In this document: positions 1 to 64,000 of the stretch, one piece after another | Layout: each line of letters starts with the position of its first letter | Position numbering within the stretch: position 1 is the first letter of the stretch | DNA from: Candidatus Woesearchaeota archaeon | GTDB lineage: Archaea > Nanobdellota > Nanobdellia > Woesearchaeales > JACPBV01 | Assembly (NCBI GenBank): GCA_019323195.1 | Contig: JAHWHQ010000036.1 | Span: forward strand, 2,952-66,951 | DNA: 64,000 nucleotides | Reading direction: 5' to 3' | Notes under the pieces: generated by a model | Told to the model about the DNA's origin: nothing | The model's database searches: none | What the model saw: only the letters and a program-made list of their open reading frames with translations | Program-made: the position numbers and the translations under genes

Positions 1-1709
1 TTTTGCTCTTCCCCAATAATAAGGATTGCGTTGTCAACAAGATATGCCCTTGGGATAAACCTTTTATTAAGGTAAAGATAAGGCCCGAAATTTTCGTCAC
101 ATATGGGGTTGATATCCCTGTCACACCTCTCGAACTCCCTCACAAGGGCCAGATCTTCCGAGCTGATATTATCGGCTGAATAAAAATACCTGGTGTTATA
201 CATGCCCAATACCTTTGCCGGATTAGAGGCTGCCACGGGATTTATAAATTCGAACAGGTATCTTGCCTCGAAGGTATTTAACTGGCCATGTATCGTAGAA
301 ATCCCCATAGGGATCCATAATGACTGGCCGCTACCCCCAATATGGTTAAAAAGGCCCCATCTGTGGCTCCTGAAAAGCCCGCTTTGTCCAGCTTCATGGA
401 GATAAACCATAAGGGGGTTGCTGTTCATCTCCTCTTCCATATTTATACGAACAAAATTCAGTTTGGGTGATTCATAGGGCAAGGTTATGAAGAGAACCAA
501 AACAAAAACAAAAAAACCGGCATTCCGGGCCTTTTTATTTTTTATCCTGCCAACAAGATTCTCAAACAAGAACTTGGCGCCAAATCCGGCCAATACGCTA
601 AAGCAAAAAGGAGCTAAATGCAAGATCCTTATAATATGGTGCTGCCTGCTAAAACCCGGGAAGAATCGCCATAACAGGTAGAAGAGGTAAGAGCCTGTTG
701 AAATATTAAAAAGCAACAAGACAGAAATTACAAAGAATAAGACATATTTGTTTTTTACCAAAGCAAGGGAGAAGATAGCCAAGATAAGCACAATAAGACC
801 TATCTGCAGGTCATTAGAACCTGACATGGTTTCAGATGTAACAAACGCTTTGATGAGCTTACTTGTCATATCCATCATATTTTCATACCGCACATAATGC
901 TGGCCTCTTGCCCCTTCAAAGGACCTGCCACCACTCAGATCAGTAACCTTGCTGAAATCCATCAAAGGGAGAAGCCGTATAGCAGATAGGCCGAACAGGA
1001 CAACCATTAAAACAAGAGATATCAGAACTATTTTTTTGTATTTTTTCATTCCTGTAAAAAAAAGGTATACAAAAAAAAGAGCAACCAAAAAAAGAATATA
1101 TGTAAATACGGAAACATCTCCTGCATGGAATGAAAGGGCAAGAAATATTCCGGCAAAGACAGAACTCTTAATCCACTCTTTTCTTTTATATGCCCGTAAA
1201 ATAAACAGGAAAACAGCAGGCAGCCATACAATGGAGTCAAAATGCAGTTCACCTCCAGATATCAATGAATTTTGATTATACCTATTGAACATAAATGTGA
1301 AGGCTGCTATCAAAGCATATTTGTAATCCAGTTTAAGTTCAAGAACAAGAAAATACATCGAAATGCCAATGATAAACAACTGAATCATCCCCAGCAGGTT
1401 TATAGCCATATTAAACGAAGGAAGAACTAAAACAAGAAGATTTGCTATGTTGAAGATGGGGTGCTGGGGATACTGAAAAAAAGGGGTTCCGCCATAAACA
1501 TAAGGTATCCATAAAGGGAACTGATGATGATTAATTACAGCATCTCTGATAAAAACAGCACTTACATCGTATTGACCGCGCATATCATAGGTAGGATCGT
1601 ATTTATCAAAACTAAACTTAGAATGCCTTATGCCCCATACCAGAACAATTAGCAGAATCAAAAGGGTTCCAAATAATTTTTTGTTTTTTGTCAGATTATT
1701 TAATTGCAT
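1..1709 (-). CDS. Polytopic membrane protein, YfhO-like or GT-C-like putative glycosyltransferase. 5' end present (ATG at 1707-1709 on the minus strand); 3' end runs off the window start.
   Basis: Manual reverse-complement translation from 1709 to 1 is open throughout (569 aa visible). N-terminus MQLNNLTKNKKLFGTLLILLIVLVWG is followed by many hydrophobic segments, including WIPYVYGGTPFF, and then a large hydrophilic C-terminal domain. It is absent from the ORF track only because it hits the window edge. The family assignment is by resemblance only. Confidence 0.55.
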   Translation of the reverse strand, partial: MQLNNLTKNKKLFGTLLILLIVLVWGIRHSKFSFDKYDPTYDMRGQYDVSAVFIRDAVINHHQFPLWIPYVYGGTPFFQYPQHPIFNIANLLVLVLPSFNMAINLLGMIQLFIIGISMYFLVLELKLDYKYALIAAFTFMFNRYNQNSLISGGELHFDSIVWLPAVFLFILRAYKRKEWIKSSVFAGIFLALSFHAGDVSVFTYILFLVALFFVYLFFTGMKKYKKIVLISLVLMVVLFGLSAIRLLPLMDFSKVTDLSGGRSFEGARGQHYVRYENMMDMTSKLIKAFVTSETMSGSNDLQIGLIVLILAIFSLALVKNKYVLFFVISVLLLFNISTGSYLFYLLWRFFPGFSRQHHIIRILHLAPFCFSVLAGFGAKFLFENLVGRIKNKKARNAGFFVFVLVLFITLPYESPKLNFVRINMEEEMNSNPLMVYLHEAGQSGLFRSHRWGLFNHIGGSGQSLWIPMGISTIHGQLNTFEARYLFEFINPVAASNPAKVLGMYNTRYFYSADNISSEDLALVREFERCDRDINPICDENFGPYLYLNKRFIPRAYLVDNAILIIGEEQ

Positions 1710-2034
1710 ATTGAATATAAACTGCCCAGGGCAAAGTAATTAATGATTGTTTTTAAATATTCTGATTTATATTTTTTGTTTATAGAATCGATACCTTAAT
1801 TTCCAAACGAAATGCTCTGAAACCTAGCAACGTTTTTCCTAAAATTGCGAAAGAAGGGCAAAAAGAATGATTGAAAGAATAAAATATGAAGGCAGGGGTT
1901 TCTGATGGCCTTATAGAAGCCAAAAACAATTATATTTAAATACTTTTCTGATTTATAAAGATTTATAAGTAAAACAATAAAAGGGGCTTTTTTGAGCTCC
2001 AGATTTAAAAAAAGAGGTCATAGGGGGTGTTTTT

Positions 2035-2592
2035 ATGGCTAAGAAGAAGGAATCAAAGAAAAGGGACATAAAAGTGGTCAATATAGTTATTTCTACCTCT
2101 TTAGAGCATGATATTCCGCTTGAAAAGATGGCAGCTACGTTATCCAATACCGAATACAACCCTGAGCAGTTCCCAGGGCTTGTTATAAGGATCAAAGAGC
2201 CTAAGACGAGCGCCCTGATATTCAGCTCCGGCAAGGTGGTCTGCACGGGGGCAAGGTCAATGGACAAGGTTCATGAAAGCATCAAAAAGATCATCAAAAG
2301 CTTAGAGAAGATAAATATCAAGATAACGATAAAGCCCGAAATAAAGATCCAGAACATCGTCGCTTCAGGAAGCGTCGGGATGGACCTTAACCTGAATGTC
2401 CTGGCAATGAAGCTTGAGAATACGGAATATGAGCCTGAGCAGTTCCCAGGGCTTGTCTACAAGCTGGAGGAAGCAAGGGCAACATTCCTTCTGTTCAGCA
2501 ACGGAAAGATCGTATGCACAGGGACAAAAAGCGAGAAAGAGGTACACTCTGCACTGGATAAGCTGATAATAAACCTTAAAAAAGTCAAATAA
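2035..2592 (+). CDS. tbp: TATA-box binding protein (TBP)
   Basis: 185 aa with two direct TBP repeats: ...NTEYNPEQFPGLVIRIKEPKTSALIFSSGKVVCTGA... and ...NTEYEPEQFPGLVYKLEEARATFLLFSNGKIVCTGT... This is the canonical archaeal TBP fold signature. Confidence 0.95.
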   Translation: MAKKKESKKRDIKVVNIVISTSLEHDIPLEKMAATLSNTEYNPEQFPGLVIRIKEPKTSALIFSSGKVVCTGARSMDKVHESIKKIIKSLEKINIKITIKPEIKIQNIVASGSVGMDLNLNVLAMKLENTEYEPEQFPGLVYKLEEARATFLLFSNGKIVCTGTKSEKEVHSALDKLIINLKKVK

Positions 2593-2738
2593 AAGCAAAA
2601 GCAGGGTATGATAACCAGGCCATAACATCGATGTTAGTTGGGGGAAGGGTAGTTCAATTTTTTTCATAAGGTAACCCGGAGGGGGTTTTGTTTTCTAATG
2701 GCTGCTAGCCTGCTTCCCCAATGAGATGCAATCTTTAA

Positions 2739-5700
2739 TTGGTGAAAAGAGTATCTAAGATGGAAGCACAAAAACAGATAGAAAAATTTAAGGACCTTAT
2801 AGAAAAGAGCTATCTGGCGGTATTGAACGATAACCTAAGGAAAGACAGAAAGTTCCTTGTCATAGACTTCAATGAACTGAGCAGGTTTGACCCTGAGTTA
2901 GCAGACATCCTTCTTGAACAGCCTGAAGACACCATAAAGGCAGCTGAGATTGCTGTTGACCAACTGGACATAGAGAATTCTGAAAATACAAAGATAAGGT
3001 TCAACAACCTCCCGGAATCACAGCAGATCATGATAAGGAACATAAGAAGCAGGCATCTAAACAAGCTATACCAGATCGAGGGAGTAGTAAGGCAGAAGTC
3101 AGATGTCAGGCCGCAGGTTACTGCAGCAAAATTTGAGTGCCCTTCATGCGGCAACGTCATAAATGTCCTGCAGCTAGACAGCTCTTTTAAGGAACCTTCA
3201 AGATGCGGCTGCGGGAGAAAGGGAAAATTCAGGCTGGTAAGCAAGGAGCTTGTGGATGCACAGGGGATAGTGTTAGAGGAGTCGCCTGAAAGCCTGGAAG
3301 GGGGGGAGCAGCCAAAAAGGATGAACGTCTTCCTGAAGGATGACCTGGTAAGCCCGATATCCGAGAAAAAGACATCGCCAGGGGCAAAGATAAGGGTGGT
3401 GGGGCTGACAAAAGAGGTCCCTATAATAACAAGGACAGGAACCAAATCCACAAGATTTGACCTGCTGATAGAGGCCAATTATGTTGAGCCTGTGGAAGAG
3501 ACGTTTTACGAGGTGGAGGTTACAGAAGAGGAGGAAAGGCAGATAAGGGAACTGGCAGAGGACCCAAAACTGACACAGAAACTGATCAAGTCAATAGCGC
3601 CATCGATATACGGATATGAAAAGGTTAAAGAGGCAATACTCCTGCAGATGATGGGGGGGGTGCATAAGGTAAGAAAGGACGGGGTAGTAAGCAGAGGGGA
3701 TATGCATGTTTTGCTGGTTGGGGATCCGGGAGCTGGGAAATGCCTAGACGCTTCTTCCAAAATCGTGTTAGAGGATGGTGAAATTACTTCCATTAAATCA
3801 TTTTATGAAAAGAATGTTTCATTCAGTAATTTAAATAGAGGTACAATGAAAATTTTTTCAATAAATGAAGATGGATTAAATTTCACAGCACAGCCGGTAA
3901 GATTTTGGAGCAGGAGATCACCAGAAAAGATGCTGAAAATATTAACTGAAACAGGAAATGAGATCATTGTAACAAAAGAGCATCCTCTTTTCACAACAGA
4001 TGACGGGCTGATATTTGCAAAGGAGGCTTATGAGTATAAAGTTGGTGACTATGTAGCAACACCATCAAGGATTAATGTAGAGGGAGCATTGCAGGTTATT
4101 CCCACAGATGTGGTCAAATCCAAATCAAAGAATAGAGTAAAGTACAAAATAAGGGGCGTTCTTGATGCGGAATTTGCCAGGTTATTAGGGTATCTTGTAG
4201 GAGATGGAAATGTAAGATTTAACAAAACTACAGGGGTAATCAGATTTTCCAATAATAATCAAGAGCTGCTAAGGGATTTTGAAGGATTGATTAAAAAACT
4301 ATTTGATCATAAGGTCACTAAAAACAGAAAAAGGGGAACAGATTGCTGGGATTATCGTTGTTTCTCTATAGAACTTGCAAGAATCCTAGAGAAAATAGAT
4401 ATAAACATAACTAAAAAATCAGATAAGATGTGCATATGCCCATTATTGTGCAAATCTCCAAACTATGTCTTAAAAGAGTTTATCAGGTCTTTATTTGATT
4501 GTGAAGGGCATATTAGAAAAGACAGAAGAGAGATAGAATTCAGCTCTAAAAGCAAAGGGCTGATTTACGACCTGAAGCTTGTGTTACTAAGATTTGGAAT
4601 AATCTCACAAATCTCTTCAGCACTGAAGTGTGCAACAAATACAAAAGACAAAATAAAAAGGCGCTATTATAGGTTAAGGATAAGCGGCAAGGACGTATTA
4701 GATTATTATGATCAGATTGGCTTTGTATCCAGTGAAAAACAAGATAGGTTAAGGGTATGGAAAGAAAGCAAGATAAAATTGAATACGAACCTAAATGTTG
4801 TTCCAGGATTAAAGGATGTTCTAAGAGTAGTAAGAAAAAAATATGGCCTCAGCCAATTTTCATTTGAAGTAAGAAGATCAACTTACCAACACTATGAGAA
4901 GGGAGACAGGTTTCCATCATATGAAAAATTGAGAAGTGTTTGTAAAACATACGATGGATTGAAAATTAAGGATCCATTGATAGGGCTTTTGAATCAAATA
5001 GCAAAAACGGACATATTCTGGGATAAAATTAAAAGCATAGATACAATAGATGCTAATGAAGGTTTTGTCTATGACTTAGAAATTGAGAAGACGCATAATT
5101 TTATTGCCGGGGGGGTTGTGGTCCATAATTCAGCCCTACTTAAAAGGTCCAATAAGATTGCGCCAAAATCGAGGTATATCTCAGGAAAAGGCGTTTCGGG
5201 TGCCGGACTTACTGCGGCTGTTGTGAAGGATGAATTCCTTAAGGGGTGGAGCCTGGAGGCTGGAGCTATGGTGCTGGCGTCAAACGGCCTTGTATGCATA
5301 GATGAGATGGACAAGATAAGCCCCGAGGACAGGAGCGCAATGCATGAGGCTATGGAAAACCAGACAGTAAGCATATCAAAGGCAAACATACAGGCAACAC
5401 TGGTGGCAAAAACAACAGTCCTTGCAGCTGCAAACCCCAAGTTCGGCAGGTTTGACCCTTATGGGATAGTGGCAGAACAGATAGACCTTCCGCCTACACT
5501 GATAAACAGGTTTGACCTGATATTTACGATAAAAGACCTGCCCGACGAAAAAAGGGATTCGCTGCTTGCAACGCACATCCTGAACCTGCACCAAAACCCT
5601 AAGATAGAGGAGCCTGAGCTGAGCACTGACCTGCTCAAAAAGTATATAGGTTATGCAAAAAGAAAAATAAAACCTGTACTTTCTGATGGGGCAATCGAAG

Positions 5701-6164
5701 AGATCAAAAAGTATTACCTTAAGATGAGGGCAAGCGGAGGATCAGAGGAAGGGATAAAAACAATACCAATCTCTGCAAGGCAGCTAGAAGCCCTGGTAAG
5801 GCTAAGCGAGGCTAATGCTAGATTGAGGCTGTCTGAAGAGGTTACAAGGAAAGATGCAAAAAATGCAATAAGCCTTCTTGAATACTCGCTTATGGATGTT
5901 GGGTTCGACAAGGAGACAGGAAAGATAGATATAGACAGGATAGCGACAGGGGTATCTGCCTCTGCAAGGAGCCATATAATTACAATAAAAGAGATAATCA
6001 ATGAGCTGGAAGAGAAGATTGGAAAGACAATCCCAATAGATGATGTTGTCGCCGCAGCAAAGGAAAAAGGGATCAATGAGGACAAGGTTGAAGAGGTTGT
6101 GCAGAAACTTAAGATAAAAGGCGACCTATACGAGCCACGCAGCGGTTTTGTATCGCGCATATAA
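2739..6164 (+). CDS. mcm: MCM replicative helicase carrying a 463-aa intein with a LAGLIDADG homing-endonuclease domain inserted in the Walker A P-loop
   Basis: The N-terminal domain has a Zn finger (CPSCGN...CGCG). The AAA+ region has GDPGAGK, then the intein, then SALLKR. Walker B is DEMDKIS and the arginine-finger region is SARQLEALVRL. The extein junction reconstructs the canonical GDPGxxKS motif. Confidence 0.93.
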   Translation: MVKRVSKMEAQKQIEKFKDLIEKSYLAVLNDNLRKDRKFLVIDFNELSRFDPELADILLEQPEDTIKAAEIAVDQLDIENSENTKIRFNNLPESQQIMIRNIRSRHLNKLYQIEGVVRQKSDVRPQVTAAKFECPSCGNVINVLQLDSSFKEPSRCGCGRKGKFRLVSKELVDAQGIVLEESPESLEGGEQPKRMNVFLKDDLVSPISEKKTSPGAKIRVVGLTKEVPIITRTGTKSTRFDLLIEANYVEPVEETFYEVEVTEEEERQIRELAEDPKLTQKLIKSIAPSIYGYEKVKEAILLQMMGGVHKVRKDGVVSRGDMHVLLVGDPGAGKCLDASSKIVLEDGEITSIKSFYEKNVSFSNLNRGTMKIFSINEDGLNFTAQPVRFWSRRSPEKMLKILTETGNEIIVTKEHPLFTTDDGLIFAKEAYEYKVGDYVATPSRINVEGALQVIPTDVVKSKSKNRVKYKIRGVLDAEFARLLGYLVGDGNVRFNKTTGVIRFSNNNQELLRDFEGLIKKLFDHKVTKNRKRGTDCWDYRCFSIELARILEKIDINITKKSDKMCICPLLCKSPNYVLKEFIRSLFDCEGHIRKDRREIEFSSKSKGLIYDLKLVLLRFGIISQISSALKCATNTKDKIKRRYYRLRISGKDVLDYYDQIGFVSSEKQDRLRVWKESKIKLNTNLNVVPGLKDVLRVVRKKYGLSQFSFEVRRSTYQHYEKGDRFPSYEKLRSVCKTYDGLKIKDPLIGLLNQIAKTDIFWDKIKSIDTIDANEGFVYDLEIEKTHNFIAGGVVVHNSALLKRSNKIAPKSRYISGKGVSGAGLTAAVVKDEFLKGWSLEAGAMVLASNGLVCIDEMDKISPEDRSAMHEAMENQTVSISKANIQATLVAKTTVLAAANPKFGRFDPYGIVAEQIDLPPTLINRFDLIFTIKDLPDEKRDSLLATHILNLHQNPKIEEPELSTDLLKKYIGYAKRKIKPVLSDGAIEEIKKYYLKMRASGGSEEGIKTIPISARQLEALVRLSEANARLRLSEEVTRKDAKNAISLLEYSLMDVGFDKETGKIDIDRIATGVSASARSHIITIKEIINELEEKIGKTIPIDDVVAAAKEKGINEDKVEEVVQKLKIKGDLYEPRSGFVSRI
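3741..5129 (+). mobile_element. Intein (Cys1 to His-Asn) with a LAGLIDADG homing endonuclease, inside mcm
   Basis: Starts CLDASSKIVLEDGE (block A, Cys1). Block B is TKEHPLFT. The LAGLIDADG motifs are LLGYLVGDGNV and LKEFIRSLFDCEGHI. It ends FVYDLEIEKTHNFIAGGVVVHN and is followed by the +1 Ser. The insert is in frame (1389 nt). Confidence 0.9.
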
Positions 6165-6235
6165 TGTCTTTTTTGGGCCAATATCTGTTTTCTTAAAAAC
6201 AAAAAAATATATAAAGAACAGCAGTTACTTTTTTA

Positions 6236-6916
6236 ATGGGGGTTTTATTCATGGAGAAATTACAGAAGAGGCAAGTAGCTTATAAGGTAAGGATCGATGA
6301 TATCATCAAAGGCGAGTATGTAAAGGAAGAGGGTGAATGGGTCCCGAACTACATCAGGATAGGGGACAAGAAGGCTTCAAGGGTTAACTTAATTGCGGTT
6401 GTTGTCTCAAAACATGACCTGGAGAATACCAACTACCAAAGCATGATCATAGATGACGGGTCAGGCAGAATCTCAATAAGAAGCTTTGATGAAGGAAATA
6501 ATTTCAACAATATTGGGGTTGGAGATTTCGTATTGGTGGTGGGAAGGCCAAGGGAATATTTCAATGAGAAATACATAGTCCTGGAGATATTCAAAAAGAT
6601 AAAGGACCCTATGTGGGTAGAGGTAAGAAAATTAGAGCTTGGCGGCAATAAGGAGAGCAAAAAAGAGCCGATAATGAATGAGCGGCCCGAGGAAGCCGGC
6701 AAAGAAGAAGCAATTGATGCAGATAAGACTTCAGGAGAGGATATGGCCAAGAGGATATTCAAGCTTATAAAGGAGGAAGACAGGGGTAGCGGAGTAGATA
6801 CGCAGGAGGTAATAACAAAATCAAATATAAATGAGGCAGAAAGGATCATAACCCGGCTGCTTGAAGAGGGAGAGGTCTTTGAGATCAAGCCAGGAAAACT
6901 TAAGATACTAGAATAA
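6236..6916 (+). CDS. OB-fold ssDNA-binding protein with an acidic linker and a C-terminal winged helix (RPA2/RPA32-like)
   Basis: The OB-fold pattern is VNLIAVVVSK...IDDGSGRISIRSF...GDFVLVVGRPREY. An acidic linker (EPIMNERPEEAGKEEAIDAD) follows, then a wH-like tail (VDTQEVITKS...AERIITRLLEEGEVFEIKPGKLKIL). It lies immediately downstream of mcm. Confidence 0.5.
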   Translation: MGVLFMEKLQKRQVAYKVRIDDIIKGEYVKEEGEWVPNYIRIGDKKASRVNLIAVVVSKHDLENTNYQSMIIDDGSGRISIRSFDEGNNFNNIGVGDFVLVVGRPREYFNEKYIVLEIFKKIKDPMWVEVRKLELGGNKESKKEPIMNERPEEAGKEEAIDADKTSGEDMAKRIFKLIKEEDRGSGVDTQEVITKSNINEAERIITRLLEEGEVFEIKPGKLKILE

Positions 6917-7741
6917 TACAGGCGTAACAAAGGATTCTAGGAGGGCTGCTACCAGGAGGATAACAATGGACAGCAAAAGGAGGTCTGTCGAGTCCAAAAG
7001 GACATTCTGAAATTTTTTCGACCTGAAGTCGTGCTTTATTATGGCTATAGAAACGATGCCGGCAGCAAGACCGCCTATGAAATAAGCCAGGATCTCGGGT
7101 ATGCCGTGGACCATATACCTTAAGATGCCAAGGGATGCTATCTTAAAGTAAACAGTGAAATGGGCCACGCCGGAGACGTTGCTCCTTATAAAATTGCCTA
7201 TGGCAGCACCTATGACCGATGCGTTCCATGCAAGGATAAAAATTGCCCCAAAACCATAGACAAAGGCAAAGACCAGGCAGAGTATCAGGACCTTGATGTT
7301 ATTAAAGAAGATCTTTGAGAATAAAGCAAACTGGTTTACGCTGTGGCCGGTTATCTGGGTATTAATATCTGTAATTGTCTTTGTCTGGATGGAGAACAAG
7401 GTGTTAGTGACATTAGCAGGAAGAAAGACATACCATAGCGTGAAAGAGATAGTAATGCCCAAAAAAAGGAATATGAAAAATGAGAGCGCCCTGCCATGCT
7501 CTTTTATGAGGGCCCTTTCACTGGATATTTCCAGGTCCTTTTTTTCTTCGAGCTTAATTGTCCCATACATGATAGGGACAGAAGCCGTCACTGTCAGAAA
7601 AACCATCACAAGGCTGGCATGGGGCCTGAAGATCCACAGGCTTAAAAGTATGGCTATGGAAGAATAGAACATACCTATAAAGAACATCTCCCATGGCTTT
7701 CTTTCTGCCTTGAACGGCTTTATTAAGGATTCTACGACCAT
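6908..7741 (-). CDS. Polytopic membrane protein (possibly the SpoIIM/DUF95 family)
   Basis: 277 aa with about 6 hydrophobic helices. It is convergent with the upstream gene. The family call is tentative. Confidence 0.35.
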   Translation of the reverse strand: MVVESLIKPFKAERKPWEMFFIGMFYSSIAILLSLWIFRPHASLVMVFLTVTASVPIMYGTIKLEEKKDLEISSERALIKEHGRALSFFIFLFLGITISFTLWYVFLPANVTNTLFSIQTKTITDINTQITGHSVNQFALFSKIFFNNIKVLILCLVFAFVYGFGAIFILAWNASVIGAAIGNFIRSNVSGVAHFTVYFKIASLGILRYMVHGIPEILAYFIGGLAAGIVSIAIIKHDFRSKKFQNVLLDSTDLLLLSIVILLVAALLESFVTPVLF

Positions 7742-7879
7742 CTTTGGATTTTTTAGCTGGTTATTTATATAGTTTTCTATAGGATTTCCCTATATAAAAA
7801 AGATTAAATACCTTTGAATATATAAACATAACTGAAAATAATTAAATTTATATAGGGTTCATGACTTTCACCTGTTAAA

Positions 7880-8287
7880 GTGGAATATAAAGAACTATTA
7901 AAGAAAGCCAGGGAACAATTGCCCAAATCTGTTTTCGAGAAAGAAAGGTTTGAAATACCCAAGGCAAGGGGCCATATACAGGGGAACAGGACTGTATTAA
8001 GCAACTTTCTCCAGATAGCTGATATATTGGGAAGACCAGCAGAACATCTGCTTAAATATATCCTTAAAGAGCTGGCTACGCCGGGAGAGGTTAAGAAAAG
8101 CGGCTCTGTCATAATAGGAACAAAGGTGGGAGCCTCAAGGATAAATGAAAAGATTAGGCAATATGCTAACGAGTTTGTTCTTTGCAGTGAATGCGGAAAG
8201 CCTGACACAAAGATAGAAAAAGAGGATAAGTTTACTTTTTTAAAGTGCCATGCATGCGGAGCAAAACATCCTATAAAGGCCAGATAA
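7880..8287 (+). CDS. eif2b: Translation initiation factor aIF2 beta subunit
   Basis: 135 aa. It has the conserved aIF2-beta core (FLQIADILGRPAEHLLKYILKELATPGE) and a C-terminal C4 zinc ribbon (CSECGKPDT...CHACGA). Confidence 0.9.
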   Translation: MEYKELLKKAREQLPKSVFEKERFEIPKARGHIQGNRTVLSNFLQIADILGRPAEHLLKYILKELATPGEVKKSGSVIIGTKVGASRINEKIRQYANEFVLCSECGKPDTKIEKEDKFTFLKCHACGAKHPIKAR

Positions 8288-8368
8288 AAGCTGCTTATAA
8301 GACAATCTGGACTGATGTTTTGCAGGAGGATGTTTTTGTAATAACCAAATTGTATGCATTTGATATGA

Positions 8369-8671
8369 TTGATGTTCAAAATGATAGTTAAGATACATAA
8401 GACTGCAGAAGGAAGGAAGATAGTGGCTATATGCGACAATAACCTGATAGGGAAGAGGTTTGAAGAAGGAAAACTGCAGCTTGACCTGAATTCTGCTTTC
8501 TATAAAGGAAAAGAGATGGGGAAGGAAGAGGTTAAGGAGCTGCTTAAAGAGCCCTGTATTGTAAATATAGTGGGTGAAGAAAGCGTTAATTTCGCCCTAC
8601 AGGCAGGAATCGCGAATAAGAAAGATGTTCTCAGGATAAGCAATATACCCCATGTAGAGGCAATAATATAG
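8369..8671 (+). CDS. DUF424-family archaeal protein
   Basis: 100 aa with KIHKTAEGRKIVAICDNNLIGKRFEEGKLQLDL...FYKGKE. Size and motif match DUF424, which is typically encoded next to aIF2-beta in archaea. Confidence 0.6.
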   Translation: MMFKMIVKIHKTAEGRKIVAICDNNLIGKRFEEGKLQLDLNSAFYKGKEMGKEEVKELLKEPCIVNIVGEESVNFALQAGIANKKDVLRISNIPHVEAII

Positions 8672-8692
8672 CAAAGTAGAAGCGAATTTGAT

Positions 8693-11600
8693 TCAGCCAA
8701 ACCACTGCCCCAAAGCTATCTGCTTTTCCTTTTCTTTGCCAAAAATACCTTCAACCCTTCTTTTTGTAAGTTCCAGGCTTAGCTTCAGATAGGAAGGAAG
8801 GTCGTATTTGGCTGCAAGGCTTATTGCAGGCTCAAGATACTTTATTATAGAGCCTTCTGAGATAGTAAATATTATCTTCCCCCCGCATTTTGTGCACTTG
8901 CCCACTAATGGCGGCCGGCGGTATTTCTGGTTGCAGTTAACGCACCTGAAGACCTGCTGGGAAAATTTCCTTAGGTTTCCTTTTATGTCGCGTATGAAAT
9001 GCTTCTCTATGACCAGCCTTGCAACATCTCCTGTATCTACGGCCCTTATCTTCTCTGCAAGGTCCATCTGGCCCTTAAGCTTTTCTTCCATCGAGGGAAG
9101 GGTCTTATATGCAGAACACCTCTTGCCGTCATTAAGGTCGCCCAAGTCGTGGGTAAACCAGAAATCTTCATACTGCCCTTCCTTGTTAAGCCGCTTGCCT
9201 AACTGATCTATCTCAACATCCCATGGCTGCTTGTACTGCAAACAGGCCTCATAGAACTCCAAGGGGTACCTTTTTGCCACATCAAGGTCAAAAACCATAT
9301 CATCGACCTCTGCAGGAATCAGGGCAGAGGTCAAGACAAGGGGGGCATCCTGGGTTGCGCCACGGTTGTTGGGGAGGAACTGCCTTGAGAAATTCAGCAG
9401 GATGTCCATTATAAGGGTCACTGATGCCTCATCGCCATCGCAGTCACGCCTAGTAGCAGCGTGAAAGATAGGATGGGCGTAAAAGCCAAGGGTTTTTGAA
9501 AAGCCTATTATCCTGCCAGTTGTTGCTGCTGAGGTATGGGGCGCTAAAGCGATCACCAGCTTGCCTGCAAGATCGGCAGGTGATCTAAGGCTGTAGAACG
9601 GCTTAAGATGGTAGAATTCAACCAAAAGGTCGTCAATAAAGTTTGCCAGCCGGAACAGGATCTGGTCAGCGCCTTCTTCTGGGGACTCGTCACAGGCAGG
9701 CAGTATCAGGTCCTGGGGGCGCAATTCGAGAACCTGGCCAGGATCAACCAGCTCTTTCCCGTATATGTCTTTCACGTACCCCAGCACTTTCAGCTTCTCT
9801 ATGCTTGTCTGTATCTCTTTTGGCTTGAAGTGGGTTATTGCAAGCTGGGTCATATCATACCTTGTTGTTCCGTCTTTATTGACATATATGTCGTGCTTCG
9901 CCCTTAGGATGCCTTTTGCAAGGTGCTCTGGGATATGGTCTTTATTGGATGTTCCCCTAACGCCCTTGATCAAATCAGGCATGGTTTTTTCACCCATATT
10001 GCCCATGATTCTCTTGAAAATGCTGTTTATGTCGATGCTTTTTTTCATGTATGGCCTTGCTGTCCCGTGCTTGCATTCCCCATTTTCCAGAACCCCGCAA
10101 TCCTTGCAGAAATAAAGTTTCTTTGCCTTTTTGCCGCAGCTTTCACAAACGCTGAAAACTGTTTCTTTGCTACAGCCTGGACAGCGGTAAAGGGGAAATT
10201 CTGCGGTTATCTTTCCTGATTCCATGGCTGTCTGGAAACACCTTAGCTTGCCCCCTTCATCCCCGACAGGGAAAAGCACGTGCGGAGAGCCTGTAAGTTT
10301 TCTCATCTTGGCTTTTTCAGGGCGCCCCATCCTGGCGCCTATGAAATAACCTGACTTATCTCTAAGCTTTATGGGGGAAATAAGGTTTATTATCTCAACG
10401 GGCTTCTTTTCCATATTTTTTCTTACAGTTTCCATTAGCCCGGAATGTCCTTTGCCTGCTGATAAGGAGAACATCTCTGAGAGAACAAGAGCATCCTCTT
10501 TTTCTATCAAGACGTATTCGTTGCTTATGAACCTGTGGGGAAGGCCAATGACCTCAAGGGTTCTTTTCTTTTCCTTGTCAAGGGGAAGGACTATCTTATG
10601 AATCTTACCTTCCTGCTCGACTACGCTGGACCTGCTGAGCCATTCAAGGAGACCTAAAAGGTCTTTTGATGATACAAGGTTCCAGTGATAGGTATAATAG
10701 GGGTAAAGAGGGATGCCCAATTTCTTTGAAAGCTGTACAGAAGCGAGGGCAGTCAGCCTCTGGCCCAAAGGGTCTCTAAGGAGGGTATCAAGAGCGTCTG
10801 GAGAGATGCCGGTAATCTCTGAAAGCTTGTCAAGGTCAAGATTTCCAAAGGTGCTTACTGTGGCTTTCTCAAGCTCCTGCACCCACCACTCCTCACAATA
10901 CCCTGGAGGAAGAAGAGGGTGGGCCCTGTTGAAGAAATCGCCATAGCTGAAAAGTATGTCTCCCATGAAAAGAATCTCTTTTATCTGGCCTGCTAATTTC
11001 TTTGCCTGTTTTGTGGTCTCGAGCCTTAGAACGTCCCCGTTAGTTAATTTAACAACCGGCCCTTCGATAGTATCGCAGCAGGACATTGCAGCTGCTTTTC
11101 CAGGGCGCTCTACTTTCAGCTGCGTACCTATGGCTATGTAGCCGTTTAAAGCGTACGTCAATGCCGGATGGATAGAGGCAGAAGAATAACCGCTGGTCCT
11201 TGCCCGGCCGTACCTCAGGCGGAAGCCGCCTTCCCTTAACGGATGCGTCAAAACAGGGCGGCCGGCAACGAGGTCAGAGATATAGGTATAGATGGGGGCT
11301 ACCTTGCCCGTATCCTCTGTCGTGCTTTTGGATTTGACCTTTTTCTGGAGCTTGATGAAATCACCAAGGAAAAGCCATTCGTCAAGCCCGAAGTCCTTTC
11401 CCCACTTGCTGACCTGCTTCCACAGCTTGGGGGCTTTCTGGGCGATCCCCTCCCCAATAACCAGGCAGACACCGGACCTAATCCTATTCGTCTCTATCCT
11501 TTCAAGATCCTTATACCTGGAGACCTCTATCTCCTCTGAAGGATCGCCGGAGACCTGGATTGGGAGGTTCTTTGCCAAAAAGGATATCTCTTCCCTGCTA

Positions 11601-12232
11601 GGGAGGTACTGTAGATTAGTAACACGTTCATGATAATCATAGAGCTCTGTCACCGTCCTGTTGATCTCGTCTTCTGTCGGGTCGTAAGGAAGGTAACCCA
11701 TCTGCTTCCTGACATAGTCTGAGACGATGGTGGAGACGGCAGCAGCTGTCCCCCCTGCAGACCTTATAGGTCCGGAGTACATCAGACAGAAGTATTCCCT
11801 GCCGTCCTTCCTCTTATTCAGCCTGAGCTCGACAAAACCCTCTATGGGGGAAGCGACTATGCCTAAGGTAAGGTAGGCGATACCTACCCTTATCCCTGTC
11901 TCCATGGCCTTTAGCTTAGTGCTGAACCTGCAGAGCTTTTCCTGCGATACCTCAAGTGATATAGTAAGGGCGACCCTCCAGTCAAGGTCTCCAAATTTTT
12001 TCTCCAGCTCCTTTATCCTTTGAGAAAGGCCGGAGTTCTCTATCTCAGGGACTATGGTGGAGATAAGGCCCTCTACCCTCTCCGCCATGTTCTTGGCCAG
12101 AGGAACAGCAGCATCGTCCTCAGGGTCATAGCCGAGGCTTCTTGCCTTTTTTGCAGCTTCATAAGCCGCCTTTACCTGCTGCTCTATCTGCCCAAGGTAT
12201 TTTTTCATTTCCTTGCTTGCTGTCGGCTCCAT
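8693..12232 (-). CDS. polC: DNA polymerase II (family D) large catalytic subunit DP2
   Basis: 1179 aa. It has the characteristic Zn-finger clusters (CPGCSKETVFSVCESCGKK...CKDCG; C-terminal CVNCNQKYRRPPLVGKCTKCGG) and conserved DP2 blocks. No intein is present. Confidence 0.93.
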   Translation of the reverse strand: MEPTASKEMKKYLGQIEQQVKAAYEAAKKARSLGYDPEDDAAVPLAKNMAERVEGLISTIVPEIENSGLSQRIKELEKKFGDLDWRVALTISLEVSQEKLCRFSTKLKAMETGIRVGIAYLTLGIVASPIEGFVELRLNKRKDGREYFCLMYSGPIRSAGGTAAAVSTIVSDYVRKQMGYLPYDPTEDEINRTVTELYDYHERVTNLQYLPSREEISFLAKNLPIQVSGDPSEEIEVSRYKDLERIETNRIRSGVCLVIGEGIAQKAPKLWKQVSKWGKDFGLDEWLFLGDFIKLQKKVKSKSTTEDTGKVAPIYTYISDLVAGRPVLTHPLREGGFRLRYGRARTSGYSSASIHPALTYALNGYIAIGTQLKVERPGKAAAMSCCDTIEGPVVKLTNGDVLRLETTKQAKKLAGQIKEILFMGDILFSYGDFFNRAHPLLPPGYCEEWWVQELEKATVSTFGNLDLDKLSEITGISPDALDTLLRDPLGQRLTALASVQLSKKLGIPLYPYYTYHWNLVSSKDLLGLLEWLSRSSVVEQEGKIHKIVLPLDKEKKRTLEVIGLPHRFISNEYVLIEKEDALVLSEMFSLSAGKGHSGLMETVRKNMEKKPVEIINLISPIKLRDKSGYFIGARMGRPEKAKMRKLTGSPHVLFPVGDEGGKLRCFQTAMESGKITAEFPLYRCPGCSKETVFSVCESCGKKAKKLYFCKDCGVLENGECKHGTARPYMKKSIDINSIFKRIMGNMGEKTMPDLIKGVRGTSNKDHIPEHLAKGILRAKHDIYVNKDGTTRYDMTQLAITHFKPKEIQTSIEKLKVLGYVKDIYGKELVDPGQVLELRPQDLILPACDESPEEGADQILFRLANFIDDLLVEFYHLKPFYSLRSPADLAGKLVIALAPHTSAATTGRIIGFSKTLGFYAHPIFHAATRRDCDGDEASVTLIMDILLNFSRQFLPNNRGATQDAPLVLTSALIPAEVDDMVFDLDVAKRYPLEFYEACLQYKQPWDVEIDQLGKRLNKEGQYEDFWFTHDLGDLNDGKRCSAYKTLPSMEEKLKGQMDLAEKIRAVDTGDVARLVIEKHFIRDIKGNLRKFSQQVFRCVNCNQKYRRPPLVGKCTKCGGKIIFTISEGSIIKYLEPAISLAAKYDLPSYLKLSLELTKRRVEGIFGKEKEKQIALGQWFG

Positions 12233-12233
12233 T

Positions 12234-13808
12234 TTAGATGAATTTCAAGATTTTTATTTCCCTGGTCTTAAGGTTTACAAGAGGTATCCTGCCTGGTTCC
12301 GGGTTATGGCCCACCTTTTCCTGGAAGGATGTCTTTGACTGCCAGCACGAGCCGCTTATCAAAGTTATATTCCTATAGTTTGCAGCTATAGACTTATGGA
12401 TGTGGCCGGTGATAAAGAAATCCGGCTCTCTGGCTATTACTAGGGGGTCCTGCTGCGCGTCAGGGGCGTATAATGTGGAGGTGTGGGTTGGAGCGAGATG
12501 CCTTCTCCTAAGAAGAAACTTCATGATGCGGTCTGCGCGGTTATAGCCGCCGTTGTTCCTTATCGAATCTACGTTCGCAACAAAATAATCGAAAGAGTAG
12601 CCATGGTAAAGCAGCACATCAAAACCGGAGAACTCTTCAGAGGAGTGAATATTGACCAGCGCAGGGTTGGAGACAGAGGTTATATTAGGGAGCCTGTAGA
12701 TGGGCTCTGCAAAATCCCTGTAAAGGGGAGGCTGGGGCTCGGCTATGCGCATGGCATCGTGGTTTCCAGGGCAGATTATAAGGTGTATTCTTGAAGGTAT
12801 CTGCTTCAGCAGACCTGCGCAGGCTTCATACTGGGAGTAAATATCTTTTATGTCGAGTTCCTTTTCCTGCTCAGGGTAGATGCCGCAGCCGTCAACAAGG
12901 TCGCCAACGATGAATATGTACTCAACTTTTGACGCTATTTCCTTCTGTTTTTCGTTGCCGGCCTGCCCGTTTATCCATTTAAGGAACCTGTTGAAGGCTT
13001 CGGGAAGAAAATTATTGGAGCCTACATGCAGGTCTGAAAGGAATAAGGCATAAGCTTCAGACGGGCTTTTTTTAAGCTTCCTGGCGGTGACTTCGGGCCA
13101 GAACAGCTTGTTGGCGAAAACTATGTTGGTGCCGTTAACCCCGCTGATGCCAAGGATCTCGTCAAGGACTATTGACCTGGCCTCTTCGAAGGTGTCCGGC
13201 TTGTTCTTGTTTACCAGGACGTTTATGGAGCCGGTCTGGTCCTCTAACGTCAGGATAAGGTTCTTGTTTTTTGTCAGCTGCTTGTCCGATACCATTCCAA
13301 TCAAGGAGACAGAATCACGGTCTTTCTTGTTTTTTATCCGGTTAATGGTGGTAATGTTCTTAAGGTCGGGCCTTTGACGAAGCAGCTTTTCTATGGCCTT
13401 ATACCGCATATTAAAATACCGGACAAAATCCTGGATGTCCCTTTTTTTTGGGTTCTCGTCATAGGAGTGCACTACTTTAACCTTTTCATCGGTGATTTTT
13501 GCCTTCTTGGTGTAAAGGTATTTTATGAATTTAGGGTAAATCTTGCTTTCTTTCCCTTTTTCCATCTGTGCTTTTGATCTCTCTAGGTCAGGCCAGTTGA
13601 GGTCCAGTACAGAAAGGCTTTGAAGGGCATCATTAATGTCGTTGTTGAGGAAAAGGAAATTCTGAAGGTTTATTTTGCGGGTTATAAGGGAGTAGATCTC
13701 TTCTGCGTGCTTCTGGCTTATATTATCAAGGATGTCTGAGCTTAGGAGGATATCTTTACCAAGAAAAAAATCTACTACCTGCTTTTTTTGGATTGCTTCC
13801 TGCTTCAT
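12234..13808 (-). CDS. polB: DNA polymerase II (family D) small subunit DP1, calcineurin-like phosphoesterase
   Basis: 524 aa. N-terminal DP1 region followed by an OB region. Metallophosphoesterase motifs are LFLSDLHVGS, IFIVGDLVDG, GNHD and GHIH. Confidence 0.9.
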   Translation of the reverse strand: MKQEAIQKKQVVDFFLGKDILLSSDILDNISQKHAEEIYSLITRKINLQNFLFLNNDINDALQSLSVLDLNWPDLERSKAQMEKGKESKIYPKFIKYLYTKKAKITDEKVKVVHSYDENPKKRDIQDFVRYFNMRYKAIEKLLRQRPDLKNITTINRIKNKKDRDSVSLIGMVSDKQLTKNKNLILTLEDQTGSINVLVNKNKPDTFEEARSIVLDEILGISGVNGTNIVFANKLFWPEVTARKLKKSPSEAYALFLSDLHVGSNNFLPEAFNRFLKWINGQAGNEKQKEIASKVEYIFIVGDLVDGCGIYPEQEKELDIKDIYSQYEACAGLLKQIPSRIHLIICPGNHDAMRIAEPQPPLYRDFAEPIYRLPNITSVSNPALVNIHSSEEFSGFDVLLYHGYSFDYFVANVDSIRNNGGYNRADRIMKFLLRRRHLAPTHTSTLYAPDAQQDPLVIAREPDFFITGHIHKSIAANYRNITLISGSCWQSKTSFQEKVGHNPEPGRIPLVNLKTREIKILKFI

Positions 13809-13838
13809 TTTAGGTAAGAAGGACTATTCCTTAGTTGG

Positions 13839-15050
13839 CTAAGATACGGCTAACCCTTCCTCTAAGATCTTTTTTGTTTTTCCTATAAGCGCTTCGGGGA
13901 TCAAAAGTGAGATCTCCCTTGTCCTTCCGTGGCGGCCCTTGGAGATTACCTTGGCGTTTATTATGCCAAGCATGTCCAGTTCAGCTATAACATCAGAGAT
14001 CCTTCTCTGCGTTAACGGCCTGAGGCCTACTCTGGAGGAAACCTGCTTATAGATTTCATAAATATCCCCTGTGAAGATGTTTTCTTTCCTTTTCTGGCTT
14101 AATGAAAGGATAGAGTAAAGTGTTGCCTGGGACTGCTTGGGCTGGTGGGTTATGGCGTCCAGGACGCTGTCTTTCTCTATTTTTTCCTCAGCATGGTCTA
14201 TGTGGGAGATGTCTACCTTTTTTGAACTGTTACGTTCGGCAATCTCGGCTGCAACCCTTAAAAGCTCTAAAGCGCGCCTTGCATCACCGTGCTCCCTGGC
14301 GGCGTAAGCTGCGCATTTTTCAATAACGCCTTCACTGATAGAGTCCTTTTTGAAGGCTTCTGCCGCCCTTTGCTTTAAGATGTCCTGGATCTGTATTGCG
14401 TTGTAAGGAGGGAAAACAAGCTCTTCTTCAGACAGTGAAGAGCGAACCCTTGGGTCTATGTTATCAACAAAGATGAGGTCGTTGGAGATGCCAATAAGAG
14501 AGACCTGTGCATTTTTAAGGTCCTCGTTGATCCTTACAAGGTTGTAAAGTATCTCGTCCCCTGTTTTTTTCACAAGCTGGTCTATCTCGTCAAGGATAAG
14601 AAGAATTAGCTGTTTTTTGGAATCTATAACGTTAAAGAAGGATTTGTAGACTTCGTCTGTAGGCAGGCCGGTAGGAGCTATCTCATGGCCAAATTCACGC
14701 GTCAATTGGGCAATGAGGCGGTATTCTGTGTCTGCCATCTTCTTGAGCTTGCAGTTAAGGTAGACTGTTTTTAACGGGATGCCTTTTTGTTTGGATTTGT
14801 CCAAGAGGTTGTCGGCTATGTGCTTGATGGTAAGGGTTTTGCCAGAACCTGTCTTTCCGTAAATGAACAGGTTAGATGGCTTTTCAAGTTTCAGGCATGG
14901 CGCTAAGATGTTTGCTACCTGCTTTATTTCTGAATCGCGATGTGAGATGGCTTCTGGCGTATAGGAGCTTTGCAGGGCTTTCTTATCTAGAAAAAGGCTT
15001 TCTTTACCTAAAAAGTCCTCAAAAAAGTTGGATAACGCCTCTTTTTCCAT
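13839..15050 (-). CDS. cdc6: Orc1/Cdc6 replication initiator
   Basis: 403 aa. Walker A is IYGKTGSGKT, Walker B is LILDEID, and a C-terminal winged helix follows. It is oriented away from the oriC-like region. Confidence 0.93.
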   Translation of the reverse strand: MEKEALSNFFEDFLGKESLFLDKKALQSSYTPEAISHRDSEIKQVANILAPCLKLEKPSNLFIYGKTGSGKTLTIKHIADNLLDKSKQKGIPLKTVYLNCKLKKMADTEYRLIAQLTREFGHEIAPTGLPTDEVYKSFFNVIDSKKQLILLILDEIDQLVKKTGDEILYNLVRINEDLKNAQVSLIGISNDLIFVDNIDPRVRSSLSEEELVFPPYNAIQIQDILKQRAAEAFKKDSISEGVIEKCAAYAAREHGDARRALELLRVAAEIAERNSSKKVDISHIDHAEEKIEKDSVLDAITHQPKQSQATLYSILSLSQKRKENIFTGDIYEIYKQVSSRVGLRPLTQRRISDVIAELDMLGIINAKVISKGRHGRTREISLLIPEALIGKTKKILEEGLAVS

Positions 15051-15574
15051 ATAGTTTCCATATGAAATGGAGGTATTTAAAGTTTTAGGTGTTATACGGG
15101 AGTAGTGGATTCTTAATTGTATGTAAAGTATGTTCTATGTCGTAGGAGGGGTGTAATAATAGTTGGGTATTTTGGGGTAGATAAGCTCGTTTTACTGTTT
15201 AGAACACACCCCTTGATTTCTTATGGAAAAATGGATTTAAAGATTTTGGCTTTTTTTTGTTTTTTGTTTTTTTATTCTTTTCTATATAGAAAATAATAAT
15301 ATAATAATAAATATAATAAAGATATAAATAAAGAATAAAGAATAAAAATGATAAAGGAGATAATGAGGAATAATAAATAAAGAATAAAAATGATAAAGGA
15401 GATAATGAGGAATAATAAATAAAGAATAAAAATGATAAAGGAGATAATGAGGAATAATAACTAAAAGATAAAGATAATCCGGAAGTAAATATAACTTCCA
15501 TAGGAAAAAGGGGGGTAGCCCTTGCCTAGTAGAAAGAAATATTTATTAAGGCTGGATGTGGGCATTTACTTAAA
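15051..15574. other. Putative replication origin (oriC). ORB-like boxes: 15056-15075 in + orientation, 15205-15229 in inverted orientation, 15495-15520 in + orientation. An AT-rich DUE-like stretch lies at about 15235-15490.
   Basis: The boxes read tTTCCAtatGAAAtGGAGGt (15056-15075), the reverse complement tTCCAtaaGAAAtcaaGGGGtgtg (15205-15229) and cTTCCAtagGAAAaaGGGGGGtagcc (15495-15520). All fit the archaeal ORB pattern TTCCAnnnGAAA followed by a G-string. Two of them in opposite orientation bracket a region of more than 85% A+T. The position next to orc1/cdc6 is also typical. Confidence 0.65.
15334..15459. repeat. Perfect 42-bp tandem direct repeat x3 (aataaagaataaaaatgataaaggagataatgaggaataata) inside the AT-rich origin region
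   Basis: Read directly. Copies are at 15334-15375, 15376-15417 and 15418-15459, with a partial copy upstream. The repeat generates the spurious in-frame ORF 15199..15501 on the minus strand. Confidence 0.9.
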
Positions 15575-16387
15575 TTGCCGGAATTTACCAATGGGACAAG
15601 GAATATGCCTCAAAAAAACCTAAAGGATTATGTTAAGGATAAGCTGGGTAAGGGGTATAGTACTTTTACTATTAAGAAGGCCCTGCTTAAATGGGGGTAT
15701 AAGGAAGAAAATGTTGATATGGTCTTTTCTTCTTTGCTGCCTTTAGGGAAGCAAAAGGCTGCTGAGGAACATCATAAGGGGCAGTTTAGCTTATTTGTCA
15801 GACCTGGCAGTTTTTTTTCCGAACGATCTGATCTGGGGATCCATAAGGCTGTTAGGTATTTTCTGCATGCTTTTTTGATTTTCTTTGCCATTCAGTTTCT
15901 TATAACGCTTTTAGCAGGGATTTTTGCAAGGGGGGAAGGATATTTTATCCCTGCTGCGCTTTTGGCTAATGTTTTGACAAGCCTGCTTTTTTTGCTGTCA
16001 ATACTTATCTTTTCTTCTTTATTGGCAGGGTTATGCTTTTTTTCATCTAAATATATATTTCAGGAAAGGATGGATTTTCTTCTGATTCTTACTATCCTGC
16101 TCTTTGCTTTGGTGCCTTATGTACTGATAAGCTCTTTAAGGAGCCTTGAGGTATATGGCATCATTTCACTTTTAGGCGTCTCGATCGGGGTCTTGGACAT
16201 AAACATATTCTTTTTGTGGTCATTGTTTTTGTTTTCTTTAGGGATGTCTAAGAGTTTGGGGTTGAGCGTTAAGAAAGGGGTGCTTTTTGTTCTTGTTCCT
16301 TTTGCTTTTCTTATGGCTGCCCTGGCCTTTGCTTCGTACGGGGCTTTGAGGGCAAGGTTTTTGTGGCTGGTTTTTGAGAGGTTTTGA
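15575..16387 (+). CDS. Membrane protein: about 60-aa soluble N-terminal domain plus about 6 TM helices
   Basis: 270 aa. The hydrophobic helices begin at HAFLIFFAIQFLITLLAGIF... There is no recognisable catalytic motif. A T-rich stretch follows the gene. Confidence 0.5.
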   Translation: MPEFTNGTRNMPQKNLKDYVKDKLGKGYSTFTIKKALLKWGYKEENVDMVFSSLLPLGKQKAAEEHHKGQFSLFVRPGSFFSERSDLGIHKAVRYFLHAFLIFFAIQFLITLLAGIFARGEGYFIPAALLANVLTSLLFLLSILIFSSLLAGLCFFSSKYIFQERMDFLLILTILLFALVPYVLISSLRSLEVYGIISLLGVSIGVLDINIFFLWSLFLFSLGMSKSLGLSVKKGVLFVLVPFAFLMAALAFASYGALRARFLWLVFERF

Positions 16388-16446
16388 GGGTTTTTTCTTT
16401 TAGTCTGGAAATTGTTTTTTGACTGAAGGGTTTTCTTTTTATGGGA

Positions 16447-16475
16447 CTACATACTAAGTATGTAGTAGTATGTAG
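16447..16475. promoter_or_regulatory. Palindromic operator-like element ctacatact-a-agtatgtag plus a third half-site agtatgtag
   Basis: A perfect 9-bp inverted repeat with an extra direct half-site, about 120 bp upstream of the RHH gene. A second perfect palindrome cttagttaactaag (16559-16572) and a TATA-like tatatata (about 16530) lie closer to the start. Confidence 0.5.
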
Positions 16476-16590
16476 TTTAAAAGGGAAATCTTTATATACC
16501 AGTTATTTCAGGAATAACTTATATACTTAAATATATATAACTAACCGAACTTATTAAGCTTAGTTAACTAAGTTACTTGGATTGTTCCAA

Positions 16591-16725
16591 ATGACAAGGG
16601 TAAACGTAGAGATCGACAATGAGCTGCACAAGAAAGCTAAGCTGAACGCTCTTCTTAAGAACCAGACTTTAATCGAGTATATTCATGAGGCTCTGAGGGA
16701 AAAGGTAAAGAAAGATGGTAAATAA
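16591..16725 (+). CDS. Ribbon-helix-helix (CopG/Arc/VapB-like) small DNA-binding protein, 44 aa
   Basis: MTRVNVEIDNELHKKAKLNALLKNQTLIEYIHEALREKVKKDGK. The layout is a beta-strand (RVNVEID), helix, helix, which is typical of RHH. It is not in the ORF track because it is under 60 aa. Its last 11 nt overlap the ATG of the giant gene at 16715. Confidence 0.6.
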   Translation: MTRVNVEIDNELHKKAKLNALLKNQTLIEYIHEALREKVKKDGK

Positions 16726-19700
16726 GAAAATATTTGTCTTTTTGGTCATGGCTGTTTTTTTGGCTAGTCTGGTCAGGTCCATAGTTCTTTTACCGGAAAA
16801 CCCATTATATGGTTGTAAATTAGATGTACAATATTCAGATGGGGGCCAAATAGACACTAACCCCACCCAGCCATGGAGCGGAGGGGTCAGGTTTGATGGC
16901 AGCAGCAAAAGGATATCCTTTGTAGGCTATGTAAACGGGGACGATGCGATTGATTTGAAGGTGACGTGTTCCGACCCAGGATTACAATCATGCATTTTGA
17001 GAGCAAGAGACGCAGACTCGGTGATATGGAAGTCTGGCAGGTTTGATGGAACCCCTGTAAGGATATCTTTTACAGGCCCGGTGGGCAGCGGTGATGCTAT
17101 TGAGGTTAAGATATACTGCCCCTCTCCTGGGGTGAGAAACAATTGTAAGCTATATGGCAGATACTCAGATTTAGGTCAAATAGATTCTAAGTCGTGGGGG
17201 GATGGGGTTAAGTTCGATAACTCACCATTGGAGATATCGTTTACAGGGGTGGTTAGTAATGATGATGATATAGACCTGAAGATCGAATGCGACTGCCCAT
17301 GCCCTTTTGGCTTGTGTTGTGATAACTGCCAGTTCAGGGATGCGGGAGAGGTATGCGGGAATGTTCCAAGTGATTGTTTGAGTAAGACAGGGGCTGACTA
17401 TTGTTGCGATAAACCAGAGGTATGTGATGGGGCAACGCCTGGCTGCCCTCCAGATAACGATGTCCAAGACAGCAACTATGTTTGCAGGAACCCAAAGGCA
17501 TGTACCGAGCCGGAATGCTGCGACTTACCTGAAAAATGTGACGGCTTAACTAAATACTGCCCTACAGAAGATAAAGTTAAGGATGAAGGGGTACTTTGCA
17601 AGACAGATACAAGGGCATGCTATGATGATGGGTATTGTGACGGGGAATTCCCTGTTTGCTTGCCAAACCCTGCCCCCAAGGATACTCCATGCACTACCGA
17701 CGATGGCAAATCAGGCTATTGCGACCTTGATGGGAACTGTAATGCCGGATGCAGCTCTGATCAGACCTCTCTTTCAAGAAAATCTTCAATGACCGGCTCT
17801 TCAGACACAAATGATATCCCGCAAGATCTCAACGATCAGGCGTGCTGTGACAGTGCAGAGATGTGCGTATATGCCGGAGCGTGTTATCTTGGCACTTCAG
17901 ATAGGTCATATTATCTAAATGCCCTGGGCATTAATGATGTTATCTGCAGATCGAATACCTGGCATGACTGCGATTACAAGGAGGACTATTGTACTGGCTG
18001 GGGTGTGTGCAGTATAGGTATTGGGCGCTGGATAAAAAACGGGGAGGAACAAACAATAGGGGAGTATAATACAGCCTATCCCAATCCAACAGAGAAGTGC
18101 TGCGGTGATGATGCCGGGGAGAAATACGTATCAAGAAATGTTGTAGGTTCAGACTCTGACATTCCGGCAGATGCAGATGACGTGGCCTGTTGTTCCAGCA
18201 GCACTGATTGCGTCTATGACGGCAAGTGCTATGATGCTGGCTCTACAGACCCTGGCAGTTACTGCAAGGGACAAAAGTGGAATGGAGGGGATGATTTACC
18301 AGAGGCATGCCCTCTCTTGGGCGGAACATGGGATGCAGCCATGGCGGCGGGTAGCCAATGCTGCGGCGATGATGAAGGAGAGACGCCAAAATCCCGGGAG
18401 GGGGATTATGCTGACCTTAATGATGAAGCCTGCTGCGGTAGCGATGAATGCGTCCTTAGTGGGGGATGTAAGCCGTATCTTGCTACCTATGACCTGAGCA
18501 GCTACAGCGTTTTAGACGATTCTGCTGACCTAGAGGTGTGCATGTCATCCGGGTGGAAGGATCCAGATTTTAGCCAGGAAGCGTGCCAGGCCGTAAATAA
18601 CAAAAGAACAGATGGAGGGGGAAACTTAATCCCTACATTATGGATGGCGGGGGGGGAGTGCGGATATGGCACTGGGCAATGTGATGATGCCCCTAATTCC
18701 CCAAATAAGATGAATTTCTGCTGCGGTGACGACCCTTGGGAGCTTTTTAACCCTGCCAGGAGCGGAACTAAGTGTTTTATCCACCCGGATTACGGGTGTT
18801 CCCATGATGGTGTGGACTATATATATAAGCCGATGGTAAATGGGAAGTATACTGATGATGACTGCTGTAAAGGCACATGCCCTGAAGGGGGATGTTGCGA
18901 TAAGAACTGCAATTATCTGCCTGATACCCATATATGCAGGGAAGCGGCGTCAGAATGTGATGTGGCTGAAAAATGCACAGGAACGAGCCCAGACTGCCCA
19001 GACAACGCCTTTGAACCAATCGGTACAGAACCTCCTTGCGGGAAGTGCGACGGGGCAGGGAACTGCGGGGAATGCCTTCCTACCGAGTTTAATAACCACC
19101 GAGAATCAATAAAACCTGCTATACCTATAGATGATAAATATCCTTATTTCCCAACACTTACTACAGACAAGGCATGCTGCTCAGAAATAGATGATTGCGT
19201 GTATGACGGCAAGTGCTATGCCAGCAACAGCGGCAGGCCAGAGGGCAGCCCCCCTGTTGATATTATGGGCGCTGTCTGTTATATCCCTGAATCACAAAAG
19301 TGCCCCACCTGCATAAGGGGCGGAACATGGTATGACTGCGACAATGACCAGAGCTTTTGCACGAATAATGAGTGGGGATGTTCCCTGAACTGGGTGGCCA
19401 GCGGGGAGGCTGGTGTCGGGGAGTACGGCGCTGAGGGAACGATGGAATGCTGCGGGGATGATTTTGATACTGACGGCAACCCCCAGGAGTTCTTTAAGGT
19501 AATCAAGCTGGGCAGCGATTCTACACTTTCGGTTTCAGGAACAGACAAGGCATGCTGCAATTCAGGCAATGACTGCGTTGAGAATTATGAATGCTATGAT
19601 CCAGGAAGGCTGCATAAGGGTGGGAAGGATTACTGCAATGCAACAGGAGGATGGGAGGGAGGGGATAATTCAGAGGCTGCATGCACGGCAATAACAAAAG

Positions 19701-22700
19701 CTGCAGGAAGGTGGGATATAGACTTTGAATCTTCCGTTGCTGCAACAGGACCGTGCTGCGGTGATGATGATGCTACAGAGAGGTTTGTTACCTGTGACAT
19801 TGATGATTTTTGCAGCGATACAGCAAAAACAGCGTGCTGCGACAATACGCATGACTGCGTATTTGACGGGGTATGCCATCCTGCCTATGATGCCAGCAAT
19901 CCAAAGCCGGAATCTTTCCTTGATATGAAGAATGGCCTTCCTCTATGGGACACATCTTCTGACATGGAGGTCTGCATCGATGATCCGGTGGCAGGGAGGC
20001 TGGGTTGGAAAGACCCTGATGATTATGATGGTGCCTGCTCTGCCGTGAACAACAGGCCGAACCCTACTAGGTGGATGTCCGGGGCAGATACAAGCTGCGG
20101 CCTTGAGAGGGAAGGGAGGGTATGCGATGATTCTCCCAGCGGGCTAAACACGGCAGATTTCTGCTGCGGCGATGATGAGGGGGAGGTTTTTAGGGAAGAG
20201 GAAGGTTTTGAGAATGCGTGCCTTGTCAAGGGCGGATGCTATTTTGAGGGACAACACTTCCTGGACGGGGAATATTCAGGGGATAATTACTGCCAGAACG
20301 GTGAGGTCATACAGAGAACGAAGCTTATTGCCCTACAGCTGTTGGACATAGCAAACAAGGAAAGCCCTTCGCATTATACATTATTCTGCGACAGCTATGA
20401 GAATGCCCTTAACTATTATAGCTACGACCTTAATCCGCCGTATTCAACTTCAGCCTTTCCTTATACAGATAAAATCAATAATGTATGCCTCTTAAGGCTA
20501 AAAGACCAGGTAATATTCGGGACATCCTTAGATGACCCTATAGACGAAGGGGCTTACCCTTTCATTAACGTACTAAAGGATATAAAAAGCAATCTTGACT
20601 GCAGCAGCGTGCAAGGTGTAGGGGACTGGCAGTTCCATAGCTGCAATACTCTTAAGGTATGGTATAATGATAAGATACAGAGCGTAATATACAGCAATAA
20701 GGACCTAAACCTTGGGAACCTTGATTTTGATGAGAAGTTCTTATTGTTCCTGAAGAACCCGTTCCAGAACATATTTGATTCAATTATCAGCTTATTTGGG
20801 GAGTCGAAGGTTGATCCCGAGGATTATGGGTTCCTGAAAGACAGCAAGAAGTTTTCAAGGATATACCTTGACAGGACAGGGGTCAAGTCCATAAAAGGTG
20901 TTATAGAGGATGATGCAGAAGCAGGAGAGTACCTTTCTATAGCCTATAACTGCTATACTGATGATATATGCGAGACAGTAGAGGCTGCGCAGGAGAGATT
21001 TGGGGCCAAAGGGATATTTGGAGGGGATGAGATCAGCTGCAGTTATAAGCCGGATATCTCCACTTATTATGTTGCAAGCAGATCACCTACCCGGCTGGAC
21101 ATGTGGCCGCAGCTGACAGCAGGCTTGAGGACGAAGAATGTAAAGCTTCCTACAGGGCTTACAATAACCCCGCGCATAAAGGCGCCGGAAAAGGCTATAA
21201 AGGGCTATCCTGTAGAGTTCCAGGCAGATGTTGAGGGGGCCTGCATCTCACCCCCTTATACCTATTCCTGGACTTTTGGGGATGCAGGAACAGGCTCAGG
21301 AGAGGCGCCAACACATGCCTATACTGCAACAGGCAGCTATATTGTGGGCTTAACAGTTGAGGAACAGAAAGATGCTTCAAACCATGGAAGCGGCACCCAT
21401 AGCCTGGAGGTTATTGACATTAAAGATTGTGAAATAAGGGATAAATCAGTTGGATGTGATGCTGGAGCCCTTGAGCAGTGCATCATGTCATTATCCGCAG
21501 GGGCAGATGCTACAGCAGACGAGGCATGCGACAGCGTCTCGCCATACGAGCTTTGCTGCCAGAATATATTCCAGGTGGATACTGCCCCGGGGGGGTGCGG
21601 GGAGGCGGGGCTTATCTCATTGTCACAGACCTTTAACGGCAGGGCAGACGGGTATAACCAGGGGACGTTTGCAAACGACATCTGCATAAGGTCGGCTGTG
21701 GAGGGGATGAAGGCCAGCTGCAGGCCTGTACTTAAAGGAGATACTTTCAATAACCTTGGTGGCGAGGTGTGCGTCCTTTCATTATCTGCTTTTAAGGGGG
21801 GCGTAATCTCGGGATGCGACCCCAATGCTGAAGTGAATATCTACTGCAGGATTATCGATGAGGCTGTAAATGTTGAAAACTGTGAGAACGGCGAGAATGA
21901 TGATGGAAGCGGCCTTGATGACTGCGAGAACGCGGCCTACTGCCCGACAGGGACATTCTGCAATGCGGAGCATACGCAAAGATGCACAAAAGACGCATCT
22001 GACAATCGCCTGTGTGAATGCATCGATAATGATGGTGACGGCTATGGCGCTTGCGCTGGTGCGGATTGTAATGATCCTGCTACATGTGACTGCAATGATG
22101 GTGATCCCTCAATACATCCAGGTGCAGCTGAAACCTGCGATAATGTAGATGAGGACTGTGACAAGCTAGTTGATGAGGGTGTAACAAAACAAGAGGCATG
22201 CAGTGTCGGCTGTCCTGGAAACAAATGCACTTTTACATGCTCAGCAGGGGCGTGGACTGAAGACCTTTCTAACGCTTATAATGGGGCTACTCTAGAGGTG
22301 TGTGATGCTTTGGATAATGACTGCGACGGGGAGATTAATGAGGGTGTAACAAGAATGGTTTTCTGCGGCGACTATGGAGTCTGCAAACTCCAAAGCCATA
22401 CTCAAACATGCAACATAGCTGGTGAATGGGTTCCTGCTACCTGTGATACAACTACAATCCCTAATTATAACACTAATGATGATTGTAGTGATACCTTAGA
22501 TAATGACTGCGATAATTCTGTAAATGAGGATGGGTTGGAGACATTCTATAAAGATGGCGATTCAGACGGGTATGGGCTGCAGACAGATTTACAGGAGGCA
22601 TGTGCAGGTTCGCTGCCTGCTGGCTATGTCGCTTCTAAACCCGACGGTTATGACTGTAATGATGGCGATTGGAGGATTAATCCTGGGAAGACCGAGACCT

Positions 22701-25021
22701 GCGACGGGCTGGATAATGACTGTGACTCAACAACAGCGGACGGCTCTGATGAATCCTGGTTTGGTGCTGCCTGTGACGGCACAGACGCAGATCAATGCGC
22801 TGACGGATTCTATGTATGCACTGCAGAGGTAAAGGCATGTACAGACGATGCTGCCAATAGGATTGAGGTATGTGACGGCGATGATAATGACTGTGATGGT
22901 TTAACGGACGAAAATGTTCTGACTACATACTATCAGGATGCAGATGGAGATGGCTATGGAAAATATTCCAGCACAAAACAGGATTGTACACCACCTGTAG
23001 GTTATGTCGCTTCTAAGCCCGATGGTTATGACTGTGATGACACCAAGCCAGGTATTCATCCAGGAGCCACTGAAACCTGTGATGGCCTAGATAATAATTG
23101 CGTGGATGGAACGGATGAAGGGTGTGATTGTGTAACCGGAGCCACGCGAGACTGCGGGGCAAGCAATACAGCACCATGTAAATATGGCAAAGAAACCTGT
23201 GTAAATGGCGCGTGGAGCGGCAGCTGCATCGGCAATATAGACCCCGCCACTGAAATCTGCGATGGTGTGGATAATGACTGTGACGGCTCAACAGACGAAA
23301 CATATTCAAACTGCCCTGCCGCTTATATTGATGCTCCTAATTGTAAGTCCTATGCAGCCAGCACCTGTAGTAGCGGGAGCTGCACTGCTCAAGCAGCTTC
23401 TGATGCTCCTGATAACACCATATGTGAAGTTAGCACAGGCAGGGTCTGCAAAGGGGGCACTTGTTGTGTTGCTAATCTGGGCCAGCCATGCTTAAATGGT
23501 TATGGCAGTTCCTGCGTTAATCCAGGGACTATACAATGCGACGGAAGCTGCACAGGCTGGACTTTTAAGGATAAAGGTACCTCTTGTGGCGGTTATCTCC
23601 ACCAGTGTAATGGTGCTGGAAGTTGTTGTACAGGCCCTGAGTTAAATGTAGATTGCATCTCTACTTGCGGGAACGGCGTCTGTGATTCTACAGAATCCTG
23701 CAATAAATGCCCTGAAGATTGCCCTATTGCAGCATTTTCTGCCAGCGGAACAGGATGCGCAGCATGCCCCTTAGGATCCTATGCTGGGGAGGGAGGCGTC
23801 ACATACTGCAAGACTCCGATTGACTCCTGCCTAACTGCCTCATTTAGGTATCGTTGTACTGGTTGCGCAGGATCAGCCTGTTGTACCTGGGTTAAAGCAA
23901 GCTGTTTTGTTCCTTACTCTGAAGGCGTCCCCTGCCGAAGTTATACCGAGGATCTTATGTGGAAGATTTCCAGCGACCCATCTATAATTAACGGTCTTTC
24001 ATGCGCCCCTACCTGCCCACAGCTCCTTATCAAATCAGAAGATGGAACCCTAACTTACCAAAACAATATCATTAAGGGAAATATCCTGCCAAACCTGGAA
24101 ACACTAAGGTTTGATAAATTCAGGCAAAGGATTCAGCCTGGCGACAAGATTGTAATACACGAGGCCGGTGCAGGGGATGTTACTTACCTGAACTCTCTTG
24201 AGTTGGTGGGCTATAAGAGCTTAGAGGGAAAGACAGAGGTCCTTCTTGACCAGAGCTTCAACCCTGTAGGGTTTAATCAAGGGGATTTAGTGTCCACCCT
24301 CCCTGAAACTGAGATACAGGATTACCTTGAATACAACGAGATAAATCTTGATGGGGAAGAGGCATACCTTTACCTGACAGGAGGGATAACATCCCAATGG
24401 ACCACCAATCTGCGCGAGGTCGTAATGAAGAAGCTTGCGCACCCTAAACTGTATGAGCTGGCTCCGGGATTTGTGGATCTTGTAGGGACAAACCTTTCCT
24501 TCTATGCCAATATTGTTGTGGAGGTGGAGAAAAATGGTGTCTGGCAGAGATTAAACATGCCTAAGGTTTTGATCATGGAGAATCATGAAACAGCTGTTGT
24601 AAGATTACCTGCAGGGGCATCCAGAGTGCGGACCCGAACAATTTTGGGGATGTACCAGTTCGACAGGTTTGCATTGCTTCCGGTTTCAGATGCAGACCCT
24701 GATATAGAACAAAAAACATTCACATTAAAGGATAATGCCCAATTAGCAGAGACTGACGGCCTATACAGCGAAATTGAGAAGGACCCGCTTGAGATTGACC
24801 TTGCTGATTTTAATGATGCGGAAGAGATACAGAACTACGACAATTTTTACCTTAAGACAAGCGGATATTACCTTTACGGGAAACGGGCAATGGAAGATAT
24901 GGAGAGCACACTTATGGATGATTTAGTTCTGGCCTATAGGCTGAATAAGATTAAAAAATGGCTCAGTTCCCCTGAAGAATATATGGAAGAGATAATGGAT
25001 TTTGCAGGAATGAAGTCGTGA
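16715..25021 (+). CDS. Giant secreted Cys-rich surface protein (2768 aa)
   Basis: Signal/anchor is MVNKKIFVFLVMAVFLASLV. Three N-terminal repeats of about 55 aa (YSDGGQIDTN...ISFVGYVNGDDAIDLKVTC) are encoded at about 16820-17290. At least six Cys-rich modules of the form CCGDDxGE ... ACCxSxxDCVxDGxCY follow. A PKD-like domain (YTYSWTFGDAGTGSGEAPTHAYTATGSYIVGLTV) is encoded at about 21150-21420. MopE-like putative metal-binding motifs (CxDxDxDGYG, DNDCDGxxDE, HPGAxETCDGxDN) at about 21990-23320 recur at least six times. The C-terminal approximately 450 aa are Cys-poor. Confidence 0.85.
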   Translation: MVNKKIFVFLVMAVFLASLVRSIVLLPENPLYGCKLDVQYSDGGQIDTNPTQPWSGGVRFDGSSKRISFVGYVNGDDAIDLKVTCSDPGLQSCILRARDADSVIWKSGRFDGTPVRISFTGPVGSGDAIEVKIYCPSPGVRNNCKLYGRYSDLGQIDSKSWGDGVKFDNSPLEISFTGVVSNDDDIDLKIECDCPCPFGLCCDNCQFRDAGEVCGNVPSDCLSKTGADYCCDKPEVCDGATPGCPPDNDVQDSNYVCRNPKACTEPECCDLPEKCDGLTKYCPTEDKVKDEGVLCKTDTRACYDDGYCDGEFPVCLPNPAPKDTPCTTDDGKSGYCDLDGNCNAGCSSDQTSLSRKSSMTGSSDTNDIPQDLNDQACCDSAEMCVYAGACYLGTSDRSYYLNALGINDVICRSNTWHDCDYKEDYCTGWGVCSIGIGRWIKNGEEQTIGEYNTAYPNPTEKCCGDDAGEKYVSRNVVGSDSDIPADADDVACCSSSTDCVYDGKCYDAGSTDPGSYCKGQKWNGGDDLPEACPLLGGTWDAAMAAGSQCCGDDEGETPKSREGDYADLNDEACCGSDECVLSGGCKPYLATYDLSSYSVLDDSADLEVCMSSGWKDPDFSQEACQAVNNKRTDGGGNLIPTLWMAGGECGYGTGQCDDAPNSPNKMNFCCGDDPWELFNPARSGTKCFIHPDYGCSHDGVDYIYKPMVNGKYTDDDCCKGTCPEGGCCDKNCNYLPDTHICREAASECDVAEKCTGTSPDCPDNAFEPIGTEPPCGKCDGAGNCGECLPTEFNNHRESIKPAIPIDDKYPYFPTLTTDKACCSEIDDCVYDGKCYASNSGRPEGSPPVDIMGAVCYIPESQKCPTCIRGGTWYDCDNDQSFCTNNEWGCSLNWVASGEAGVGEYGAEGTMECCGDDFDTDGNPQEFFKVIKLGSDSTLSVSGTDKACCNSGNDCVENYECYDPGRLHKGGKDYCNATGGWEGGDNSEAACTAITKAAGRWDIDFESSVAATGPCCGDDDATERFVTCDIDDFCSDTAKTACCDNTHDCVFDGVCHPAYDASNPKPESFLDMKNGLPLWDTSSDMEVCIDDPVAGRLGWKDPDDYDGACSAVNNRPNPTRWMSGADTSCGLEREGRVCDDSPSGLNTADFCCGDDEGEVFREEEGFENACLVKGGCYFEGQHFLDGEYSGDNYCQNGEVIQRTKLIALQLLDIANKESPSHYTLFCDSYENALNYYSYDLNPPYSTSAFPYTDKINNVCLLRLKDQVIFGTSLDDPIDEGAYPFINVLKDIKSNLDCSSVQGVGDWQFHSCNTLKVWYNDKIQSVIYSNKDLNLGNLDFDEKFLLFLKNPFQNIFDSIISLFGESKVDPEDYGFLKDSKKFSRIYLDRTGVKSIKGVIEDDAEAGEYLSIAYNCYTDDICETVEAAQERFGAKGIFGGDEISCSYKPDISTYYVASRSPTRLDMWPQLTAGLRTKNVKLPTGLTITPRIKAPEKAIKGYPVEFQADVEGACISPPYTYSWTFGDAGTGSGEAPTHAYTATGSYIVGLTVEEQKDASNHGSGTHSLEVIDIKDCEIRDKSVGCDAGALEQCIMSLSAGADATADEACDSVSPYELCCQNIFQVDTAPGGCGEAGLISLSQTFNGRADGYNQGTFANDICIRSAVEGMKASCRPVLKGDTFNNLGGEVCVLSLSAFKGGVISGCDPNAEVNIYCRIIDEAVNVENCENGENDDGSGLDDCENAAYCPTGTFCNAEHTQRCTKDASDNRLCECIDNDGDGYGACAGADCNDPATCDCNDGDPSIHPGAAETCDNVDEDCDKLVDEGVTKQEACSVGCPGNKCTFTCSAGAWTEDLSNAYNGATLEVCDALDNDCDGEINEGVTRMVFCGDYGVCKLQSHTQTCNIAGEWVPATCDTTTIPNYNTNDDCSDTLDNDCDNSVNEDGLETFYKDGDSDGYGLQTDLQEACAGSLPAGYVASKPDGYDCNDGDWRINPGKTETCDGLDNDCDSTTADGSDESWFGAACDGTDADQCADGFYVCTAEVKACTDDAANRIEVCDGDDNDCDGLTDENVLTTYYQDADGDGYGKYSSTKQDCTPPVGYVASKPDGYDCDDTKPGIHPGATETCDGLDNNCVDGTDEGCDCVTGATRDCGASNTAPCKYGKETCVNGAWSGSCIGNIDPATEICDGVDNDCDGSTDETYSNCPAAYIDAPNCKSYAASTCSSGSCTAQAASDAPDNTICEVSTGRVCKGGTCCVANLGQPCLNGYGSSCVNPGTIQCDGSCTGWTFKDKGTSCGGYLHQCNGAGSCCTGPELNVDCISTCGNGVCDSTESCNKCPEDCPIAAFSASGTGCAACPLGSYAGEGGVTYCKTPIDSCLTASFRYRCTGCAGSACCTWVKASCFVPYSEGVPCRSYTEDLMWKISSDPSIINGLSCAPTCPQLLIKSEDGTLTYQNNIIKGNILPNLETLRFDKFRQRIQPGDKIVIHEAGAGDVTYLNSLELVGYKSLEGKTEVLLDQSFNPVGFNQGDLVSTLPETEIQDYLEYNEINLDGEEAYLYLTGGITSQWTTNLREVVMKKLAHPKLYELAPGFVDLVGTNLSFYANIVVEVEKNGVWQRLNMPKVLIMENHETAVVRLPAGASRVRTRTILGMYQFDRFALLPVSDADPDIEQKTFTLKDNAQLAETDGLYSEIEKDPLEIDLADFNDAEEIQNYDNFYLKTSGYYLYGKRAMEDMESTLMDDLVLAYRLNKIKKWLSSPEEYMEEIMDFAGMKS

Positions 25022-25056
25022 TGCTGAAATATTTAAACACATTGATGTTTTTATTG

Positions 25057-25077
25057 AAAATCCCTAATGGGATTTTT
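25057..25077 (+). terminator. Hairpin aaaatccc-taat-gggatttt followed by a T-run, 36 nt after the giant-gene stop (possible terminator or attenuator)
   Basis: An 8-bp perfect stem, 4-nt loop and 3' U-tract read directly. Archaeal termination normally needs only T-tracts, so the functional role is inferred. Confidence 0.4.
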
Positions 25078-25174
25078 AATCCCTTAAAGGCAAACGACCT
25101 TAACTTTAGTGAAGTGATTTCCTTAAGCACGAACCATCACTGAGCCGGATAAAGAACCTTTGCAATAAAAACCT

Positions 25175-26653
25175 TTGGAAATGAAAAAAGCCCAGATAAC
25201 AGTCTTCATAGTCCTAGGGGTAGTGGTTATGGTAATAGCCGGGATGGTGTTCTTTATCAACAGCAGGACATCAGAGGCAGGCCTTGAGAACAGGGTCAAT
25301 AAGATCTATACGGATTTTCTTGGCAGTACAGGCATCAAGGGATATGTCACCAACTGCCTTGAGAGGTCTACAAAGGAGGCTGTAAGGCTGGCAGCGCTGC
25401 AGGGAGGGAAGATATATGATTACCAGGCTGGGGGGGGCTATAGCCTTCCTTCTGTTAACCAGCATGAGAAGATAATGCCTTTTGAGGTTGATGGGGTTGT
25501 GTATAATGTGAGCTATGGTATAAGGGCCCCTAACAGGCTGTTAAGCATCTACCCTAAGTATAATTATTACCCTTATCCAGGCATGCTGGTCAATAATCCC
25601 CAAGCCCAGAAAGCACCTAAGAATGCATACAGTTCTGTTTTTGCACTTCTGGAAAATGATATCCATAACAGGTATTCATTAACCAGCCTGTGCAACTATT
25701 ACGGCCCTAATACCTATGACCTCTCGCCGGATGCAGCCTATACCTGCGAGACAACTACCCTGACAAACATCTCTTTCCAGCAGTACCTCTCTGCCTTTAT
25801 ATTCAACATGACAAAGGAATGCGTCAACTTCCCGCAGTTCAGGTCGCAGACAAAATATAACATCTCTGATGAAAATATAAAGGGTTTTGTCCTGATAGGC
25901 AATGATGATATCTTTGTCAACATAAGGTACCCTATAACTATATCGATAAAGAACTATCCGCCTGTAACAAAGTTCCTGGAGTTTACATACCGGCCTAAGA
26001 TAAGGCTGAAGAAGATGCATGAGCTGGCAGTGCACCTTATAGGGTACAGGCCGGTAGGTGAGAAGGTCAGGGCAGAGGCGGATAATATATTCTTTAATAT
26101 AACCAAGAACGACTCTAATGACTGCTTCGGGGATGATGATATTGGAAGCCAGCCATGCATACTCAAGGGGATGAATGTAACTAAGGTAAGGGATTACTGC
26201 CTTGGAAATGCGCTTTGCGATGAGCAGCTTCCAGGCATGCCTGAGCATTACATGTATACAGATATAATAAACATAACAGACAGGAACTCCTCAATAGACG
26301 GCAGGCCATTAACACTTCTTTTTGCGGTAGAGAACAGGGATCCTGCCCTGAATAATACCAACCCAGACCTGTCTGACCCTTCTTTTGACCCCTCTATGGG
26401 AAAAATAGTTGTTAAGAAGGACGATACTATCACTTTTTTTGCGCTTGACCCTGATGAGGATAATGCGGTCTGTAAGCTAGGGGATGATGAGGATTATTCA
26501 CCTGATGATATTTCTCTTGGTGATTTTACAGATAATGGGGAGTGCGGGTTCAAGGCAAACAAGATCGGCACTTATAGGGGGATAATAAACGTTTCAGACG
26601 ATGAAGGGCTTTATGATTATCAGTATCTGGAGATTACTGTTAATTCTCCTTAG
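25175..26653 (+). CDS. Secreted or surface protein with an N-terminal class-III-like (prepilin-type) signal peptide, 492 aa
   Basis: The N-terminus is MEMKKA|QITVFIVLGVVVMVIAGMVFFI, i.e. basic residues, Ala, Gln at +1, then a long hydrophobic helix. The rest is hydrophilic with many N-x-S/T sequons. There is no enzyme motif. Confidence 0.5.
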   Translation: MEMKKAQITVFIVLGVVVMVIAGMVFFINSRTSEAGLENRVNKIYTDFLGSTGIKGYVTNCLERSTKEAVRLAALQGGKIYDYQAGGGYSLPSVNQHEKIMPFEVDGVVYNVSYGIRAPNRLLSIYPKYNYYPYPGMLVNNPQAQKAPKNAYSSVFALLENDIHNRYSLTSLCNYYGPNTYDLSPDAAYTCETTTLTNISFQQYLSAFIFNMTKECVNFPQFRSQTKYNISDENIKGFVLIGNDDIFVNIRYPITISIKNYPPVTKFLEFTYRPKIRLKKMHELAVHLIGYRPVGEKVRAEADNIFFNITKNDSNDCFGDDDIGSQPCILKGMNVTKVRDYCLGNALCDEQLPGMPEHYMYTDIINITDRNSSIDGRPLTLLFAVENRDPALNNTNPDLSDPSFDPSMGKIVVKKDDTITFFALDPDEDNAVCKLGDDEDYSPDDISLGDFTDNGECGFKANKIGTYRGIINVSDDEGLYDYQYLEITVNSP

Positions 26654-26730
26654 TATTTTAATTGCTCAAGAAGGCGTTTGATTATTCTTGATTGTTGACA
26701 TTTAGAAATTGCCCCAAAACCAAAAATCTT

Positions 26731-26753
26731 AAATACATACTTAATATGTATTT
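26731..26753. promoter_or_regulatory. Palindromic operator-like element aaatacata-cttaa-tatgtattt
   Basis: A perfect 9-bp inverted repeat. Its core ACATACT..(A)GTATGT is related to the palindrome at 16447-16465. It lies about 160 bp upstream of the second RHH gene. Confidence 0.45.
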
Positions 26754-26912
26754 ATCTTATTATTTCATACTAAGTAATCCTTATTGCTGGTGACCTTTAA
26801 AATCGTAACTTTTAAATATTACTTACTAAATAATACAACATAATCTAGGGTATGCAATAGTAATCACCACAAGGGCTAAGATCGTTTTGGGGAAAATGTA
26901 AGAGGAGAGAGA

Positions 26913-27053
26913 GTGAAAGAGAGGATTACGATTACTATTGATAAGGAACTTCTTAATTGGTTAGATAAGAAAATAGATGAAAAGGTTTTTGCAAACAGGT
27001 CTCACGGCCTAGAGTTTCTTATAAAACGGAGGATGGAGGGGGAGAATGAATAA
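26913..27053 (+). CDS. Ribbon-helix-helix (CopG-family) small DNA-binding protein, about 46 aa, GTG start
   Basis: VKERITITIDKELLNWLDKKIDEKVFANRSHGLEFLIKRRMEGENE. It shows the CopG-type signature (RITITIDxELxxxLD...NRSxxIxxLI). The stop TAA at 27051-27053 overlaps the ATG of the giant gene at 27046 (sequence gagAATGAATAAgg). The start codon is uncertain and could be GTG at 26913. Confidence 0.55.
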   Translation: MKERITITIDKELLNWLDKKIDEKVFANRSHGLEFLIKRRMEGENE

Positions 27054-30000
27054 GGCAGCCAGATACAGCCTTGTTCTTGTTGTTATAGTATTGATGGCTA
27101 TGCTGAGCTTTAAGCTTGCTTTGGCAGATGAGGGATGCTGTTATGCTAAGGCAACCCATCAATGCACTTATTCCATTAAAGGAACCCCCCAGGAGACAAC
27201 AGAAACTGCATGTTTAGTGAGCTCTAATAATATCTGGGATGATGACCCTACATGCGCAGGCATACCTGAATGCGAGATGGGATGCTGCTGCCAATCAAAC
27301 CAGCCGCTTTATACGATAAGGGGGGAGTGCGATGTAAGGAAGCTGGAATGGGTCAAGACAAATGAGGAAGGGTGTAATTATCATTGCATAAGCGGAATAC
27401 CAGCTTGCAAGCCAAACTGCGAGGTCAATGGTGGCGAGTGTGTAGGGGTAGGAGGCAAGCTTGCTGCTGCCGGGAAGAGATACTGCGGGGCAGACGGCAG
27501 CTTGTATGACAACTGGGCAGATTGCCTGCAATGCATGGAGGAAGCCTCTCTCCCTGAATGCGGGCTAGATGCCGCGATAACAGTAAAATGCACCTATGAT
27601 GATATTATATATCCTCCTGAGAATGGGGGTTATCTATGCTTAAATGGAGTATATGTTCCTGGCGATAAAAGTGCCTGTGTTGGTGATTGTTCTACAGGCG
27701 GAACGATGATAACGGCAGACTGCTTTTGCGGAGGTGTCAAGAAGTCAGACGGCTATTGCTGCGTGGATGGGATGCATTATCCTACACAGGCAGGATGGAA
27801 AGCGTGCAATGATGCTGCAGGAAGCACCTGTGAAGGGGTTGGCTTTGTGTGCTCGGATGCCTGCGATACAGCCGAAGACAGAAATGCTGCTTTTGATTAT
27901 GGCAGCTGTACAGATGCAACAAAATGCTGCCCCACTGACCTTCCTTACTGCTGCGAGAAAGAGGCTGTCTCTTATGCATACTGCTGCGACCAGTATGAGG
28001 AATGCACCGGAACTGACCTATATAATGAGCCCGAATCTGACCCTTATAGGTATATCTATAAGTCCTGCAATGCAGGTGACCTGTCAAAAAAGCCATGCAC
28101 TGCAGAATGCAAGAGGTTAGAATGCTCGCAGGGAAACTGGAGGATAAACAGCGGGGCTAATACACATCCAACACTTACACACTGTTACTGTGACGGAAGC
28201 CCAAGGGACATATCCTTTGACGGGGGATATTGCTGCGCAGACGGCGGAGATGGAAAATATCAGACCACTCCGTGCATCATTGAGACAGGAGACGTATTAG
28301 GCTATGTTTATAATCTGCTTGATAATGCCCGGATAGCAGATGCAGATATAAATGCCTATAGGTTCGGGACGAAAATAGGCTATACTGTCACCAACAATAA
28401 TGGGGAATATACACTTTCAAACATGCCTTATGGCGGGTATAAGATATATGCTTCAAAAGATGGCTTTAAGGCAAATAGTATAGATGTTGACCTTATTGCC
28501 CCCCAGCTGCAAAACAAGAACATAGGCTTAATACCTTATACTGAGGGACCGTGCGATTCCTGCAGCCCGCCAGCACCCGTCATCACCGCAGAGCCTGTAA
28601 GGGGGAAGGAGGGAATAGAGCTTTCATGGAACATACCTGAGGATACTTCTTTTTGCAGTTCTTCTTTGACTGACAGCTTTGTTATAGAAAAGAAAGAGGC
28701 TGCAAAGAAATTGGCAGAGATGAGGACTGACCAGGCCATTTTAATTGATAATGATGTTTCATGGGATACCACTTATACCTATTCAACAACTGCGCATTAT
28801 ACGACCAATGCCATAAGCACATCTCAAGATTCCTTTCCAGTATCCCCTGGAAGCGCATTTTGCGAGGGCATATACAGCGATGATATGGAGTTCTGCCTTT
28901 CAGACGGCTTTATACAGGCAGACACCAATAATTACAGGTACAGGTGCGACCATAACAATAATCTTGTTAATGTCTATCTCAGTTCACCATCTTCGCAGAT
29001 GGGGCCGAGCTGCACTGATGAGGGCAAGGATGTTTGCGTCGGGCCCGATACAACAGGGGAGACAGAATGCATAGAACAGCCAGACTGCAGGGAGATGGGG
29101 GATTTTAAGCCGTTCGGGCTGTATTATGATGAAGACAGCTGCCTTGACAACGGGGACAGCTGGTGCTATTATGATTCCTCCACTACAATAATAGACAAGT
29201 GCGACAACTGCAGGGCAAAGAGCTGCTATGATTATAAGAGCAAGGAGGCATGCGAAGCTGATAACTGCAGGGCAGGGGGGCTTTATATTGACAGGGAGAC
29301 AGGGGCCAACAATGGATGCAAATGGATACATACATGGGAGGAGTATGGGAAGGGGATATGCTATGACCCTGACTTCAACGGCCAGGAATGCGGCTTATGC
29401 AGCAATGAGGGAGACCTTTTCTTCAATACCGGCTGTACACAAACAATATGCTCGGCTTTAGGAAAATGCTATTCCAGCTCAGATGGATGCATGGAATGCG
29501 CGGAAGGGACAGCATGTGAAGATTATGAGAATGAAGAGGCGTGTGTTGGCATAGTCGGTAATGAACAGGAGATTGATTTTGTGAACAATGCTGGCTGCGG
29601 CATTAATAATATACCTCTTGAAATACAGCCCAGCAATGATGCCTGCGGACTTGGGGTGTGCAAGTGGGACAGCACAATGAAAAGCTGTTACAAGGATGCG
29701 GATGATGATCTTGTTGAAGACTGCGGTGAAGGAGAGGTAATCTGCATGAAGGATTCAAAACCTCCTGTGACAAGCCCGGAGATGAGCATACCTAACATTG
29801 GGCTTTCAGGACATCATATACAGTTTATTGTGCCATATCAGGGGTGGTCTTATGCAGAAAAATTCTATTATTGTGTGGATGCATCCAATACGTGCTGCCC
29901 TACTTCTGAGAAAAACCTTGACTGTGTTGTTAATACAGGGAAGTGTACGGTTATAGGTGGGGTAAACCCTGTGGAAGACCTGGCAGATTCAGAATATACA

Positions 30001-33000
30001 TCCAAGGGCCCTGGCATATATTACATAAGGTATTATTCTGTTGATAATTATAAAAATACTGAAGAGGTAAAAAGCCTTGCCTTTTACCTTGATAAGGACC
30101 CCCCTGATTATTCTTTAACCTACGAGACTGAAAAAGAGGGGGAGAAAGAAGGGCAGGCAATATCCAGCCTGGAGATCAACCTTGAATCTGATGAATGCAT
30201 AAGCTGCTCTTATATGATGGTTGTTCCTTTGATAGGGGATCCAGTTAAAAGCGGCGGTTTTGTTTTAGGAGAGGCAGATAAGGTATCCAAACTGGAATTT
30301 AGCGGCCTTGAGGATGGGATATATACCTGCACAACCAACTGTTTTGATGATGTCGGGAATGAGATGAAGAAGGACTGGCAGATAGTGGTCGATGCTATGC
30401 AGGAGATAACACAGTTCTACCCCTATGATAAGACATTGAAGAAAACACAGATAGACTTTTCTGTCAATACGACCGATGATTCGACATGCACTGCAACGGG
30501 CATCCTTGGGTATTCAGGAGCTGACATAACCTTCACTCAGGAGCAGATATCAAGGAATAAGTTCGCACATACCTATTCAGGGACGTTCGGAGACGGGACA
30601 TACCATCTTGAGGTTGACTGCGAGCCTGTCCTTGGCGTTAAAAAGCCAGACTCTGTCTTCCTTTCATTTACAGTAGACGCAATACCTCCAGCTACTGTGG
30701 TCAAGAGCGGAGGGGAGGTTTTTGACTTCTCAGCCTGGCACAGGACAGATACAGAACCCCCTTTAAAACTAAGCCTGGAATGCGATGACCCTGATCTTGG
30801 TGACCAGCCAGGGGAGTTTGGCTGTGAGCATACAAGCGAATATATAAAATACTGCCTTGGGCCTTCATGCACGCTTAGCGATGACGACCCTTCTTCAATC
30901 CCTATAACAGGGGACTATTCTACCTACATCAGCTATTATTCTGTCGATAAGGGGGGGAATATAGAAACAACACAGACCAAGCTGGTAAAGGTTGATAATG
31001 GGGTGCCTCAATTGAATTTAAACCCGCCAGCCAATGATGTGGTCAATACCCCTGAGATAACAATAACAGGGACCTATTCTGACGGGCTTTCAGGCGTCAA
31101 GGAGGTTGTCATATTCATTATAGATTATGATGATGTTTCTTTTAAGTCTATCAAGATTGCTCCTGCTCCCAGCGGTTTGCTTTCATATAATACTCAGCTG
31201 TTTGGAGGCAGGAACATTATACTTGTCTCTGTAGAGGATAATGCCGGCAATAAGATAGAGGATTCATTTGAGGTGTTCTATGATCTGGATGCTCCTTTGA
31301 TAGATGCAGAGGTATTTAACCATGAGGGCTATGGGATAAGGAATAAGTCCGGAGGTCGATACGCAGAATACGGGAAGGATATAACCTTAGGAGCGGGGAT
31401 CACTGATGATTCATCAATCAGCAGCGCCAAGGTTACACTCGAGTGCAATACTGAATCTTCATTTTCCAGGTGCTCCTCCTATACCAAAACTACTTTCGAT
31501 CTTGAGCAGGATCCTTATGATGCTAAAATCTTTGGGAAGGTCCTTTCAGGCAGTTTGCCAATCGGCAATTATACGGCAACCTTTGAGGCATGGGACAATT
31601 TTAACCAGTACGGCAAGACAAACTTATGGTTCTTGGTAAATGATACAGCTAAGGTAAGCTTCCAATTAAGGCCGGATGCCCCTCCTGTAACCTATTCCCC
31701 TTCCCTTACACTTACAGGGACTGCCAGTGAAGCAGGCATACTGGTAAGCGCTTACCTGTGCGATGAGAACTGTTTAAACTGCGGGGATACTGCAGCTTCT
31801 TCAGATTACGGGGATGCAACAAATGACCCCAAGGAGGGGTTTAGGGATGTCGCTTTAGTTGATCTTGTCTATCTTGATCCTCCTAAAGAGGGGGAAACGA
31901 CCATCCTATGGAAGGGGAGCGCATTTGATTCTATCACAAGGCATATCGGGGCAGGGGATTTCCTTAGGTTTTCAGATGATGCCACTGGAACATTTTATGA
32001 GATACTTTCTATTAACTCTGCATACCATCCTCTTGGGTTTTATATCAATACTATAGAATTGCGTAACGAAATAAAGCAGAATATAAACAGGGGAACTGTC
32101 TCAGCATATGACTATGGCACGCCGACAGGATGGTTTGAATTAGGGCTTGCCCTTAGTTCTGGTACCCAGTGCGTGGTCGTTGCAGCAGAAAGGATTGCTA
32201 CAGGGGTAAGGGCGAAAAGCATAGCCCGGAAGATAACATACGACACCAGCGGTTTTGACATAACCCTTGAAGAGCCGTCTGACGGAGTCGTCAATTATGT
32301 TGATTTTGATGCTGCTGGCAATTCTATGCCTATCAGGATAAAGACAGAAAGAGGAGGTTCTGGCTTTAGGGCGGACTGCGTAATAAGCCATACAGCAGAT
32401 ATCATTGCAGGGGGATTTGCAGGAAAGGTTATGGGTACGACAGATAAGATAACGCATATATTTACTCTCAATTCTGATTCCTGCAAGGAGAACGGAGGGG
32501 ATTACTGCCTTATTGGCGGGACATCTGCTTACCCTGTCAATCACCACCATTATGCGGTTGAATGCACGCCTTCTGATCCTTCTTATGCCAATATGGCTTC
32601 CCAGACCACAGAGGTGTGCTTTACTGCGGCAACTTACGGGCTGCAGACAGGAGGGCTTCCAAGAGGGGTTAATATCTGCCAGGCTTCGACAGGGTGCGGC
32701 TCTTCAGTTCCTGTGGCATGCGGCGGAGCAGTAGACTGCACAGATACAGACCATAGCTCCAGCCAATCTGACTGCATAGAAGAAGACATATGCAAGTGGA
32801 GCGGCAGCTATGGATGCGGCACATCATGCCATCCTGGTTTTGAAGACAATGATAATGATGGGGTCTGTATAGATGCTTCTGTTGTATGCTCAAACAATGA
32901 TAATGACCAGACTAACTGCTTGGCACAAAATGCCTGCAAATGGTGCCCTGCAGGAGCCACATCCAATGCGAACAAATGCCTGCAGGAGAGTTGCGATACC

Positions 33001-33084
33001 TGTAGCGGGCTTGAGCATGATTCAAACCCTTCAGACGGCATGTGCGATACCGGAGAGGAAGGACAGGGAGGATGGGGTGATTAG
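27046..33084 (+). CDS. Giant secreted Cys-rich surface protein (2012 aa) with a CarboxypepD_reg-like domain
   Basis: Sec signal with ALA|DEG. The N-terminal 400 aa are full of CC doublets (GCCY, GCCCQ, YCCVDG, YCCEKE...YCCDQY, GYCCADG). A carboxypeptidase-regulatory-like beta-sandwich (GYVYNLLDNARIADADINAYRFGTKIGYTVTNNNGEYTLSNMPYGGYKIYASKDGF) follows, then multiple Ig/Fn3-like beta domains, and a second Cys-rich C-terminal region. TAG stop is immediately followed by the ATG of the next gene. Confidence 0.85.
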   Translation: MNKAARYSLVLVVIVLMAMLSFKLALADEGCCYAKATHQCTYSIKGTPQETTETACLVSSNNIWDDDPTCAGIPECEMGCCCQSNQPLYTIRGECDVRKLEWVKTNEEGCNYHCISGIPACKPNCEVNGGECVGVGGKLAAAGKRYCGADGSLYDNWADCLQCMEEASLPECGLDAAITVKCTYDDIIYPPENGGYLCLNGVYVPGDKSACVGDCSTGGTMITADCFCGGVKKSDGYCCVDGMHYPTQAGWKACNDAAGSTCEGVGFVCSDACDTAEDRNAAFDYGSCTDATKCCPTDLPYCCEKEAVSYAYCCDQYEECTGTDLYNEPESDPYRYIYKSCNAGDLSKKPCTAECKRLECSQGNWRINSGANTHPTLTHCYCDGSPRDISFDGGYCCADGGDGKYQTTPCIIETGDVLGYVYNLLDNARIADADINAYRFGTKIGYTVTNNNGEYTLSNMPYGGYKIYASKDGFKANSIDVDLIAPQLQNKNIGLIPYTEGPCDSCSPPAPVITAEPVRGKEGIELSWNIPEDTSFCSSSLTDSFVIEKKEAAKKLAEMRTDQAILIDNDVSWDTTYTYSTTAHYTTNAISTSQDSFPVSPGSAFCEGIYSDDMEFCLSDGFIQADTNNYRYRCDHNNNLVNVYLSSPSSQMGPSCTDEGKDVCVGPDTTGETECIEQPDCREMGDFKPFGLYYDEDSCLDNGDSWCYYDSSTTIIDKCDNCRAKSCYDYKSKEACEADNCRAGGLYIDRETGANNGCKWIHTWEEYGKGICYDPDFNGQECGLCSNEGDLFFNTGCTQTICSALGKCYSSSDGCMECAEGTACEDYENEEACVGIVGNEQEIDFVNNAGCGINNIPLEIQPSNDACGLGVCKWDSTMKSCYKDADDDLVEDCGEGEVICMKDSKPPVTSPEMSIPNIGLSGHHIQFIVPYQGWSYAEKFYYCVDASNTCCPTSEKNLDCVVNTGKCTVIGGVNPVEDLADSEYTSKGPGIYYIRYYSVDNYKNTEEVKSLAFYLDKDPPDYSLTYETEKEGEKEGQAISSLEINLESDECISCSYMMVVPLIGDPVKSGGFVLGEADKVSKLEFSGLEDGIYTCTTNCFDDVGNEMKKDWQIVVDAMQEITQFYPYDKTLKKTQIDFSVNTTDDSTCTATGILGYSGADITFTQEQISRNKFAHTYSGTFGDGTYHLEVDCEPVLGVKKPDSVFLSFTVDAIPPATVVKSGGEVFDFSAWHRTDTEPPLKLSLECDDPDLGDQPGEFGCEHTSEYIKYCLGPSCTLSDDDPSSIPITGDYSTYISYYSVDKGGNIETTQTKLVKVDNGVPQLNLNPPANDVVNTPEITITGTYSDGLSGVKEVVIFIIDYDDVSFKSIKIAPAPSGLLSYNTQLFGGRNIILVSVEDNAGNKIEDSFEVFYDLDAPLIDAEVFNHEGYGIRNKSGGRYAEYGKDITLGAGITDDSSISSAKVTLECNTESSFSRCSSYTKTTFDLEQDPYDAKIFGKVLSGSLPIGNYTATFEAWDNFNQYGKTNLWFLVNDTAKVSFQLRPDAPPVTYSPSLTLTGTASEAGILVSAYLCDENCLNCGDTAASSDYGDATNDPKEGFRDVALVDLVYLDPPKEGETTILWKGSAFDSITRHIGAGDFLRFSDDATGTFYEILSINSAYHPLGFYINTIELRNEIKQNINRGTVSAYDYGTPTGWFELGLALSSGTQCVVVAAERIATGVRAKSIARKITYDTSGFDITLEEPSDGVVNYVDFDAAGNSMPIRIKTERGGSGFRADCVISHTADIIAGGFAGKVMGTTDKITHIFTLNSDSCKENGGDYCLIGGTSAYPVNHHHYAVECTPSDPSYANMASQTTEVCFTAATYGLQTGGLPRGVNICQASTGCGSSVPVACGGAVDCTDTDHSSSQSDCIEEDICKWSGSYGCGTSCHPGFEDNDNDGVCIDASVVCSNNDNDQTNCLAQNACKWCPAGATSNANKCLQESCDTCSGLEHDSNPSDGMCDTGEEGQGGWGD

Positions 33085-36000
33085 ATGAAGAAGAGATACC
33101 TCGCCTTAACATCATTCCTTGTTTTGGTCAGCCTAGTCCCTTTTGCGTTATCCTATAACTGGATGAAATCATCACAGGGAACAGATATAACCAACAACCC
33201 TTCTCCTACTCCCTGGGTGAAGTATTATCCTGATAATTACAGGCCGTTAATGGGGGAGACCTATATAAAGGATAAAAGCACCAACCATAAGATAGTCTTA
33301 GGTAGCGGATTTGAGAATCCTGTCGATACATACAGCTCTGATGCAACCGGCAGCTATGTAAAATGGGAATATCCCTTTTCCGCGAATCTGCCAACAGGCA
33401 AATACGCATTCCATACAAAAGCAGCAGACCTTTATAGCAACGAATTTGAGTATGATATGGATATTATCATCGAGACAGTCCCTCCAACTGTAAAACCTTA
33501 TTCAAATCCAACTGAAGGTGCCAGCGGATTTATCTTTGAAGGAAATACGCAGACAGACCAGATAGAGCTGGGAAGCGATGTAACGATAAAAGCCAAGGTG
33601 GAGGATAAGGATAATGGGGTGGATATTAAGGATACGGTAGTTACGCTTGTTAATGTTGTTGTCAGCGGAACGGCTGCTGATGGCACTCCAATTACTCCTG
33701 TTACTTACGAGATGGAGGATGGGAATAACGATGGGGTCTACGGGCTTACTATCCCTTCCCCAACTGGGGGGGATTATATGGCTTCTTTTACAGCCTATGA
33801 CAGCCTTTCTGACACTGTTTCAGGAACAGGGAATATAAACGATACAGTCAGTGTCAGCTTTACTGTGGGGGATACGATAAAGCCGGCTAAGCCTGTAATA
33901 TGGCCATTGCCGCAATACACACAGAAAGGGGATGCAGACAATCAGCTTACGGTTGTCGGATATATTGGGGAACAAGGTACTGTAGATGCCCATGTTTTCC
34001 AGCCAGGAGAATCCATCCTTTCCTTCTCTACAACAGCACAGGATGGTGCTATGCCATTAGAGAATATAGCCCTGCAGGAGAAGTATCTTGCAGGCGGGGG
34101 GTATTATGAAGAAGATACAGAGATATACATTCCAGATTATGATGCAGGCAAGATAACCTCTGGGGATTACCTTGCCTTCTATAACCACCAGAGGACAAAT
34201 TTTGCAAGATACGGCGTGGCATCTAAAGATAATGTTCCCGGGGATAGAACAAAGGTCGTTCTTGTACAGGGGCTGGAGAAGGACGTTCCTGTCAATCCAA
34301 CATCATACATCAGCGTGGCAGATAAGCCTTTGCCTCCAGGCTATTTTGAGATTGGCCTTACCTTATACCATGGCCAGAATAAGGTACAGCTGCTCAGTTA
34401 TGACGCAGCAGGGAATTTCGATGATATAGAATTCAGCATAATAAGCGATTCAGTAAAACCAAAAGGAAGGATCATATCTCCCTATGATGAGATAACGAAT
34501 AATGATAAGACGCCTGTGAGCTTAGAGCTTGACGGGACAGGATCAGATATCGACCCGGATTCGATTGTTATGGACATCAATGGGCCATGCAATATGCTTG
34601 ACCTTGCTGTCGGAGAAGATCTGGCCTTTGAGGGGGAGATAGCCACATTTGAAATAACCGGCAAGAATTACTGCAAAGGAAAGGACCAATACCTTAATGG
34701 TGATTATACAGTGACTTTATCCGCAACAGACATGGCCGGCAATGAGAATACCTCTATTGAATTTGGCTTTAAGGTAGATACTTCAGCATCTTCGGGCCCG
34801 GAATTAACTATAATTAATGGTAATTCACTGGAGCTAGAGGGAACATTATATACGAGCGAGACAATGCCTGAAATAAAGGCTTCCTTCCCAAAAGATACCC
34901 AGGTAAACAGCTATTCTCTCAAGGATAAGACAAGCGGAACAGAACACCAACTGGAATATACTAAGCTGGATGATAAACATTTCACGTTTGAGGTTCTCTT
35001 TCCTGCCCTTGCTGAGGGAAGTTATGTATTTGAAATCAATGCAAAAGAAGATCGTCCTGGAGCGGTCTCTACCTCGTTCTCTTTTGACATAATCGTGGAT
35101 ACAACAGCGCCTAATCTGGAGAATATTATCGTTCCGTCAACAGTAGAATATGGCTCAGAGGATGTTGTTAAGCTGAAAGCGACAGACCCTGTTGGTGTTG
35201 ACAGCGTCAGGATAAAGATAGGGGACAGTTATTATAGCCTGGACAGATATGAAAATGGCCTATTCAATATATCCACAGAAGATTTCCTGCCTCATGAGCC
35301 GCCTTTTACTTATGCTATCTTGTTCGAGGCTAAAGACCTGCTGGGAAATGAGCAGCTGACTGATCATGGCGAGATCGAATTTACAGACTCAACGCCTCCT
35401 GAAGTTACTGTCTTAGAGCCTGAGACTGGCTATACTAATAAGGCCCCAAATACAATAAAGATAGGGACAGATGACCCCTCATACTGCAGGTTCTCCTGGA
35501 GAGGGGATTTCCTTGAATCGTTTGTCTATGACTTTAGCTCATCTGACAAGCTGACACATAGTTATGACATTGACATTTCAACCCATGATGATGAATGGGA
35601 CCAGGATCCTCCCAATACATTCAACTATTATGTCGAATGCAGCAATATATTTGACCTAAGCACAGGAATCCTTAAGATGCAGATAATAGTTGATACTGAT
35701 TCGCTCAATATAATAAGCGCTGATTCTGCCAAATTGTCCTATTACAGCGATAATTCTGAGAATACCATAACAGTAAAGACCAATAAGCCAGCAAGGTGCA
35801 GGTATTCAGATAATACAGATGAGGATTATGAGAATATGGACAACTCTATGGGGGAAGAATTTGTAACGGAAAACTCTGTAACAGAAGAATTTGATAACGG
35901 GGATCATCAGCTTTTCATAGACTGCAGGGACAAGGCAGGAAATACTGCAGACAATCCTACATCTGTAAGCTTTACAGTTGATGTTGATGAGGATGTTTCT

Positions 36001-39000
36001 ATATTATCTTCAGGGCCGGGAGGGGTGCTCAATGACAATACCCCTACCTTATGGGCAAAGCTCAACAAGGATGCAGAATGCACATTTGAGGAAATGCAGC
36101 CGACATCACATACAACTATAAGAGAGGGAGGAAGGATATATTATCTCTATTACCATGATGTTGCCAGCCAGCTGGATGAAGGGCTGCATGAGTATAAGGT
36201 TAGGTGCTTTAATGTAAAGGCAGTTTATGATGATATCTCCTTTACCTTAGATACAGAACCTCCAGAAAAACCGGAGATAACCTCTCCTGCAGATGACAGC
36301 CTTGCAGGGGACAGCCTAACAGTGACAGGAACAACCGATGATGATGCAAGAAAGGTTTTCTTTTATGTTGACAATGCTTATCTTGGGTATGCGGATGTTG
36401 ATGGCCAAGGCTTTGCAAAAACATTGGACTTATCTGGCTTTGATGACGGGGATCTAGTCATCATGGTTAATGCAGAGGATGAATTCCGGCAGAATGGAAG
36501 GAGCGGGGAGGATTCTGTTACGGTTGTTAAGGATACAGTCTCGGAGCAGCCAAGACTGGATGAACTTCCACAATATACTAATAGCGGTTTTGCTGAAGTT
36601 TTAGGAAGCGCTGAGCCAGGTTCTACTGTCTACTTTTATAGGTTTTACCTTCCAGGGCAGGAAGGAGATTCTGTTGCAACTACAACCGCAACTTCGGATG
36701 TTGATGGCCCATTTTCATCCTCCCTTAGCTTAAATGAAGGAAGCAATTATATCTATGCCAGAGCAACAGACACAATGGGCAATCCATTAAGCGAAAGCTC
36801 GAATGAGGTATTTATGATCTATGATGCTCAAAGCCCTTCATTCACCGGCATGAGCCCTGCTGATGGAGACACTGGCGTTTATGGAGAGAAGCTGATAATT
36901 AGCGTTTTGGTTTCTGATAATTACGAAATTAATGAAGACAGCGTAAGCTTCCTTATAGACAACAATGAGGCTGTATATGAAAAGGCTCATGAGCAGGGGG
37001 GGATAAGGCTAACTGTGGAGGCTGACCTTGATGATGGCCAGCATACCGCTTATGTAAGCGCTGAGGATGCTTCCGGCATCCTTGGGTATGCGGAATGGAG
37101 CTTTGATACTTTTATCCCTGTCTCATGCCTTTCCTGGGCCTGTGACAAGGAGGCAGACAGGTGGTGCGACAATGGCGCCTGGAACACCGCAGATTACTGC
37201 ACATATTGCGGCATAGAGGATTCTGATTGTGAATCTGAAGTTACATGCGCAGCTGACGAGTGCGATACATCAGCTAACGAATGGTGCGACAGCGGGGTAT
37301 GGAACACCGCAGATTACTGCATACACTGTGGCATGGAGGATTACCAATGCGGCGCTTTGCCTCCAAACTTAATAGGATTTTCAATTAACGGGGATGCAGC
37401 AGAACAGGGGGATTATGCAGATAATTTAGAGATAGAGGCAGGGTTTGAATATGGCAGGGAGGCTGTCCTGGAGGATATCCAGCTTGATGATCAGACCATA
37501 GCCAACTGGCAGGACATTTATGAGACTGAAGACAACATAAGGTTCTATTATGACCTTGGAAGCCTGCAGGAAGGTGGGCCTTATAAGCTTACTATCAGGG
37601 CCTCTAATGAAGGGTTTGCCCAGAGCACAGATTCCCTTCTGTTTTATGTCGATACCTCAGCCCCTACAATAGACATAGATGATTCAATTGATACCTTAGT
37701 CAGCAGCCCTTATGTCCCTATCTACGGGACTTATGCAGAACCTAATCTCAGGCATATTAAGCTGAACAATATCCTGTTAGATAAGGCAGATATAGGGATA
37801 GGCAGCTTCAGCAGGAACCTTAACCTCCCTGTTGATGCTGTGACTGATGTCCAGGCCGTCATTGAGGATAAGGCAGGAAATACAGGGCAGGATAGCATCT
37901 CTATAGAGGTCAGGACAGGAGAACTTCTATTGGAGATAGAAGAGCTGCCTGCAATTACAAAAGAGGATTCTTTCACTTTGGAAGGAACGACCATGCCTGA
38001 TATTGATGTTGAAATAGATGTCAATGGAGATGAAATTCTAACTCTTAATTCTGACAGCAACGGGGACTTTTCACAGCAGCTGGATATGGATAACGGGCTG
38101 CATGACGGGAATAACATGATCATCGTAACGGCAGAGGATGGTGCAGGAAGAACAGCATCTGTAAAAAAATATGTGCATATAGACAGGGAAGGGCCTGCCA
38201 TAATATCAAGAAACCCTGATGCTGGCGAGCAGGGTGATTTCAGCAGGATAACCCTTACACTAGAGGATATAAGCGGGATAGCAGAGGATTCTGTCGTCCT
38301 GAAGCTGGACGGTGAAACAGTTCAACATAATTTCAATGCCCTCATAGGGAGCCTTTCATATGGCATCTCTTCCCTGGAGAAAGGAAGCCATACCCTTGAG
38401 ATAAGCTCGGAAGATAACCTTGGCAATTCGATGAGCAGCTCATGGGATTTTACGATAAACAGGGGTGCTCCGCTTATTGTTATGGTATCTCCTGCAACTG
38501 ATTTTGTGGATGAGCTGCAGCCTGTCTTTGAGCTTGAGATAGATAACTATGATTCTGTTGAGCAGCCAACTTTAGTTGACTCTGATGAGAATGCTGTTGA
38601 TTTAATCTTATTGTCTAAAGACCCATTCAGGTACATGAGTGCCGCTTTGTTGGATGATGGCCAGACATATAAATTCTGGATAAAGGCTGCAAAAGAAGGG
38701 AATGTTGCTGAGCTGAATAAGTATATCACAGTGGATACTACCCTGCCCGAGATAAGGATCGACAGGAAAGCCCTTCCTGATGCTACAGGAAAAGAGATTG
38801 TTGATGTGGAAGGGACGTTTGCAGAGGATAATCTTGAAATAATAACAGTAAACGGCATTGAGGTTTCCCCGCTTGACATGGCACGGGGGAGGTTTATTGT
38901 AAGGGATGTTCCTTTGGGCGAGACAACTACAGAGATAAGTGCGGTCATAAGGGATAAGGCAGGGAATGAAGGGAGTGACACTACCTATGTAGAGGTGGAC

Positions 39001-41892
39001 AGGGATGCCCCTCCTCTTACGATAAGCAGCCCTGCAGAAGGGCAGGTGTTCGGAGACAGCACCCTTATAGTATCTGGCGAGACAGAGCCTGATGCTTTAC
39101 TTTCTATCAACGGCTATTATTACAGCAAATCTGCCGTTTTAGATGACGGGTCATTCACTGTTAAGTATACTATGGCGCCAGGAGATAATGCCCTTCTTAT
39201 TACTGCTTTGGACAAGGCAGGCAATGTCGGATCTGAATTGTTAAATGCCTATTATGATGTTGTATCTCCTGAGATAACGGCTATCAAGCCGGATAAGAAT
39301 ATGAACAAGGCTCCTGTTGAGATCAGGGCAAATCTTAAGGACAGGTCGCAGATAACTAGGGTTGCTATATCTATATCTGATGATAATGGTTATTATTATA
39401 ATTATATCCTGCCTCATGATGAATTAGAATCAAGCCAGGAAAGCCTTTTATACCTATATTCCCCTCCAGAGGATGATACCTATACGATAACAATAACAGC
39501 TGAGGATGAATTCGGAAACAGGAACAGTAAGAGCAAAGAATTCCTTTTTGATACTGACATACCTTCAGAGCCGGCTTTTAACCTTAATGGGATGGTAATA
39601 AGCGATGATTCTCCGCAGCTCATATTCCAGTTCGAGGAAGAGGTCAACGAGCCTTCTTTGAGCATAAGCGCATCCCTTGAAAGCTCACCAGACCATAAAC
39701 AGTTCGTGTATTCAACAAGCGTGCTTACCGACGGGATATACCCTTTAGAGATAACGGCCTCTAAGACTGTAGGGAAAGGCTCGGAAGCAAGCTATTCTTT
39801 TGAGTTTACAGTCGATACAACCCCTCCTGTGATTACAATAGACGATTCTGTGCCTGACTTTGTTGGCCTTCCGCCCTTGGTTGATATAAGCGGTGACTGC
39901 TCTGACGCTAACCTGGAGGGAATAGGCTTATCTGTTGACGACGATTCAATATATGTCAACTGCGAGGATGGAAGATACCTGGCTGAGGGTGTTTCACTTG
40001 GATCAGATAAGGGTATTGATGATGGGGATAAGCAGATAATTGTCATGGCTTTGGACAAGGCAGGAAATACCAATTCTGCCTCTAAGGTGATAGAGCTGGA
40101 TACAGGATACCCTGATATTGAGATAACCGGAATAACCAATAATGATGATATAAAATTTGTTTCTGAGATTGATACTTATAAGACAAATGAGGAATCACTT
40201 ACTATCCTGGGGACATACCAGGACAGCAATTTTGATACGATAGTTGTAGAAGTCAACGGCATAGTGCTCGATTACCCCAGCCTTACGCTGGATGAGGCCT
40301 TAGGAACATTTGAGCTTGATCTAGAGCTGGATGGAGATGACGGAGAGGAGTTCGAGAATAATATAGTCCTGACAGCAAGGGACAGCTCAGGGCTGGAGGG
40401 CATGGCAGACATTACAATAATAAAGGACATGAAAGGGCCTTCTATAGCAGAGTTTGAGCCCGCTACCAGGGTTGTGGATAATCAAATGCCCTTAATAACT
40501 ATAACCACCAACGAGTATGCAAGTATGTGTACATTAACTTACATTACTGATGTAAACTTCTTAAAAACAGAGCCATTTAACATGGTGGAGGACAATACCA
40601 AGTTTTCTGTCCAGATACCTGTCAATCTTAAGGATATAACAGAAGCACAAAACCTGGACATAACCTGTCTTGACGCTTTTTCAAATGTGGGAAAAGAGAC
40701 CATCCCCCTGACAGTTGACCTTTTAGACCCTTCGATAGACAGTTTTGATCTTTTCTATACTATGAAGATACCATGGGAGACCACTTCTGACTACAAGAAA
40801 TATCTTATCAAGGGACTGAATTCTCTTGGAGGGACAGCAGCAAGCATAGCCCTGAACGTCAAGCCTAGCGAAGATGCAAGATGCGCCTATTCCGGCTCAG
40901 AGGCCGGCTATTTTAATAATCATGAATATGCCTCAGGCCTGATGCTCTCAGACAGCACACATACACTGGACGACGGAACAGAGTATACTTTTAACATAAT
41001 CTGCGAAGACAAGGCAGGAAGGCTGTCCGAGGTAAAGGTTATTGATGTATTGGTGGACAGCGACCACCCTGTCACTGCCCCTTCAATAGACCTGGACTCA
41101 CCTCCAGATTTGGAAGGGCATGTTTTCATTACAAGAAGCCCCACCTTTGAGGGCTCGATAATATCTTTAACACCCGGGACCGATATCACAAGAAGCCAGC
41201 TTATAATCAACGGGACAACCTATGACCTGGCCCTTGATGAGGACGGTATGTTTTCTCAGACTATAAATACGTTGCCTGCTGATGCTGTCTACCCCTTTGT
41301 GATCCAGGCCGATGTCTCGGAAGATGTGCCTTCTTCAGTAATCGAAGGGTGGATCAAAGTGGATACTACAGGGCCAGGCGGCTGCGGGACTGTTGCTGGC
41401 GTCACTTCCTGCACCGGTGAGCCAGCACAATCAACAACACCTGTTACAGGAATTATTTGCGGGGATGACCAATGTGACTACAGGGAGAACTGCGTAGAGG
41501 ACTGCATACTGAGGGTTGACCAATACAGCCTCTTAACCATGTCTTCATTAACCAGAAAGAACCTCATTGACATATACGGCTATCCAGAGACAGAACAGCT
41601 TCCTTTTATCCTGCATTCGGCCTATTATTATTATCCTGATGATACATACCTGCTTGTCGGGATCCATCTATTTGAGTCTTCCAAGGAATCGGCCGGCTTT
41701 TTAGCCGAAACCCTTGAGGAAGAAGGGGCAACATCATATAAGATAGGCACAAATACTGTTTATAGGACTTCAGACTCAATATTCTGGTTAAGCGACAATA
41801 AGATAATAATAATATGGACCTATTACGGATCCTCAGATTATCTTGACCTGGCTTCTGCTTATCTTGCGAGGTATCCAAGCACAACGGTCTAA
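33085..41892 (+). CDS. Giant secreted protein (2935 aa) made of about 25 tandem Ig-like (Big/cadherin-like) domains plus a C-terminal Cys cluster and globular domain
   Basis: Sec signal is MKKRYLALTSFLVLVSLVPFALS. Domain boundaries recur as VDTTAPNL, VDTSAPTIDIDD, VDRDAPPLTISSP, VDTTPPVITIDD and VDTTGPGG. An internal near-identical duplication lies at about 37141-37350. The start is directly adjacent to the upstream gene's stop. Confidence 0.85.
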   Translation: MKKRYLALTSFLVLVSLVPFALSYNWMKSSQGTDITNNPSPTPWVKYYPDNYRPLMGETYIKDKSTNHKIVLGSGFENPVDTYSSDATGSYVKWEYPFSANLPTGKYAFHTKAADLYSNEFEYDMDIIIETVPPTVKPYSNPTEGASGFIFEGNTQTDQIELGSDVTIKAKVEDKDNGVDIKDTVVTLVNVVVSGTAADGTPITPVTYEMEDGNNDGVYGLTIPSPTGGDYMASFTAYDSLSDTVSGTGNINDTVSVSFTVGDTIKPAKPVIWPLPQYTQKGDADNQLTVVGYIGEQGTVDAHVFQPGESILSFSTTAQDGAMPLENIALQEKYLAGGGYYEEDTEIYIPDYDAGKITSGDYLAFYNHQRTNFARYGVASKDNVPGDRTKVVLVQGLEKDVPVNPTSYISVADKPLPPGYFEIGLTLYHGQNKVQLLSYDAAGNFDDIEFSIISDSVKPKGRIISPYDEITNNDKTPVSLELDGTGSDIDPDSIVMDINGPCNMLDLAVGEDLAFEGEIATFEITGKNYCKGKDQYLNGDYTVTLSATDMAGNENTSIEFGFKVDTSASSGPELTIINGNSLELEGTLYTSETMPEIKASFPKDTQVNSYSLKDKTSGTEHQLEYTKLDDKHFTFEVLFPALAEGSYVFEINAKEDRPGAVSTSFSFDIIVDTTAPNLENIIVPSTVEYGSEDVVKLKATDPVGVDSVRIKIGDSYYSLDRYENGLFNISTEDFLPHEPPFTYAILFEAKDLLGNEQLTDHGEIEFTDSTPPEVTVLEPETGYTNKAPNTIKIGTDDPSYCRFSWRGDFLESFVYDFSSSDKLTHSYDIDISTHDDEWDQDPPNTFNYYVECSNIFDLSTGILKMQIIVDTDSLNIISADSAKLSYYSDNSENTITVKTNKPARCRYSDNTDEDYENMDNSMGEEFVTENSVTEEFDNGDHQLFIDCRDKAGNTADNPTSVSFTVDVDEDVSILSSGPGGVLNDNTPTLWAKLNKDAECTFEEMQPTSHTTIREGGRIYYLYYHDVASQLDEGLHEYKVRCFNVKAVYDDISFTLDTEPPEKPEITSPADDSLAGDSLTVTGTTDDDARKVFFYVDNAYLGYADVDGQGFAKTLDLSGFDDGDLVIMVNAEDEFRQNGRSGEDSVTVVKDTVSEQPRLDELPQYTNSGFAEVLGSAEPGSTVYFYRFYLPGQEGDSVATTTATSDVDGPFSSSLSLNEGSNYIYARATDTMGNPLSESSNEVFMIYDAQSPSFTGMSPADGDTGVYGEKLIISVLVSDNYEINEDSVSFLIDNNEAVYEKAHEQGGIRLTVEADLDDGQHTAYVSAEDASGILGYAEWSFDTFIPVSCLSWACDKEADRWCDNGAWNTADYCTYCGIEDSDCESEVTCAADECDTSANEWCDSGVWNTADYCIHCGMEDYQCGALPPNLIGFSINGDAAEQGDYADNLEIEAGFEYGREAVLEDIQLDDQTIANWQDIYETEDNIRFYYDLGSLQEGGPYKLTIRASNEGFAQSTDSLLFYVDTSAPTIDIDDSIDTLVSSPYVPIYGTYAEPNLRHIKLNNILLDKADIGIGSFSRNLNLPVDAVTDVQAVIEDKAGNTGQDSISIEVRTGELLLEIEELPAITKEDSFTLEGTTMPDIDVEIDVNGDEILTLNSDSNGDFSQQLDMDNGLHDGNNMIIVTAEDGAGRTASVKKYVHIDREGPAIISRNPDAGEQGDFSRITLTLEDISGIAEDSVVLKLDGETVQHNFNALIGSLSYGISSLEKGSHTLEISSEDNLGNSMSSSWDFTINRGAPLIVMVSPATDFVDELQPVFELEIDNYDSVEQPTLVDSDENAVDLILLSKDPFRYMSAALLDDGQTYKFWIKAAKEGNVAELNKYITVDTTLPEIRIDRKALPDATGKEIVDVEGTFAEDNLEIITVNGIEVSPLDMARGRFIVRDVPLGETTTEISAVIRDKAGNEGSDTTYVEVDRDAPPLTISSPAEGQVFGDSTLIVSGETEPDALLSINGYYYSKSAVLDDGSFTVKYTMAPGDNALLITALDKAGNVGSELLNAYYDVVSPEITAIKPDKNMNKAPVEIRANLKDRSQITRVAISISDDNGYYYNYILPHDELESSQESLLYLYSPPEDDTYTITITAEDEFGNRNSKSKEFLFDTDIPSEPAFNLNGMVISDDSPQLIFQFEEEVNEPSLSISASLESSPDHKQFVYSTSVLTDGIYPLEITASKTVGKGSEASYSFEFTVDTTPPVITIDDSVPDFVGLPPLVDISGDCSDANLEGIGLSVDDDSIYVNCEDGRYLAEGVSLGSDKGIDDGDKQIIVMALDKAGNTNSASKVIELDTGYPDIEITGITNNDDIKFVSEIDTYKTNEESLTILGTYQDSNFDTIVVEVNGIVLDYPSLTLDEALGTFELDLELDGDDGEEFENNIVLTARDSSGLEGMADITIIKDMKGPSIAEFEPATRVVDNQMPLITITTNEYASMCTLTYITDVNFLKTEPFNMVEDNTKFSVQIPVNLKDITEAQNLDITCLDAFSNVGKETIPLTVDLLDPSIDSFDLFYTMKIPWETTSDYKKYLIKGLNSLGGTAASIALNVKPSEDARCAYSGSEAGYFNNHEYASGLMLSDSTHTLDDGTEYTFNIICEDKAGRLSEVKVIDVLVDSDHPVTAPSIDLDSPPDLEGHVFITRSPTFEGSIISLTPGTDITRSQLIINGTTYDLALDEDGMFSQTINTLPADAVYPFVIQADVSEDVPSSVIEGWIKVDTTGPGGCGTVAGVTSCTGEPAQSTTPVTGIICGDDQCDYRENCVEDCILRVDQYSLLTMSSLTRKNLIDIYGYPETEQLPFILHSAYYYYPDDTYLLVGIHLFESSKESAGFLAETLEEEGATSYKIGTNTVYRTSDSIFWLSDNKIIIIWTYYGSSDYLDLASAYLARYPSTTV

Positions 41893-41901
41893 AACCATAA
41901 A

Positions 41902-44697
41902 ATGAAAAAGGCAATAATCGCAGTGGTCTTGTTTTTACTTGTCTTGTCCATAGCCTATTCCCTGGTTGACCTCAGGCCGGATATTGAGATAACGTTTAGC
42001 GAACTGGTCGAAGAGTCTACGATCAACATCAACCTTACTAACCAGTCAGGGGTCCTTTTCGACCTGGACTTAATAACTTCAGACAACCCTACTTTCGTGT
42101 ATAAGCCGGCAGAAGACCTGAAGGAGGGGTTTTATACTGTAAGGGCCCAGGCAGAGGACCTGTTTGGAATACTAGGGGAGGTTATTGAGGTTAGCTTTTT
42201 GCTGCAGATATCCCCCCTGGATGTAAACATCACAAAACCAAGGTTAGGGGTCACCCCTACCCATGTACTTAACCTTACACTGAAGACAGACAGGGATGCG
42301 GTCTGCAACTACAGTTTTATAGGCTTTGAGGAGCTTTATGAGTTCGATTCTACCGGATCACTTGAGCATGACAAAGAGGAGATCTCCATAGCTGACACTA
42401 CTTACCTTTATATACAGTGCCTTGACGGGTATGGCAAGGTCTACCAGGAGATAAAGCAGCTTTTCCTTGACTTAAATAACCCTTCCATAAGCGTATATGC
42501 AGAGGATGTTACCGAGCCACCGCTTGAGACAACACTTAATGTCAATTCCAATGAGGAGGTGATATGCAGGTTTGACAACGACTCTACGGTTTTTGGGGGG
42601 ATGCAGGAGTTTGACAATTATGATGAGATGGATGAGGATGCTTATGAGCTTAACCCGCAGCAGGTCTTGGACGGGGAACACCTTACTGACGGAAAGCCAC
42701 ATACCTTTTTTGTAATGTGCAGGGATAAGGCCGGGAGGCTGTCCAATGCGGCATCTGCAACCTTTAACGTGGATACTGAACAGCCCGCAGCTGTAACCAT
42801 ACATTACCCTACAGGGCAGCTGTCATCTTCTCTCTTATGGTTCAATGTAAGCACCAATAAAGTCGCTGACTACTGCCAGTACACCAACAGGTCTGATAAG
42901 ACGGGATATATCACGTTCAGCGTCCAGGGAAAGACGCACATAAGCTCAGGGCTGGACCTGCTCCATGACGGGGCATATACCTATCATGTCCGGTGCAGGT
43001 TCCATGATGAATCAATAGGGACATGGTATGTCGAGGCAAGCACCAATTGTGTCATTGACAACACGAAACCACAACTGCCTTATGTCAATATGGACCCTCC
43101 GGCTGCCCTTAAAGACCTCAATATAACAGACAGGACCTATAAGGACTACCAGTTATGCGGGGAATGGGAGGGGGAGGACAACCAGAGCTCTATCTCCCAA
43201 TACGCCTATTATGCCTATTGGGACAGGAGCACGGACATAATGATAGGCAAGGACGTGACATCAGGCACTAGCGACTGCATAGACCTTGACCTTAACGATT
43301 CAGAAAAATATTACTTTAAGGTAAGTGCGCGGAATTCCGTAGGGCTATGGAGCGACAATATGAGCAGCTCACCTATCACGGTTGATGTAAGCCTTACACC
43401 CAAGGGCTGTGATAATGGCCTCAAGGATGGGGATGAGACAGACGAGGACTGCGGAGGAAGCTGCGACAGCTGCTCGAACGGGATGAACTGCATCATCAAT
43501 TCCGACTGCGACAGCAGGTACTGCAATTCAAGCAATAAGTGCGCAAAGCCAAGATGCGATGACGGGATAAGGAACGGTGCAGAAACCAGCACCGACTGCG
43601 GGGGAAACTGCGACAAATGCAGCGTTGGCAAAACATGCAACGAGAATAGGGACTGCAAAAGCAACAACTGCGATAAAAGCACAGGCAAATGCGAGGAGAT
43701 GCTGGACAAGTGCGAGAATAATGAGCTGGATCCAGGAGAGACGGACGAGGACTGCGGAGGGGACTGCCCTGCCTGCGGGATAGGAAAGAGCTGCGATTTT
43801 GATTCTGACTGCATAGAAGGGGCAAAATGCGAGGAAGGGGCCTGCTTACTTGACTCTGACGGGGACGGGATAGTGGACAGCAAGGATAACTGCCCGGACC
43901 TTGCTAATGAGGAGCAGGCGGATGTTGACGGAGATGACCTTGGGGATATGTGCGACCCTGACTCTGACAATGACGAGCTTCCTGACTCTTTTGAGCAGCA
44001 GTATTTTGAGTGCGTCACGTGCGCAAACCCTAACGATGATCCTGATAAGGACGGGCTTATGAATAAGGAGGAATATACCTATAATACAAACCCCATGAGG
44101 AAGGATACGGATGAGGACGGCTATGCTGACAGGGAGGAGATTGACAAAGGGACAGACCCCCTTGACCCACGCTCCCATCCTGGGGGAGGATTCCTTAAAT
44201 CTATGGTGATACTCTCTATCGTTGCTGCTCTTGGTGGAGGGGGGTATTTTGCATATACGAAGCTTGTCGTTAAGGGGAAGCCTTTCATACCTCCAAGGGC
44301 GCCTGCTGCAAGGGGTGCTGTAAGGAAGGAGATCAGAAGGCCGGTTGCACTAAAAGGCCCGGTCCCAAAGCCACCCCTAAAGCCGGAACAGCCCCCTTTG
44401 AAACGCCCGATGCCAAGGGCCCCAATGAAGAAGCCCGTAGCACCTGCAACGATGAAAACTGTCAGGCCTGCACCTATGCTTAAAAAACCCGCAATAGGCA
44501 GGGATCTTGGAGCAGAACCGAAGATAAGGAACAAAGTAAAGGCAAAAGAGGAGGGGAATATCTTCAGCAGGCTGTCTGAGATAGCGGAAAAGGATAAGGT
44601 TAAGCAGATTGAGAAGAAGATGGAATTTTCACACCTGAGCGATAAGGAGCTTAATGACAGGATCAGGAACCTGAAGAAGGAGCTGAAGGTAAAGTAA
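41902..44697 (+). CDS. Surface protein (931 aa) with Ig-like domains, three Cys repeats, thrombospondin-type-3-like Ca-binding repeats, a C-terminal TM anchor and a Pro/Lys-rich cytoplasmic tail
   Basis: Signal is MKKAIIAVVLFLLVLSIAYS. There are three repeats of about 48 aa of form DxDCGGxCxxC...C...C. The TSP3-like region is DSDGDGIVDSKDNCPD...DVDGDDLGDMCDPDSDNDELPD...DPDKDGLMN...DTDEDGYADREEIDKGTDPLDPRS. The TM helix is FLKSMVILSIVAALGGGGYFAY. The tail is PPRAPAARG...PVPKPPLKPEQPPLKRPMPRAP... and ends in a coiled-coil-like segment. Confidence 0.8.
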   Translation: MKKAIIAVVLFLLVLSIAYSLVDLRPDIEITFSELVEESTININLTNQSGVLFDLDLITSDNPTFVYKPAEDLKEGFYTVRAQAEDLFGILGEVIEVSFLLQISPLDVNITKPRLGVTPTHVLNLTLKTDRDAVCNYSFIGFEELYEFDSTGSLEHDKEEISIADTTYLYIQCLDGYGKVYQEIKQLFLDLNNPSISVYAEDVTEPPLETTLNVNSNEEVICRFDNDSTVFGGMQEFDNYDEMDEDAYELNPQQVLDGEHLTDGKPHTFFVMCRDKAGRLSNAASATFNVDTEQPAAVTIHYPTGQLSSSLLWFNVSTNKVADYCQYTNRSDKTGYITFSVQGKTHISSGLDLLHDGAYTYHVRCRFHDESIGTWYVEASTNCVIDNTKPQLPYVNMDPPAALKDLNITDRTYKDYQLCGEWEGEDNQSSISQYAYYAYWDRSTDIMIGKDVTSGTSDCIDLDLNDSEKYYFKVSARNSVGLWSDNMSSSPITVDVSLTPKGCDNGLKDGDETDEDCGGSCDSCSNGMNCIINSDCDSRYCNSSNKCAKPRCDDGIRNGAETSTDCGGNCDKCSVGKTCNENRDCKSNNCDKSTGKCEEMLDKCENNELDPGETDEDCGGDCPACGIGKSCDFDSDCIEGAKCEEGACLLDSDGDGIVDSKDNCPDLANEEQADVDGDDLGDMCDPDSDNDELPDSFEQQYFECVTCANPNDDPDKDGLMNKEEYTYNTNPMRKDTDEDGYADREEIDKGTDPLDPRSHPGGGFLKSMVILSIVAALGGGGYFAYTKLVVKGKPFIPPRAPAARGAVRKEIRRPVALKGPVPKPPLKPEQPPLKRPMPRAPMKKPVAPATMKTVRPAPMLKKPAIGRDLGAEPKIRNKVKAKEEGNIFSRLSEIAEKDKVKQIEKKMEFSHLSDKELNDRIRNLKKELKVK

Positions 44698-44698
44698 A

Positions 44699-45193
44699 AT
44701 GATGGCTAAGAAAGGACAGATACCAGGCCAGATATTTATCTACCTCATCGCTCTTATCTTGTTTTCACTTATCCTGCTCTACGGCTATAACTCAATAAGG
44801 GGGTTCAAGGAAAAGTCCGAGCAGGTGTCCTATATCAAGTTTAAGACAGACCTTACCTCAATGGTGAAAAGGGTTTCGCCGGATTATAACACGCTGAAGA
44901 GGGAGAAGCTCTTTATAGGAGGGGATTATACAGAGGTCTGTTTTGTGCAGAGCTATAAGAAGGAGGATAATTTTGATTTTATAAGGACCCATATAGGAAA
45001 TCTCATAATACAGGACAGTTTTGAGAGCAGGGTGGACAAGAACGTGTTTTTGTTCAAGAAAGGGATTGCGGAGTCCTTTGATGTAGGAAATATAAATGTT
45101 ACTGGCGGTTCTGTCTGCATACCGGTAATAAGCGGCAAGGCAAGGATAGAGTTTAAGGGCATGGGGGACCATGTTTTTATATCTGGCTGGTGA
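44699..45193 (+). CDS. Archaeal type-IV-pilin-like protein (class III signal peptide), 164 aa
   Basis: The N-terminus is MMAKKG|QIPGQIFIYLIALILFSLILLYG, i.e. basic residues, Gly, Gln at +1, then a hydrophobic helix. This is the classical prepilin-peptidase substrate layout. It starts 1 nt after the upstream stop. Confidence 0.6.
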   Translation: MMAKKGQIPGQIFIYLIALILFSLILLYGYNSIRGFKEKSEQVSYIKFKTDLTSMVKRVSPDYNTLKREKLFIGGDYTEVCFVQSYKKEDNFDFIRTHIGNLIIQDSFESRVDKNVFLFKKGIAESFDVGNINVTGGSVCIPVISGKARIEFKGMGDHVFISGW

Positions 45194-45274
45194 ATATTTT
45201 TCTGAGGAAGGCATATTCTTTTTTAGAGCAAAAAATTTATAACCTGTATCCTATTACATGATTAACGTCATAAA

Positions 45275-45790
45275 ATGCAGGCGCATATTTCTGCCTGTGT
45301 ATCTTGGGTGAGAAACATCAACTGCGAGATGTGCGGAAGGGAATCAATGCTTTTCAGGGCAGATGTAGAAGGAACGATGCTTAACCTGTGCGAAAACTGC
45401 TCCAGGTTCGGGAAGGTCATATCTGCTGTGAGGGAAGTGCCTAAGGAAAAAAAGAGGGTTAGGGCAAGGCATGAGGCATACAGCCCAGGGAAGCCAAGGG
45501 CGGAGGAGTTTGTCTTAACTGTCATCCCTGATTACGGGGATGTAATAAAGAGAAAAAGGGAGCAATCAGGCATGAAACAGGAGGATTTTGCCAAGAAAAT
45601 AAATGAGAAGGCATCCTTGCTCCATAAGATAGAAACAGGGCAGTTTGAGCCTTCTTTCGGCCTGGCAAGAAAGATAGAGAGGGCTTTGCATATAAGGCTG
45701 ATAGAGCAGAAAGAGGTCAGGCCAGGGGAAGTGAGGAAAACAAAAGAGGATCATTTTACCATCGGAGATTTTATCAAGGTCAAAAAATGA
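45275..45790 (+). CDS. aMBF1-type transcription factor (N-terminal Zn ribbon plus C-terminal XRE-family HTH)
   Basis: The Zn ribbon is CEMCGRE...CENC. The HTH_3 region is KRKREQSGMKQEDFAKKINEKASLLHKIETGQFEPSFGLARKIERALHIRL. The architecture matches archaeal MBF1 (TIGR00270-like). The true start may be internal (MCGRES...). Confidence 0.75.
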   Translation: MQAHISACVSWVRNINCEMCGRESMLFRADVEGTMLNLCENCSRFGKVISAVREVPKEKKRVRARHEAYSPGKPRAEEFVLTVIPDYGDVIKRKREQSGMKQEDFAKKINEKASLLHKIETGQFEPSFGLARKIERALHIRLIEQKEVRPGEVRKTKEDHFTIGDFIKVKK

Positions 45791-46824
45791 ATATTCTAGT
45801 AACGGGGGGGAAGGGCTTTATAGGGAGCCATATCGCAGAGTTTTTTGCCGGGAAGGGAAATAACATAACAGTGGTGGATAATTCTTCAAGGATGAGGATG
45901 CTTGGGGGCTTTGCAAGGTATGACTTTAATGAAAGATACCTTCAGAGCCTTAAGAATGTAAGGGTAGCAGAAGGGGATGTGGCGGATTCCGCATTAATGG
46001 ACAGGCTTTCACAGGGTGTTGATGCAGTCTTCCATACGGCTGCCCAGGTGACTGTTACAAAGTCTATATCAGACCCTTTCTCGGACTTTAATGCAAATGC
46101 AGCAGGAACCTTTAATGTTCTGGAAGCAGCCAGAAAGAATGATGTTAAGACAGTGGTCTACTGCTCAACAAACAAGGTTTACGGTGAGAATGTTAACAAG
46201 GCAGGGCTTGTAGAAGGGGAAAATAGGTACGGCTTTGACTCTGAATTCAAGGACGGCATACCTGAGAGCTTTTCAACTGACCTATGCAGCCATACGCCTT
46301 ACGGCTCGTCAAAATTATGCGGCGACATATACTGCCAGGATTATGCCAAGCTTTACGGGCTTAAGACAGGGGTTTTCAGGATGTCATGCATATACGGGCC
46401 TAGGCAGCTTGGGATGGCTGACCAGGGATGGGTCGCTTGGTTTATAATAGCAACACTGCTAGGAAAGGAGATAACCATACACGGAGACGGAAAGCAGATA
46501 AGGGATGTTCTCTATATATCTGACCTGCTGGAGCTGTTTGACAGGTTCCTTAAGAGCCAGATCAAGAGGGGGGTCTTTAATATAGGGGGCGGGAAGGAGA
46601 ACTGCCTTTCTTTGCTTGAGCTGCTTGGGCTGCTGCAGGGGCTTACAGGAAAAAGAAGCAGGGTTGATTACACCGGCTGGAGGGCCTCTGACCAGAGGGT
46701 TTACATATCTGATATATCAAAGGCAAGAAATGAACTTGGATGGAGCCCTAAGGTCAATCCGGCAGAAGGCGTTAGGAAAGTGGTTGGCTGGGCAAGGGAT
46801 AATCTTGACCTATTTGCCAGGTAA
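45787..46824 (+). CDS. NAD-dependent epimerase/dehydratase (extended SDR)
   Basis: It has the Rossmann motif ILVTGGKGFIGSHI and the catalytic motif YGSSKLCGD (YxxxK) in a 345-aa protein. The size fits the UDP-sugar 4-epimerase / 4,6-dehydratase class. Confidence 0.85.
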   Translation: MNILVTGGKGFIGSHIAEFFAGKGNNITVVDNSSRMRMLGGFARYDFNERYLQSLKNVRVAEGDVADSALMDRLSQGVDAVFHTAAQVTVTKSISDPFSDFNANAAGTFNVLEAARKNDVKTVVYCSTNKVYGENVNKAGLVEGENRYGFDSEFKDGIPESFSTDLCSHTPYGSSKLCGDIYCQDYAKLYGLKTGVFRMSCIYGPRQLGMADQGWVAWFIIATLLGKEITIHGDGKQIRDVLYISDLLELFDRFLKSQIKRGVFNIGGGKENCLSLLELLGLLQGLTGKRSRVDYTGWRASDQRVYISDISKARNELGWSPKVNPAEGVRKVVGWARDNLDLFAR

Positions 46825-47682
46825 AACATTAGGGTATAGGATAAGGAAGGTCGTCAGCGCATATATGGCTGAAGCAAGGAGTATTCTCTTATCTTTTATG
46901 ATGCGGCTTGGGAACCTTGTCTTGTCCGAGCCTGAATAAATCAGGTAAAGATACCTGAGAAGGATGTAAAGGACAAAGGGAAGGGTCAGCAGCAGCTTCT
47001 GGTTATTGCCTAGGAAGCAGTATAATGAATAGGATAATAACAGGGTTGTGGTGCTTATCTGCATTAGGCAGCTTAACAGATCATCGGAATAGAAACGCAT
47101 GGCAGGCCGGTGCTTTTCAGCCTTTTTCCTGAGAAAGACGGATTCTGACTTTCTCTTGCCTGTAGCCAGGAAAAGGGCGAGGAAGAATGTTCCGATGATA
47201 AGCCAGGGAGAGACCCAGACCCTTATTATATAGGCGCCTGAAAGGGCCCGTATCACGAAATTGGATGATATCACAATTACGTCAATGAAAGGCTCTTTTT
47301 TCAGGAAAAGGGAATATGCAGAGGAGAGGATGAAGAATAAAAGGTCTGCTGCCAGGAAATAAAGGGCAAGGGAGTAGGCAAGGATTATTGATATAATAAA
47401 AAGGAAGGATGCAAGAAGGATGCTGCTTTTTACTGTAACTTCTCCTGTGACTAAAGGCCGTTTTGACTTTTCTTTGTTGTGCCTGTCATTTTCCCTGTCT
47501 GTTATGTCGTTTATGATGTAATTAACAGAGGACATCAGGGATAATGAGATAAAGCCAAGGATGACTGAGAAGAGGTAGTTGATTTGTAGGATATTTCCTG
47601 AAAAGAATACTGCCAGAAAGATAACCAGGTTTTTGTAGTATTGTTCAGGACGGCAGAGCCTTATAAGCGCTTTTATCTTCAT
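46810..47682 (-). CDS. UbiA-family prenyltransferase, decaprenyl-phosphate phosphoribosyltransferase-like subfamily
   Basis: 290 aa with about 8 TM helices. The N-terminal motif CRPEQYYKNLVIF is RPxQxxKN-like. The Asp-rich motif is NDITDRENDRHNKEKSKRPLVTG. The subfamily call is by motif resemblance only. Confidence 0.6.
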   Translation of the reverse strand: MKIKALIRLCRPEQYYKNLVIFLAVFFSGNILQINYLFSVILGFISLSLMSSVNYIINDITDRENDRHNKEKSKRPLVTGEVTVKSSILLASFLFIISIILAYSLALYFLAADLLFFILSSAYSLFLKKEPFIDVIVISSNFVIRALSGAYIIRVWVSPWLIIGTFFLALFLATGKRKSESVFLRKKAEKHRPAMRFYSDDLLSCLMQISTTTLLLSYSLYCFLGNNQKLLLTLPFVLYILLRYLYLIYSGSDKTRFPSRIIKDKRILLASAIYALTTFLILYPNVLPGK

Positions 47683-47725
47683 TGGGCAACTAAATGATAC
47701 GTATTATAAATATTTAACTTTTTTA

Positions 47726-48889
47726 TTATCTGGATATCCTGAACAGCTTTTCATAGAAGTCAACAGTTTTTCTTATGCTGAACTCTTTTATGATGTCTTT
47801 CCTGTCTTTTACATACTTTTTTTTGTTTTTCAGGACTTTAAGGATGGCTGTTGCAATCTCTTTTTCATCCCTTTGCCTTATGATAATCCCCATTCCTGTT
47901 CTTTTTATTGGAATCCTTACACCATATAGGTCAGTGGCAATAATGGGTGTTGAACAGTACATCGATTCTATCTGGACAATGCCGAAGGCTTCAAGAGGGT
48001 CTATGCTCGGCAGGACAAGGACATCGCAGGCAGAGTAGAAATCAGGGAGGTCTTTGTAGTCAATCCTGCCTGTCAGTATGATATTTTTTTTGTACTTGCC
48101 TATTAGAGGCTTTAGCTCATTTATCGTGCTTCCTCCGGCAACCTCTTTATATTCGCCGGCAAGGATGAACCTTGCTCCAGGGTATTTTTTTAATACATAA
48201 GGGATGGACCTTAGAAGATAGGGAAGGCCTTTTTCATAAACAAACCTGCCGCTAAAGCCTATAACCTTTTCCTGTTTTTTTATGCTGTAGGTTTTTCTTA
48301 GGTTTTTTTTCTTATAACTGAAATCATTTTCGTTTATAGGGGGGTAGGTGATCTTTATCTTCTTCAAGAAATATTTTAGCAGTCTTGAATGGACAGCATA
48401 ATCCCTTGTGTATGTTATTATATTCCTGCTTTTTTTAAGGGCTGTTCCTGCAGAAAGGTAATATATCCTTTCCAGGAATCTTCCTGTTATTGTCCTTTCT
48501 AGTTTAAGGTCGCAGTGGTAGGTGGAGAATAATTTCTTTTTTTTAATGAATAATGAGATAAGGCCCGATTCTATCATCGGAAGATGGATGTTCACTATAT
48601 CATAGCCCGGGGAGAGAGACCAGGCCTTTAATACGAATGAAGGCATGAAGACGCCCTTGTTCAGGCGGAAAAGAACTCTACTCCTTATCACATTGACATT
48701 TTTTATCTTTTCTTTCTTGTTGAGGTTTTTATCGTGCCTTGAGGTCAATACTGTGACAGAATGCCCTTTTTTTACCAGCTGTTCTGACAGCCGTTTTACA
48801 TATTCGGAAATACCGCTGCAGTAAGGGTAGTAGTATGGGGTAATCATCAGTATTCTCATTTTTTTTCCTGGTATATCTTTAATTCGCAT
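47726..48889 (-). CDS. Glycosyltransferase family 4 (GT-B)
   Basis: The N-terminus is MRILMITPYYYPYCSGISEYV. The C-terminal motif is EAFGIVQIESMYCSTPIIATD (E-x7-E). Confidence 0.85.
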   Translation of the reverse strand: MRIKDIPGKKMRILMITPYYYPYCSGISEYVKRLSEQLVKKGHSVTVLTSRHDKNLNKKEKIKNVNVIRSRVLFRLNKGVFMPSFVLKAWSLSPGYDIVNIHLPMIESGLISLFIKKKKLFSTYHCDLKLERTITGRFLERIYYLSAGTALKKSRNIITYTRDYAVHSRLLKYFLKKIKITYPPINENDFSYKKKNLRKTYSIKKQEKVIGFSGRFVYEKGLPYLLRSIPYVLKKYPGARFILAGEYKEVAGGSTINELKPLIGKYKKNIILTGRIDYKDLPDFYSACDVLVLPSIDPLEAFGIVQIESMYCSTPIIATDLYGVRIPIKRTGMGIIIRQRDEKEIATAILKVLKNKKKYVKDRKDIIKEFSIRKTVDFYEKLFRISR

Positions 48890-50256
48890 CCATTGACAGT
48901 GCTGTTGAAAACCAATTCGAAACTTTCTGATATCAGGCTGAAAAATTTTTTTGATCTTTCGGGGCAGTCAGGATCATACCTTACGCAGGGGAGGTCGCAG
49001 GAGTTTATAAATATGTATTGGATGTTATTACCTGTCTTTTTGCTTAGCTCTTCTATCCTTTTATTGTCCCATACCTCATAGTACATCAACTCATCTATTT
49101 TTATGTCGTGTACAGCAGAAATAACAGGTGTCGAAGACCAGATATCTCCTTTTACATGCCTGCCTTCCAGGTAGCTATAGAACGCCTTGTATTCTGCAGG
49201 CATAGGGCTTCTTTTGAGGGCATAGCTTACTCCTGCCAGAGAGATTATGCTCTGGAGAATTATGGCAGATATCAGGGCATATCTTAAGGGTTTTTTTAAT
49301 ATTTTTGATACCTCTTCAAATCCACTTCCTGAAAGTATATAGAGAAACGGAAGGAAGATGAGGGAATAGCGCATGTCCTTGCAGTTAAGCATAAAGGAGT
49401 GGTATAGGAAAGGTACCAAGAATGCCAAGAGAAAGATATTCTTTTTTTCTAAAGGATGCTTGAATGCAAGCAGTATAGGGATTACTGCTAGGATTATTAT
49501 GAAGCTGGTTATTAACAGGTTAGATATGTAGAAAAAGGCGCTTGTCGGGCAGTAGTAGTTCCCTACGACGCGGGAGATAAGGTCATTGGCAAATATGAAG
49601 GGGGCAAACAGGTTATTATACAGCACTATATTAGAGATTAGAAAAGGAATAATTAAAACCGAAAAACCCACCATAAATAAAACAGATTTTTTTATTTTAT
49701 CTTTCTTTTCAATTAAGCAGCCCAATATCAATATGGGTATAAGCCAGAGGTATGTAAACTTTGTTAGTACAGCAAGACCCATGAATATTCCGCTTAGTAA
49801 AAACCTTTGCTTTTTTATGAGAAAATAGAATGCCAATAAAGAAAGGAACATTGCAGCTATGTCAACAGCCATCTTATTTGTGAAATAAATTATGCTTATG
49901 TTAATAGAGAAAAGGAAACAGAACAAAAGGGCGGTTTTATCATCATTTAGGCAGTTTATTAACTCATACAGCAGGTAAATTGAGGAAGATGCTAATAAAA
50001 TATTTATTAGTGAACTAAAAAGAAGAGCATTTAATCCGATCTTCCATACAAAACCCATCAAAATAGGCCAGAGAAGAGGTCTTGCAGGCTCCCATAGGCC
50101 TATTTTGCCTAAGGAGAATATATATTTTCCCATGCCTATGTAAACTGCAGAATCCCATAGAATATCTTTTTGGTTAAATGAATAAAAAATGTTTATTAAT
50201 AAGAAACCTAAGAGAATTATATAAATAATAATTCTTTTGGTTTTGCGTAGTTTCAT
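48856..50256 (-). CDS. GT-C fold membrane glycosyltransferase (PMT/ArnT-like, PMT_2 family), paralog 1
   Basis: 466 aa with about 11 TM helices. The first-loop motif is ILWDSAVYIGMGKYIFS. It has a C-terminal soluble domain. It is paralogous to the next gene. Confidence 0.55.
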   Translation of the reverse strand: MKLRKTKRIIIYIILLGFLLINIFYSFNQKDILWDSAVYIGMGKYIFSLGKIGLWEPARPLLWPILMGFVWKIGLNALLFSSLINILLASSSIYLLYELINCLNDDKTALLFCFLFSINISIIYFTNKMAVDIAAMFLSLLAFYFLIKKQRFLLSGIFMGLAVLTKFTYLWLIPILILGCLIEKKDKIKKSVLFMVGFSVLIIPFLISNIVLYNNLFAPFIFANDLISRVVGNYYCPTSAFFYISNLLITSFIIILAVIPILLAFKHPLEKKNIFLLAFLVPFLYHSFMLNCKDMRYSLIFLPFLYILSGSGFEEVSKILKKPLRYALISAIILQSIISLAGVSYALKRSPMPAEYKAFYSYLEGRHVKGDIWSSTPVISAVHDIKIDELMYYEVWDNKRIEELSKKTGNNIQYIFINSCDLPCVRYDPDCPERSKKFFSLISESFELVFNSTVNGCELKIYQEKK

Positions 50257-50295
50257 ATTGTATTGAAAAAACTTTTATAACTAAAGGTAATTTTC

Positions 50296-51810
50296 TTATT
50301 TCTGCCTTTTGCTTAAATAAATATGATAGGCTCTATCTCCATATATCTCAGAAAATACAAGTTCATTTTCATCTTCTATAAGCTTGAACAAACTGTTCAA
50401 TCTTTTCTTACATTCTTTATCTCCGTTGGAACAATAAAATGATTCTGGAATAAGAATTATGGCGAAGGTTTCATTCCTGTGGAGGGCATAGACCTTATGT
50501 CCTAGATCAGGGGAAAAAAAGAATGGCACAAATTTAGCATCTACATAAACTGCAGGAACAGGATCTGTTGTTAATATTGCTCCTTTAATCTCTTTATCCA
50601 CAAAAAACTTATAGTAATCTCCTACAATTGGCAATTCCTCTTTTAGTCTCCAATTATAGTAATTTAAGTCCCTGTTAATAACTCCAACTAAGGATATAAT
50701 GACAAAAATAACTATCGCAATTCTTATCCTATCTTTTTTTGAATGAAGAAACGAGTAATAAAAACCATAGGCTGCGATTAAAGATGCATAAGGCAAAAAG
50801 ACAATCAAAAACCTTGTTTGCTTGTTTGATATATATGTAAAATAGAGGAAATAAATAAAAAATGTTGCTACAATAACATTAAAGGATTCCCTCTTTTTAA
50901 TCTTTTTACTTAAAATAAATATTAAACCGGGGATTATGAAAATGAATAATGTATTTTCTTTTAATAGCTCGATAACATAATAAAAAATATTATAAAGATA
51001 TGAAACCCATGTTCCGGTGATTATACTTTCTGCAGGATTAAATTGCGCCCATGTACCAAGTATCCATGGCCTAAATAAAGCATGATAAATCCTCGAAGTT
51101 TCTTTGTTATAAATGAAATAATTAAAGATCAGGAAAGGGATATGGCTCAATAAAAAACCAAATGAGAATAAGGAAGATTTTTTTAAGAAGGATTTCATAT
51201 CTCTATCCCTTAATAAAGAAATAAAAAGTGCTAGAATAAAAGATATGCCTATAAGGGCCTGTGGAAATCTGAATAAAGCACCTATCCCGCATAAAATGCC
51301 TGCTACTAACAGATTGTGCTTTTTCAAATAAACATATATTCCAAATAAGACAAAAAATGTTGAAGGTATTCCTGTAAGGATATAATTTGTGTAAAGGAAA
51401 AATACTGATGTGATTGCTAAAATTGATGATGAAATAACTCCAACCTCTTTATTAACCATCTCTTTGCCGATTAGGTAAGTGAAAATGATACAACCTACTG
51501 AGAATAAGATAGAAATAAATTCTGAAAAAAGAACATAATTAAATCCTGATTTCCATATTAGTCCTAAGATTAAAGGGAGGCCAATCGGTCTTACAATCTC
51601 CCAAAAACCAAGATTGCCGGAAGAAAAAAGATATTTGCCCATCCCCATATATACTGCTTCATCCCATATGATGTTATGGGCTTTTAATAGATAAGGGGCC
51701 TTAATCAGGAAAAACAGGATTACCAGTACTAGGATTAGATAATTATCTTTTATGAAATCCTTTACCTTCTCCCTAAGAACAGATATCCTCTTCATCTTTA
51801 AAAGAATCAC
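50296..51810 (-). CDS. GT-C fold membrane glycosyltransferase (PMT/ArnT-like), paralog 2
   Basis: 504 aa. The first-loop DE motif is IIWDEAVYMGMGKYLFSS. It has about 11 TM helices and a C-terminal soluble domain. The region is very AT-rich. Confidence 0.55.
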   Translation of the reverse strand: MILLKMKRISVLREKVKDFIKDNYLILVLVILFFLIKAPYLLKAHNIIWDEAVYMGMGKYLFSSGNLGFWEIVRPIGLPLILGLIWKSGFNYVLFSEFISILFSVGCIIFTYLIGKEMVNKEVGVISSSILAITSVFFLYTNYILTGIPSTFFVLFGIYVYLKKHNLLVAGILCGIGALFRFPQALIGISFILALFISLLRDRDMKSFLKKSSLFSFGFLLSHIPFLIFNYFIYNKETSRIYHALFRPWILGTWAQFNPAESIITGTWVSYLYNIFYYVIELLKENTLFIFIIPGLIFILSKKIKKRESFNVIVATFFIYFLYFTYISNKQTRFLIVFLPYASLIAAYGFYYSFLHSKKDRIRIAIVIFVIISLVGVINRDLNYYNWRLKEELPIVGDYYKFFVDKEIKGAILTTDPVPAVYVDAKFVPFFFSPDLGHKVYALHRNETFAIILIPESFYCSNGDKECKKRLNSLFKLIEDENELVFSEIYGDRAYHIYLSKRQK

Positions 51811-52471
51811 AAATAATTTTTTTTAATTCTTTGTTATTAACTATACCCGTATATTTTTTACCTTCAATAATCAGTGTTGGATACTCTGTTATTTTATATT
51901 GATTTTTTAAAATGTTTATTACTGGTTCAGTTGTTCCATAGTCACAATCTATGGGAAAAACCAATAATTTATCGCCAAAAGTCTTTTTAAAATAAGTAAG
52001 AATAATTCCTTGATCCGGGCATATTGGGCAGTTTTTTTCAGAATAAAGATATACTATATTGACTACATCCAAATCACATTCTTCTTTTGTTTTTTTAGCC
52101 AGTAGCCAATATTTAAGATTATCCAGGATGTACCTCCTACCTGCCAATTCGTATTCTTTCTTATTAATTTTTGTGTTTTCCTTGTATTTTATAAATGTCT
52201 GTAATGATTCACTAAGATCTCTTACTGATTTTTCCATGGTAGCATGCAGAACAGAACAACTCTCATTTTTATCTTCCAATGTTGTTAAATATAAATATTG
52301 AAACTGAAGACTTAGGTAATCAACCTCATGTTCTCTATTCTCGCTTTCTACCCATTTAACCCTTAAGTTATCGAACAACATACCAGATGTAAGCCCCAAT
52401 ATAAATATAATTGAAGTTAGAATAAAAGCGATAATGTATTTATCCTTGCTAACCTTTCTTTCAACAGCCAT
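51773..52471 (-). CDS. Membrane-anchored thioredoxin-fold CxxC protein
   Basis: One N-terminal TM helix (IIAFILTSIIFILGLTSGMLF) followed by a soluble domain with NCPICPD (CxxC) and a second Cys pair (CDYG...C). The family is not firmly identified. Confidence 0.4.
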   Translation of the reverse strand: MAVERKVSKDKYIIAFILTSIIFILGLTSGMLFDNLRVKWVESENREHEVDYLSLQFQYLYLTTLEDKNESCSVLHATMEKSVRDLSESLQTFIKYKENTKINKKEYELAGRRYILDNLKYWLLAKKTKEECDLDVVNIVYLYSEKNCPICPDQGIILTYFKKTFGDKLLVFPIDCDYGTTEPVINILKNQYKITEYPTLIIEGKKYTGIVNNKELKKIICDSFKDEEDICS

Positions 52472-52510
52472 TTTTATATAACAATTTTTTTACTTATTAT
52501 TTAAAGTTAA

Positions 52511-53791
52511 CTAAAATTTCCATTTATGCTTTTTCTCTAAAAATGTCTCGAAGAAGACTACAACAATAATAAAAGACATTATTATGTAATAAACAAAAAA
52601 ATAGCCTAAAAGAGCCAGGAAATTTCTTTTTTTAATCTTTTCATTAGCATTTTTGAGGGATAAATATATGACACCAAAGGATATTACCAACAATAAGTAT
52701 AAGATTATTATCTTCTCCAAATCAAGATTTAACAGCACAAACTTAAAATTTGTTAAGTCTATTATAAAATGCCTTATGTCAAAGTTTAATAAATAAATTT
52801 TTTTAATAAATTCATAGATAGGTTTTAATATATAGAAACTAAAAAAGAACAGGGTTGTTATGCTTACAAAGAAAATAATTATGTTAATGCTCATTTGCAT
52901 AAAACCAAAATCCCCGTATTCCTTATTCCAAATCAATTTTTTGTATTTCAAAATGTTCAAAAAGCTTCCTTTTAACCACCTGTTTCTCTGTTTGTACAAT
53001 CCCCTTAAATTTTTAGGTGTAACCGTATACACATAGCCGTCATAACACTGTTTTATCCTGTAATTATATTTCTGTATCCTGTAAGCTATTTCCTGGTCCT
53101 CTGTTATATTTTTTGTATCAAAACCACCTATCTTTTTAATTACACTCGTTCTATACAGGGAGAAGGGGCCCGGCGCAACATAAATACAGTCAAGATGACT
53201 CATCAATCGGGCAATAAGCAATGAAATTAGGTATTCCAGCCATTGTATCTTCTGTAGAAATGTTTTTGGTGACTTTACTTTCATAGCAGGGGTTACAATA
53301 GCTAAATTCTTATCTTCTTTTTCATATATACTTAACATCTTTTTAGGCGTTTGGGATTCAACAAAAGAATCAGCATCCAAACAAGCAAAAAACTCTCCCT
53401 TTGCTGTTTTTAATGCATTATTGAGCGATTGCGCTTTTCCTTGATTTTTCTGGTTTATTACTCTAATGTTGAACTTTTTATTCTCTTTTATGAATTTACT
53501 TGCTTTCTCTCCAGTTTTGTCTGTACTGCCATCATTAATTATAATAATCTCAAACTTATCTGGAGGGTAATCAATATTTATAACAGATTCTAATGAAGGT
53601 ATGATCGTATCTTCTTCATTAAATGCAGGTATCAAAACAGAGATAAAAGGGAATCTTGAAAGACTAACTTCTTTTTTTTCTTCAACTTTGAAATCCTCTT
53701 TTTTTGCTAGGAATATAATTAACCAATAGATCGTAATATACAAAGATAATGCATATGTTATCCATAATAAGGTGGTTAGCAGGATGTTCAT
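52511..53791 (-). CDS. Membrane-integrated glycosyltransferase family 2 (processive-type: N-terminal TM, GT-A domain, C-terminal TM bundle)
   Basis: It carries VLIPAFNEEDTI, the DxD motif (LDADS) and QRNRW (QxxRW). TM helices flank both sides. The layout is similar to chitin/cellulose-synthase-like GT2. Confidence 0.8.
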   Translation of the reverse strand: MNILLTTLLWITYALSLYITIYWLIIFLAKKEDFKVEEKKEVSLSRFPFISVLIPAFNEEDTIIPSLESVINIDYPPDKFEIIIINDGSTDKTGEKASKFIKENKKFNIRVINQKNQGKAQSLNNALKTAKGEFFACLDADSFVESQTPKKMLSIYEKEDKNLAIVTPAMKVKSPKTFLQKIQWLEYLISLLIARLMSHLDCIYVAPGPFSLYRTSVIKKIGGFDTKNITEDQEIAYRIQKYNYRIKQCYDGYVYTVTPKNLRGLYKQRNRWLKGSFLNILKYKKLIWNKEYGDFGFMQMSINIIIFFVSITTLFFFSFYILKPIYEFIKKIYLLNFDIRHFIIDLTNFKFVLLNLDLEKIIILYLLLVISFGVIYLSLKNANEKIKKRNFLALLGYFFVYYIIMSFIIVVVFFETFLEKKHKWKF

Positions 53792-53827
53792 TTGGCTAAT
53801 ATTATTTTTTTACTTATTTAAATTTTT

Positions 53828-54613
53828 TTAATTCAGGAACTTTTTAATTATATCTGCCTTCTTTTTGTCAATACCCCCTAACCTATAGAGAATTACATTT
53901 CCAACTCTATGTTTTTTTGCTATTCCTAAATCCCTTTTTAATTCCCTGTTTGTCAGCTCTTTTTCATTATTTAGGATGCCTTTTCCTATGACGCCCAATC
54001 CTGCGCAGTAGCTTGTACCGTACTCCTCCCTGCCTTTTGCTATCTGGCTTTCCAGGTAATGCCCTACTGCCCGGTTTTGGACCATGCTGGTGTAGACCAT
54101 GCCTATCTTCTTATGCTTAAACCTTTTAGGGTTAAAGGAAAGCGCCATGAACCTGAACAGAAACCTGAAGAAAAAGCCTTCAAGCGGGTATTCGGCGGTT
54201 ATTATCTCCTTATTGTAGCTGGAGGCCTTTTTTATGAACCCCCTTATAAGAATCCTGTTCCTAAGGAAGTTATGCAGCTCTTTTTTCCAGTTCTCTTTTT
54301 TTATCGGGAATTCAGCATCCCATAGGACTTTTATCTTTTCTTTGCTGTTTTTTAGCTCATCAATGATCCTCTTTAAGGCCTTCCTTCTGGAGAGAGGGCT
54401 CATCCAATAGCCTTCATCTTCTTCCAGGACAGGCCAGTAGATAATGCTCCTTATCTTCTTCCCAAAGCTTTTTTTATCCAAGAGCTGTTTTCTTATCTTC
54501 CTGAAATCTGACAGGCTTTTGGCGGCTATATAAAGGTCTATCGGGAAGCCTATGAGCCTTAGCCTGCCTAGATTTTTTTCATCAGGAAATTCCTCGAAAA
54601 AGCCAATCCTCAT
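53828..54613 (-). CDS. Hypothetical protein (261 aa) in the glycosylation cluster
   Basis: Open frame, co-directional and overlapping the stop of the upstream GT2 by 4 nt. No recognisable motif. Confidence 0.4.
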   Translation of the reverse strand: MRIGFFEEFPDEKNLGRLRLIGFPIDLYIAAKSLSDFRKIRKQLLDKKSFGKKIRSIIYWPVLEEDEGYWMSPLSRRKALKRIIDELKNSKEKIKVLWDAEFPIKKENWKKELHNFLRNRILIRGFIKKASSYNKEIITAEYPLEGFFFRFLFRFMALSFNPKRFKHKKIGMVYTSMVQNRAVGHYLESQIAKGREEYGTSYCAGLGVIGKGILNNEKELTNRELKRDLGIAKKHRVGNVILYRLGGIDKKKADIIKKFLN

Positions 54614-55326
54614 TTTTTATAGTTGAAACTGTAGTGAAAGATGTCCTTTTTTATGGGGCCGAACAAGGTTTTATAAGCAGCAGACAGGACAAGTGCAGAG
54701 CCGACCTTTATCCTGCCGAACTCGTCAAACCTTCTTACAGATGTGTCTATCTTTCTGCTGATTATCCTGAACCTTCCATATCTGCGGCATCTTTTTACGT
54801 AATCATGCTCTTCAAGCAGCCTTATATCCTCATCAAAACCGCCAATCTTCCTGTGGATATCCCTCTTTACCAGGATGCAGCATCCGCCCAATGAGGGGGA
54901 TGTTTTTTCAGAAAGCTTTGTGAAGGTGTTGAATATGCTGAAATATGCCCTGTCAACCAGCCGGTCGCTCATTGGCCTTAAAAAACAGCCGGCAACACCA
55001 AGATCCTTTTTCCTGAATTCCTTAAGAATCCCCCTTATAAAGCCTGGCTTTAGGCAACAGTCAGCGTCAAGAAAAAGAAGAAGGCTGCCTTTTGCTATCT
55101 TGGCGCCGTTGTTCCTGCCTATCCCTGGCCTTTTGCCGCCTTTGACGACCCTGCAGCCGAACTTCCTTGCAATCTGCCTTGTCCTGTCCCTTGAGCTGTT
55201 GTCAGCCACTATTATCTCTATGTTTTTCAGGTTCTGCTTTTTTATTGAGCTGAGCAGAGCAGGGAGGTAATGCTCTTCGTTATATGCAGGTATTATGATG
55301 CTTAGCATGGGGTTTATATCGTGCAT
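54610..55326 (-). CDS. Glycosyltransferase family 2 (Dpm1/GtrB-like, soluble GT-A)
   Basis: Motifs LSIIIPAYNEE, ADNSSRDRT and FLDADC (DxD). Confidence 0.85.
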   Translation of the reverse strand: MHDINPMLSIIIPAYNEEHYLPALLSSIKKQNLKNIEIIVADNSSRDRTRQIARKFGCRVVKGGKRPGIGRNNGAKIAKGSLLLFLDADCCLKPGFIRGILKEFRKKDLGVAGCFLRPMSDRLVDRAYFSIFNTFTKLSEKTSPSLGGCCILVKRDIHRKIGGFDEDIRLLEEHDYVKRCRRYGRFRIISRKIDTSVRRFDEFGRIKVGSALVLSAAYKTLFGPIKKDIFHYSFNYKK

Positions 55327-55366
55327 GGGGGTATATAAATCTATTGGGCAAGATTTATAATATTCT

Positions 55367-56092
55367 TTGCATTACCTTCCTATTATGCCTAATACAATCC
55401 CTACTGGCTCTAAAATCCTGGACAGGATGCTTAACGGGGGGTATGAGAAAGACATAATCACTACAATATACGGGCCTGCAGGGTCAGGGAAGACCATATT
55501 GTGCATGCTCTGCAGCATTAATCTCTGCCGCAACGGCAAGAAGGTAATATATGTCGATACTGAGAATAATTTTTCTGCAGAGAGGCTGAAACAGGTAGCT
55601 GCTTATGATTATAACAAGATACTGGACAGGATAATATTCCTTAAGCCTACATCTTTTGAGGAGCAGATGAAGGCTTTTGACAAGCTAAGGAATGTTGTTG
55701 ACAAGAACATAGGGCTTATAGTTGTCGATACTATAGGGATGCTCTACAGGATAGAGCTGGGGAAGAACGAGGATGTCTATAATGTAAACAGGGAGCTGGG
55801 AAGGCAGATATCCTGCCTTAGCGAGATAGCAAGGAAGAAGCACATACCTGTCTTGTTAGCCAACCAGGTCTATGCGGATTTTGAGAACAAGGGAAAAGTG
55901 AACATAGTAGGGGGGGATCTGCTGAAGTACAGCTCAAAGTGCATGATAGAGCTGCAGGCTACACCTGCAGGGAACAGGAGGGCTCTGCTGAGGAAGCACA
56001 GGTCTATACAGGCTGACCAGGAAATCACCTTTAAGATAGTTGAGGGCGGCATCATAGGGACAAGGGAGGGGAAGGGGTTCAGGCTTTTTTGA
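55367..56092 (+). CDS. radB: RadB (RecA/RadA-paralog ATPase)
   Basis: IPTGSKILDRMLNGGYEKDIITTIYGPAGSGKT (Walker A) and LIVVDT (Walker B). It is about 235 aa with no N-terminal HhH domain. KaiC-like is the alternative. Confidence 0.7.
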   Translation: MHYLPIMPNTIPTGSKILDRMLNGGYEKDIITTIYGPAGSGKTILCMLCSINLCRNGKKVIYVDTENNFSAERLKQVAAYDYNKILDRIIFLKPTSFEEQMKAFDKLRNVVDKNIGLIVVDTIGMLYRIELGKNEDVYNVNRELGRQISCLSEIARKKHIPVLLANQVYADFENKGKVNIVGGDLLKYSSKCMIELQATPAGNRRALLRKHRSIQADQEITFKIVEGGIIGTREGKGFRLF

Positions 56093-56148
56093 ACATAAGT
56101 TTTTTAAACAAAACTCTATTTTCATAGCATATAAACAGAGGCATTAAC

Positions 56149-57705
56149 ATGGCAGGAAACGGCAAAATAAAGGAATTTAATGAGAAGAAGAGAGAGCTTG
56201 CTCCTAACAAGGAGCTTGTCAAGAAGCAGCATGAGAAAGGCAAGCTTACTGCATCAGAAAGGCTGGGATTGCTGCTGGATGAGGGCTCTTTTACAGAGAT
56301 AGATGAGTTTGTAGAGCTTAAAAGCCATGATTTTAACCTGCAGGATAAGAAAAGGGCAGGAGACGGCGTCATTGTCGGATACGGCACTGTCAATAAGAGG
56401 CCTGTCTGCGTGTATGCGCAGGACTTTACCTTTATGGGCGGCTCTATGGGGGAGATGCATAATAGGAAGATAGCTAAGGTTATGGATTTGGCTTTGAAAA
56501 CAGGCTGTCCGCTGGTAGGGCTGTTTGATTCCGGCGGTGCAAGGATACAGGAGGGCATCAACGGGTTAGACGGAGGGGGAAGCATCTTCAGGATGAATAC
56601 ATTATGCAGCGGCGTCATCCCGCAGATAAGCGCGATCATGGGGCCGTGCGCAGGGATTGCTGTCTACTCGCCTGCATTGACTGATTTTGTTTTTATGGTC
56701 GATAAGACCAGCTATATGTTCATAACAGGGCCTGATGTTGTTAAGAGCGTCACAGGAGAAAAGGTGGATTTTATCGGCCTTGGAGGGGCGGACGTGCATA
56801 ATAAGAAAAGCGGGGCAGCGCATTTCTCGGCATCTAATGAGAAGGAGTGCATACTGAAGATCAAAAGGCTGCTGAGCTACCTGCCGCAGAATAATCTTGA
56901 CAACCCTCCTGCGATCGATATGGGGGATTCACCCGAAAGGCTGAACAATACCCTGAATGATATAATACCTTCTGATTCCAGGAAGAGCTATGATGTTAAG
57001 GATGTTATAAGCGAGATAGCTGACAAAAGATCCTTTTTTGAGATACATCCAGAGTATGCGCAGAACTGCGTAGTGGGGCTTGCAAGGCTTAATAATAATG
57101 TAGTGGGGATAGTTGCAAACCAGCCAAAGGTCCTTGCAGGATGCCTGGACATAAACAGCTCCAACAAGATATCGAGGTTTGTAAGGTTCTGCGACTCTTT
57201 TAACATACCGCTGATAAACCTGGTCGATGTTACAGGATACCTGCCAGGGACAGAGCAGGAGTATAACGGGATAATAAAGAACGGAGCCAAGATACTTTAT
57301 GCATACTCTGAAGCTACAGTCCCTAAGATAAGCCTGGTAGTAAGGAAGGCCTATGGGGGGGCTTATATAGCCATGGTGAGCAAGGACATGGCCTATGATT
57401 ATGCGATGGCATACCCTATGGCAGAGATTGCTGTGATGGGTGCTGAGCAGGCGGTCAATATACTTAACAGGAAAGAGATGGGGTCAAAGCAGTGGGATAA
57501 TATAAGGAAGAAAAGGGTTGATGAGTTCTCTGAGAAATTCCTTAACCCCTACTTGGCTGCAAAAGAGGGAAGGATAGACAAGGTAATAGAGCCAAAGGAG
57601 ACAAGGGTTGCCCTGATCAAGGCGCTTGAGATGCTGCTTTCAAAAAGAGATATCCTTAAGGGCAAGAAGGCAATGCCTAGAAAGCATGGGAATATCCCAT
57701 TGTAA
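56149..57705 (+). CDS. Acyl-CoA carboxylase carboxyltransferase subunit (propionyl-CoA carboxylase beta / methylmalonyl-CoA decarboxylase alpha family)
   Basis: 518 aa. Conserved carboxyltransferase blocks are RLGLLLDEGSF, AQDFTFMGGSMGE, GGARIQEG and AYGGAYIAM. Confidence 0.9.
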   Translation: MAGNGKIKEFNEKKRELAPNKELVKKQHEKGKLTASERLGLLLDEGSFTEIDEFVELKSHDFNLQDKKRAGDGVIVGYGTVNKRPVCVYAQDFTFMGGSMGEMHNRKIAKVMDLALKTGCPLVGLFDSGGARIQEGINGLDGGGSIFRMNTLCSGVIPQISAIMGPCAGIAVYSPALTDFVFMVDKTSYMFITGPDVVKSVTGEKVDFIGLGGADVHNKKSGAAHFSASNEKECILKIKRLLSYLPQNNLDNPPAIDMGDSPERLNNTLNDIIPSDSRKSYDVKDVISEIADKRSFFEIHPEYAQNCVVGLARLNNNVVGIVANQPKVLAGCLDINSSNKISRFVRFCDSFNIPLINLVDVTGYLPGTEQEYNGIIKNGAKILYAYSEATVPKISLVVRKAYGGAYIAMVSKDMAYDYAMAYPMAEIAVMGAEQAVNILNRKEMGSKQWDNIRKKRVDEFSEKFLNPYLAAKEGRIDKVIEPKETRVALIKALEMLLSKRDILKGKKAMPRKHGNIPL

Positions 57706-57706
57706 A

Positions 57707-58090
57707 ATGCAGGACCTAAAGGTTAATATAAACGGCGAGGAATACAGGGTTAAGGTAGAAGAGGCTTCTTCAGGAAAACTTAATGTTTATTTTGACGGAG
57801 AGAAATTCGAGGTAGAGACAAAGTCCGACATAGAAAAGCAGCTGTTTGATGAGATCGAAAGGCAGGAGAAGGGAAAGGATAAAGGCGTCATAACAGCGCC
57901 GATGCCAGGGGTCGTGTTTTCTGTTGATGTTAAGGTAGGGGATGATGTCAAGAAAGGGCAGAAGGTTATCGGCCTTATGGCGATGAAGATGGAGAATGAG
58001 GTATGCGCTCCTGCAAGCGGAAAGGTCAAACAGGTTAAGGTCAGGAAAGGGGATTCTGTAAATAAAGGGGACATACTTGTTGTCTTATGA
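57707..58090 (+). CDS. Biotin carboxyl carrier protein (biotinyl domain)
   Basis: The C-terminal biotinylation motif is GLMAMKMENEV within a hammerhead domain (APMPGVVFSVDVKVGDDVKKGQKV...GDILVVL). The ATG at 57707 is 1 nt after the carboxyltransferase stop. The track ORF 57626.. is an upstream extension. Confidence 0.85.
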   Translation: MQDLKVNINGEEYRVKVEEASSGKLNVYFDGEKFEVETKSDIEKQLFDEIERQEKGKDKGVITAPMPGVVFSVDVKVGDDVKKGQKVIGLMAMKMENEVCAPASGKVKQVKVRKGDSVNKGDILVVL

Positions 58091-58224
58091 TGCTGCTAAT
58101 TCATTCCACTTGAATTCCCGTATCTTTATGCCCCTTTTTCTTAAGTGCGTCGAAATCTCCCTGTTCAGCTGGAGGATGTTCTCTGATTCTGCCATATAGG
58201 CAAGCTCTTCCATTTGTTCGAGGT

Positions 58225-58464
58225 TCATTTTTCTTTTTCTCCTGAGGTTTTTCCGAATAAGATGCCTGTAAGGACGTTCAATGCCCATGCCTGGAAAACG
58301 TTTATCTGAAGCAGCTGGAAGTTCTTGAAGACATAGTTCCAGAGCCACATGACAGGGAAGGCAAGGATCAGTCCGACTAATGCAGACAGAAGTATGATCA
58401 GAAACATTGTATAGCCAAGCTCGAAAATCCTTTTTAGCAAAGGCGTGTTGTCTAAAAACCCCAT
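58225..58464 (-). CDS. Small 2-TM membrane protein (79 aa), hypothetical
   Basis: Two clear hydrophobic helices (MFLIILLSALVGLILAFPVMWLW and AWALNVLTGILF). It overlaps an Arg-rich ORF (58085..58348) that is probably spurious. Confidence 0.35.
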   Translation of the reverse strand: MGFLDNTPLLKRIFELGYTMFLIILLSALVGLILAFPVMWLWNYVFKNFQLLQINVFQAWALNVLTGILFGKTSGEKEK

Positions 58465-58515
58465 CTTTACCGGTAATTTATGCTAATTTATACATGTTAT
58501 TGAAAATAAATTGGT

Positions 58516-59535
58516 TTATTCTGTTTTATCTGGCAACATTTTTTTTAAATTATTATTATCTATCTCATAAGCCCTGATAAATGAATCATCAATATGGGCA
58601 AATACTAATGCTTTTTCTTTATCCTTCTCTATTACATCGCTTACAAAGGTTATTGATTTTGCTTCAGGATCATCAATTAGAGGTTTGGGCGAGATCCATG
58701 GGATATCTCCTGTCTTAGGATTAAATAAGAATATGCCCCCACAAAATTTTCCATAAATCTTTTTATTCTTAACTGTCCTTGGAGGGGACCTTCCGTTTAA
58801 AATACCTACTAATAAATTTTTATGTGTGATAAATTTAGGGTTAAGGATCGGCCCAGGAGATAAACCGCCTTTTACCCAGGAATATTTCATCTTGCCAGGG
58901 TCTGCGACGGTCTTTATAGGTTTCCAGTCCTTACCCCCATCCTTGACCAATGCTGCATCAATTGAGGTATTTCCAAGGCCATAACCTTTTTCAACCAGAT
59001 TTATCCTTCCAAAGACGTATCTCTTAGGGGATATTGTAAGCTCTTTAAACCCGGCAGACCAGATTCTGTTTTTTTTAACAGGAGAAAGCACTGGTTTAGT
59101 AGCGTTTAATGCCCATATACTTTTTCCCTCTGCATGGCCTAAAAAAATGCCAAAACCTTTTTGCTTTATCAGTCTGTAAGCAATAGTGAAATATAGATGG
59201 ATTGTTTTTTTAGAATCGATGCATATTGTCGGATCTTCCAACCCTATAAACTCCATGTCCCTTTTATTTACTTCGTTTATGATCTTATTGATACCTCTTA
59301 TCTTTAATTCTTTTTTACGCTTCCAATTCAGGCCGTCTTTGCTTTCCAGGATGAATAATTTACTCCTGTCTACAAAACCTTCTATACCAGGATTTCCTTT
59401 TCTTTTGATGATTTCTCTGGCAACCCCTTTAAAGCCTTTAGGATATCTTAAAACAGATAAAGACATGACAGGATGGTCTGTTTTGTATACCGGGGGAACA
59501 TGCATAGAAATAATAGGGTTTAGTTTTTTTATCAT
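58516..59535 (-). CDS. Hypothetical protein (339 aa), possibly a beta-propeller glycosidase-like (GH130/DUF377-like) fold
   Basis: Open frame downstream of the 508-aa gene on the same strand. Secondary-structure character looks beta-rich. The family call is weak. Confidence 0.3.
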   Translation of the reverse strand: MIKKLNPIISMHVPPVYKTDHPVMSLSVLRYPKGFKGVAREIIKRKGNPGIEGFVDRSKLFILESKDGLNWKRKKELKIRGINKIINEVNKRDMEFIGLEDPTICIDSKKTIHLYFTIAYRLIKQKGFGIFLGHAEGKSIWALNATKPVLSPVKKNRIWSAGFKELTISPKRYVFGRINLVEKGYGLGNTSIDAALVKDGGKDWKPIKTVADPGKMKYSWVKGGLSPGPILNPKFITHKNLLVGILNGRSPPRTVKNKKIYGKFCGGIFLFNPKTGDIPWISPKPLIDDPEAKSITFVSDVIEKDKEKALVFAHIDDSFIRAYEIDNNNLKKMLPDKTE

Positions 59536-59638
59536 ATTATAGATGATGATAACGGGGTTATAAAAGTTTTTTTATTTTGTAGGGTATTCTGCTTAGGGCT
59601 GTCTGAACATCAAATTCTGGCGGCTAGAATTTCTTCTA

Positions 59639-61165
59639 TTATGGGCTGTCTGTAACCAGACCAGTTCCTACAAAACATCTTATCTTTCTTATCCCGAACA
59701 TGGAGTAGGACATCGCCCTATGATTTCCATCTTCAATATCAAATTGAGTTATTTTATACCCAAAACCAAGATTTTCTTTAGCCCATTCATTGGCATTGAC
59801 CCTTCTGGTTCTGAGCCCTTTCTCTGTTAATATGATCGGAAAAAGCCTATAGATTATGTCTGCATGCTTTCTTATTGAAATTAATTTTGAAATTCTATTT
59901 TCCTTGAGGTTTGGCCTGCTTTTTTTAGGCCATTGGAACCTATGCGTCTTATGTATCAGATCATTGATCTTGGCTCCGGTTTCTAAAAGATTACCGCATG
60001 TTGTAAAATGGTCAATACCCCCAAATGCAGGCCAGACACCAATGTTTTTGGTGTCAATAATTCGGACTGTCCAACTGCATAGGTTTATTCTTTTCAGCCT
60101 TGTTTTATCTTTTATCTTACTGTCCAATTCCTTTTCAGAGTACCCCGATATTTCCCGGTATATCTCCCTGTATGCCCTTATAAAAAGGCTTCTGCTTATA
60201 TCAAACCTTTTATCCAGACCCAGCTTATCCTTCATTTTATTTGCCATAACAAAGGACCTTTTTACAGCAATAGACGGGGGTTCTCTTTTGTTATAGATAA
60301 TTCCTGAGTTTTCTATTCTCTCTACTAAATCCCTATAAAATTTCCTGATTTTATCACTAAAGCCATAAATCTTATTCTCCCCAGATATATTCCTGCCTAT
60401 TGAGATATTGAATCTTTTTTTTAGCTCTTTTAGCTCACTTAGCTCTTCCTGTATGCCATAATTTTCTGCAACCCTTTTGAATGCATGGATATAATAATCC
60501 AGCAGGAACAATCTTTTTGTCTGGAGTTTTGAAAGCTGTACCTGAATCTCTTCTGAATATTTTAATATCTGTTCTAATATGATCAACAGGGAGATGATTT
60601 CCTCCTCTACCTGTCTTCTGCTTTTTTGTTGTAGGTTGACCAGTAAGAATATTATATATGGTTCCAGTTTTAATTCTTCACGAGACTTCATTTCCTGGAG
60701 TCTTGCATCAGGTTCGATGATCCTTTCTATTTTTCTTATGTTTACTACAGGCTTTAGAAGGCTAAATATGCTTTGATGATTCAGTTTTTTTTGATTTCTT
60801 ATCGTTTTCTTAATATCTGAATCTATCTTATAGATAATCTCTTTTTCTTTTTGTAAAAATCTCCTGCTAAATAAGCTATCTGATCCTATCTCTTTTAAGA
60901 CTATCTCCCTCAGGTCTTTCAGTTTTTGAAAATCCTGTTTTTGTTCTGTTCCTATTGTTTTTTCAATATCATCCAGGATTTTTTGAACAGCAGCGATATA
61001 TTCTCTTATTTTTTTAGCTATGTGAAATCCTATTTTATTTCTTGTTCCTTCAAGAAACAGATTGAACTCTTTTTCTATCGATTCGAGTGACTGCTCTTCC
61101 TGGAATAAGTCTTCAGGATTGATTGTTAGTATATTCCCTGCCAATGTTGTCTTTATGAGAGCCAT
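59639..61165 (-). CDS. Hypothetical protein (508 aa): helical/coiled-coil N-terminal half, globular C-terminal half
   Basis: Long open frame. The N-terminal half is Lys/Glu-rich and helical. The C-terminal region contains GVWPAFGGIDHFTTCGN. No family is recognised. Confidence 0.45.
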   Translation of the reverse strand: MALIKTTLAGNILTINPEDLFQEEQSLESIEKEFNLFLEGTRNKIGFHIAKKIREYIAAVQKILDDIEKTIGTEQKQDFQKLKDLREIVLKEIGSDSLFSRRFLQKEKEIIYKIDSDIKKTIRNQKKLNHQSIFSLLKPVVNIRKIERIIEPDARLQEMKSREELKLEPYIIFLLVNLQQKSRRQVEEEIISLLIILEQILKYSEEIQVQLSKLQTKRLFLLDYYIHAFKRVAENYGIQEELSELKELKKRFNISIGRNISGENKIYGFSDKIRKFYRDLVERIENSGIIYNKREPPSIAVKRSFVMANKMKDKLGLDKRFDISRSLFIRAYREIYREISGYSEKELDSKIKDKTRLKRINLCSWTVRIIDTKNIGVWPAFGGIDHFTTCGNLLETGAKINDLIHKTHRFQWPKKSRPNLKENRISKLISIRKHADIIYRLFPIILTEKGLRTRRVNANEWAKENLGFGYKITQFDIEDGNHRAMSYSMFGIRKIRCFVGTGLVTDSP

Positions 61166-61269
61166 GCAGATTTGTACTACGTATAGTTAATATATAATTA
61201 TTTCTGTTATACCCCTGTTTCCTTTTCTTAAGCAAAAAACATAAATACTAAGATGAAATACCTATCCTT

Positions 61270-61656
61270 ATGAACAAGACAGAGCATAGGGTAAGGTATT
61301 CTGACACAGACCATTTTGGCGTGGTGTACTATGCAAGGTACCTTGACTGGTTCGAGGCAGGAAGGACAGAGATATTAAGGGAGAAAGGCGTTACTTACGC
61401 TGAGCTGGAGAAGAAGGGGTTTTTTGCTCCTGTTGTCGAGATAAAGGTCAACTATAAGAAGCCTGCAAGGTATGATGATGTTGTCGAGGTGGAGACAAGC
61501 GTCTCGCATGTTGGCAACTCAAGCATAAGGTTTGATTATAAGGTGTTTAACAAGAAGACAAAGGAGCTGTTGGCTGAGGCTTATACTGTCAATGTTTTTA
61601 TCAATAAAGATATGGAGTCTGTGAGGATACCTGATGAGGTTAGGGATGTTTTGTGA
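61270..61656 (+). CDS. Acyl-CoA thioesterase, hotdog fold (YbgC/4HBT family)
   Basis: The core is HRVRYSDTDHFGVVYYARYLDWFEAGRTEILRE...PVVEIKVNYKKPARYDDVVEVETSV, a canonical 4HBT signature with the catalytic Asp in SDTD. Confidence 0.85.
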   Translation: MNKTEHRVRYSDTDHFGVVYYARYLDWFEAGRTEILREKGVTYAELEKKGFFAPVVEIKVNYKKPARYDDVVEVETSVSHVGNSSIRFDYKVFNKKTKELLAEAYTVNVFINKDMESVRIPDEVRDVL

Positions 61657-61721
61657 ATAAATTGGATAATAATGTTTTGAAGATAAAATAGACATCTTTT
61701 AGTAAGTTTTTTATATTTGGT

Positions 61722-62798
61722 ATGAATATTATATCTTATATTGGGGTTATGCATTTAATGAAAAAATTATATTATTTAATTATACCTTTTCTATTGATTT
61801 TTATTATTGGATGTTCTACATGTAGAAAACCATATATTGAATTCAAAAAAGGAGATTGTTGTTTGGATTCTAATAGTAATGGTATATGTGATAATGATGA
61901 AAAACTTAACACCAAAGAAGTACCAGATATACAAGGGATGGTTGTAAAAGAAATTGAAAAAGAAAATTGCCCCCATGAGTGTTGTAATGGTATTAACTTT
62001 AAAATTAAATTTTGTAATGATGAAGATGAATGTATAAACCATAAGTGTATTTTGATTGATACAGATAAAGACGGCTTAGGAGATAGTGAAGAAATAAGAT
62101 TAGGGACTAATCCAAACTTAGAAGATACTGATGGGGATTCCTTAAATGATGCTGTTGAATTAAATATTAGAAAAACATCACCCCTAAATCCAAATACAGA
62201 TAATGATAGATATGATGATTATGAAGATCAGAATCCTTTAATGATAAACTCAGCTAATATAAATATTAATGTAGAGAAAGTTGAAGATGAAGAAGATGTT
62301 GATTTTCTTGAGTTTATTACTTCAGATTCTGCCACAAAAGGAGTTACTGAAGCATCTGCAGTTGGAGGTACTATTGGAAGTATATTCCCTGGTATAGGAA
62401 CAGCCACTGGTGCATCTGCTGGAGGAGGTATTATTTATTTTAAGAATCTTATTGATTATTTTAAACCTAGTGATATAAGGACATTAAAGTTTACTATTTC
62501 AAATAATGGTGATGATTATACTTCTTTTTTAAACTTCAAATTATATGTTAAAATAGCATATTCCAAAGATAATGAAATAATTTCTCAAAAAGATGTATTG
62601 ATTGATGGTTTTAGTTTAGGGAAAATTGAAGTAAAAGAGATAACCGAAAAAGTAACTTCTTTTTCAATAAAAAAATTAGAAAACCATATTAGTTCAATAT
62701 TTCCTGAGCCAAATGAATGTGAGGGAATTATATTTTCATCTTGTAAAGTATCTTATAATTATTTTATTGATAATATTGATTTTGAAAGATTTAATTAA
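61722..62798 (+). CDS. Secreted or lipoprotein-like protein with thrombospondin-type-3-like Ca-binding repeats (358 aa), very AT-rich
   Basis: Signal plus Cys is LLIFIIGCSTC. The TSP3-like repeats are DTDKDGLGDSEEIRLGTNPNLEDTDGDSLNDAVELNIRKTSPLNPNTDNDRYDDYEDQNP. A Gly-rich segment follows. Confidence 0.55.
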   Translation: MNIISYIGVMHLMKKLYYLIIPFLLIFIIGCSTCRKPYIEFKKGDCCLDSNSNGICDNDEKLNTKEVPDIQGMVVKEIEKENCPHECCNGINFKIKFCNDEDECINHKCILIDTDKDGLGDSEEIRLGTNPNLEDTDGDSLNDAVELNIRKTSPLNPNTDNDRYDDYEDQNPLMINSANININVEKVEDEEDVDFLEFITSDSATKGVTEASAVGGTIGSIFPGIGTATGASAGGGIIYFKNLIDYFKPSDIRTLKFTISNNGDDYTSFLNFKLYVKIAYSKDNEIISQKDVLIDGFSLGKIEVKEITEKVTSFSIKKLENHISSIFPEPNECEGIIFSSCKVSYNYFIDNIDFERFN

Positions 62799-62865
62799 AA
62801 AAAGCCAAAATAACAAAATCTACTAAGTGGGATTATCTGGACCTATAATTATCAAAAATAGATCT

Positions 62866-62940
62866 CTTACCAATATCTACCAATATCTACCAAATTGGTA
62901 GAAAGATTTATATACTACCAATTTATCTCTAATTGGTAGA
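62866..62940. promoter_or_regulatory. Operator-like repeat array (CTACCAA direct x4, TTGGTAG inverted x2) around a TATA-like box, upstream of the Fic gene
   Basis: The array contains ttaccaatat, ctaccaatat, ctaccaaAttggtag (a 7-bp-arm palindrome), tttatata, and ctaccaa-tttatctctaa-ttggtag. It ends 3 nt before ATG 62944. Confidence 0.5.
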
Positions 62941-62943
62941 ATA

Positions 62944-64000
62944 ATGAAGATACCTGAAAAACCGCCTAAAGTCAGGGATATATTGAAAAATTATGAAACT
63001 AATATCTTTAAGATAGTTAGAGATTCGTCTGTTAGGGAATTTATAAATAAATGCAATGCAGATTATGTTCCTTGGGATAAGCTAAGATATAAAAATATAC
63101 CACATGATGTTAAGCCCGAATATATCTGGGTATTCTTAAAGTTTTTTAGGGATGGCCAGTCTAAGCCTTTTCATTTTAACGGCTGGAATTTTAGGTTTAT
63201 GCTAACAGATGAATCTCAAAGAAGATTACATCTATTAGATAAAGGTGCTGCAGGAAATCTTGAGACTGGATTGGAGTCTATGAATACTTCTGGACGTGAA
63301 AGGTACATAATTAGCTCTTTGATGGAAGAAGCTATAGCTTCCAGCCAGCTTGAAGGGGCAGCTACAACCAGGAAAATTGCCAAGGAACTTCTGAGAAAGA
63401 AAAAGAAGCCCAGAAACTATTCTGAACAGATGATTGTCAATGGATTCAAAACAATCCAAAAAACAGTGAAGATGAAGGATAAGAAGATGACACCTCAGCT
63501 AATAATAGAACTCCAAAAAGAAATTACAAAGGATACTCTTAAAGATAAAAATTATTCAGGTAAACTTAGAGATAATGATGAAATTGTTGTAGGGGATCCC
63601 CTTGAAGCAGAAAAAATATACCACCAGCCTCCAGCTTATCAGGATATACCAAAATTAATTGAAGAATTTTGCGAATTTGCAAATGATGATAACCATGCCT
63701 TTATTCATCCAATAATCAAGGGAATATTATTGCATTTTTTAATTGGTTACATACACCCGTTTAATGATGGTAATGGCAGAACAGCACGAACTATTTTTTA
63801 TTGGTATGTATTATCCAGGGGGTATTGGTTATTTGAGTTTATGGCAGTATCCCGGATTATATTAAGATCAAAAAAGAAATATGGCTTGGCTTATCTTTAT
63901 ACTGAAACTGATGATAATGATTTGACCTATTTTATTAATTACAACCTTGGAGCAATTGAAGAGTCTTTGCATGACATGGAAGAGCATATTGCTAAGAAGC
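62944..64000 (+). CDS. Fic-family protein (AMPylase / phosphocholine-transferase family). 3' end is outside the window.
   Basis: The canonical Fic motif HPFNDGNGRTAR (HxFx[D/E]GNGRxxR) is at about 63745-63780. An N-terminal extension of about 270 aa precedes it. Confidence 0.85.
   Translation, partial: MKIPEKPPKVRDILKNYETNIFKIVRDSSVREFINKCNADYVPWDKLRYKNIPHDVKPEYIWVFLKFFRDGQSKPFHFNGWNFRFMLTDESQRRLHLLDKGAAGNLETGLESMNTSGRERYIISSLMEEAIASSQLEGAATTRKIAKELLRKKKKPRNYSEQMIVNGFKTIQKTVKMKDKKMTPQLIIELQKEITKDTLKDKNYSGKLRDNDEIVVGDPLEAEKIYHQPPAYQDIPKLIEEFCEFANDDNHAFIHPIIKGILLHFLIGYIHPFNDGNGRTARTIFYWYVLSRGYWLFEFMAVSRIILRSKKKYGLAYLYTETDDNDLTYFINYNLGAIEESLHDMEEHIAKK

What the first reader, a model, noticed from the sequence alone, without database searches (positions are those of the whole stretch)
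16591..16725. A ribbon-helix-helix micro-gene overlaps the start of giant gene 1 by 11 nt
A 44-aa RHH protein (MTRVNVEIDNELHKKAKLNALLKNQTLIEYIHEALREKV...) ends with TAA at 16723-16725. The 2768-aa gene starts at ATG 16715, inside the RHH gene's last codons. RHH proteins are usually antitoxins or autorepressors paired with a toxin. Here the partner position is occupied by a giant adhesin. The overlap of stop and start implies coupled translation of a regulator and an 8.3-kb structural gene.
Basis: partly seen in the sequence, partly recalled or inferred. Interest (0 to 1): 0.7.

Follow-up and report, generated by a model that had tools for sequence, protein, structure and literature searches.

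The report
Small regulator gene heading surface-protein operon
A 44-residue DNA-binding protein gene really does overlap the start of a 2768-residue secreted-protein gene, and this pairing, with a matching set of repeated DNA sites in front of it, recurs across Woesearchaeota/Nanoarchaeota genomes, so it looks like a dedicated self-regulating switch for surface-protein genes, not a toxin-antitoxin pair.

Summary
ATG 16591 to TAA 16725 encodes 44 aa. The 2768-aa ORF starts at ATG 16715, giving an 11-nt overlap (ATGGTAAATAA).

The micro-gene is real. It has more than 100 homologues of 43-71 aa (nearly all 44-49) at 66-100% identity in DPANN archaea, and its codon-position diversity is 0.27/0.10/0.57. 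The AlphaFold model (pLDDT 88.5) matches Arc, CopG, SvtR and PutA ribbon-helix-helix structures.

In 34 independent modules:
- 31 overlap the next gene, most often by 4 nt.
- 33 of the next genes begin with a hydrophobic signal-peptide-like segment (236-2768 aa).
- 19 of those partners share a core homologous to residues ~900-1700 of the giant protein.

Upstream lies a conserved archaeal BRE/TATA box about 100 nt before the ATG. An invariant AATAACTTATATA box sits at the predicted transcription start, followed by arrays of the palindromic heptad TAASTTA. These arrays are over 20-fold enriched, and 24 of 28 clusters in 626 kb sit at promoters of operons containing this gene.

No toxin gene is present, and the protein lacks any toxin-binding extension.

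A second, unrelated ribbon-helix-helix micro-gene (26913-27053) overlaps giant gene 2 by 8 nt in the same way.

Best reading: an autoregulatory repressor encoded as the first cistron of a surface-protein operon. This is a new member of a known kind, of moderate interest.

The parts
16446..16476 (.). Upstream array TACATAC / GTATGTA / GTATGTA with 10-bp spacing. It consists of a palindrome ACTACATACT-A-AGTATGTAGT plus a direct repeat. It is a candidate site for a second regulator.
   Evidence: One search reports it as I5, I2 and D2. The same 10-bp-spaced triplet occurs in L016 and L018, with partial copies in L039 and L008. The motif is 11-fold enriched in RHH2 promoters, and it is present at window 26734/26744.
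16480..16498 (+). Archaeal BRE/TATA-like promoter element, aaagggaaatcTTTATATA. The TATA box is at 16491-16498, 100 nt before the ATG.
   Evidence: The TTTAWATA core is invariant, preceded by an A/G-rich stretch, in the 11-locus alignment A2. A TATA-like element sits at -82 to -127 in most modules. Promoter function is inferred, not measured.
16513..16526 (+). Near-invariant box AATAACTTATATAC containing heptad TAACTTA (16515-16521). It lies about 26 nt after the centre of the TATA box, which is the predicted transcription start (~16521).
   Evidence: Columns A74-T85 are invariant in A2. The TSS position is inferred from the usual archaeal spacing between TATA box and transcription start.
16531..16544 (+). 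Second conserved box ATATATATAACTAA, with a heptad variant TAACTAA at 16538-16544.
   Evidence: Seen in alignment A2 and as inverted repeat I12.
16548..16575 (.). Proximal heptad cluster AACTTATTAAGCTTAGTTAACTAAGTTA. It includes the perfect palindrome CTTAGTTAACTAAG (16559-16572) and heptad TAAGTTA (16569-16575). It is the candidate RHH1 operator.
   Evidence: Reported (I6, I13). The hexamers AACTTA/TAAGTT and AAGTTA/TAACTT occur 89 and 83 times against 3.4 expected, in 31 of 35 upstream regions. There is no strand bias, 42 versus 37. Of 28 clusters in 626 kb, 24 lie at promoters of RHH1 operons.
16591..16725 (+). RHH1 micro-gene, encoding a 44-aa stand-alone ribbon-helix-helix protein.
   Evidence: Supported.
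16715..16725 (+). The 11-nt overlap ATGGTAAATAA. The Lys-rich tail of RHH1 (KDGK*) is read in another frame as the basic n-region of the signal peptide (MVNK).
   Evidence: Read directly from the sequence. The distribution of overlaps across 34 modules is.
16715..25021 (+). Giant gene 1, encoding a 2768-aa secreted or surface protein. It has a signal peptide, a disintegrin-like motif (720-764), a conserved core without Pfam match (~900-1700), a PKD domain (1488-1561) and 5 MopE-like Cys-rich repeats. Oligo-T and hairpin sequences follow at 25047-25090.
   Evidence: Supported.
26913..27053 (+). Parallel module: the RHH2 micro-gene (GTG start, 46 aa, NikR/CopG-type RHH). It overlaps giant gene 2 (27046-33084) by 8 nt, ATGAATAA.
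   Evidence: Supported. The arrangement is conserved at 81-91% identity in 6 distinct loci (L017 duplicates L005). It has a GTG start, the same 8-nt offset and a GGAGG inside its 3' end (junction ATGAATAA in six of the seven, window included; ATGGTTAG in L011).

Best explanation
RHH1 is a stand-alone ribbon-helix-helix transcription factor. It is encoded as the promoter-proximal cistron of a two-gene operon whose second gene is a secreted or surface protein.

Proposed mechanism:
1. Transcription starts about 26 nt after the TATA box at 16491-16498. This gives a leader of about 70 nt that is unusually long for this genome.
2. RHH1 dimers bind the palindromic heptads TAASTTA. These lie over the predicted start site (16515-16521) and in the leader (16538-16575).
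3. Binding represses the operon's own promoter. The result is negative feedback on a very costly 8.3-kb gene.
4. The giant gene cannot have a separate upstream intergenic promoter because it begins inside RHH1. Its translation is therefore either coupled to termination of the 44-codon ORF or started at the weak SD-like AGGT/GAGG just upstream.
5. A separate upstream array (RTATGTA at 10-bp spacing) offers an input for a second factor, possibly RHH2.

Shown here: the gene is real, the fold is RHH, the gene pairing and overlap are conserved, and the heptad arrays are conserved and nearly exclusive to promoters of this gene.

Inferred: DNA binding to the heptads, repression rather than activation, the position of the transcription start, co-transcription, and translational coupling.
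For: Gene and fold:
- 107 homologues with E <= 0.01, 43-71 aa (nearly all 44-49), 66-100% identical, named (where a name is given) from Nanoarchaeota/Woesearchaeota MAGs.
- Purifying selection, with codon-position diversity 0.273/0.103/0.569.
- AF2 pLDDT 88.5 with strand-helix-helix topology. Top PDB fold hits are Arc, CopA(SO), SvtR, PutA-RHH, ORF56 and CopG, with TM 0.8-0.9.
- R3, N5 and T26 are invariant and T2 and E7 nearly so. From general knowledge of RHH proteins, these are the outward-facing residues of the DNA-reading strand and the turn at the start of helix 2.

Pairing:
- 31 of 34 modules overlap the next gene, and 33 of 34 partners start with a hydrophobic N-terminal segment.
- 19 of 34 partners share a homologous core.

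Cis elements:
- The promoter architecture is conserved.
- Heptad hexamers are over 20-fold enriched in 31 of 35 upstream regions.
- Both orientations are equally frequent, which fits a double-stranded DNA site rather than an RNA motif.
- 24 of 28 heptad clusters in 626 kb are at promoters of RHH1 operons.
- In the window the only TAASTTA pair is at 16515/16569, and the heptad is not over-represented genome-wide.

Leader length: other genes in the window have TATA-like boxes about 30-38 nt from their ATG, so the ~70-nt leader is a special feature.

Precedent: CdrS is a 55-aa RHH protein co-transcribed with ftsZ2 in archaea (PMC7439475).
Against: - There is no experimental or transcript evidence. 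The transcription start is predicted only.
- The leader contains two further TATA-like boxes (16519-16526 and 16531-16542), so the true start could be nearer the ATG.
- The heptad-RHH1 link rests on association only.
- A DNA-first scan of metagenomes with the promoter box was not specific. Only 7 of 37 matches were followed by RHH1, and the rest were chance matches of an AT-rich pattern in unrelated contexts.
- Reinitiation after an 11-nt overlap has not been tested. The published experiments concern 4-nt and 1-nt overlaps (PMC6728339, PMC10666635).
- Activation rather than repression cannot be excluded.
Confidence: 0.62

Rival explanations
1. RHH1 is an orphan or degenerate type II antitoxin (HicB/ParD/VapB-like) whose toxin has been lost or replaced.
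For: The best sequence matches are to antitoxin families: Pfam HicB E 0.0028, ParD 0.016 and VapB 0.09, PHROG HicB-like antitoxin 1.9e-5, and PDB ParD E 0.27. Public annotations call homologues 'HicB family'.
Against: - All Pfam hits fall below the curated cut-offs.
- The PHROG match covers only profile positions 73-111 of 119, which is the DNA-binding end. The N-terminal HicA-neutralising domain is absent.
- At 44 aa there is no room for a toxin-binding extension.
- In 33 of 34 modules the adjacent gene encodes a protein of 236-2768 aa (full-length ones) with a hydrophobic N-terminal segment, and none of the six partners scanned has a toxin Pfam domain.
- The only reverse-strand ORF that overlaps the micro-gene has no Pfam match.
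- PADLOC gave no hit.
- The family is at least as conserved as Orc1/Cdc6 across the same genomes, which is unlike decaying TA remnants.
Confidence: 0.04
2. The micro-ORF matters mainly as a translational launch pad. Ribosomes translate the 44 codons and reinitiate on the SD-poor giant gene, and the peptide itself is secondary.
For: - The overlap is kept in 31 of 34 modules, 19 of them as ATGA.
- 12 of 34 partner starts have no SD-like 4-mer.
- Most genes in this genome look leaderless or short-leadered, so internal cistrons need an SD or coupling.
- Termination-reinitiation is established in archaea (PMC6728339, PMC10666635).
Against: - The amino-acid sequence is strongly conserved (66-100% identity, second-codon-position diversity 0.10). 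It folds as a DNA-binding RHH.
- Three modules keep the pairing without overlap, with gaps of +8, +103 and +177. Two of these have strong AGGAGGT/AGAGGT SD sequences.
- This role is compatible with the best explanation and does not replace it.
Confidence: 0.12
3. The heptad array is a centromere-like or origin-associated site. RHH1 would then be a ParG/omega/SegB-like chromosome-organising protein placed next to oriC.
For: - Orc1/Cdc6 lies divergently 0.4-1.9 kb upstream of RHH1 in 10 loci, including the window.
- From general knowledge, arrays of 7-bp repeats in both orientations resemble the binding sites of the plasmid RHH protein omega.
Against: - The arrays always lie between the TATA box and the ATG of RHH1 or of its operon, including in loci without Cdc6 (L005, L008, L015, L018 and others).
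- In the window, L004 and L016 a Yip1 gene separates Cdc6 from the array.
- No ParA/SegA-type ATPase is present in the window genes scanned.
- The invariant partner is a secreted protein.
Confidence: 0.05
4. The giant gene has its own promoter inside the RHH1 coding region, so the two genes are expressed independently despite the overlap.
For: The conserved Tyr-Ile codons give TATATT at 16682-16687. This is about 33 nt before ATG 16715 and matches the TATA-to-ATG distance of other genes in the window.
Against: - There is no A-rich BRE in front of it.
- In modules with a 4-nt overlap, the same codons would lie about 47 nt from the partner ATG, by arithmetic from the gene lengths. The geometry is therefore not conserved.
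- The element is explained by the protein sequence.
Confidence: 0.1

Closest known systems
CdrS-ftsZ2 operon of Halobacteria and other archaea (PMC7439475)
   Same: A very small single-domain RHH protein (55 aa) is encoded immediately upstream of, and co-transcribed with, a non-toxin structural gene. The arrangement is conserved across many archaeal genomes.
   Different: The RHH subfamily differs: CdrS is RHH_1/NikR-like, which is closer to RHH2 of this window than to RHH1. The partner is a cytoplasmic tubulin homologue, not a secreted protein. That paper reports the cdrS-ftsZ2 pair absent from DPANN. No heptad-array leader is described there.
Plasmid and phage RHH autorepressors (CopG of pMV158, Arc/Mnt of P22, omega of pSM19035, ORF56 and SvtR of Sulfolobus elements)
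   Same: They share the fold, with TM 0.8-0.9 to Arc, CopG, ORF56 and SvtR. They are 45-55 aa stand-alone DNA-binding dimers, are often the first gene of the operon they repress, and bind short repeated or palindromic sub-sites. Omega binds 7-bp heptads in either orientation (general knowledge).
   Different: This is a chromosomal, lineage-wide gene of Woesearchaeota/Nanoarchaeota. There is no significant sequence similarity to these proteins (18-26% identity in structural alignments). The target is a surface-protein gene rather than replication, partition or lysogeny genes. Binding has not been tested.
C-terminal RHH DNA-binding domain of HicB, and N-terminal RHH of ParD (type II antitoxins)
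   Same: These are the closest by sequence: Pfam HicB 18 bits over profile positions 21-51, ParD 16 bits, PHROG 9151 E 1.9e-5, and PDB 2an7 ParD with the shared pattern M-[ST]-R-x-x-I-[DE] ... K-T-[IL].
   Different: RHH1 lacks the toxin-neutralising domain and has no toxin neighbour. It scores below every curated cut-off.
Overlapping gene pairs translated by termination-reinitiation (PMC6728339, PMC10666635)
   Same: It is a co-directed pair with stop and start overlapping. ATGA, a 4-nt overlap, is the commonest form in this family (19 of 34).
   Different: In the window the overlap is 11 nt, which was not tested in those studies. Those authors find overlaps enriched among subunits of heteromeric complexes. 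That is implausible for a cytoplasmic DNA-binding protein and a secreted giant protein.

Membership tests
Ribbon-helix-helix (MetJ/Arc/CopG) superfamily | An N-terminal beta-strand followed by two helices, about 45 residues in all. | tested here: met
   The AF2 model has pLDDT 88.5, with an extended segment at 1-9 and helices at 10-22 and 27-42. Essentially all listed Foldseek PDB hits are RHH or RHH-containing proteins, and the best have TM 0.8-0.9 and rmsd about 1 A.
Ribbon-helix-helix (MetJ/Arc/CopG) superfamily | Alternating polar and hydrophobic residues in the strand, with conserved base-contacting side chains, and a turn with S/T/N at the start of helix 2. | tested here: met
   The strand reads T2-R3-V4-N5-I6-E7-I8. 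R3 and N5 are invariant and T2, I6 and E7 at least 90% conserved. In N24-K25-T26, T26 is invariant. Assigning these positions to DNA contacts follows general knowledge of RHH proteins and is not shown here.
Ribbon-helix-helix (MetJ/Arc/CopG) superfamily | Dimerisation and sequence-specific DNA binding. | not testable with these tools
   Only a monomer could be modelled. A candidate operator (TAASTTA arrays) was identified by association.
Type II toxin-antitoxin antitoxin (HicB / ParD / VapB) | A cognate toxin gene (HicA, ParE, PIN and the like) adjacent in the same operon. | tested here: not met
   The downstream gene is a signal-peptide protein in 33 of 34 modules. The giant protein carries PKD, MopE and disintegrin domains only. 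The reverse-strand ORF that overlaps the micro-gene has no Pfam hit.
Type II toxin-antitoxin antitoxin (HicB / ParD / VapB) | A toxin-neutralising domain or extension in addition to the DNA-binding domain. | tested here: not met
   The 44 aa equal the RHH domain alone. The PHROG HicB-like match covers only profile positions 73-111 of 119. The ParD match covers only its first 33 residues.
Type II toxin-antitoxin antitoxin (HicB / ParD / VapB) | A score above the curated family threshold. | tested here: not met
   HicB scores 18.0 against a cut-off of 21, ParD 16.0 against 27.3, and VapB 13.1 against 23.4. NCBIfam gave no relevant hit.
CdrS-type RHH regulators | Synteny and co-transcription with ftsZ2. 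| tested here: not met
   The downstream gene is a secreted multi-domain protein, not FtsZ. The resemblance is functional: a small RHH gene co-transcribed with a structural gene.
Autoregulated operon with the RHH gene as first cistron | Repeated or palindromic operator sub-sites overlapping the regulator's own promoter or transcription start. | tested here: inconclusive
   Conserved heptad arrays lie between the TATA box and the ATG, one of them at the predicted start site. Of 28 arrays, 24 are at promoters of RHH1 operons. Binding and the real transcription start were not measured.
Translationally coupled (termination-reinitiation) gene pair | Stop and start overlap, or lie within a few nucleotides, on one mRNA. 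| tested here: met
   The overlap is 11 nt in the window. There is overlap in 31 of 34 modules, and it is -4 in 19 of them.
Translationally coupled (termination-reinitiation) gene pair | Downstream translation depends on upstream translation. | not testable with these tools
   This needs reporter assays. SD-like 4-mers precede 22 of 34 partner starts, so independent initiation is possible.

The most novel reading that the evidence does not exclude
RHH1 and RHH2 may together form a lineage-wide two-regulator circuit that governs the whole surface-protein island next to the replication genes in Woesearchaeales.
- Each micro-gene heads its own operon of large secreted-protein genes and has its own repeat code: TAASTTA heptads for RHH1, and RTATGTA/TACTTA elements for RHH2.
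- The RTATGTA array in front of the RHH1 promoter (16446-16476) would let RHH2 control RHH1's operon.
- This would give hierarchical or mutually exclusive expression of alternative giant surface proteins, which are the presumed host-contact molecules of these episymbiotic archaea.
Probability: 0.15. Interest if true: 0.7.

Novelty: new member of a known kind. Interest (0 to 1): 0.42.

Why it matters
DPANN archaea are thought to depend on contact with host cells, and their very large, fast-evolving surface proteins are the prime candidates for that contact. Nothing is known about how these genes are controlled.

This analysis defines three things:
- a small regulator that is conserved at least as well as Orc1/Cdc6 and has no Pfam model;
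- its likely operator code;
- its fixed position in front of a conserved family of secreted proteins, with a second, parallel module a few kb away.

That makes a concrete test possible: gel shifts with a 44-aa protein and a 90-bp DNA fragment. It also gives a sequence signature for finding the regulated surface-protein genes in new Woesearchaeal genomes.

In addition, it corrects a recurrent automatic annotation. These proteins are named 'HicB family RNase H-like nuclease' or 'type II toxin-antitoxin system HicB family antitoxin', yet they have neither the nuclease-like domain nor a toxin partner.

The mechanism itself, an RHH autorepressor as the first cistron of an operon, is classical.

Tried and rejected
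- **Paralogue search.** tblastn of RHH1 against the window found no second copy. RHH2 was found by reading the sequence in front of giant gene 2.
- **Fold of the conserved partner core.** The homologue search returned only 4 proteins. The AF2 model built on 5 sequences had pLDDT 53, too poor for a fold search, so none was run. PDB sequence search of residues 900-1760 hit only the PKD domain. Pfam found nothing in the core.
- **DNA-first test of the promoter box in metagenome contigs.** The AT-rich 27-nt pattern gave 37 stretches. Only 7 were followed by RHH1, 2 were cut off by the contig end, and 28 were chance matches in unrelated sequence, several of them on contigs longer than 1 Mb. The test was uninformative for specificity.
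- **Rfam.** A scan of 15000-28000 at E <= 1 gave nothing. An RNA-element reading of the leader is also disfavoured because the heptads show no strand bias.
- **RTATGTA pair at 63748/63804.** It lies inside a Fic-domain coding region (HPFxxGNGR motif) and is coincidental.
- **PADLOC.** No hits.
- **Literature.** Searches for RHH or CopG together with DPANN or Woesearchaeota found no description of this arrangement. The library covers only open-access papers, so absence is not proof.
- **Toxin-antitoxin, centromere/origin and internal-promoter readings.** These were considered and ranked low (see the rival explanations).

Full report
**Observation**

The sequence is exactly as described. ATG 16591 to TAA 16723-16725 gives a 44-aa product, MTRVNVEIDNELHKKAKLNALLKNQTLIEYIHEALREKVKKDGK. 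The 2768-aa ORF runs 16715-25021, and its ATG lies 11 nt before the end of the micro-gene (ATGGTAAATAA). The giant product begins MVNKKIFVFLVMAVFLASLV. This is a basic n-region followed by a hydrophobic core, which supports 16715 as the true start.

**Host**

The window is archaeal.
- Upstream lie an intein-containing MCM, both DNA polymerase D subunits and Orc1/Cdc6 (the large subunit is identified from the syntenic 1179-aa gene in L002).
- Downstream of the giant-gene island lie glycosylation genes.
- Homologues of the micro-protein that carry a source name are from Nanoarchaeota or Woesearchaeota assemblies.
- A near-identical 4.6-kb JGI contig (L001) carries the same gene pair.

**The micro-gene is real and has a ribbon-helix-helix (RHH) fold**

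- The protein search returned 107 homologues with E <= 0.01. They are 43-71 aa (nearly all 44-49) and 66-100% identical.
- In an alignment of 46 of them, M1, R3, N5, H13, K14, K17, L18, T26, L27 and I28 are invariant.
- Across 34 independent gene copies, diversity at codon positions 1/2/3 is 0.273/0.103/0.569. This is the signature of a translated gene under purifying selection.
- AlphaFold2 with this alignment gives pLDDT 88.5, with an extended N-terminus and two helices.
- Essentially all listed Foldseek matches in the PDB are RHH or RHH-containing proteins. They include Arc, the CopA(SO) DNA-binding domain, SvtR, PutA-RHH, ORF56 and CopG, and the best have TM 0.8-0.9.
- Sequence matches are weak and fall only in DNA-binding parts of antitoxins. 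Pfam HicB, ParD and VapB are all below their cut-offs. PHROG HicB-like scores E 1.9e-5 but covers only profile positions 73-111 of 119. ParD of RK2 matches only over its first 33 residues.

The 44 residues are therefore an RHH domain and nothing more.

**The pairing with a secreted protein is conserved**

Context look-ups and a scan of species-representative genomes gave 34 distinct modules.
- In 31 of them the RHH gene overlaps the next gene on the same strand. The overlaps are -4 (x19), -11 (x3), -14 (x4), -17 (x2), and one each of -20, -26 and -41. Three modules have gaps of +8, +103 and +177.
- In 33 of 34 the partner begins with a hydrophobic, signal-peptide-like segment.
- Full-length partners range from 236 to 2768 aa.
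- 19 of the 34 partners share a homologous core that aligns with residues ~900-1700 of the window's giant protein. Most full-length members of this group are about 900-1200 aa, so the window's gene is a local expansion.
- A separate group of five partners of 236-266 aa have pilin-like N-termini of the form 'KRGQS..FIIAGI'.
- No toxin-like neighbour was seen, and PADLOC found nothing.

The variable overlap has a simple explanation. The poorly conserved Lys-rich tail of the RHH protein and the basic n-region of the signal peptide are both encoded by purine-rich codons, so they can share DNA in different frames. This is an inference.

**A conserved control region sits in front of the micro-gene**

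Aligned upstream regions from 11 loci share three features:
- an A/G-rich stretch followed by TTTATATA (window 16491-16498, 100 nt before the ATG);
- a near-invariant AATAACTTATATA box (16513-16526) about 26 nt after the centre of the TATA box, which is at the predicted transcription start;
- an ATATATATAACTTA box, followed by repeats of TAAGTTA/TAACTTA running up to the ATG.

The evidence for the heptad repeats is as follows.
- The hexamers AACTTA/TAAGTT and AAGTTA/TAACTT occur 89 and 83 times where 3.4 are expected, in 31 of 35 upstream regions.
- The heptad TAASTTA is its own reverse complement apart from the centre base.
- Both orientations are equally common, 42 versus 37. This fits a double-stranded DNA site rather than an RNA signal.
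- Spacings between heptad centres peak at 5, 9, 14, 18, 23 and 31-32 nt.
- In 626 kb of fetched loci there are 28 clusters of three or more heptad cores. Of these, 24 lie at the promoter of an operon that contains an RHH1 homologue.
- In the window the only pair of exact heptads is at 16515 and 16569, and the heptad is not over-represented overall: 6 found, 10.3 expected.

Other genes in the window have TATA-like boxes 30-38 nt from their ATG. The ~70-nt leader here is therefore unusual for this genome.

**A second, parallel module**

GTG 26913 to TAA 27053 encodes a 46-aa RHH protein of a different subfamily, matching the NikR N-terminal domain at E 1e-6. It overlaps giant gene 2 (27046-33084, 2012 aa) by 8 nt. 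In six other distinct loci it is 81-91% identical and always has a GTG start, the same 8-nt offset and a GGAGG inside its own 3' end. The junction reads ATGAATAA in six of the seven, window included, and ATGGTTAG in L011. Where both genes lie on one locus, it sits about 6-8 kb downstream of RHH1.

Its promoter regions carry different enriched words, TACTTA/TAAGTA (15-fold) and TATGTA/TACATA (11-fold). The same triplet precedes the RHH1 promoter in L016 and L018 only, with partial copies in L039 and L008. A pair at 10-bp spacing lies before RHH2 in the window at 26734 and 26744. This suggests a second regulatory input, possibly RHH2, but the evidence is thin.

**Mechanism**

The best-supported reading is a classical one. 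RHH1 is an autoregulator encoded as the first cistron of a two-gene operon.
- It would bind the heptads at and after the transcription start and limit expression of itself and of a costly secreted protein.
- The giant gene starts inside RHH1, so it has no upstream intergenic promoter.
- Oligo-T and hairpin sequences after 25021, and a separate TATA-like box before the next gene (probable start ATG 25182), suggest that the operon ends there.
- Translation of the giant gene may be coupled to termination of the short ORF. Termination-reinitiation is established for overlapping pairs in archaea (PMC6728339, PMC10666635).
- However, an 11-nt overlap was not tested in those studies, and SD-like AGGT/GAGG lie 9-20 nt before ATG 16715.
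- Binding, direction of regulation, transcription start and coupling are all inferred.

**Rivals**

- An antitoxin remnant is unlikely, for the reasons given above.
- A pure 'launch-pad' ORF is contradicted by the strong conservation of the protein sequence.
- A centromere or origin role is suggested by Orc1/Cdc6 lying 0.4-1.9 kb upstream in 10 loci. Against this, the arrays stay with RHH1 when Cdc6 is absent or is separated from it by a Yip1 gene, and no ParA-type gene was found nearby.
- An internal promoter (TATATT at 16682-16687) cannot be excluded in this window, but its geometry is not conserved.

**Comparison and novelty**

The closest functional precedent is CdrS, a 55-aa RHH protein co-transcribed with ftsZ2 in many archaea but reported absent from DPANN (PMC7439475). 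Plasmid and phage RHH autorepressors share the fold and the logic. I found no paper describing this family or its link to surface-protein genes, within the limits of an open-access library.

I rate it a new member of a known kind. It is useful for DPANN biology and for correcting 'HicB' annotations, but it is not mechanistically surprising.

Noticed in passing
window 26913-27053 and 27046-33084: A second, unrelated RHH micro-gene (46 aa, GTG start, NikR/CopG-type) overlaps giant gene 2 by 8 nt (ATGAATAA). A GGAGG lies inside its 3' end. The arrangement is conserved at 81-91% identity in L002, L004, L005, L008, L011 and L015.
   Followed up: partly
window 16446-16476 and 26734-26754; L016 and L018 upstream of RHH1: RTATGTA/TACATAY elements occur at exact 10-bp spacing upstream of both RHH promoters. 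They are 11-fold enriched in RHH2 promoters but present at only a few RHH1 promoters. The binding factor is unknown.
   Followed up: partly
window 16800-16844 versus L001: The near-identical JGI contig L001 differs from the window at only 6 of 4565 positions. All six fall within 45 nt at the start of the mature giant protein and cause four amino-acid changes (N29S, L31F, S41P, G44S). This is a very local patch of variation.
   Followed up: partly
window 2739-15050; L002, L004, L006, L010, L013, L016, L030, L035, L039: The RHH1 module lies next to a replication-gene cluster: MCM with a LAGLIDADG intein, both DNA polymerase D subunits, and Orc1/Cdc6. Orc1/Cdc6 is divergent and 0.4-1.9 kb from RHH1 in 10 loci. 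One MAG (NYZT01) has two such Cdc6-RHH1 loci. The origin of replication was not located.
   Followed up: partly
L022, L026, L028, L032, L040: A subgroup of RHH1 genes is paired with short (236-266 aa) proteins whose N-termini look like archaeal type IV pilin signal peptides (KRGQS/V followed by FIIAGI). In L026 and L032 the heptad promoter precedes an extra small gene, and RHH1 is the second cistron. In L005 a peptidase A24 gene lies just upstream of RHH1.
   Followed up: no
window, many genes (e.g. 13839-15050, 6236-6916, 52511-53791, 58516-59535): Most genes have an A-rich stretch plus a TATA-like box 30-38 nt before the ATG and no Shine-Dalgarno sequence. This suggests mostly leaderless or very short-leader mRNAs. 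The two RHH operons, with leaders of about 70 nt or more, are exceptions.
   Followed up: partly
window 25175-26653 (probable start ATG 25182): A 490-aa protein with a hydrophobic N-terminus and no Pfam match lies between the two RHH modules. It is conserved in the same position in L002, L004, L005, L007, L008, L011 and L015.
   Followed up: no
window 50000-54000 and 60000-64000: G+C drops to about 30-34% in these stretches, against 43-50% in the surface-protein island and the replication genes. A Fic-domain gene (HPFxxGNGR motif) runs off the end of the window at ~63500-64000.
   Followed up: no
database entries P0019, P0021, P0035, P0096 and others: Public annotations name these 44-47-aa proteins 'predicted HicB family RNase H-like nuclease' or 'type II toxin-antitoxin system HicB family antitoxin'. 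They contain only the RHH DNA-binding part, so the names are misleading.
   Followed up: yes

What the first reader, a model, noticed from the sequence alone, without database searches (positions are those of the whole stretch)
17980..20230. A possibly undescribed Cys-rich module repeats about six times in giant protein 1
The recurring unit is about 55-100 aa. It begins with CCGDD-x-GE (seen as KCCGDDAGEK, QCCGDDEGET, FCCGDDPWEL, ECCGDDFDTD, PCCGDDDATE, FCCGDDEGEV). About 25 residues later comes ACC-x-S-x-x-DCV-x-DG-x-CY (seen as VACCSSSTDCVYDGKCY, EACCGSDECVLSGGCKPY, KACCSEIDDCVYDGKCY, KACCNSGNDCVENYECY, TACCDNTHDCVFDGVCH). Vicinal Cys-Cys pairs in a conserved extracellular module are unusual and suggest a distinct disulfide or metal-binding fold. 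I do not recognise it as a named domain.
Basis: seen in the sequence. Interest (0 to 1): 0.55.

Follow-up and report, generated by a model that had tools for sequence, protein, structure and literature searches.

The report
Undescribed cysteine-rich repeat in archaeal surface giant
A giant secreted protein of a Woesearchaeota archaeon carries six copies of a roughly 100-residue, eight-cysteine repeat that matches no named domain family or solved structure but recurs in hundreds of surface proteins of small symbiotic (DPANN) archaea, so it is a real, apparently undescribed building block of their cell surface.

Summary
ORF 16715-25021 (+, 2768 aa; identical to MBW2974624.1, Ca. Woesearchaeota) holds six CCGDD motifs and six, not five, ACC-x4-C-x5-C motifs.

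- **Repeat anatomy:** 73-130 aa with eight conserved Cys plus W, D-x-D, GEY and CCGDD-x-x-E. Three subtypes form a triplet that was duplicated long ago (34% identity).
- **Not chance:** an HMM built only from other proteins finds all six units (40-72 bits each). Shuffled sequences score below -145 bits.
- **No known relative:** Pfam, NCBIfam and PDB sequence searches find nothing over the module. A confident AlphaFold2 model (pLDDT 85.6, pTM 0.77) has no Foldseek match in PDB (best E 1.4).
- **Family size:** a profile search of 1.84 billion representatives finds 347 proteins, with up to 16 units each. Named members are Woese-, Alti-, Aenigm- and Undinarchaeota, and all are annotated "hypothetical".
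- **Disulfides:** cysteines are lost in pairs, and 278 of 291 repeat periods hold an even cysteine count.

Best reading: a new disulfide-stapled extracellular rod module. Possible Ca2+ binding and a stalk or adhesion role are inferred, not shown.

The parts
16715..25021 (+). Giant ORF (2768 aa), identical to MBW2974624.1 'PKD domain-containing protein [Candidatus Woesearchaeota archaeon]'; host of the repeat array
   Evidence: Pfam elsewhere in the protein: MopE-like motif x6, PKD, sub-threshold Disintegrin.
16715..16795 (+). N-terminal hydrophobic segment (MVNKKIFVFLVMAVFLASLVRSIVLLP). It looks like a signal peptide or N-terminal anchor and is the only hydrophobic stretch in the protein.
   Evidence: Kyte-Doolittle scan. 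89 of 124 family members that start with M have the same feature.
17819..18145 (+). Unit 1 (aa 369-477), subtype C: ACC...C...CY...C..W.DCD..C...W..GE..GEY..CCGDDAGE
   Evidence: Leave-window-out HMM 72.5 bits; alignment.
18167..18397 (+). Unit 2 (aa 485-561), subtype A (short; W-x-GGD, no GEY)
   Evidence: 43.2 bits. It lies inside the AF2 model and has pLDDT above 90 over most of its length.
18410..18754 (+). Unit 3 (aa 566-680), subtype B (DLEVC..GWKDPD..AC.AVNN..W M..CG..CDD..FCCGDD, with two extra Cys)
   Evidence: 39.9 bits; colinear with homologues P0001 and P0002.
18755..18862 (+). Cap after unit 3 (aa 681-716): a C-x6-C hairpin variant that replaces the ACC hairpin
   Evidence: Aligns with the cap after unit 6 and with P0001/P0002.
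18863..19039 (+). Disintegrin-like Cys-rich insertion (aa 717-775) between the two triplets. It is not part of the module.
   Evidence: Pfam PF00200, 31.3 bits against a cut-off of 35.1, aa 720-764.
19157..19471 (+). Unit 4 (aa 815-919), subtype C
   Evidence: 70.4 bits.
19532..19786 (+). Unit 5 (aa 940-1024), subtype A
   Evidence: 41.0 bits.
19808..20197 (+). Unit 6 (aa 1032-1161), subtype B
   Evidence: 44.1 bits.
20198..20302 (+). Terminal cap (aa 1162-1196: ..ENACLVKGGCYFEGQHFLDGEYSGDNYCQNG). It leads into a conserved domain with no family match that is shared with P0001, P0002 and P0032.
17936..18478 (+). Segment modelled with AlphaFold2 (aa 408-588). The confident core runs from CCGDD through the linker strands, the ACC hairpin and the C..W hairpin to a short helix.
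   Evidence: mean pLDDT 85.6, pTM 0.77.

Best explanation
The region is an array of six copies of a previously undescribed extracellular protein module, arranged as two ancient copies of a three-subtype triplet (C-A-B).

Each repeat has eight conserved cysteines: two vicinal pairs (CCGDD and ACC) and four single Cys. It also has an invariant Trp and conserved acidic positions (D-x-ACC, DC, W-x-D-x-D, CCGDD-x-x-E).

The cysteines form four disulfides per repeat. Two are inferred from cysteines being lost together:
- The first hairpin Cys (C15) pairs with the Cys before the Trp hairpin (C43).
- The first Cys of ACC (C8) pairs with a Cys of the preceding CCGDD.

A third pairing is tentative: the helix Cys (C59) with the following CCGDD. 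The last (C9-C21) follows by elimination. Under this scheme each CCGDD doublet would be cross-linked both backwards and forwards. Successive beta-hairpin units would then be stapled into one continuous, stiff rod.

The module is carried by secreted or N-terminally anchored giant proteins of DPANN archaea, next to PKD, Ig-like, cohesin, beta-propeller, MopE-like and disintegrin-like domains.

The most likely role is inferred, not shown. It would be a protease- and shear-resistant stalk, probably stabilised by Ca2+ at the acidic clusters, that projects or spaces binding domains away from the cell surface for attachment to hosts or substrates.
For: **Shown by tool results**
- Six units are detected by an independent HMM.
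- The family has 347 representative proteins (115 at E<=1e-10), with nearly full-length matches and up to 16 units per protein.
- In a local re-search of the 152 proteins in hand (the listed hits plus the first-search proteins), 149 hold 471 units. C8, C9, C15, C21, C43, W49 and D53 are each present in 89-94% of them, and C59, C92/C93, D95 and D96 in 85-87%.
- The C-A-B triplet is colinear in homologues P0001 and P0002. The two triplets in this protein are 34% identical (E 5e-42), with no long DNA repeats, so this is an old duplication and not an assembly artefact.
- AF2 on aa 408-588 with 41 aligned segments gives pLDDT 85.6 and pTM 0.77. It is a beta-hairpin-rich chain with pLDDT above 90 from just after CCGDD to the helix.

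**Evidence for disulfides**
- 16 of 17 units lacking C15 also lack C43 (p=3.5e-15).
- 14 of 16 units lacking C8 have no upstream CCxDD (p=3.3e-10).
- C59 is absent in 16 of 40 units without a downstream CCGDD, against 9 of 360 with one (p=5e-12).
- 278 of 291 CCGDD-to-CCGDD periods have an even Cys count (8, 10, 12 or 14), against 55% of random windows.

**Evidence for an extracellular location**
- This protein has an N-terminal hydrophobic segment, as do 89 of 124 members.
- Partner domains are PKD, Big_7, Cohesin, CarboxypepD_reg, beta-propeller and MopE-like.
- The neighbouring ORFs are further giant Ig-like-repeat proteins.
Against: - No coordinates of the AF2 model were available, so S-S distances, the acidic clusters and the rod shape could not be inspected.
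- Ca2+ binding rests only on conserved Asp/Glu.
- The C59-CCGDD pairing is confounded, because terminal units lose their whole C-terminal half.
- Two units with a single Cys in the CCGDD position do not show the predicted loss of a partner.
- The first ACC of this protein (aa 376) keeps both Cys although no CCGDD precedes it.
- Nothing tests the stalk function directly.
- These archaea may live in reducing environments (my own background knowledge, not checked here), where extracellular disulfides would be harder to keep.
Confidence: 0.7

Rival explanations
1. The conserved cysteines, especially the vicinal CC pairs, coordinate metal ions (Zn, Fe or Cu) rather than forming disulfides. The module would then be a metal-binding or redox unit.
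For: Vicinal Cys pairs and a high Cys density are present. The same protein carries Pfam 'Cu-binding_MopE' motifs elsewhere. DPANN archaea may live in anoxic habitats where disulfides are disfavoured (my own background knowledge, not tested here).
Against: - Cysteines are lost strictly in pairs (C15 with C43; C8 with the upstream CC), not in sets of three or four.
- Cys counts per period rise in steps of two and are even in 95.5% of periods.
- No conserved His accompanies the Cys.
- The proteins look secreted.
Confidence: 0.12
2. The module is a very divergent member of a known Cys-rich extracellular superfamily (disintegrin/ADAM Cys-rich, TNFR-CRD, EGF/laminin-EGF, LDL-receptor A or granulin) that sequence and Foldseek searches fail to connect.
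For: - The insignificant top Foldseek hits are TNFR cysteine-rich domains, VWF D'D3 and EGF arrays.
- A disintegrin-like segment sits inside the array.
- The W-x-D-C-D motif is loosely reminiscent of the acidic Ca2+ cage of LDL-A and MopE motifs (my own reading of the sequence).
Against: - Pfam at E<=10 on 18 units gives only noise.
- Foldseek best: E 1.4, probability 0.02, TM 0.14.
- hhalign of the module profile against the protein's own disintegrin-like and MopE regions gives probabilities of 0.2-0.3%.
- The Cys spacing pattern fits none of these families.
Confidence: 0.1
3. The module is itself the ligand-binding, adhesive element rather than a passive spacer. An example would be a Ca2+-dependent glycan or cell-wall binder that uses the invariant Trp and the acidic clusters.
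For: - W49, D51, D53, D95, D96 and E99 are each present in at least 71% of the 471 units (D51 71%, E99 77%, the other four 85-92%).
- The loops between the helix and CCGDD vary greatly in length and define subtypes, as expected for diversifying binding surfaces.
- Some family members consist of little else (P0005, P0006, P0014).
Against: The conserved residues are equally well explained as structural. No similarity to any lectin or adhesin was found, and no experimental data exist.
Confidence: 0.25
4. The repeat is a chance, low-complexity or assembly artefact.
For: None found.
Against: - Expected CCGDD count by composition is 0.019 against 6 observed, and shuffles score below -145 bits.
- Units are only 26-42% identical to the reference unit (unit 1), with no long DNA repeats.
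- The module is conserved in hundreds of independent metagenomic proteins.
Confidence: 0.01

Closest known systems
TNF-receptor cysteine-rich domains and other elongated disulfide-ladder repeats (EGF arrays, VWF D'D3 Cys-rich modules)
   Same: Both are extracellular tandem small modules with little secondary structure beyond beta-hairpins. Both are held by several disulfides per module and form elongated rods. These were the top Foldseek hits, though insignificant.
   Different: There is no significant structural or sequence match (E>=1.4, TM<=0.17). This module is larger (73-150 aa), has two vicinal CC doublets, an invariant Trp hairpin and a CCGDD-x-x-E signature, and is archaeal.
Disintegrin / ADAM cysteine-rich domain (Pfam PF00200)
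   Same: It is Cys-rich and extracellular, contains CC doublets, and a disintegrin-like segment occurs in the same protein (aa 717-775 and about aa 200-330).
   Different: The Pfam model hits only the insertion, at a sub-threshold 31.3 bits, and none of the six units. hhalign of the module against the disintegrin-like region gives probability 0.2%.
Granulin / epithelin module
   Same: It has vicinal Cys-Cys doublets on stacked beta-hairpins cross-linked by ladder-like disulfides (my own knowledge of the family).
   Different: Granulin has 12 Cys with four CC doublets in about 55 aa. This module has 8 Cys with two CC doublets 23-34 aa apart in about 100 aa. Pfam found no match even at E<=10.
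MopE-like 'putative metal-binding motif' (PF11617), thrombospondin type 3 repeats and LDL-receptor class A acidic motifs
   Same: All have short Asp-rich motifs flanked by Cys (D-C-D here; CxDGxDNDCDG in MopE). MopE-like motifs co-occur in the same proteins and often directly follow the last cap of an array.
   Different: The MopE model matches aa 1792-2200, not the units. hhalign gives probability 0.3%. The architecture and length differ.

Membership tests
Pfam-A (any family, 24,736 models) | Match above the family's gathering score over the repeat unit | tested here: not met
   The whole protein matches only MopE, PKD and sub-threshold Disintegrin, all outside the units. 18 units scanned at E<=10 give five unrelated single hits, best E 0.11. 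12 other family members show no family over the module.
NCBIfam (18,950 models) | Any model match to the giant protein | tested here: not met
   0 families at E<=1.
Disintegrin (PF00200) | Profile match and the characteristic Cys pattern within the unit | tested here: not met
   The only match is aa 720-764, in the insertion between units 3 and 4 (31.3 bits, below the 35.1 cut-off). hhalign of the module against the N-terminal disintegrin-like region gives probability 0.2%.
Cu-binding_MopE (PF11617) | 30-aa CxDGxDNDCDGxxDE motif | tested here: not met
   The six matches lie around aa 1792-2200, outside the array. hhalign of the module against that region gives probability 0.3%.
Any protein with a solved structure (PDB) | Sequence-profile or fold similarity | tested here: not met
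   hmmsearch of the unit profile against PDB sequences gives 0 hits at E<=10. Foldseek of the pLDDT-85.6 model gives best E 1.4, probability 0.02, TM 0.14. BFVD best E 4.8.
Granulin | 12 Cys with four CC doublets: C-x5-6-C-x5-CC-x8-CC-x6-CC-x5-CC-x4-C-x5-6-C | tested here: not met
   The unit consensus has 8 Cys and two CC doublets separated by 23-34 aa plus a roughly 60-100 aa body. No Pfam hit.
Predicted-structure databases of cellular proteins (AFDB, ECOD, CATH superfamilies) | Fold-level similarity to a classified superfamily | not testable with these tools
Disulfide-bonded extracellular repeat modules (general kind) | Secretion signal, even Cys number, pairwise Cys covariation, tandem arrangement | tested here: met
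   N-terminal hydrophobic segment. 278 of 291 periods have an even Cys count. Paired loss of C15/C43 and of C8 with the upstream CC. Tandem arrays of up to 16 units.

The most novel reading that the evidence does not exclude
The CCGDD/ACC repeat is a new protein fold largely specific to DPANN archaea. It would be a disulfide-chained, Ca2+-loaded rod in which each vicinal Cys doublet cross-links both the preceding and the following unit. It would build the long surface stalks or adhesins through which these ultra-small episymbionts attach to host cells. It would then be both a lineage marker and a handle on the attachment machinery.
Probability: 0.3. Interest if true: 0.65.

Novelty: new variant of a known kind. 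Interest (0 to 1): 0.5.

Why it matters
DPANN archaea are thought to depend on physical attachment to hosts, yet most of their very large surface proteins are annotated "hypothetical".

- **Annotation:** defining a recurrent module found in 347 representative clusters across at least four DPANN phyla, with a usable HMM, a confident structural model and a testable disulfide map, turns long stretches of unannotated giant proteins into recognisable architecture.
- **Experiment:** it gives structural biologists a compact target of 75-130 aa that is predicted to be a new fold.
- **Biochemistry:** if the chained-disulfide rod and Ca2+ binding are confirmed, it would add a new solution to building stiff extracellular stalks.
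- **Physiology:** it would also raise the question of how organisms with tiny genomes, possibly living without oxygen, oxidise so many cysteines outside the cell.

It is a new domain family rather than a new kind of biological system, so the interest is solid but moderate.

Tried and rejected
1. The search for homologous proteins with a 60-unit alignment (A3) returned no hits at E<=1e-5, although the family exists. The word-index search appears unsuited to this short, gapped profile. The index-free representative search was used instead.
No systematic taxonomic scan was therefore done, and taxonomy rests on 30 cluster look-ups.
3. AF2 on a single unit framed ACC to CCGDD gave only pLDDT 64.5, with the CCGDD half poorly placed. 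Re-framing across unit boundaries gave 85.6, which shows that the first frame cut the structural core.
4. Literature searches for 'CCGDD', for DPANN + cysteine-rich + surface protein, for Woesearchaeota + cysteine-rich, and for DPANN + giant proteins + adhesion found nothing describing the module.
5. I considered and rejected homology to the protein's own disintegrin-like and MopE regions, and a recent tandem duplication or assembly artefact.
6. The genomic context of the best hit, P0007, was not informative: an archaeal contig with no conserved neighbours.
Full report
**Setting**

The window is archaeal. It encodes an intein-containing MCM, the PolD large (DP2) and small (DP1) subunits and Orc1/Cdc6 just upstream of the finding. 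Three further giant Ig-like-repeat ORFs lie downstream.

The finding lies in ORF 16715-25021 (+), which encodes 2768 aa. The sequence is identical to MBW2974624.1, 'PKD domain-containing protein [Candidatus Woesearchaeota archaeon]'. The protein has a single hydrophobic segment, at the N-terminus, consistent with a signal peptide or anchor.

**Checking the observation**

All six CCGDD motifs are present at aa 462, 549, 669, 912, 1014 and 1150 (nt 18098, 18359, 18719, 19448, 19754, 20162). None occurs elsewhere in any frame of the window. Composition predicts 0.019 occurrences.

The ACC-x4-C-x5-C motif occurs six times, at aa 376, 491, 572, 820, 946 and 1040.

**The repeat unit**

D-x-A-C-C-x4-D-C-V-x2-G-x-C-Y ... 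C-x3-G-x-W-x-D-x-D-x5-C ... W-x3-G-E-x3-G-E-Y ... C-C-G-D-D-x-G-E

It has eight conserved Cys and is 73-125 aa long in this protein.

The six units fall into three subtypes that form a triplet, C-A-B, present twice (aa 370-680 and 814-1161).
- The two triplets are 34% identical (E 5e-42) and colinear.
- At the DNA level only the short motif-coding stretches are similar. This is an old duplication, not an assembly artefact.
- Between the triplets sits a short cap and a disintegrin-like insertion (PF00200, 31.3 bits, below the cut-off).

**Is it more than chance, and is it a family?**

A first search with aa 370-1200 found only four true relatives. All carry the same motifs, and two (P0001 and P0002, the latter a Woesearchaeota protein) carry the same C-A-B order.

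A profile of 18 units was then searched without a word index against 1.84 billion representative proteins.
- It found 347 proteins at E<=1e-3, 115 at E<=1e-10 and 14 at E<=1e-30.
- Most match the whole profile, and there are up to 16 units in one 6834-aa protein.
- In a local re-search of the 152 proteins in hand (the listed hits plus those from the first search), 149 hold 471 units. Of these, 378 are full length, with a median length of 99 aa and a median gap between units of 16 aa.
- C8, C9, C15, C21, C43, W49 and D53 are each present in 89-94% of units. C59, C92/C93, D95 and D96 are present in 85-87%, G94 in 79%, E99 in 77% and D51 in 71%.

To remove circularity, an HMM was built from 369 units that exclude this protein and its two closest relatives. 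It recovers exactly six units here, at 40-72 bits each. 200 shuffles of the protein score at most -145.8 bits.

**Who has it?**

Of 30 clusters looked up, the named ones are Woesearchaeota, Altiarchaeota/Altiarchaeales, Aenigmarchaeota and Undinarchaeales. There is also one partial Thorarchaeota MAG protein on a 2-kb contig. Apart from two entries named after other domains in the same proteins ('PKD domain-containing', 'DNRLRE domain-containing'), all are called 'hypothetical'.

Partner domains in members are PKD, Ig-like, cohesin, CarboxypepD_reg, beta-propeller and MopE-like. 89 of 124 members that start with Met have an N-terminal hydrophobic segment. The module therefore belongs to secreted or surface proteins.

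**Is it known?**
- No Pfam-A model covers the module in this protein, in 18 isolated units at E<=10, or in 12 other members.
- NCBIfam gives nothing.
- The unit profile has no hit among PDB sequences at E<=10.
- hhalign against the protein's own disintegrin-like and MopE regions gives probabilities of 0.2-0.3%.
- Full-text searches found no description of the motif.

**Structure**

AF2 on one unit framed ACC to CCGDD was mediocre (pLDDT 64.5). The ACC hairpin and Trp hairpin were fairly confident, but the CCGDD end was poor.

AF2 on aa 408-588 used 41 aligned segments and spans the end of unit 1, all of unit 2 and the start of unit 3. It was confident, with mean pLDDT 85.6 and pTM 0.77.
- pLDDT exceeds 90 from just after CCGDD through two linker strands, the ACC strand, the C-V-Y/C-Y hairpin and the C..W hairpin to a short helix ending at C59.
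- Confidence drops only in the variable W/GEY segment that precedes the next CCGDD.
The HMM unit I used is a circular permutation of it.
- The high pTM over 1.7 repeats suggests a fixed inter-unit geometry, that is, a rod.

Array ends agree with this frame. Arrays typically finish with a cap (CCGDD ... ACC-x4-C-V-D-x3-G-x-C) and often begin with a half unit (W-D..C..W..GGE..CCGDD).

Foldseek found no significant match in PDB. The best hit has E 1.4, probability 0.02 and TM 0.14, and the top hits are TNFR CRDs, VWF D'D3 and EGF arrays. BFVD also gave nothing.

**Disulfides or metal?**

- Of 17 units lacking C15, 16 also lack C43 (p=3.5e-15).
- Of 16 units lacking C8, 14 have no CCxDD upstream (p=3.3e-10).
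- C59 is missing in 16 of 40 units with no downstream CCGDD, against 9 of 360 with one (p=5e-12). This last test is confounded by truncation of terminal units.
- Counting Cys per CCGDD-to-CCGDD period gives an even number in 278 of 291 periods (8, 10, 12 or 14), against 55% for random windows. The parity is lost when the frame is shifted by 20-50 aa.

Pairwise loss and increments of two are the signature of disulfides, not of three- or four-ligand metal sites.

The resulting map is:

| Pair | Basis |
|---|---|
| C15-C43 | inferred, strong |
| C8 - a Cys of the preceding CCGDD | inferred, strong |
| C59 - the other Cys of the following CCGDD | tentative |
| C9-C21 | by elimination |

Each CC doublet would thus be tied both backwards and forwards, chaining the units.

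**Function**

Nothing tests function directly. The inference is that the module is a stiff, disulfide-stapled stalk or spacer in giant surface adhesins. It rests on:
- the anatomy (rigid beta-hairpin units, chained disulfides, conserved Asp/Glu clusters suggestive of Ca2+);
- the tandem arrays;
- the partner domains and the lineage, since DPANN archaea are described in the literature as mostly ectosymbiotic (abstracts listed).

A direct ligand-binding role for the variable loops is a live alternative. Metal binding by the thiols is less likely.

**Verdict**

This is an apparently undescribed domain family and predicted fold, but of a familiar general kind: a Cys-rich extracellular repeat.

Noticed in passing
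window 2739-6164 (+): The MCM helicase gene is interrupted by an intein with a LAGLIDADG homing-endonuclease domain (Pfam MCM, Intein_splicing, LAGLIDADG_3).
   Followed up: partly
window 8693-15050 (-) and the intergenic stretch 15051-15574: PolD DP2, PolD DP1 and Orc1/Cdc6 lie in a row directly upstream of the giant gene. The AT-rich intergenic region next to cdc6 is a candidate replication origin. I did not search it for ORB repeats.
   Followed up: no
window 16811-17299 (aa 33-195 of the giant protein): Three tandem copies of a 50-60-aa unit (CKLDVQYSDGGQIDT...ISFVGYV..DDAIDLKVTC) have no Pfam match. This is a second unannotated repeat in the same protein.
   Followed up: partly
window 17300-17750 (aa ~196-345) and 18863-19039 (aa 717-775): These are disintegrin-like Cys-rich segments (CCDxxC..., CDxxExCxGxSxxCPxD). 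Only the second reaches a sub-threshold Pfam Disintegrin hit, which is an unusual domain for an archaeon.
   Followed up: partly
window 20198-21150 (aa ~1162-1480): A conserved domain follows the last CCGDD (..SRTKLIALQLLDIA...YTLFCDSYENALNYY...). It is shared with P0001, P0002, P0032, P0096 and P0106 and has no family match. It always follows a subtype-B unit.
   Followed up: partly
window 21400-21930 (aa ~1565-1740): A threefold internal repeat is built around an hSLS motif (MSLSAG.., ISLSQTF.., LSLSAF..) with flanking Cys. The homologous region in P0001 and P0002 reads LSxxxDAH / NAH. It has no family match.
   Followed up: no
window 27046-44697 (+): Three more consecutive giant ORFs (2012, 2935 and 931 aa) carry Big_13, Glucodextran_B, Big_3_3, CarboxypepD_reg and TSP3 repeats. 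None contains the CCGDD module. Together with the finding they form a surface-protein gene cluster of about 28 kb.
   Followed up: partly
window 46810-55326 (-): A low-GC stretch (0.30 around 50-54 kb) encodes UbiA prenyltransferase, GT4/GT1 and GT2 glycosyltransferases and two PMT_2-like (dolichyl-phosphate-mannose type) transferases. It looks like a surface glycosylation island next to the giant surface proteins.
   Followed up: partly
P0020 (MHA1290502.1), not in the window: One family member is labelled Thorarchaeota (Asgard) but sits on a 2.2-kb contig of a MAG. This could be a binning error or a genuine occurrence outside DPANN.
   Followed up: no
family-wide: linker between CCGDD and ACC, e.g. 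window aa 1027-1033: Many linkers carry an extra Cys pair (E-x-C-x4-8-C-x-[SD]-D-P-x-D-x-ACC). Array-initial units that lack an upstream CCGDD often have C-x6-7-C-[IV]-x-G-G-D-D instead. This suggests an alternative N-terminal cap.
   Followed up: partly

What the first reader, a model, noticed from the sequence alone, without database searches (positions are those of the whole stretch)
26913..27053. The same RHH-giant gene arrangement recurs at giant gene 2
A 46-aa CopG-like RHH ORF (KERITITIDKELLNWLDKK...NRSHGLEFLIKRR) ends with TAA at 27051-27053. Giant gene 2 begins at ATG 27046, inside the sequence gagAATGAATAA. Two independent RHH genes sit in the identical position relative to two different giant genes. 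The two RHH proteins differ clearly in sequence, one VapB/Arc-like and one CopG/NikR-like. This argues for a conserved functional arrangement, a regulator or coupling element for giant-gene expression, rather than coincidence.
Basis: partly seen in the sequence, partly recalled or inferred. Interest (0 to 1): 0.75.

Follow-up and report, generated by a model that had tools for sequence, protein, structure and literature searches.

The report
Mini RHH regulators heading giant-gene operons
Two unrelated, 44-46-residue DNA-binding proteins each sit at the head of an operon for giant secreted surface proteins in a tiny DPANN archaeon. The pairing recurs in many related genomes, and each protein family has its own repeated DNA box in front of its gene, so these are most likely self-regulating switches for very costly surface-protein genes.

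Summary
GTG 26913-TAA 27053 encodes a real, conserved 46-aa ribbon-helix-helix (RHH) protein, RHH2. Its last 8 nt overlap the ATG (27046) of a 2012-aa secreted protein. A second, unrelated 44-aa RHH (RHH1, 16591-16725) overlaps the 2768-aa giant gene 1 by 11 nt.

The window is chromosomal DNA of a Woesearchaeota/Nanoarchaeia (DPANN) archaeon. Both RHHs belong to compact, highly conserved families of 395 and 107 database proteins.

In de-duplicated related loci, the gene directly after an RHH2-family gene is >=1000 aa in 34/73 cases, against 3.5% of background ORFs (p 9e-26). It is >=1500 aa in 17/70. For RHH1 the >=1000-aa figure is 15/52. Starts mostly overlap the RHH stop by 4-14 nt.

The pairing is not exclusive to giants. 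The same families also head MacB-type ABC exporter, HerA-ATPase membrane protein, pilin-like and beta-CASP genes.

Each family has its own upstream repeat: GTATG boxes phased at 10 nt for RHH2 and TAACTTA boxes for RHH1. The RHH2 box has the core of the E. coli NikR half-site, and RHH2 shares NikR's R-x-T-x-T strand.

Best reading: CopG/Arc-like autoregulators co-transcribed and translationally coupled with envelope-protein operons. This is a new member of a known kind. DNA binding and the sign of regulation are inferred, not shown.

The parts
26913..27053 (+). RHH2: 46-aa NikR/CopG-type minimal ribbon-helix-helix protein (GTG start, TAA stop)
   Evidence: ORF. 395 homologues at about 80% identity, with invariant K2 R4 I5 T6 T8 ... 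FANRSHG. AF2 pLDDT 90 with an extended strand plus two helices. Foldseek top hits are the NikR RHH domain and ParD. The PDB profile hit to E. coli NikR has E 4e-4. Codon-position pattern and start-codon conservation.
27046..33084 (+). Giant gene 2: 2012-aa Cys-rich secreted protein (signal peptide, CarboxypepD_reg, Big_13, Glucodextran_B-like Ig domains). Its start overlaps the RHH2 stop by 8 nt.
   Evidence: Orthologues keep the same -8 overlap and the MNK... signal-peptide start.
27029..27045 (+). Shine-Dalgarno-like GGAGGATGGAGGGGGAG inside the RHH2 tail codons (R-M-E-G-E), 3-17 nt before the giant-gene ATG
   Evidence: ATGGAGG is conserved 6-10 nt upstream of the downstream ATG in orthologues. 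An SD-like element is present in 51/77 RHH2-downstream genes against 31% of all genes.
33085..45193 (+). Rest of the predicted operon: giant gene 3 (2935 aa, Big_13/Glucodextran_B/Big_3_3), a 931-aa TSP3-repeat protein and a 164-aa ORF, separated by gaps of 0-9 nt
26810..26819 (+). Predicted archaeal TATA box (TTTTAAATAT) of the RHH2 operon. Predicted TSS is about 26840.
   Evidence: The block AAAGTTTAAATAT + ACTTACTAAATAATA is conserved in orthologous upstream regions. The TSS position is an inference from the standard archaeal TATA-to-TSS distance of about 26 nt.
26848..26866 (+). Proximal RHH2 box GGTATGCAAT plus a degenerate repeat AGTAATCAC 10 nt later, about +8 to +26 from the predicted TSS
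   Evidence: In relatives, GTATG boxes lie mostly 1-60 nt before the start codon, in direct orientation with exactly 10-nt spacing (23 cases).
26733..26776 (.). Distal RHH2-type boxes in inverted orientation (CATAC at 26736 and 26766, 30 nt apart; CATACTAAGTA at 26766)
   Evidence: The same ACATACTAAGTAAGTA element occurs at a similar distance in L023, L104 and L006.
16591..16725 (+). RHH1: 44-aa Arc-like minimal ribbon-helix-helix protein
   Evidence: 107 homologues, alignment A2, AF2 pLDDT 86. Foldseek top hits are Arc repressor (prob 1.00, TMq 0.83-0.86), CopA_SO, PutA RHH, SvtR, ORF56 and CopG.
16715..25021 (+). Giant gene 1: 2768-aa secreted Cys-rich protein (MopE metal-binding motifs, PKD, disintegrin-like). 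Its start overlaps the RHH1 stop by 11 nt.
16514..16576 (.). Three RHH1 boxes (ATAACTTAT 16514, GAACTTATT 16546, TAAGTTAC 16567 on the minus strand) between the TATA-like elements and the RHH1 start. This is the only such cluster in the window.
   Evidence: PWM scan. ATAAGTTA occurs in 53/72 RHH1 upstream regions against 11/407 controls, p 4e-43. Conserved architecture shown.
16446..16476 (.). Three strong RHH2-type boxes upstream of the RHH1 TATA: a perfect 21-bp palindrome ACTACATACTaAGTATGTAGT plus a third half-site AGTATGTAGT 10 nt on
   Evidence: Of the 72 de-duplicated RHH1 upstream regions, only this window and its near-identical contig L002 contain the GTATGTA box. L166, an RHH1 locus cut by its contig end and not among the 72, also has a GTATG-box cluster upstream of RHH1.
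25175..26653 (+). 492-aa ORF after giant gene 1 with a pilin-like (class III-looking) signal peptide. It is the last gene of the RHH1 operon.
   Evidence: Syntenic 490-566-aa ORFs occur in L001, L003 and L012. No Pfam hit.

Best explanation
[quoted passage not shown] It consists of a NikR/CopG-type RHH domain and nothing else. It is the first cistron of an ~18-kb operon (RHH2, giant 2, giant 3, a 931-aa and a 164-aa ORF) encoding secreted cell-surface proteins of a DPANN (Woesearchaeota/Nanoarchaeia) archaeon.

Proposed mechanism: RHH2 dimers bind GTATG boxes in its own promoter and 5' region. One proximal box lies just downstream of the predicted transcription start, and two distal boxes lie 75-105 nt upstream. 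In relatives the boxes form tandem arrays phased at one helical turn. Binding would feed back on transcription of the whole operon, most likely as a concentration-dependent autorepressor in the manner of CopG or Arc, by blocking RNA polymerase recruitment.

The regulator is the first 140 nt of the transcript, so it reports promoter firing long before the giant ORFs are finished. The giant gene is translated from the same mRNA. Its ATG overlaps the RHH2 stop, and a GGAGG element is encoded in the RHH2 tail, so translation starts by termination-reinitiation and/or direct SD initiation.

RHH1 (Arc-like) does the same job for the giant-1 operon with a different box (TAACTTA). In this lineage the RHH1 promoter also carries three strong RHH2-type boxes, which suggests RHH2 also acts on the giant-1 operon.

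Shown: gene reality, fold class, conservation of the arrangement, enrichment for very long downstream ORFs, and family-specific upstream boxes.

Inferred: DNA binding to those boxes, repression rather than activation, co-transcription, translational coupling and cross-regulation.
For: Gene reality: the codon-position pattern is 0.27/0.13/0.58, the start position is conserved, and independent assemblies call the ORF as a gene.

Fold: AF2 gives pLDDT 90 and 86. Foldseek top hits are all RHH proteins. The family profile hits the E. coli NikR RHH domain at E 4e-4 with the aligned strand eRITiTiD / QRVTITLD. PHROG 'transcriptional repressor' matches at E 2e-5.

Arrangement: the synteny is conserved in L012, L015, L018, L029, L092 and L003-7. 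The downstream ORF is >=1000 aa in 34/73 RHH2 units and 15/52 RHH1 units, against 41/1187 background ORFs (p 9e-26 and 1e-9). It is >=1500 aa in 17/70 RHH2 units against 13/1187 (p 4e-15). Overlaps of 4, 8, 11 or 14 nt dominate. Large cargo falls into 9 homology clusters, 4 of them major, and one is headed by either RHH family.

Operators: AGTATGTA occurs in 53/86 RHH2 upstream regions against 4/407 control upstream regions (p 3e-43), and ATAAGTTA in 53/72 RHH1 upstream regions against 11/407 (p 4e-43). GTATG-N5-GTATG occurs in 21/86 against 0/407. Spacing is exactly 10 nt in 23 cases, mostly within 60 nt of the start codon. The box follows the RHH gene whatever the cargo: ABC class 10/12, large class 23/34. 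Of 54 intergenic GTATG-box clusters in about 2 Mb of loci, 48 lie within 300 nt upstream of an RHH gene. The result stays significant when alignable upstream regions are collapsed into clusters: 14/34 against 20/407, p 8e-9.

Link to NikR: E. coli NikR, whose strand shares R-x-T-x-T with RHH2, binds GTATGA-N16-TCATAC (PMC7055735), the same core as the RHH2 box.

Coupling: an SD-like element precedes 51/77 downstream genes against 31% of all genes. Termination-reinitiation at short overlaps is established in archaea (PMC6728339).
Against: No experiment and no transcript data are available, so co-transcription, the TSS and DNA binding are all inferred.

In this window, RHH2's own promoter has only one exact proximal GTATG box plus a degenerate repeat. 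That is weaker than in many relatives, and the strongest RHH2-type boxes sit in front of RHH1 instead.

About a third of RHH2 upstream regions lack the 7-mer GTATGTA (29/86).

Upstream regions of related loci are not independent: 48 of 86 fall in one blastn-linked cluster.

The loci were collected through the RHH genes. The converse question, what fraction of giant genes has an RHH, is therefore not measured. At least one operon-initial 1971-aa gene (L004) has none.

Pfam RHH_1 is below its gathering score for every member tested.
Confidence: 0.68

Rival explanations
1. RHH2 and RHH1 are trans-acting regulators, possibly activators, of a wider cell-surface regulon rather than simple autorepressors. 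Paralogous RHH2 copies with identical DNA-reading residues would cross-talk between several operons in one genome, coordinating or alternating expression of different surface modules.
For: DNA-facing residues K2, R4, T6 and T8 are invariant across the family, while several copies occur per contig or genome: L060 has 4, L086 has 2, and L031 and L070 come from one MAG. Three strong RHH2 boxes lie upstream of the TATA box of the RHH1 operon in this window, a position more typical of activation or of regulation in trans. 22 units are tandem RHH2 pairs.
Against: Within the roughly 2 Mb sampled, intergenic box clusters are almost confined to the RHH genes' own upstream regions: 48 of 54. GTATGTA occurs upstream of RHH1 in only 2 of 72 de-duplicated loci. 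Most boxes lie between the predicted TSS and the start codon, a repressor-type position.
Confidence: 0.17
2. The pairing with giant genes is inherited synteny plus a general habit of small RHH genes to sit first in operons. On this view there is no functional link to gene length, and the RHH may regulate something else or nothing nearby.
For: The two pairs in the window belong to one syntenic block shared with relatives. The same families head ABC transporter, beta-CASP and small-protein genes. A giant gene without an RHH exists.
Against: At least four non-homologous families of large cargo, and both RHH families for one cargo family, show the same overlap arrangement. The odds ratio against neighbouring ORFs is 11-29. 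The family-specific boxes travel with the RHH gene across cargo classes. That is hard to explain unless the RHH acts at its own operon.
Confidence: 0.08
3. The small ORFs are antitoxins, or orphaned antitoxins, of type II toxin-antitoxin modules (HicB/ParD/VapB/MazE-like), as some database annotations say.
For: There are weak HMM hits to HicB, ParD, VapB and MazE antitoxin models. Some sources name RHH1 homologues 'HicB family antitoxin'. An overlapping downstream gene is typical of TA pairs.
Against: The downstream partners are 0.2-3.3-kaa proteins with signal peptides or TM anchors, or ABC ATPases, not toxins. The RHHs have no C-terminal toxin-binding extension, only 44-46 aa. PADLOC gives no hit. 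The hits cover only the generic RHH domain and fall below all curated cut-offs.
Confidence: 0.03
4. The small ORF works mainly as a translated leader that loads ribosomes for the giant ORF by translational coupling. The conserved upstream repeats would act at the RNA level in the 5' UTR rather than as DNA operators.
For: Stop/start overlaps of 4-14 nt occur in most units. The boxes lie mostly in the predicted 5' UTR.
Against: Strong purifying selection acts on a specific RHH sequence with invariant DNA-reading residues, which a mere leader would not need. Direct repeats phased at 10 nt cannot pair with each other. The predicted 5' UTR does not fold better than shuffles (z -1.1). The giant gene has its own SD.
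Confidence: 0.04

Closest known systems
CopG (RepA) of plasmid pMV158 and Arc/Mnt of phage P22: minimal RHH autorepressors
   Same: They are 45-53-residue proteins made of the RHH domain only. CopG is the first gene of the copG-repB operon and represses its own promoter (my own knowledge). Dimers bind adjacent subsites about one helical turn apart. The RHH1 model superposes on Arc and CopG with TMq 0.83-0.86. CopG appears weakly in the RHH2 profile search (E 0.38).
   Different: The setting is chromosomal and archaeal, with a TATA/BRE promoter. The cargo is giant secreted proteins rather than a replication initiator or phage genes. Sequence similarity is marginal, and the operators are different (GTATG and TAACTTA boxes).
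NikR (nickel-responsive RHH repressor), N-terminal domain
   Same: It is the best sequence and fold match for RHH2: E 4e-4 to E. coli NikR, NCBIfam NikR models at E 1e-6, and Foldseek rank 1-3. The strand motif R-x-T-x-T-x-D and the NRS turn are shared. The enriched box GTATG(T/C)A has the core of the E. coli NikR half-site GTATGA (PMC7055735).
   Different: RHH2 ends after the RHH domain, so it has no tetramerising nickel-binding domain and no nickel sensing. Boxes are direct repeats 10 nt apart or CATAC-N3-GTATG palindromes, not half-sites separated by 16 bp. The regulated genes are unrelated to nickel uptake.
CdrS-ftsZ2 of Halobacteria and other Euryarchaeota
   Same: It is an archaeal example of a very small RHH protein co-transcribed with the structural gene it is linked to, and it is widely conserved in synteny (PMC7439475).
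   Different: The family and the cargo (tubulin homologue) are different. CdrS was reported as absent from DPANN, and its direct DNA targets were unclear. No family-specific box arrays were described there.
RHH antitoxins of type II TA systems (ParD, HicB C-terminal domain, VapB, CopA_SO)
   Same: They share the RHH fold, a first-gene position with an overlapping downstream gene, and autoregulation of the operon (my own knowledge). They are structural neighbours.
   Different: There is no toxin partner and no toxin-binding tail, and the downstream proteins are exported.

Membership tests
Ribbon-helix-helix (MetJ/Arc) superfamily | Beta-alpha-alpha fold: an N-terminal strand with alternating polar/hydrophobic residues, two helices, and a tight G/N-x-S/T turn before helix 2 | tested here: met
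   The AF2 models have an extended N-terminus, H11-22 and H29-45 (RHH2, pLDDT 90), and H10-22 and H27-41 (RHH1, pLDDT 86). Foldseek top hits are exclusively RHH proteins with TMq 0.7-0.86. E-values are weak only because the domain is about 45 residues.
Ribbon-helix-helix (MetJ/Arc) superfamily | Score above the curated threshold of a sequence model (Pfam RHH_1 PF01402 and related) | tested here: not met
   RHH2 scores 13.3 bits against a 20.5 cut-off. 20 of 32 family members hit RHH_1 at E<=0.1, the best at 0.002, and none is above the cut-off. RHH1 hits HicB, ParD and VapB models below their cut-offs.
Ribbon-helix-helix (MetJ/Arc) superfamily | Dimerisation and sequence-specific DNA binding through the paired strands | not testable with these tools
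   Support is indirect only: family-specific repeated boxes upstream of the genes.
NikR | N-terminal RHH domain with the R-T-T DNA-reading strand | tested here: met
   The alignment eRITiTiDkeLLnWLD...NRS against QRVTITLDDDLLETLD...NRS has E 4e-4.
NikR | C-terminal tetrameric nickel-binding (ACT-like) domain, giving a protein of about 130-150 aa | tested here: not met
   The ORF stops at residue 46. Family members are 44-64 aa. The NCBIfam NikR hits cover model positions 1-43 of 129-139 and score 28 bits against cut-offs of 83-175.
NikR | Operator of two GTATGA-type half-sites in inverted orientation about 16 bp apart | tested here: inconclusive
   The half-site core is the same (GTATG). The arrangement differs: 10-nt direct repeats and CATAC-N3-GTATG palindromes.
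CopG/Arc-type minimal autorepressor | RHD-only protein of about 45-55 aa encoded as the first gene of the unit it controls | tested here: met
   The proteins are 46 and 44 aa. Each is the first ORF after a TATA-like promoter, and the next gene overlaps by 8 or 11 nt.
CopG/Arc-type minimal autorepressor | Binds repeated subsites in its own promoter and represses it | not testable with these tools
   Cognate-looking box arrays are present. Binding and the sign of regulation are inferred.
Type II toxin-antitoxin antitoxin (ParD/HicB/VapB/MazE) | An adjacent cognate toxin gene and a toxin-neutralising extension on the antitoxin | tested here: not met
   The downstream genes are exported 0.2-3.3-kaa proteins, ABC ATPases or a beta-CASP enzyme. 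There is no extension beyond the RHH domain. PADLOC gives no hit.
CdrS | Small RHH in conserved synteny with ftsZ2 | tested here: not met
   No ftsZ lies next to any of the roughly 160 family loci examined. CdrS is reported absent from DPANN (PMC7439475).

The most novel reading that the evidence does not exclude
The two mini-RHH families and their boxes form a portable 'promoter plus regulator' cassette that DPANN archaea place in front of interchangeable host-interaction modules: giant adhesin-like proteins, HerA-type translocase-like membrane proteins, MacB exporters and pilin-like proteins. Cross-talk between cassettes, such as the RHH2 boxes in the RHH1 promoter, the tandem RHH2 pairs and several paralogues with identical DNA-reading residues per genome, would wire these modules into a network. 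That network would coordinate or alternate which giant surface proteins are displayed, a regulatory logic for symbiont-host attachment not yet described in archaea.
Probability: 0.15. Interest if true: 0.7.

Novelty: new member of a known kind. Interest (0 to 1): 0.47.

Why it matters
DPANN archaea are tiny, mostly uncultured symbionts. Their giant Cys-rich surface proteins are thought to mediate contact with hosts, and nothing is known about how these very expensive genes are controlled.

This analysis gives two concrete, conserved candidate regulators, both currently unannotated by Pfam. It gives their predicted operators (GTATG boxes at 10-nt phase and TAACTTA boxes). It also gives a rule that could improve annotation: a 44-50-aa RHH ORF overlapping the start of a long secreted-protein gene marks the head of an envelope operon.

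The predictions can be tested directly in vitro with a 46-residue protein and short DNA, without cultivating the organism. The match between RHH2's strand residues and box and those of E. coli NikR also offers a clean case for studying how one RHH recognition code is reused with a different site architecture.

Tried and rejected
- RNA genes and elements. There are no tRNAs and no Rfam family at gathering score in the window. The predicted RHH2 5' UTR folds no better than shuffles (z -1.1). An RNA-structure explanation of the conserved upstream elements was therefore dropped.
- Toxin-antitoxin reading. This was rejected because there is no toxin partner, no antitoxin tail and no PADLOC hit.
- Homology between the pairs. 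I tested whether the two giant proteins or the two RHHs are paralogues. No significant similarity was found, so the second pair is not a tandem duplication of the first.
- Converse test. A search with the first 500 aa of giant 2, meant to sample giant-2 relatives independently of the RHH, returned nothing at E<=1e-5. The fraction of giant genes that carry an RHH therefore remains unmeasured. Only ORFs >=1500 aa that happened to lie in the fetched loci could be inspected. Most are internal genes of RHH-headed operons, and one is an RHH-less operon head.
- Literature. Searches for RHH with DPANN, Woesearchaeota with giant surface proteins, and CopG with archaea and giant genes found no description of this arrangement. 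The library is incomplete, so this is not proof of absence.
- Single shared motif. CATACTAAGTA occurs at both upstream regions and was first taken as a shared operator. The family-wide analysis showed it is part of the RHH2-type box, and that RHH1 has a different box of its own.
Full report
**1. What is in the sequence**

The window is archaeal chromosomal DNA. It encodes TBP (2035-2592), an intein-containing MCM (2739-6164), both PolD subunits (8693-13808, minus strand) and Orc1/Cdc6 (13839-15050, minus strand). Close homologues of the small ORFs come from MAGs named Woesearchaeota, Nanoarchaeota or Nanoarchaeia, which are DPANN lineages.

The flagged ORF is exactly as described. GTG 26913 to TAA 27051-27053 encodes 46 aa. 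ATG 27046 of a 2012-aa ORF lies inside gagAATGAATAA, an 8-nt overlap.

The earlier pair is also real. ATG 16591 to TAA 16725 encodes 44 aa and overlaps ATG 16715 of a 2768-aa ORF by 11 nt.

Both giant proteins begin with classical signal peptides and are Cys-rich multi-domain proteins. Giant 1 has MopE motifs, PKD and disintegrin-like domains. Giant 2 has CarboxypepD_reg, Big_13 and Glucodextran_B-like domains.

Giant 2 is followed without gaps by giant 3 (2935 aa), a 931-aa TSP3-repeat protein and a 164-aa ORF. Giant 1 is followed by a 492-aa ORF with a pilin-like signal peptide. The two giants are not detectably homologous, and neither are the two small proteins.

**2. Are the small ORFs genes, and is the start right?**

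Both are called as genes in independent assemblies.

RHH2 has 395 database relatives of 44-64 aa at about 70-90% identity. Invariant residues are K2, R4, I5, T6, T8, D10, L14, W16, D18 and the block F-A-N-R-S-H-G. RHH1 has 107 relatives with a different invariant pattern, MTRvNIEi..ELHKKAKLNALLqNkTLIeYihEAL.

Across 80 distinct RHH2-family DNAs, pairwise differences at codon positions 1/2/3 are 0.27/0.13/0.58, the signature of purifying selection on a protein.

No in-frame start exists upstream of GTG 26913. The codon preceding K-E-R-I-T is ATG (54), GTG (16) or TTG (5) in 75 of 95 distinct members, and it is GTG in the nearest orthologues. In this window and its nearest orthologues a GAGGAG/AGGAG-type element precedes it; across the family an SD-like element is seen in 36 of 95 members. 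The inferred start is therefore confirmed as well as sequence comparison can confirm it.

**3. Fold**

AlphaFold2 on the family alignments gives confident models: pLDDT 90 for RHH2 and 86 for RHH1. Each has an extended N-terminal segment followed by two helices.

Foldseek against the PDB returns only RHH proteins at the top.
- For RHH2: the NikR RHH domain, then ParD antitoxins.
- For RHH1: Arc repressor (probability 1.00, TMq 0.83-0.86), the CopA_SO DNA-binding domain, PutA RHH, the archaeal-virus regulator SvtR, Sulfolobus plasmid ORF56 and CopG.

The RHH2 family profile hits E. coli NikR residues 2-32 at E 4e-4. NCBIfam NikR models hit at about 1e-6, but only over their first ~43 positions and far below cut-off.

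Pfam RHH_1 is below its gathering score for every member. These families are therefore effectively unannotated.

**4. Does the arrangement recur?**

I fetched 80 species-representative genome loci with the RHH2 alignment and 79 metagenome loci with the RHH1 alignment. I then analysed them with my own scripts.

The whole block RHH1, large gene, middle gene(s), RHH2, giant, giant is conserved in L012, L015, L018, L029 and L092. The RHH2-giant-giant part is also conserved in L003-L007, L014, L019 and L023.

De-duplicated counts, excluding the window and its near-identical contigs:

| Family | Units | Next ORF >=1000 aa | Next ORF >=1500 aa |
|---|---|---|---|
| RHH2 | 88 | 34 of 73 evaluable | 17 of 70 |
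| RHH1 | 73 | 15 of 52 | 6 of 49 |

The background is 1187 complete ORFs >=80 aa in the same loci. It is inflated by other members of the same operons, and still only 3.5% are >=1000 aa and 1.1% are >=1500 aa. Odds ratios are 24, 29, 11 and 13, with p = 9e-26, 4e-15, 1e-9 and 5e-5.

The downstream start overlaps the RHH stop by 4 nt (ATGA) in 25 RHH2 and 36 RHH1 units, and by 8, 11 or 14 nt in most others.

The large cargo proteins (>=800 aa) fall into nine homology clusters, four of them major:
- a giant-1 type, all RHH1-headed;
- a giant-2 type, with 15 RHH2-headed and 4 RHH1-headed members;
- a class headed by tandem RHH2 pairs;
- a further mixed class.

The association is therefore not just one inherited synteny.

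It is also not exclusive to giants. The same RHH2 family heads several other gene types:
- MacB-type ABC exporter operons (ATPase, CARDB protein, two FtsX permeases, and at least 12 loci);
- beta-CASP nuclease genes;
- 1.3-1.6-kaa membrane proteins with CarboxypepD_reg repeats and a HerA/DUF87/TrwB-like ATPase.

RHH1 also heads ~250-aa proteins that start KRGQVTIFII, a pilin-like signal. Nearly all partners start with a signal peptide or TM helix.

Other ORFs >=1500 aa in these loci are mostly internal genes of RHH-headed operons. One (L004, 1971 aa) heads a unit without any RHH.

**5. Cis elements**

An unbiased k-mer comparison used the 220 nt upstream of the RHH genes against 407 other gene-upstream intergenic regions from the same loci. 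It gives family-specific motifs.
- AGTATGTA/ACTACATA occurs in 53/86 RHH2 upstream regions against 4/407 controls (p 3e-43).
- ATAAGTTA/ATAACTTA occurs in 53/72 RHH1 upstream regions against 11/407 controls (p 4e-43).
- Each motif is rare upstream of the other family: 2/72 and 8/86.

GTATG cores are spaced exactly 10 nt apart in direct orientation in 23 cases, with 20 and 30 nt also seen. They also form CATAC-N3-GTATG palindromes. Most lie within 60 nt of the start codon. GTATG-N5-GTATG occurs in 21/86 RHH2 upstream regions and 0/407 controls.

The boxes accompany the RHH2 gene whatever the cargo: ABC class 10/12 and large class 23/34 with at least 2 boxes, against 20/407 controls.

In about 2 Mb of loci, 48 of 54 intergenic box clusters lie within 300 nt upstream of an RHH gene.

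Related upstream regions are not independent. I therefore collapsed them into blastn-linked clusters. The excess remains: 14/34 against 20/407, p 8e-9, for RHH2, and 6/11 against 11/407, p 7e-7, for RHH1.

Orthologous RHH2 promoters share this order of elements:
- a TATA box (AAAGTTTAAATAT);
- ACTTACTAAATAATA;
- about 15 nt of variable sequence;
- TATGTAnTAGTAATCACCACAAAGACTAAG or tandem GTATG boxes;
- an SD;
- the start codon.

With the usual archaeal TATA-to-TSS distance (my own knowledge), the boxes start a few nucleotides downstream of the TSS. That is the position used by archaeal repressors that block RNA polymerase recruitment.

In the window:
- The RHH2 promoter has a TATA box at 26810-26819, one exact box at 26850-26854 with a degenerate repeat 10 nt on, and two inverted boxes at 26736 and 26766.
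- The RHH1 promoter has three RHH1 boxes (16514, 16546, 16567), the only such cluster in the window.
- Upstream of the RHH1 TATA sit the three best RHH2-type boxes of the whole window: a perfect 21-bp palindrome at 16446-16466 plus a third half-site at 16467-16476.

**6. A link to a solved system**

E. coli NikR binds GTATGA-N16-TCATAC (PMC7055735). Its strand QRVTITLD aligns with RHH2's KERITITID, with the R-x-T-x-T pattern identical. From memory of the NikR-DNA structure (2HZV), Arg3, Thr5 and Thr7 read the half-site bases.

The box found de novo upstream of RHH2 genes, (A)GTATG(T/C)A, therefore matches what that recognition strand is known to read. This was not built into the search, and it is the strongest single argument that RHH2 binds these boxes.

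RHH2 lacks the nickel-binding tetramerisation domain. It is not a NikR, and the site architecture differs (one-turn direct repeats).

**7. Translation of the giant gene**

The conserved RHH2 tail M-E-(G/E) is encoded by ATGGAGG, which lies 6-10 nt before the giant-gene ATG in orthologues. An SD-like element precedes 51/77 RHH2-downstream genes against 31% of all genes in the loci.

Short overlaps support termination-reinitiation coupling in archaea (PMC6728339). Coupling is thus plausible but not required, because the giant gene has its own SD.

**8. Interpretation**

The best-supported model is a CopG/Arc-style minimal autoregulator that is co-transcribed with an operon for exported envelope proteins and sits as its first cistron. 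About half of these operons begin with a gene of at least 1000 codons.

I can only offer an inference for why such a regulator would be favoured there. A 140-nt 5' cistron reports promoter activity minutes before an 18-kb transcript is complete. This would give fast negative feedback on a very costly transcription unit.

The sign of regulation, co-transcription, the TSS, coupling and RHH2 action on the RHH1 promoter are all inferences.

Alternatives considered are a wider trans-acting regulon, mere synteny, a TA antitoxin, and a translated leader or RNA element. The evidence listed in the rival-explanation section weighs against each. In particular there is no toxin partner and no significant RNA structure.

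**9. Comparison and novelty**

The system works like CopG/Arc (RHH-domain-only, operon-first autoregulators). For RHH2, DNA reading probably works as in the NikR DNA-binding domain. The nearest archaeal analogy is CdrS-ftsZ2, a small RHH co-transcribed with its structural gene, reported absent from DPANN (PMC7439475).

I found no description of RHH genes paired with giant genes in DPANN, but the library searched is incomplete.

I rate this a new member of a known kind. It comprises two previously unannotated RHH families with predicted operators and a statistically robust but non-exclusive association with giant secreted-protein operons. It is useful and testable, but it is not a new principle.

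**10. Limits**

- All loci were retrieved through the RHH genes, so the share of giant genes that have an RHH is unknown. An attempt to sample via giant 2 failed.
- ORF calling in loci was a simple longest-ORF heuristic.
- Truncated ORFs were treated as censored.
- Statistics treat de-duplicated loci as independent, which they are only partly.

Noticed in passing
window 16446-16476: The three strongest RHH2-type boxes of the window form a perfect 21-bp palindrome ACTACATACTaAGTATGTAGT plus a third half-site. They sit upstream of the TATA box of the RHH1-giant 1 operon, not at RHH2's own promoter. Among 72 de-duplicated RHH1 upstream regions this is seen only here and in the near-identical L002. 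L166, an RHH1 locus cut by its contig end and not in that set, also has such a cluster. This suggests lineage-specific cross-regulation of giant 1 by RHH2.
   Followed up: partly
window 15117-15135: Two overlapping RHH2-like boxes (TTGTATGTAAGTATGTTC) lie in the intergenic region between orc1/cdc6 (minus strand, start 15050) and the Yip1-domain gene (15575). This region may also hold the replication origin.
   Followed up: no
window 25175-26653: The 492-aa ORF after giant gene 1 starts MEMKKAQITVFIVLGVVVMVIAG, which looks like an archaeal class III (type IV pilin-like) signal peptide. It has no Pfam hit. Syntenic 490-566-aa ORFs occur in relatives, and many RHH1-headed ~250-aa ORFs elsewhere start KRGQVTIFII.
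   Followed up: partly
L052 4781-9652, L057 10138-14247 (and about 16 similar loci): Tandem pairs of RHH2-family genes head 1.3-1.6-kaa proteins. These combine an N-terminal TM helix, CarboxypepD_reg repeats and a C-terminal HerA/DUF87/TrwB-like ATPase, an unusual fusion that might be a translocase at the cell surface of DPANN archaea.
   Followed up: partly
L008 10001-14547: An RHH2-family gene overlaps by 4 nt the ATPase gene of a MacB-type ABC exporter operon (ABC_tran, a CARDB protein, two MacB_PCD/FtsX permeases). At least 12 species-level loci show RHH2 directly before such an ATPase.
   Followed up: partly
window 2739-6164: The MCM helicase gene is interrupted by an intein with LAGLIDADG homing-endonuclease and HTH_3 domains.
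   Followed up: no
window 46810-55326 (minus strand): A glycosylation island lies right after the giant-gene operon: UbiA prenyltransferase, a GT1/GT4, two PMT_2 mannosyltransferase-like proteins and two GT2. G+C falls to 0.30 at 50-54 kb against about 0.45 nearby, which may indicate horizontally acquired or fast-evolving surface-glycan genes.
   Followed up: partly
window 45275-46824: A 171-aa HTH_3 (XRE-type) protein gene overlaps by 4 nt the start of an NAD-dependent epimerase/dehydratase gene. This is another small regulator coupled to the first gene of a surface-sugar pathway.
   Followed up: no
L145, L150, L157, L127 versus window 27046: Giant-2-type cargo proteins (N-terminal signal peptide followed by a G-C-C motif) are headed by RHH2 in 15 loci and by RHH1 in 4. 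The regulator family in front of one cargo family has therefore been exchanged during evolution.
   Followed up: partly
L090, L091: Distant RHH2-family members (48-52% identity) occur in Methanomassiliicoccales contigs without a large downstream ORF, so the family is not strictly confined to DPANN. Many genome records with hits are labelled 'uncultured Methanosarcinales' and one 'Aminicenantes bacterium'. These labels look like placeholders or mis-binned records.
   Followed up: no
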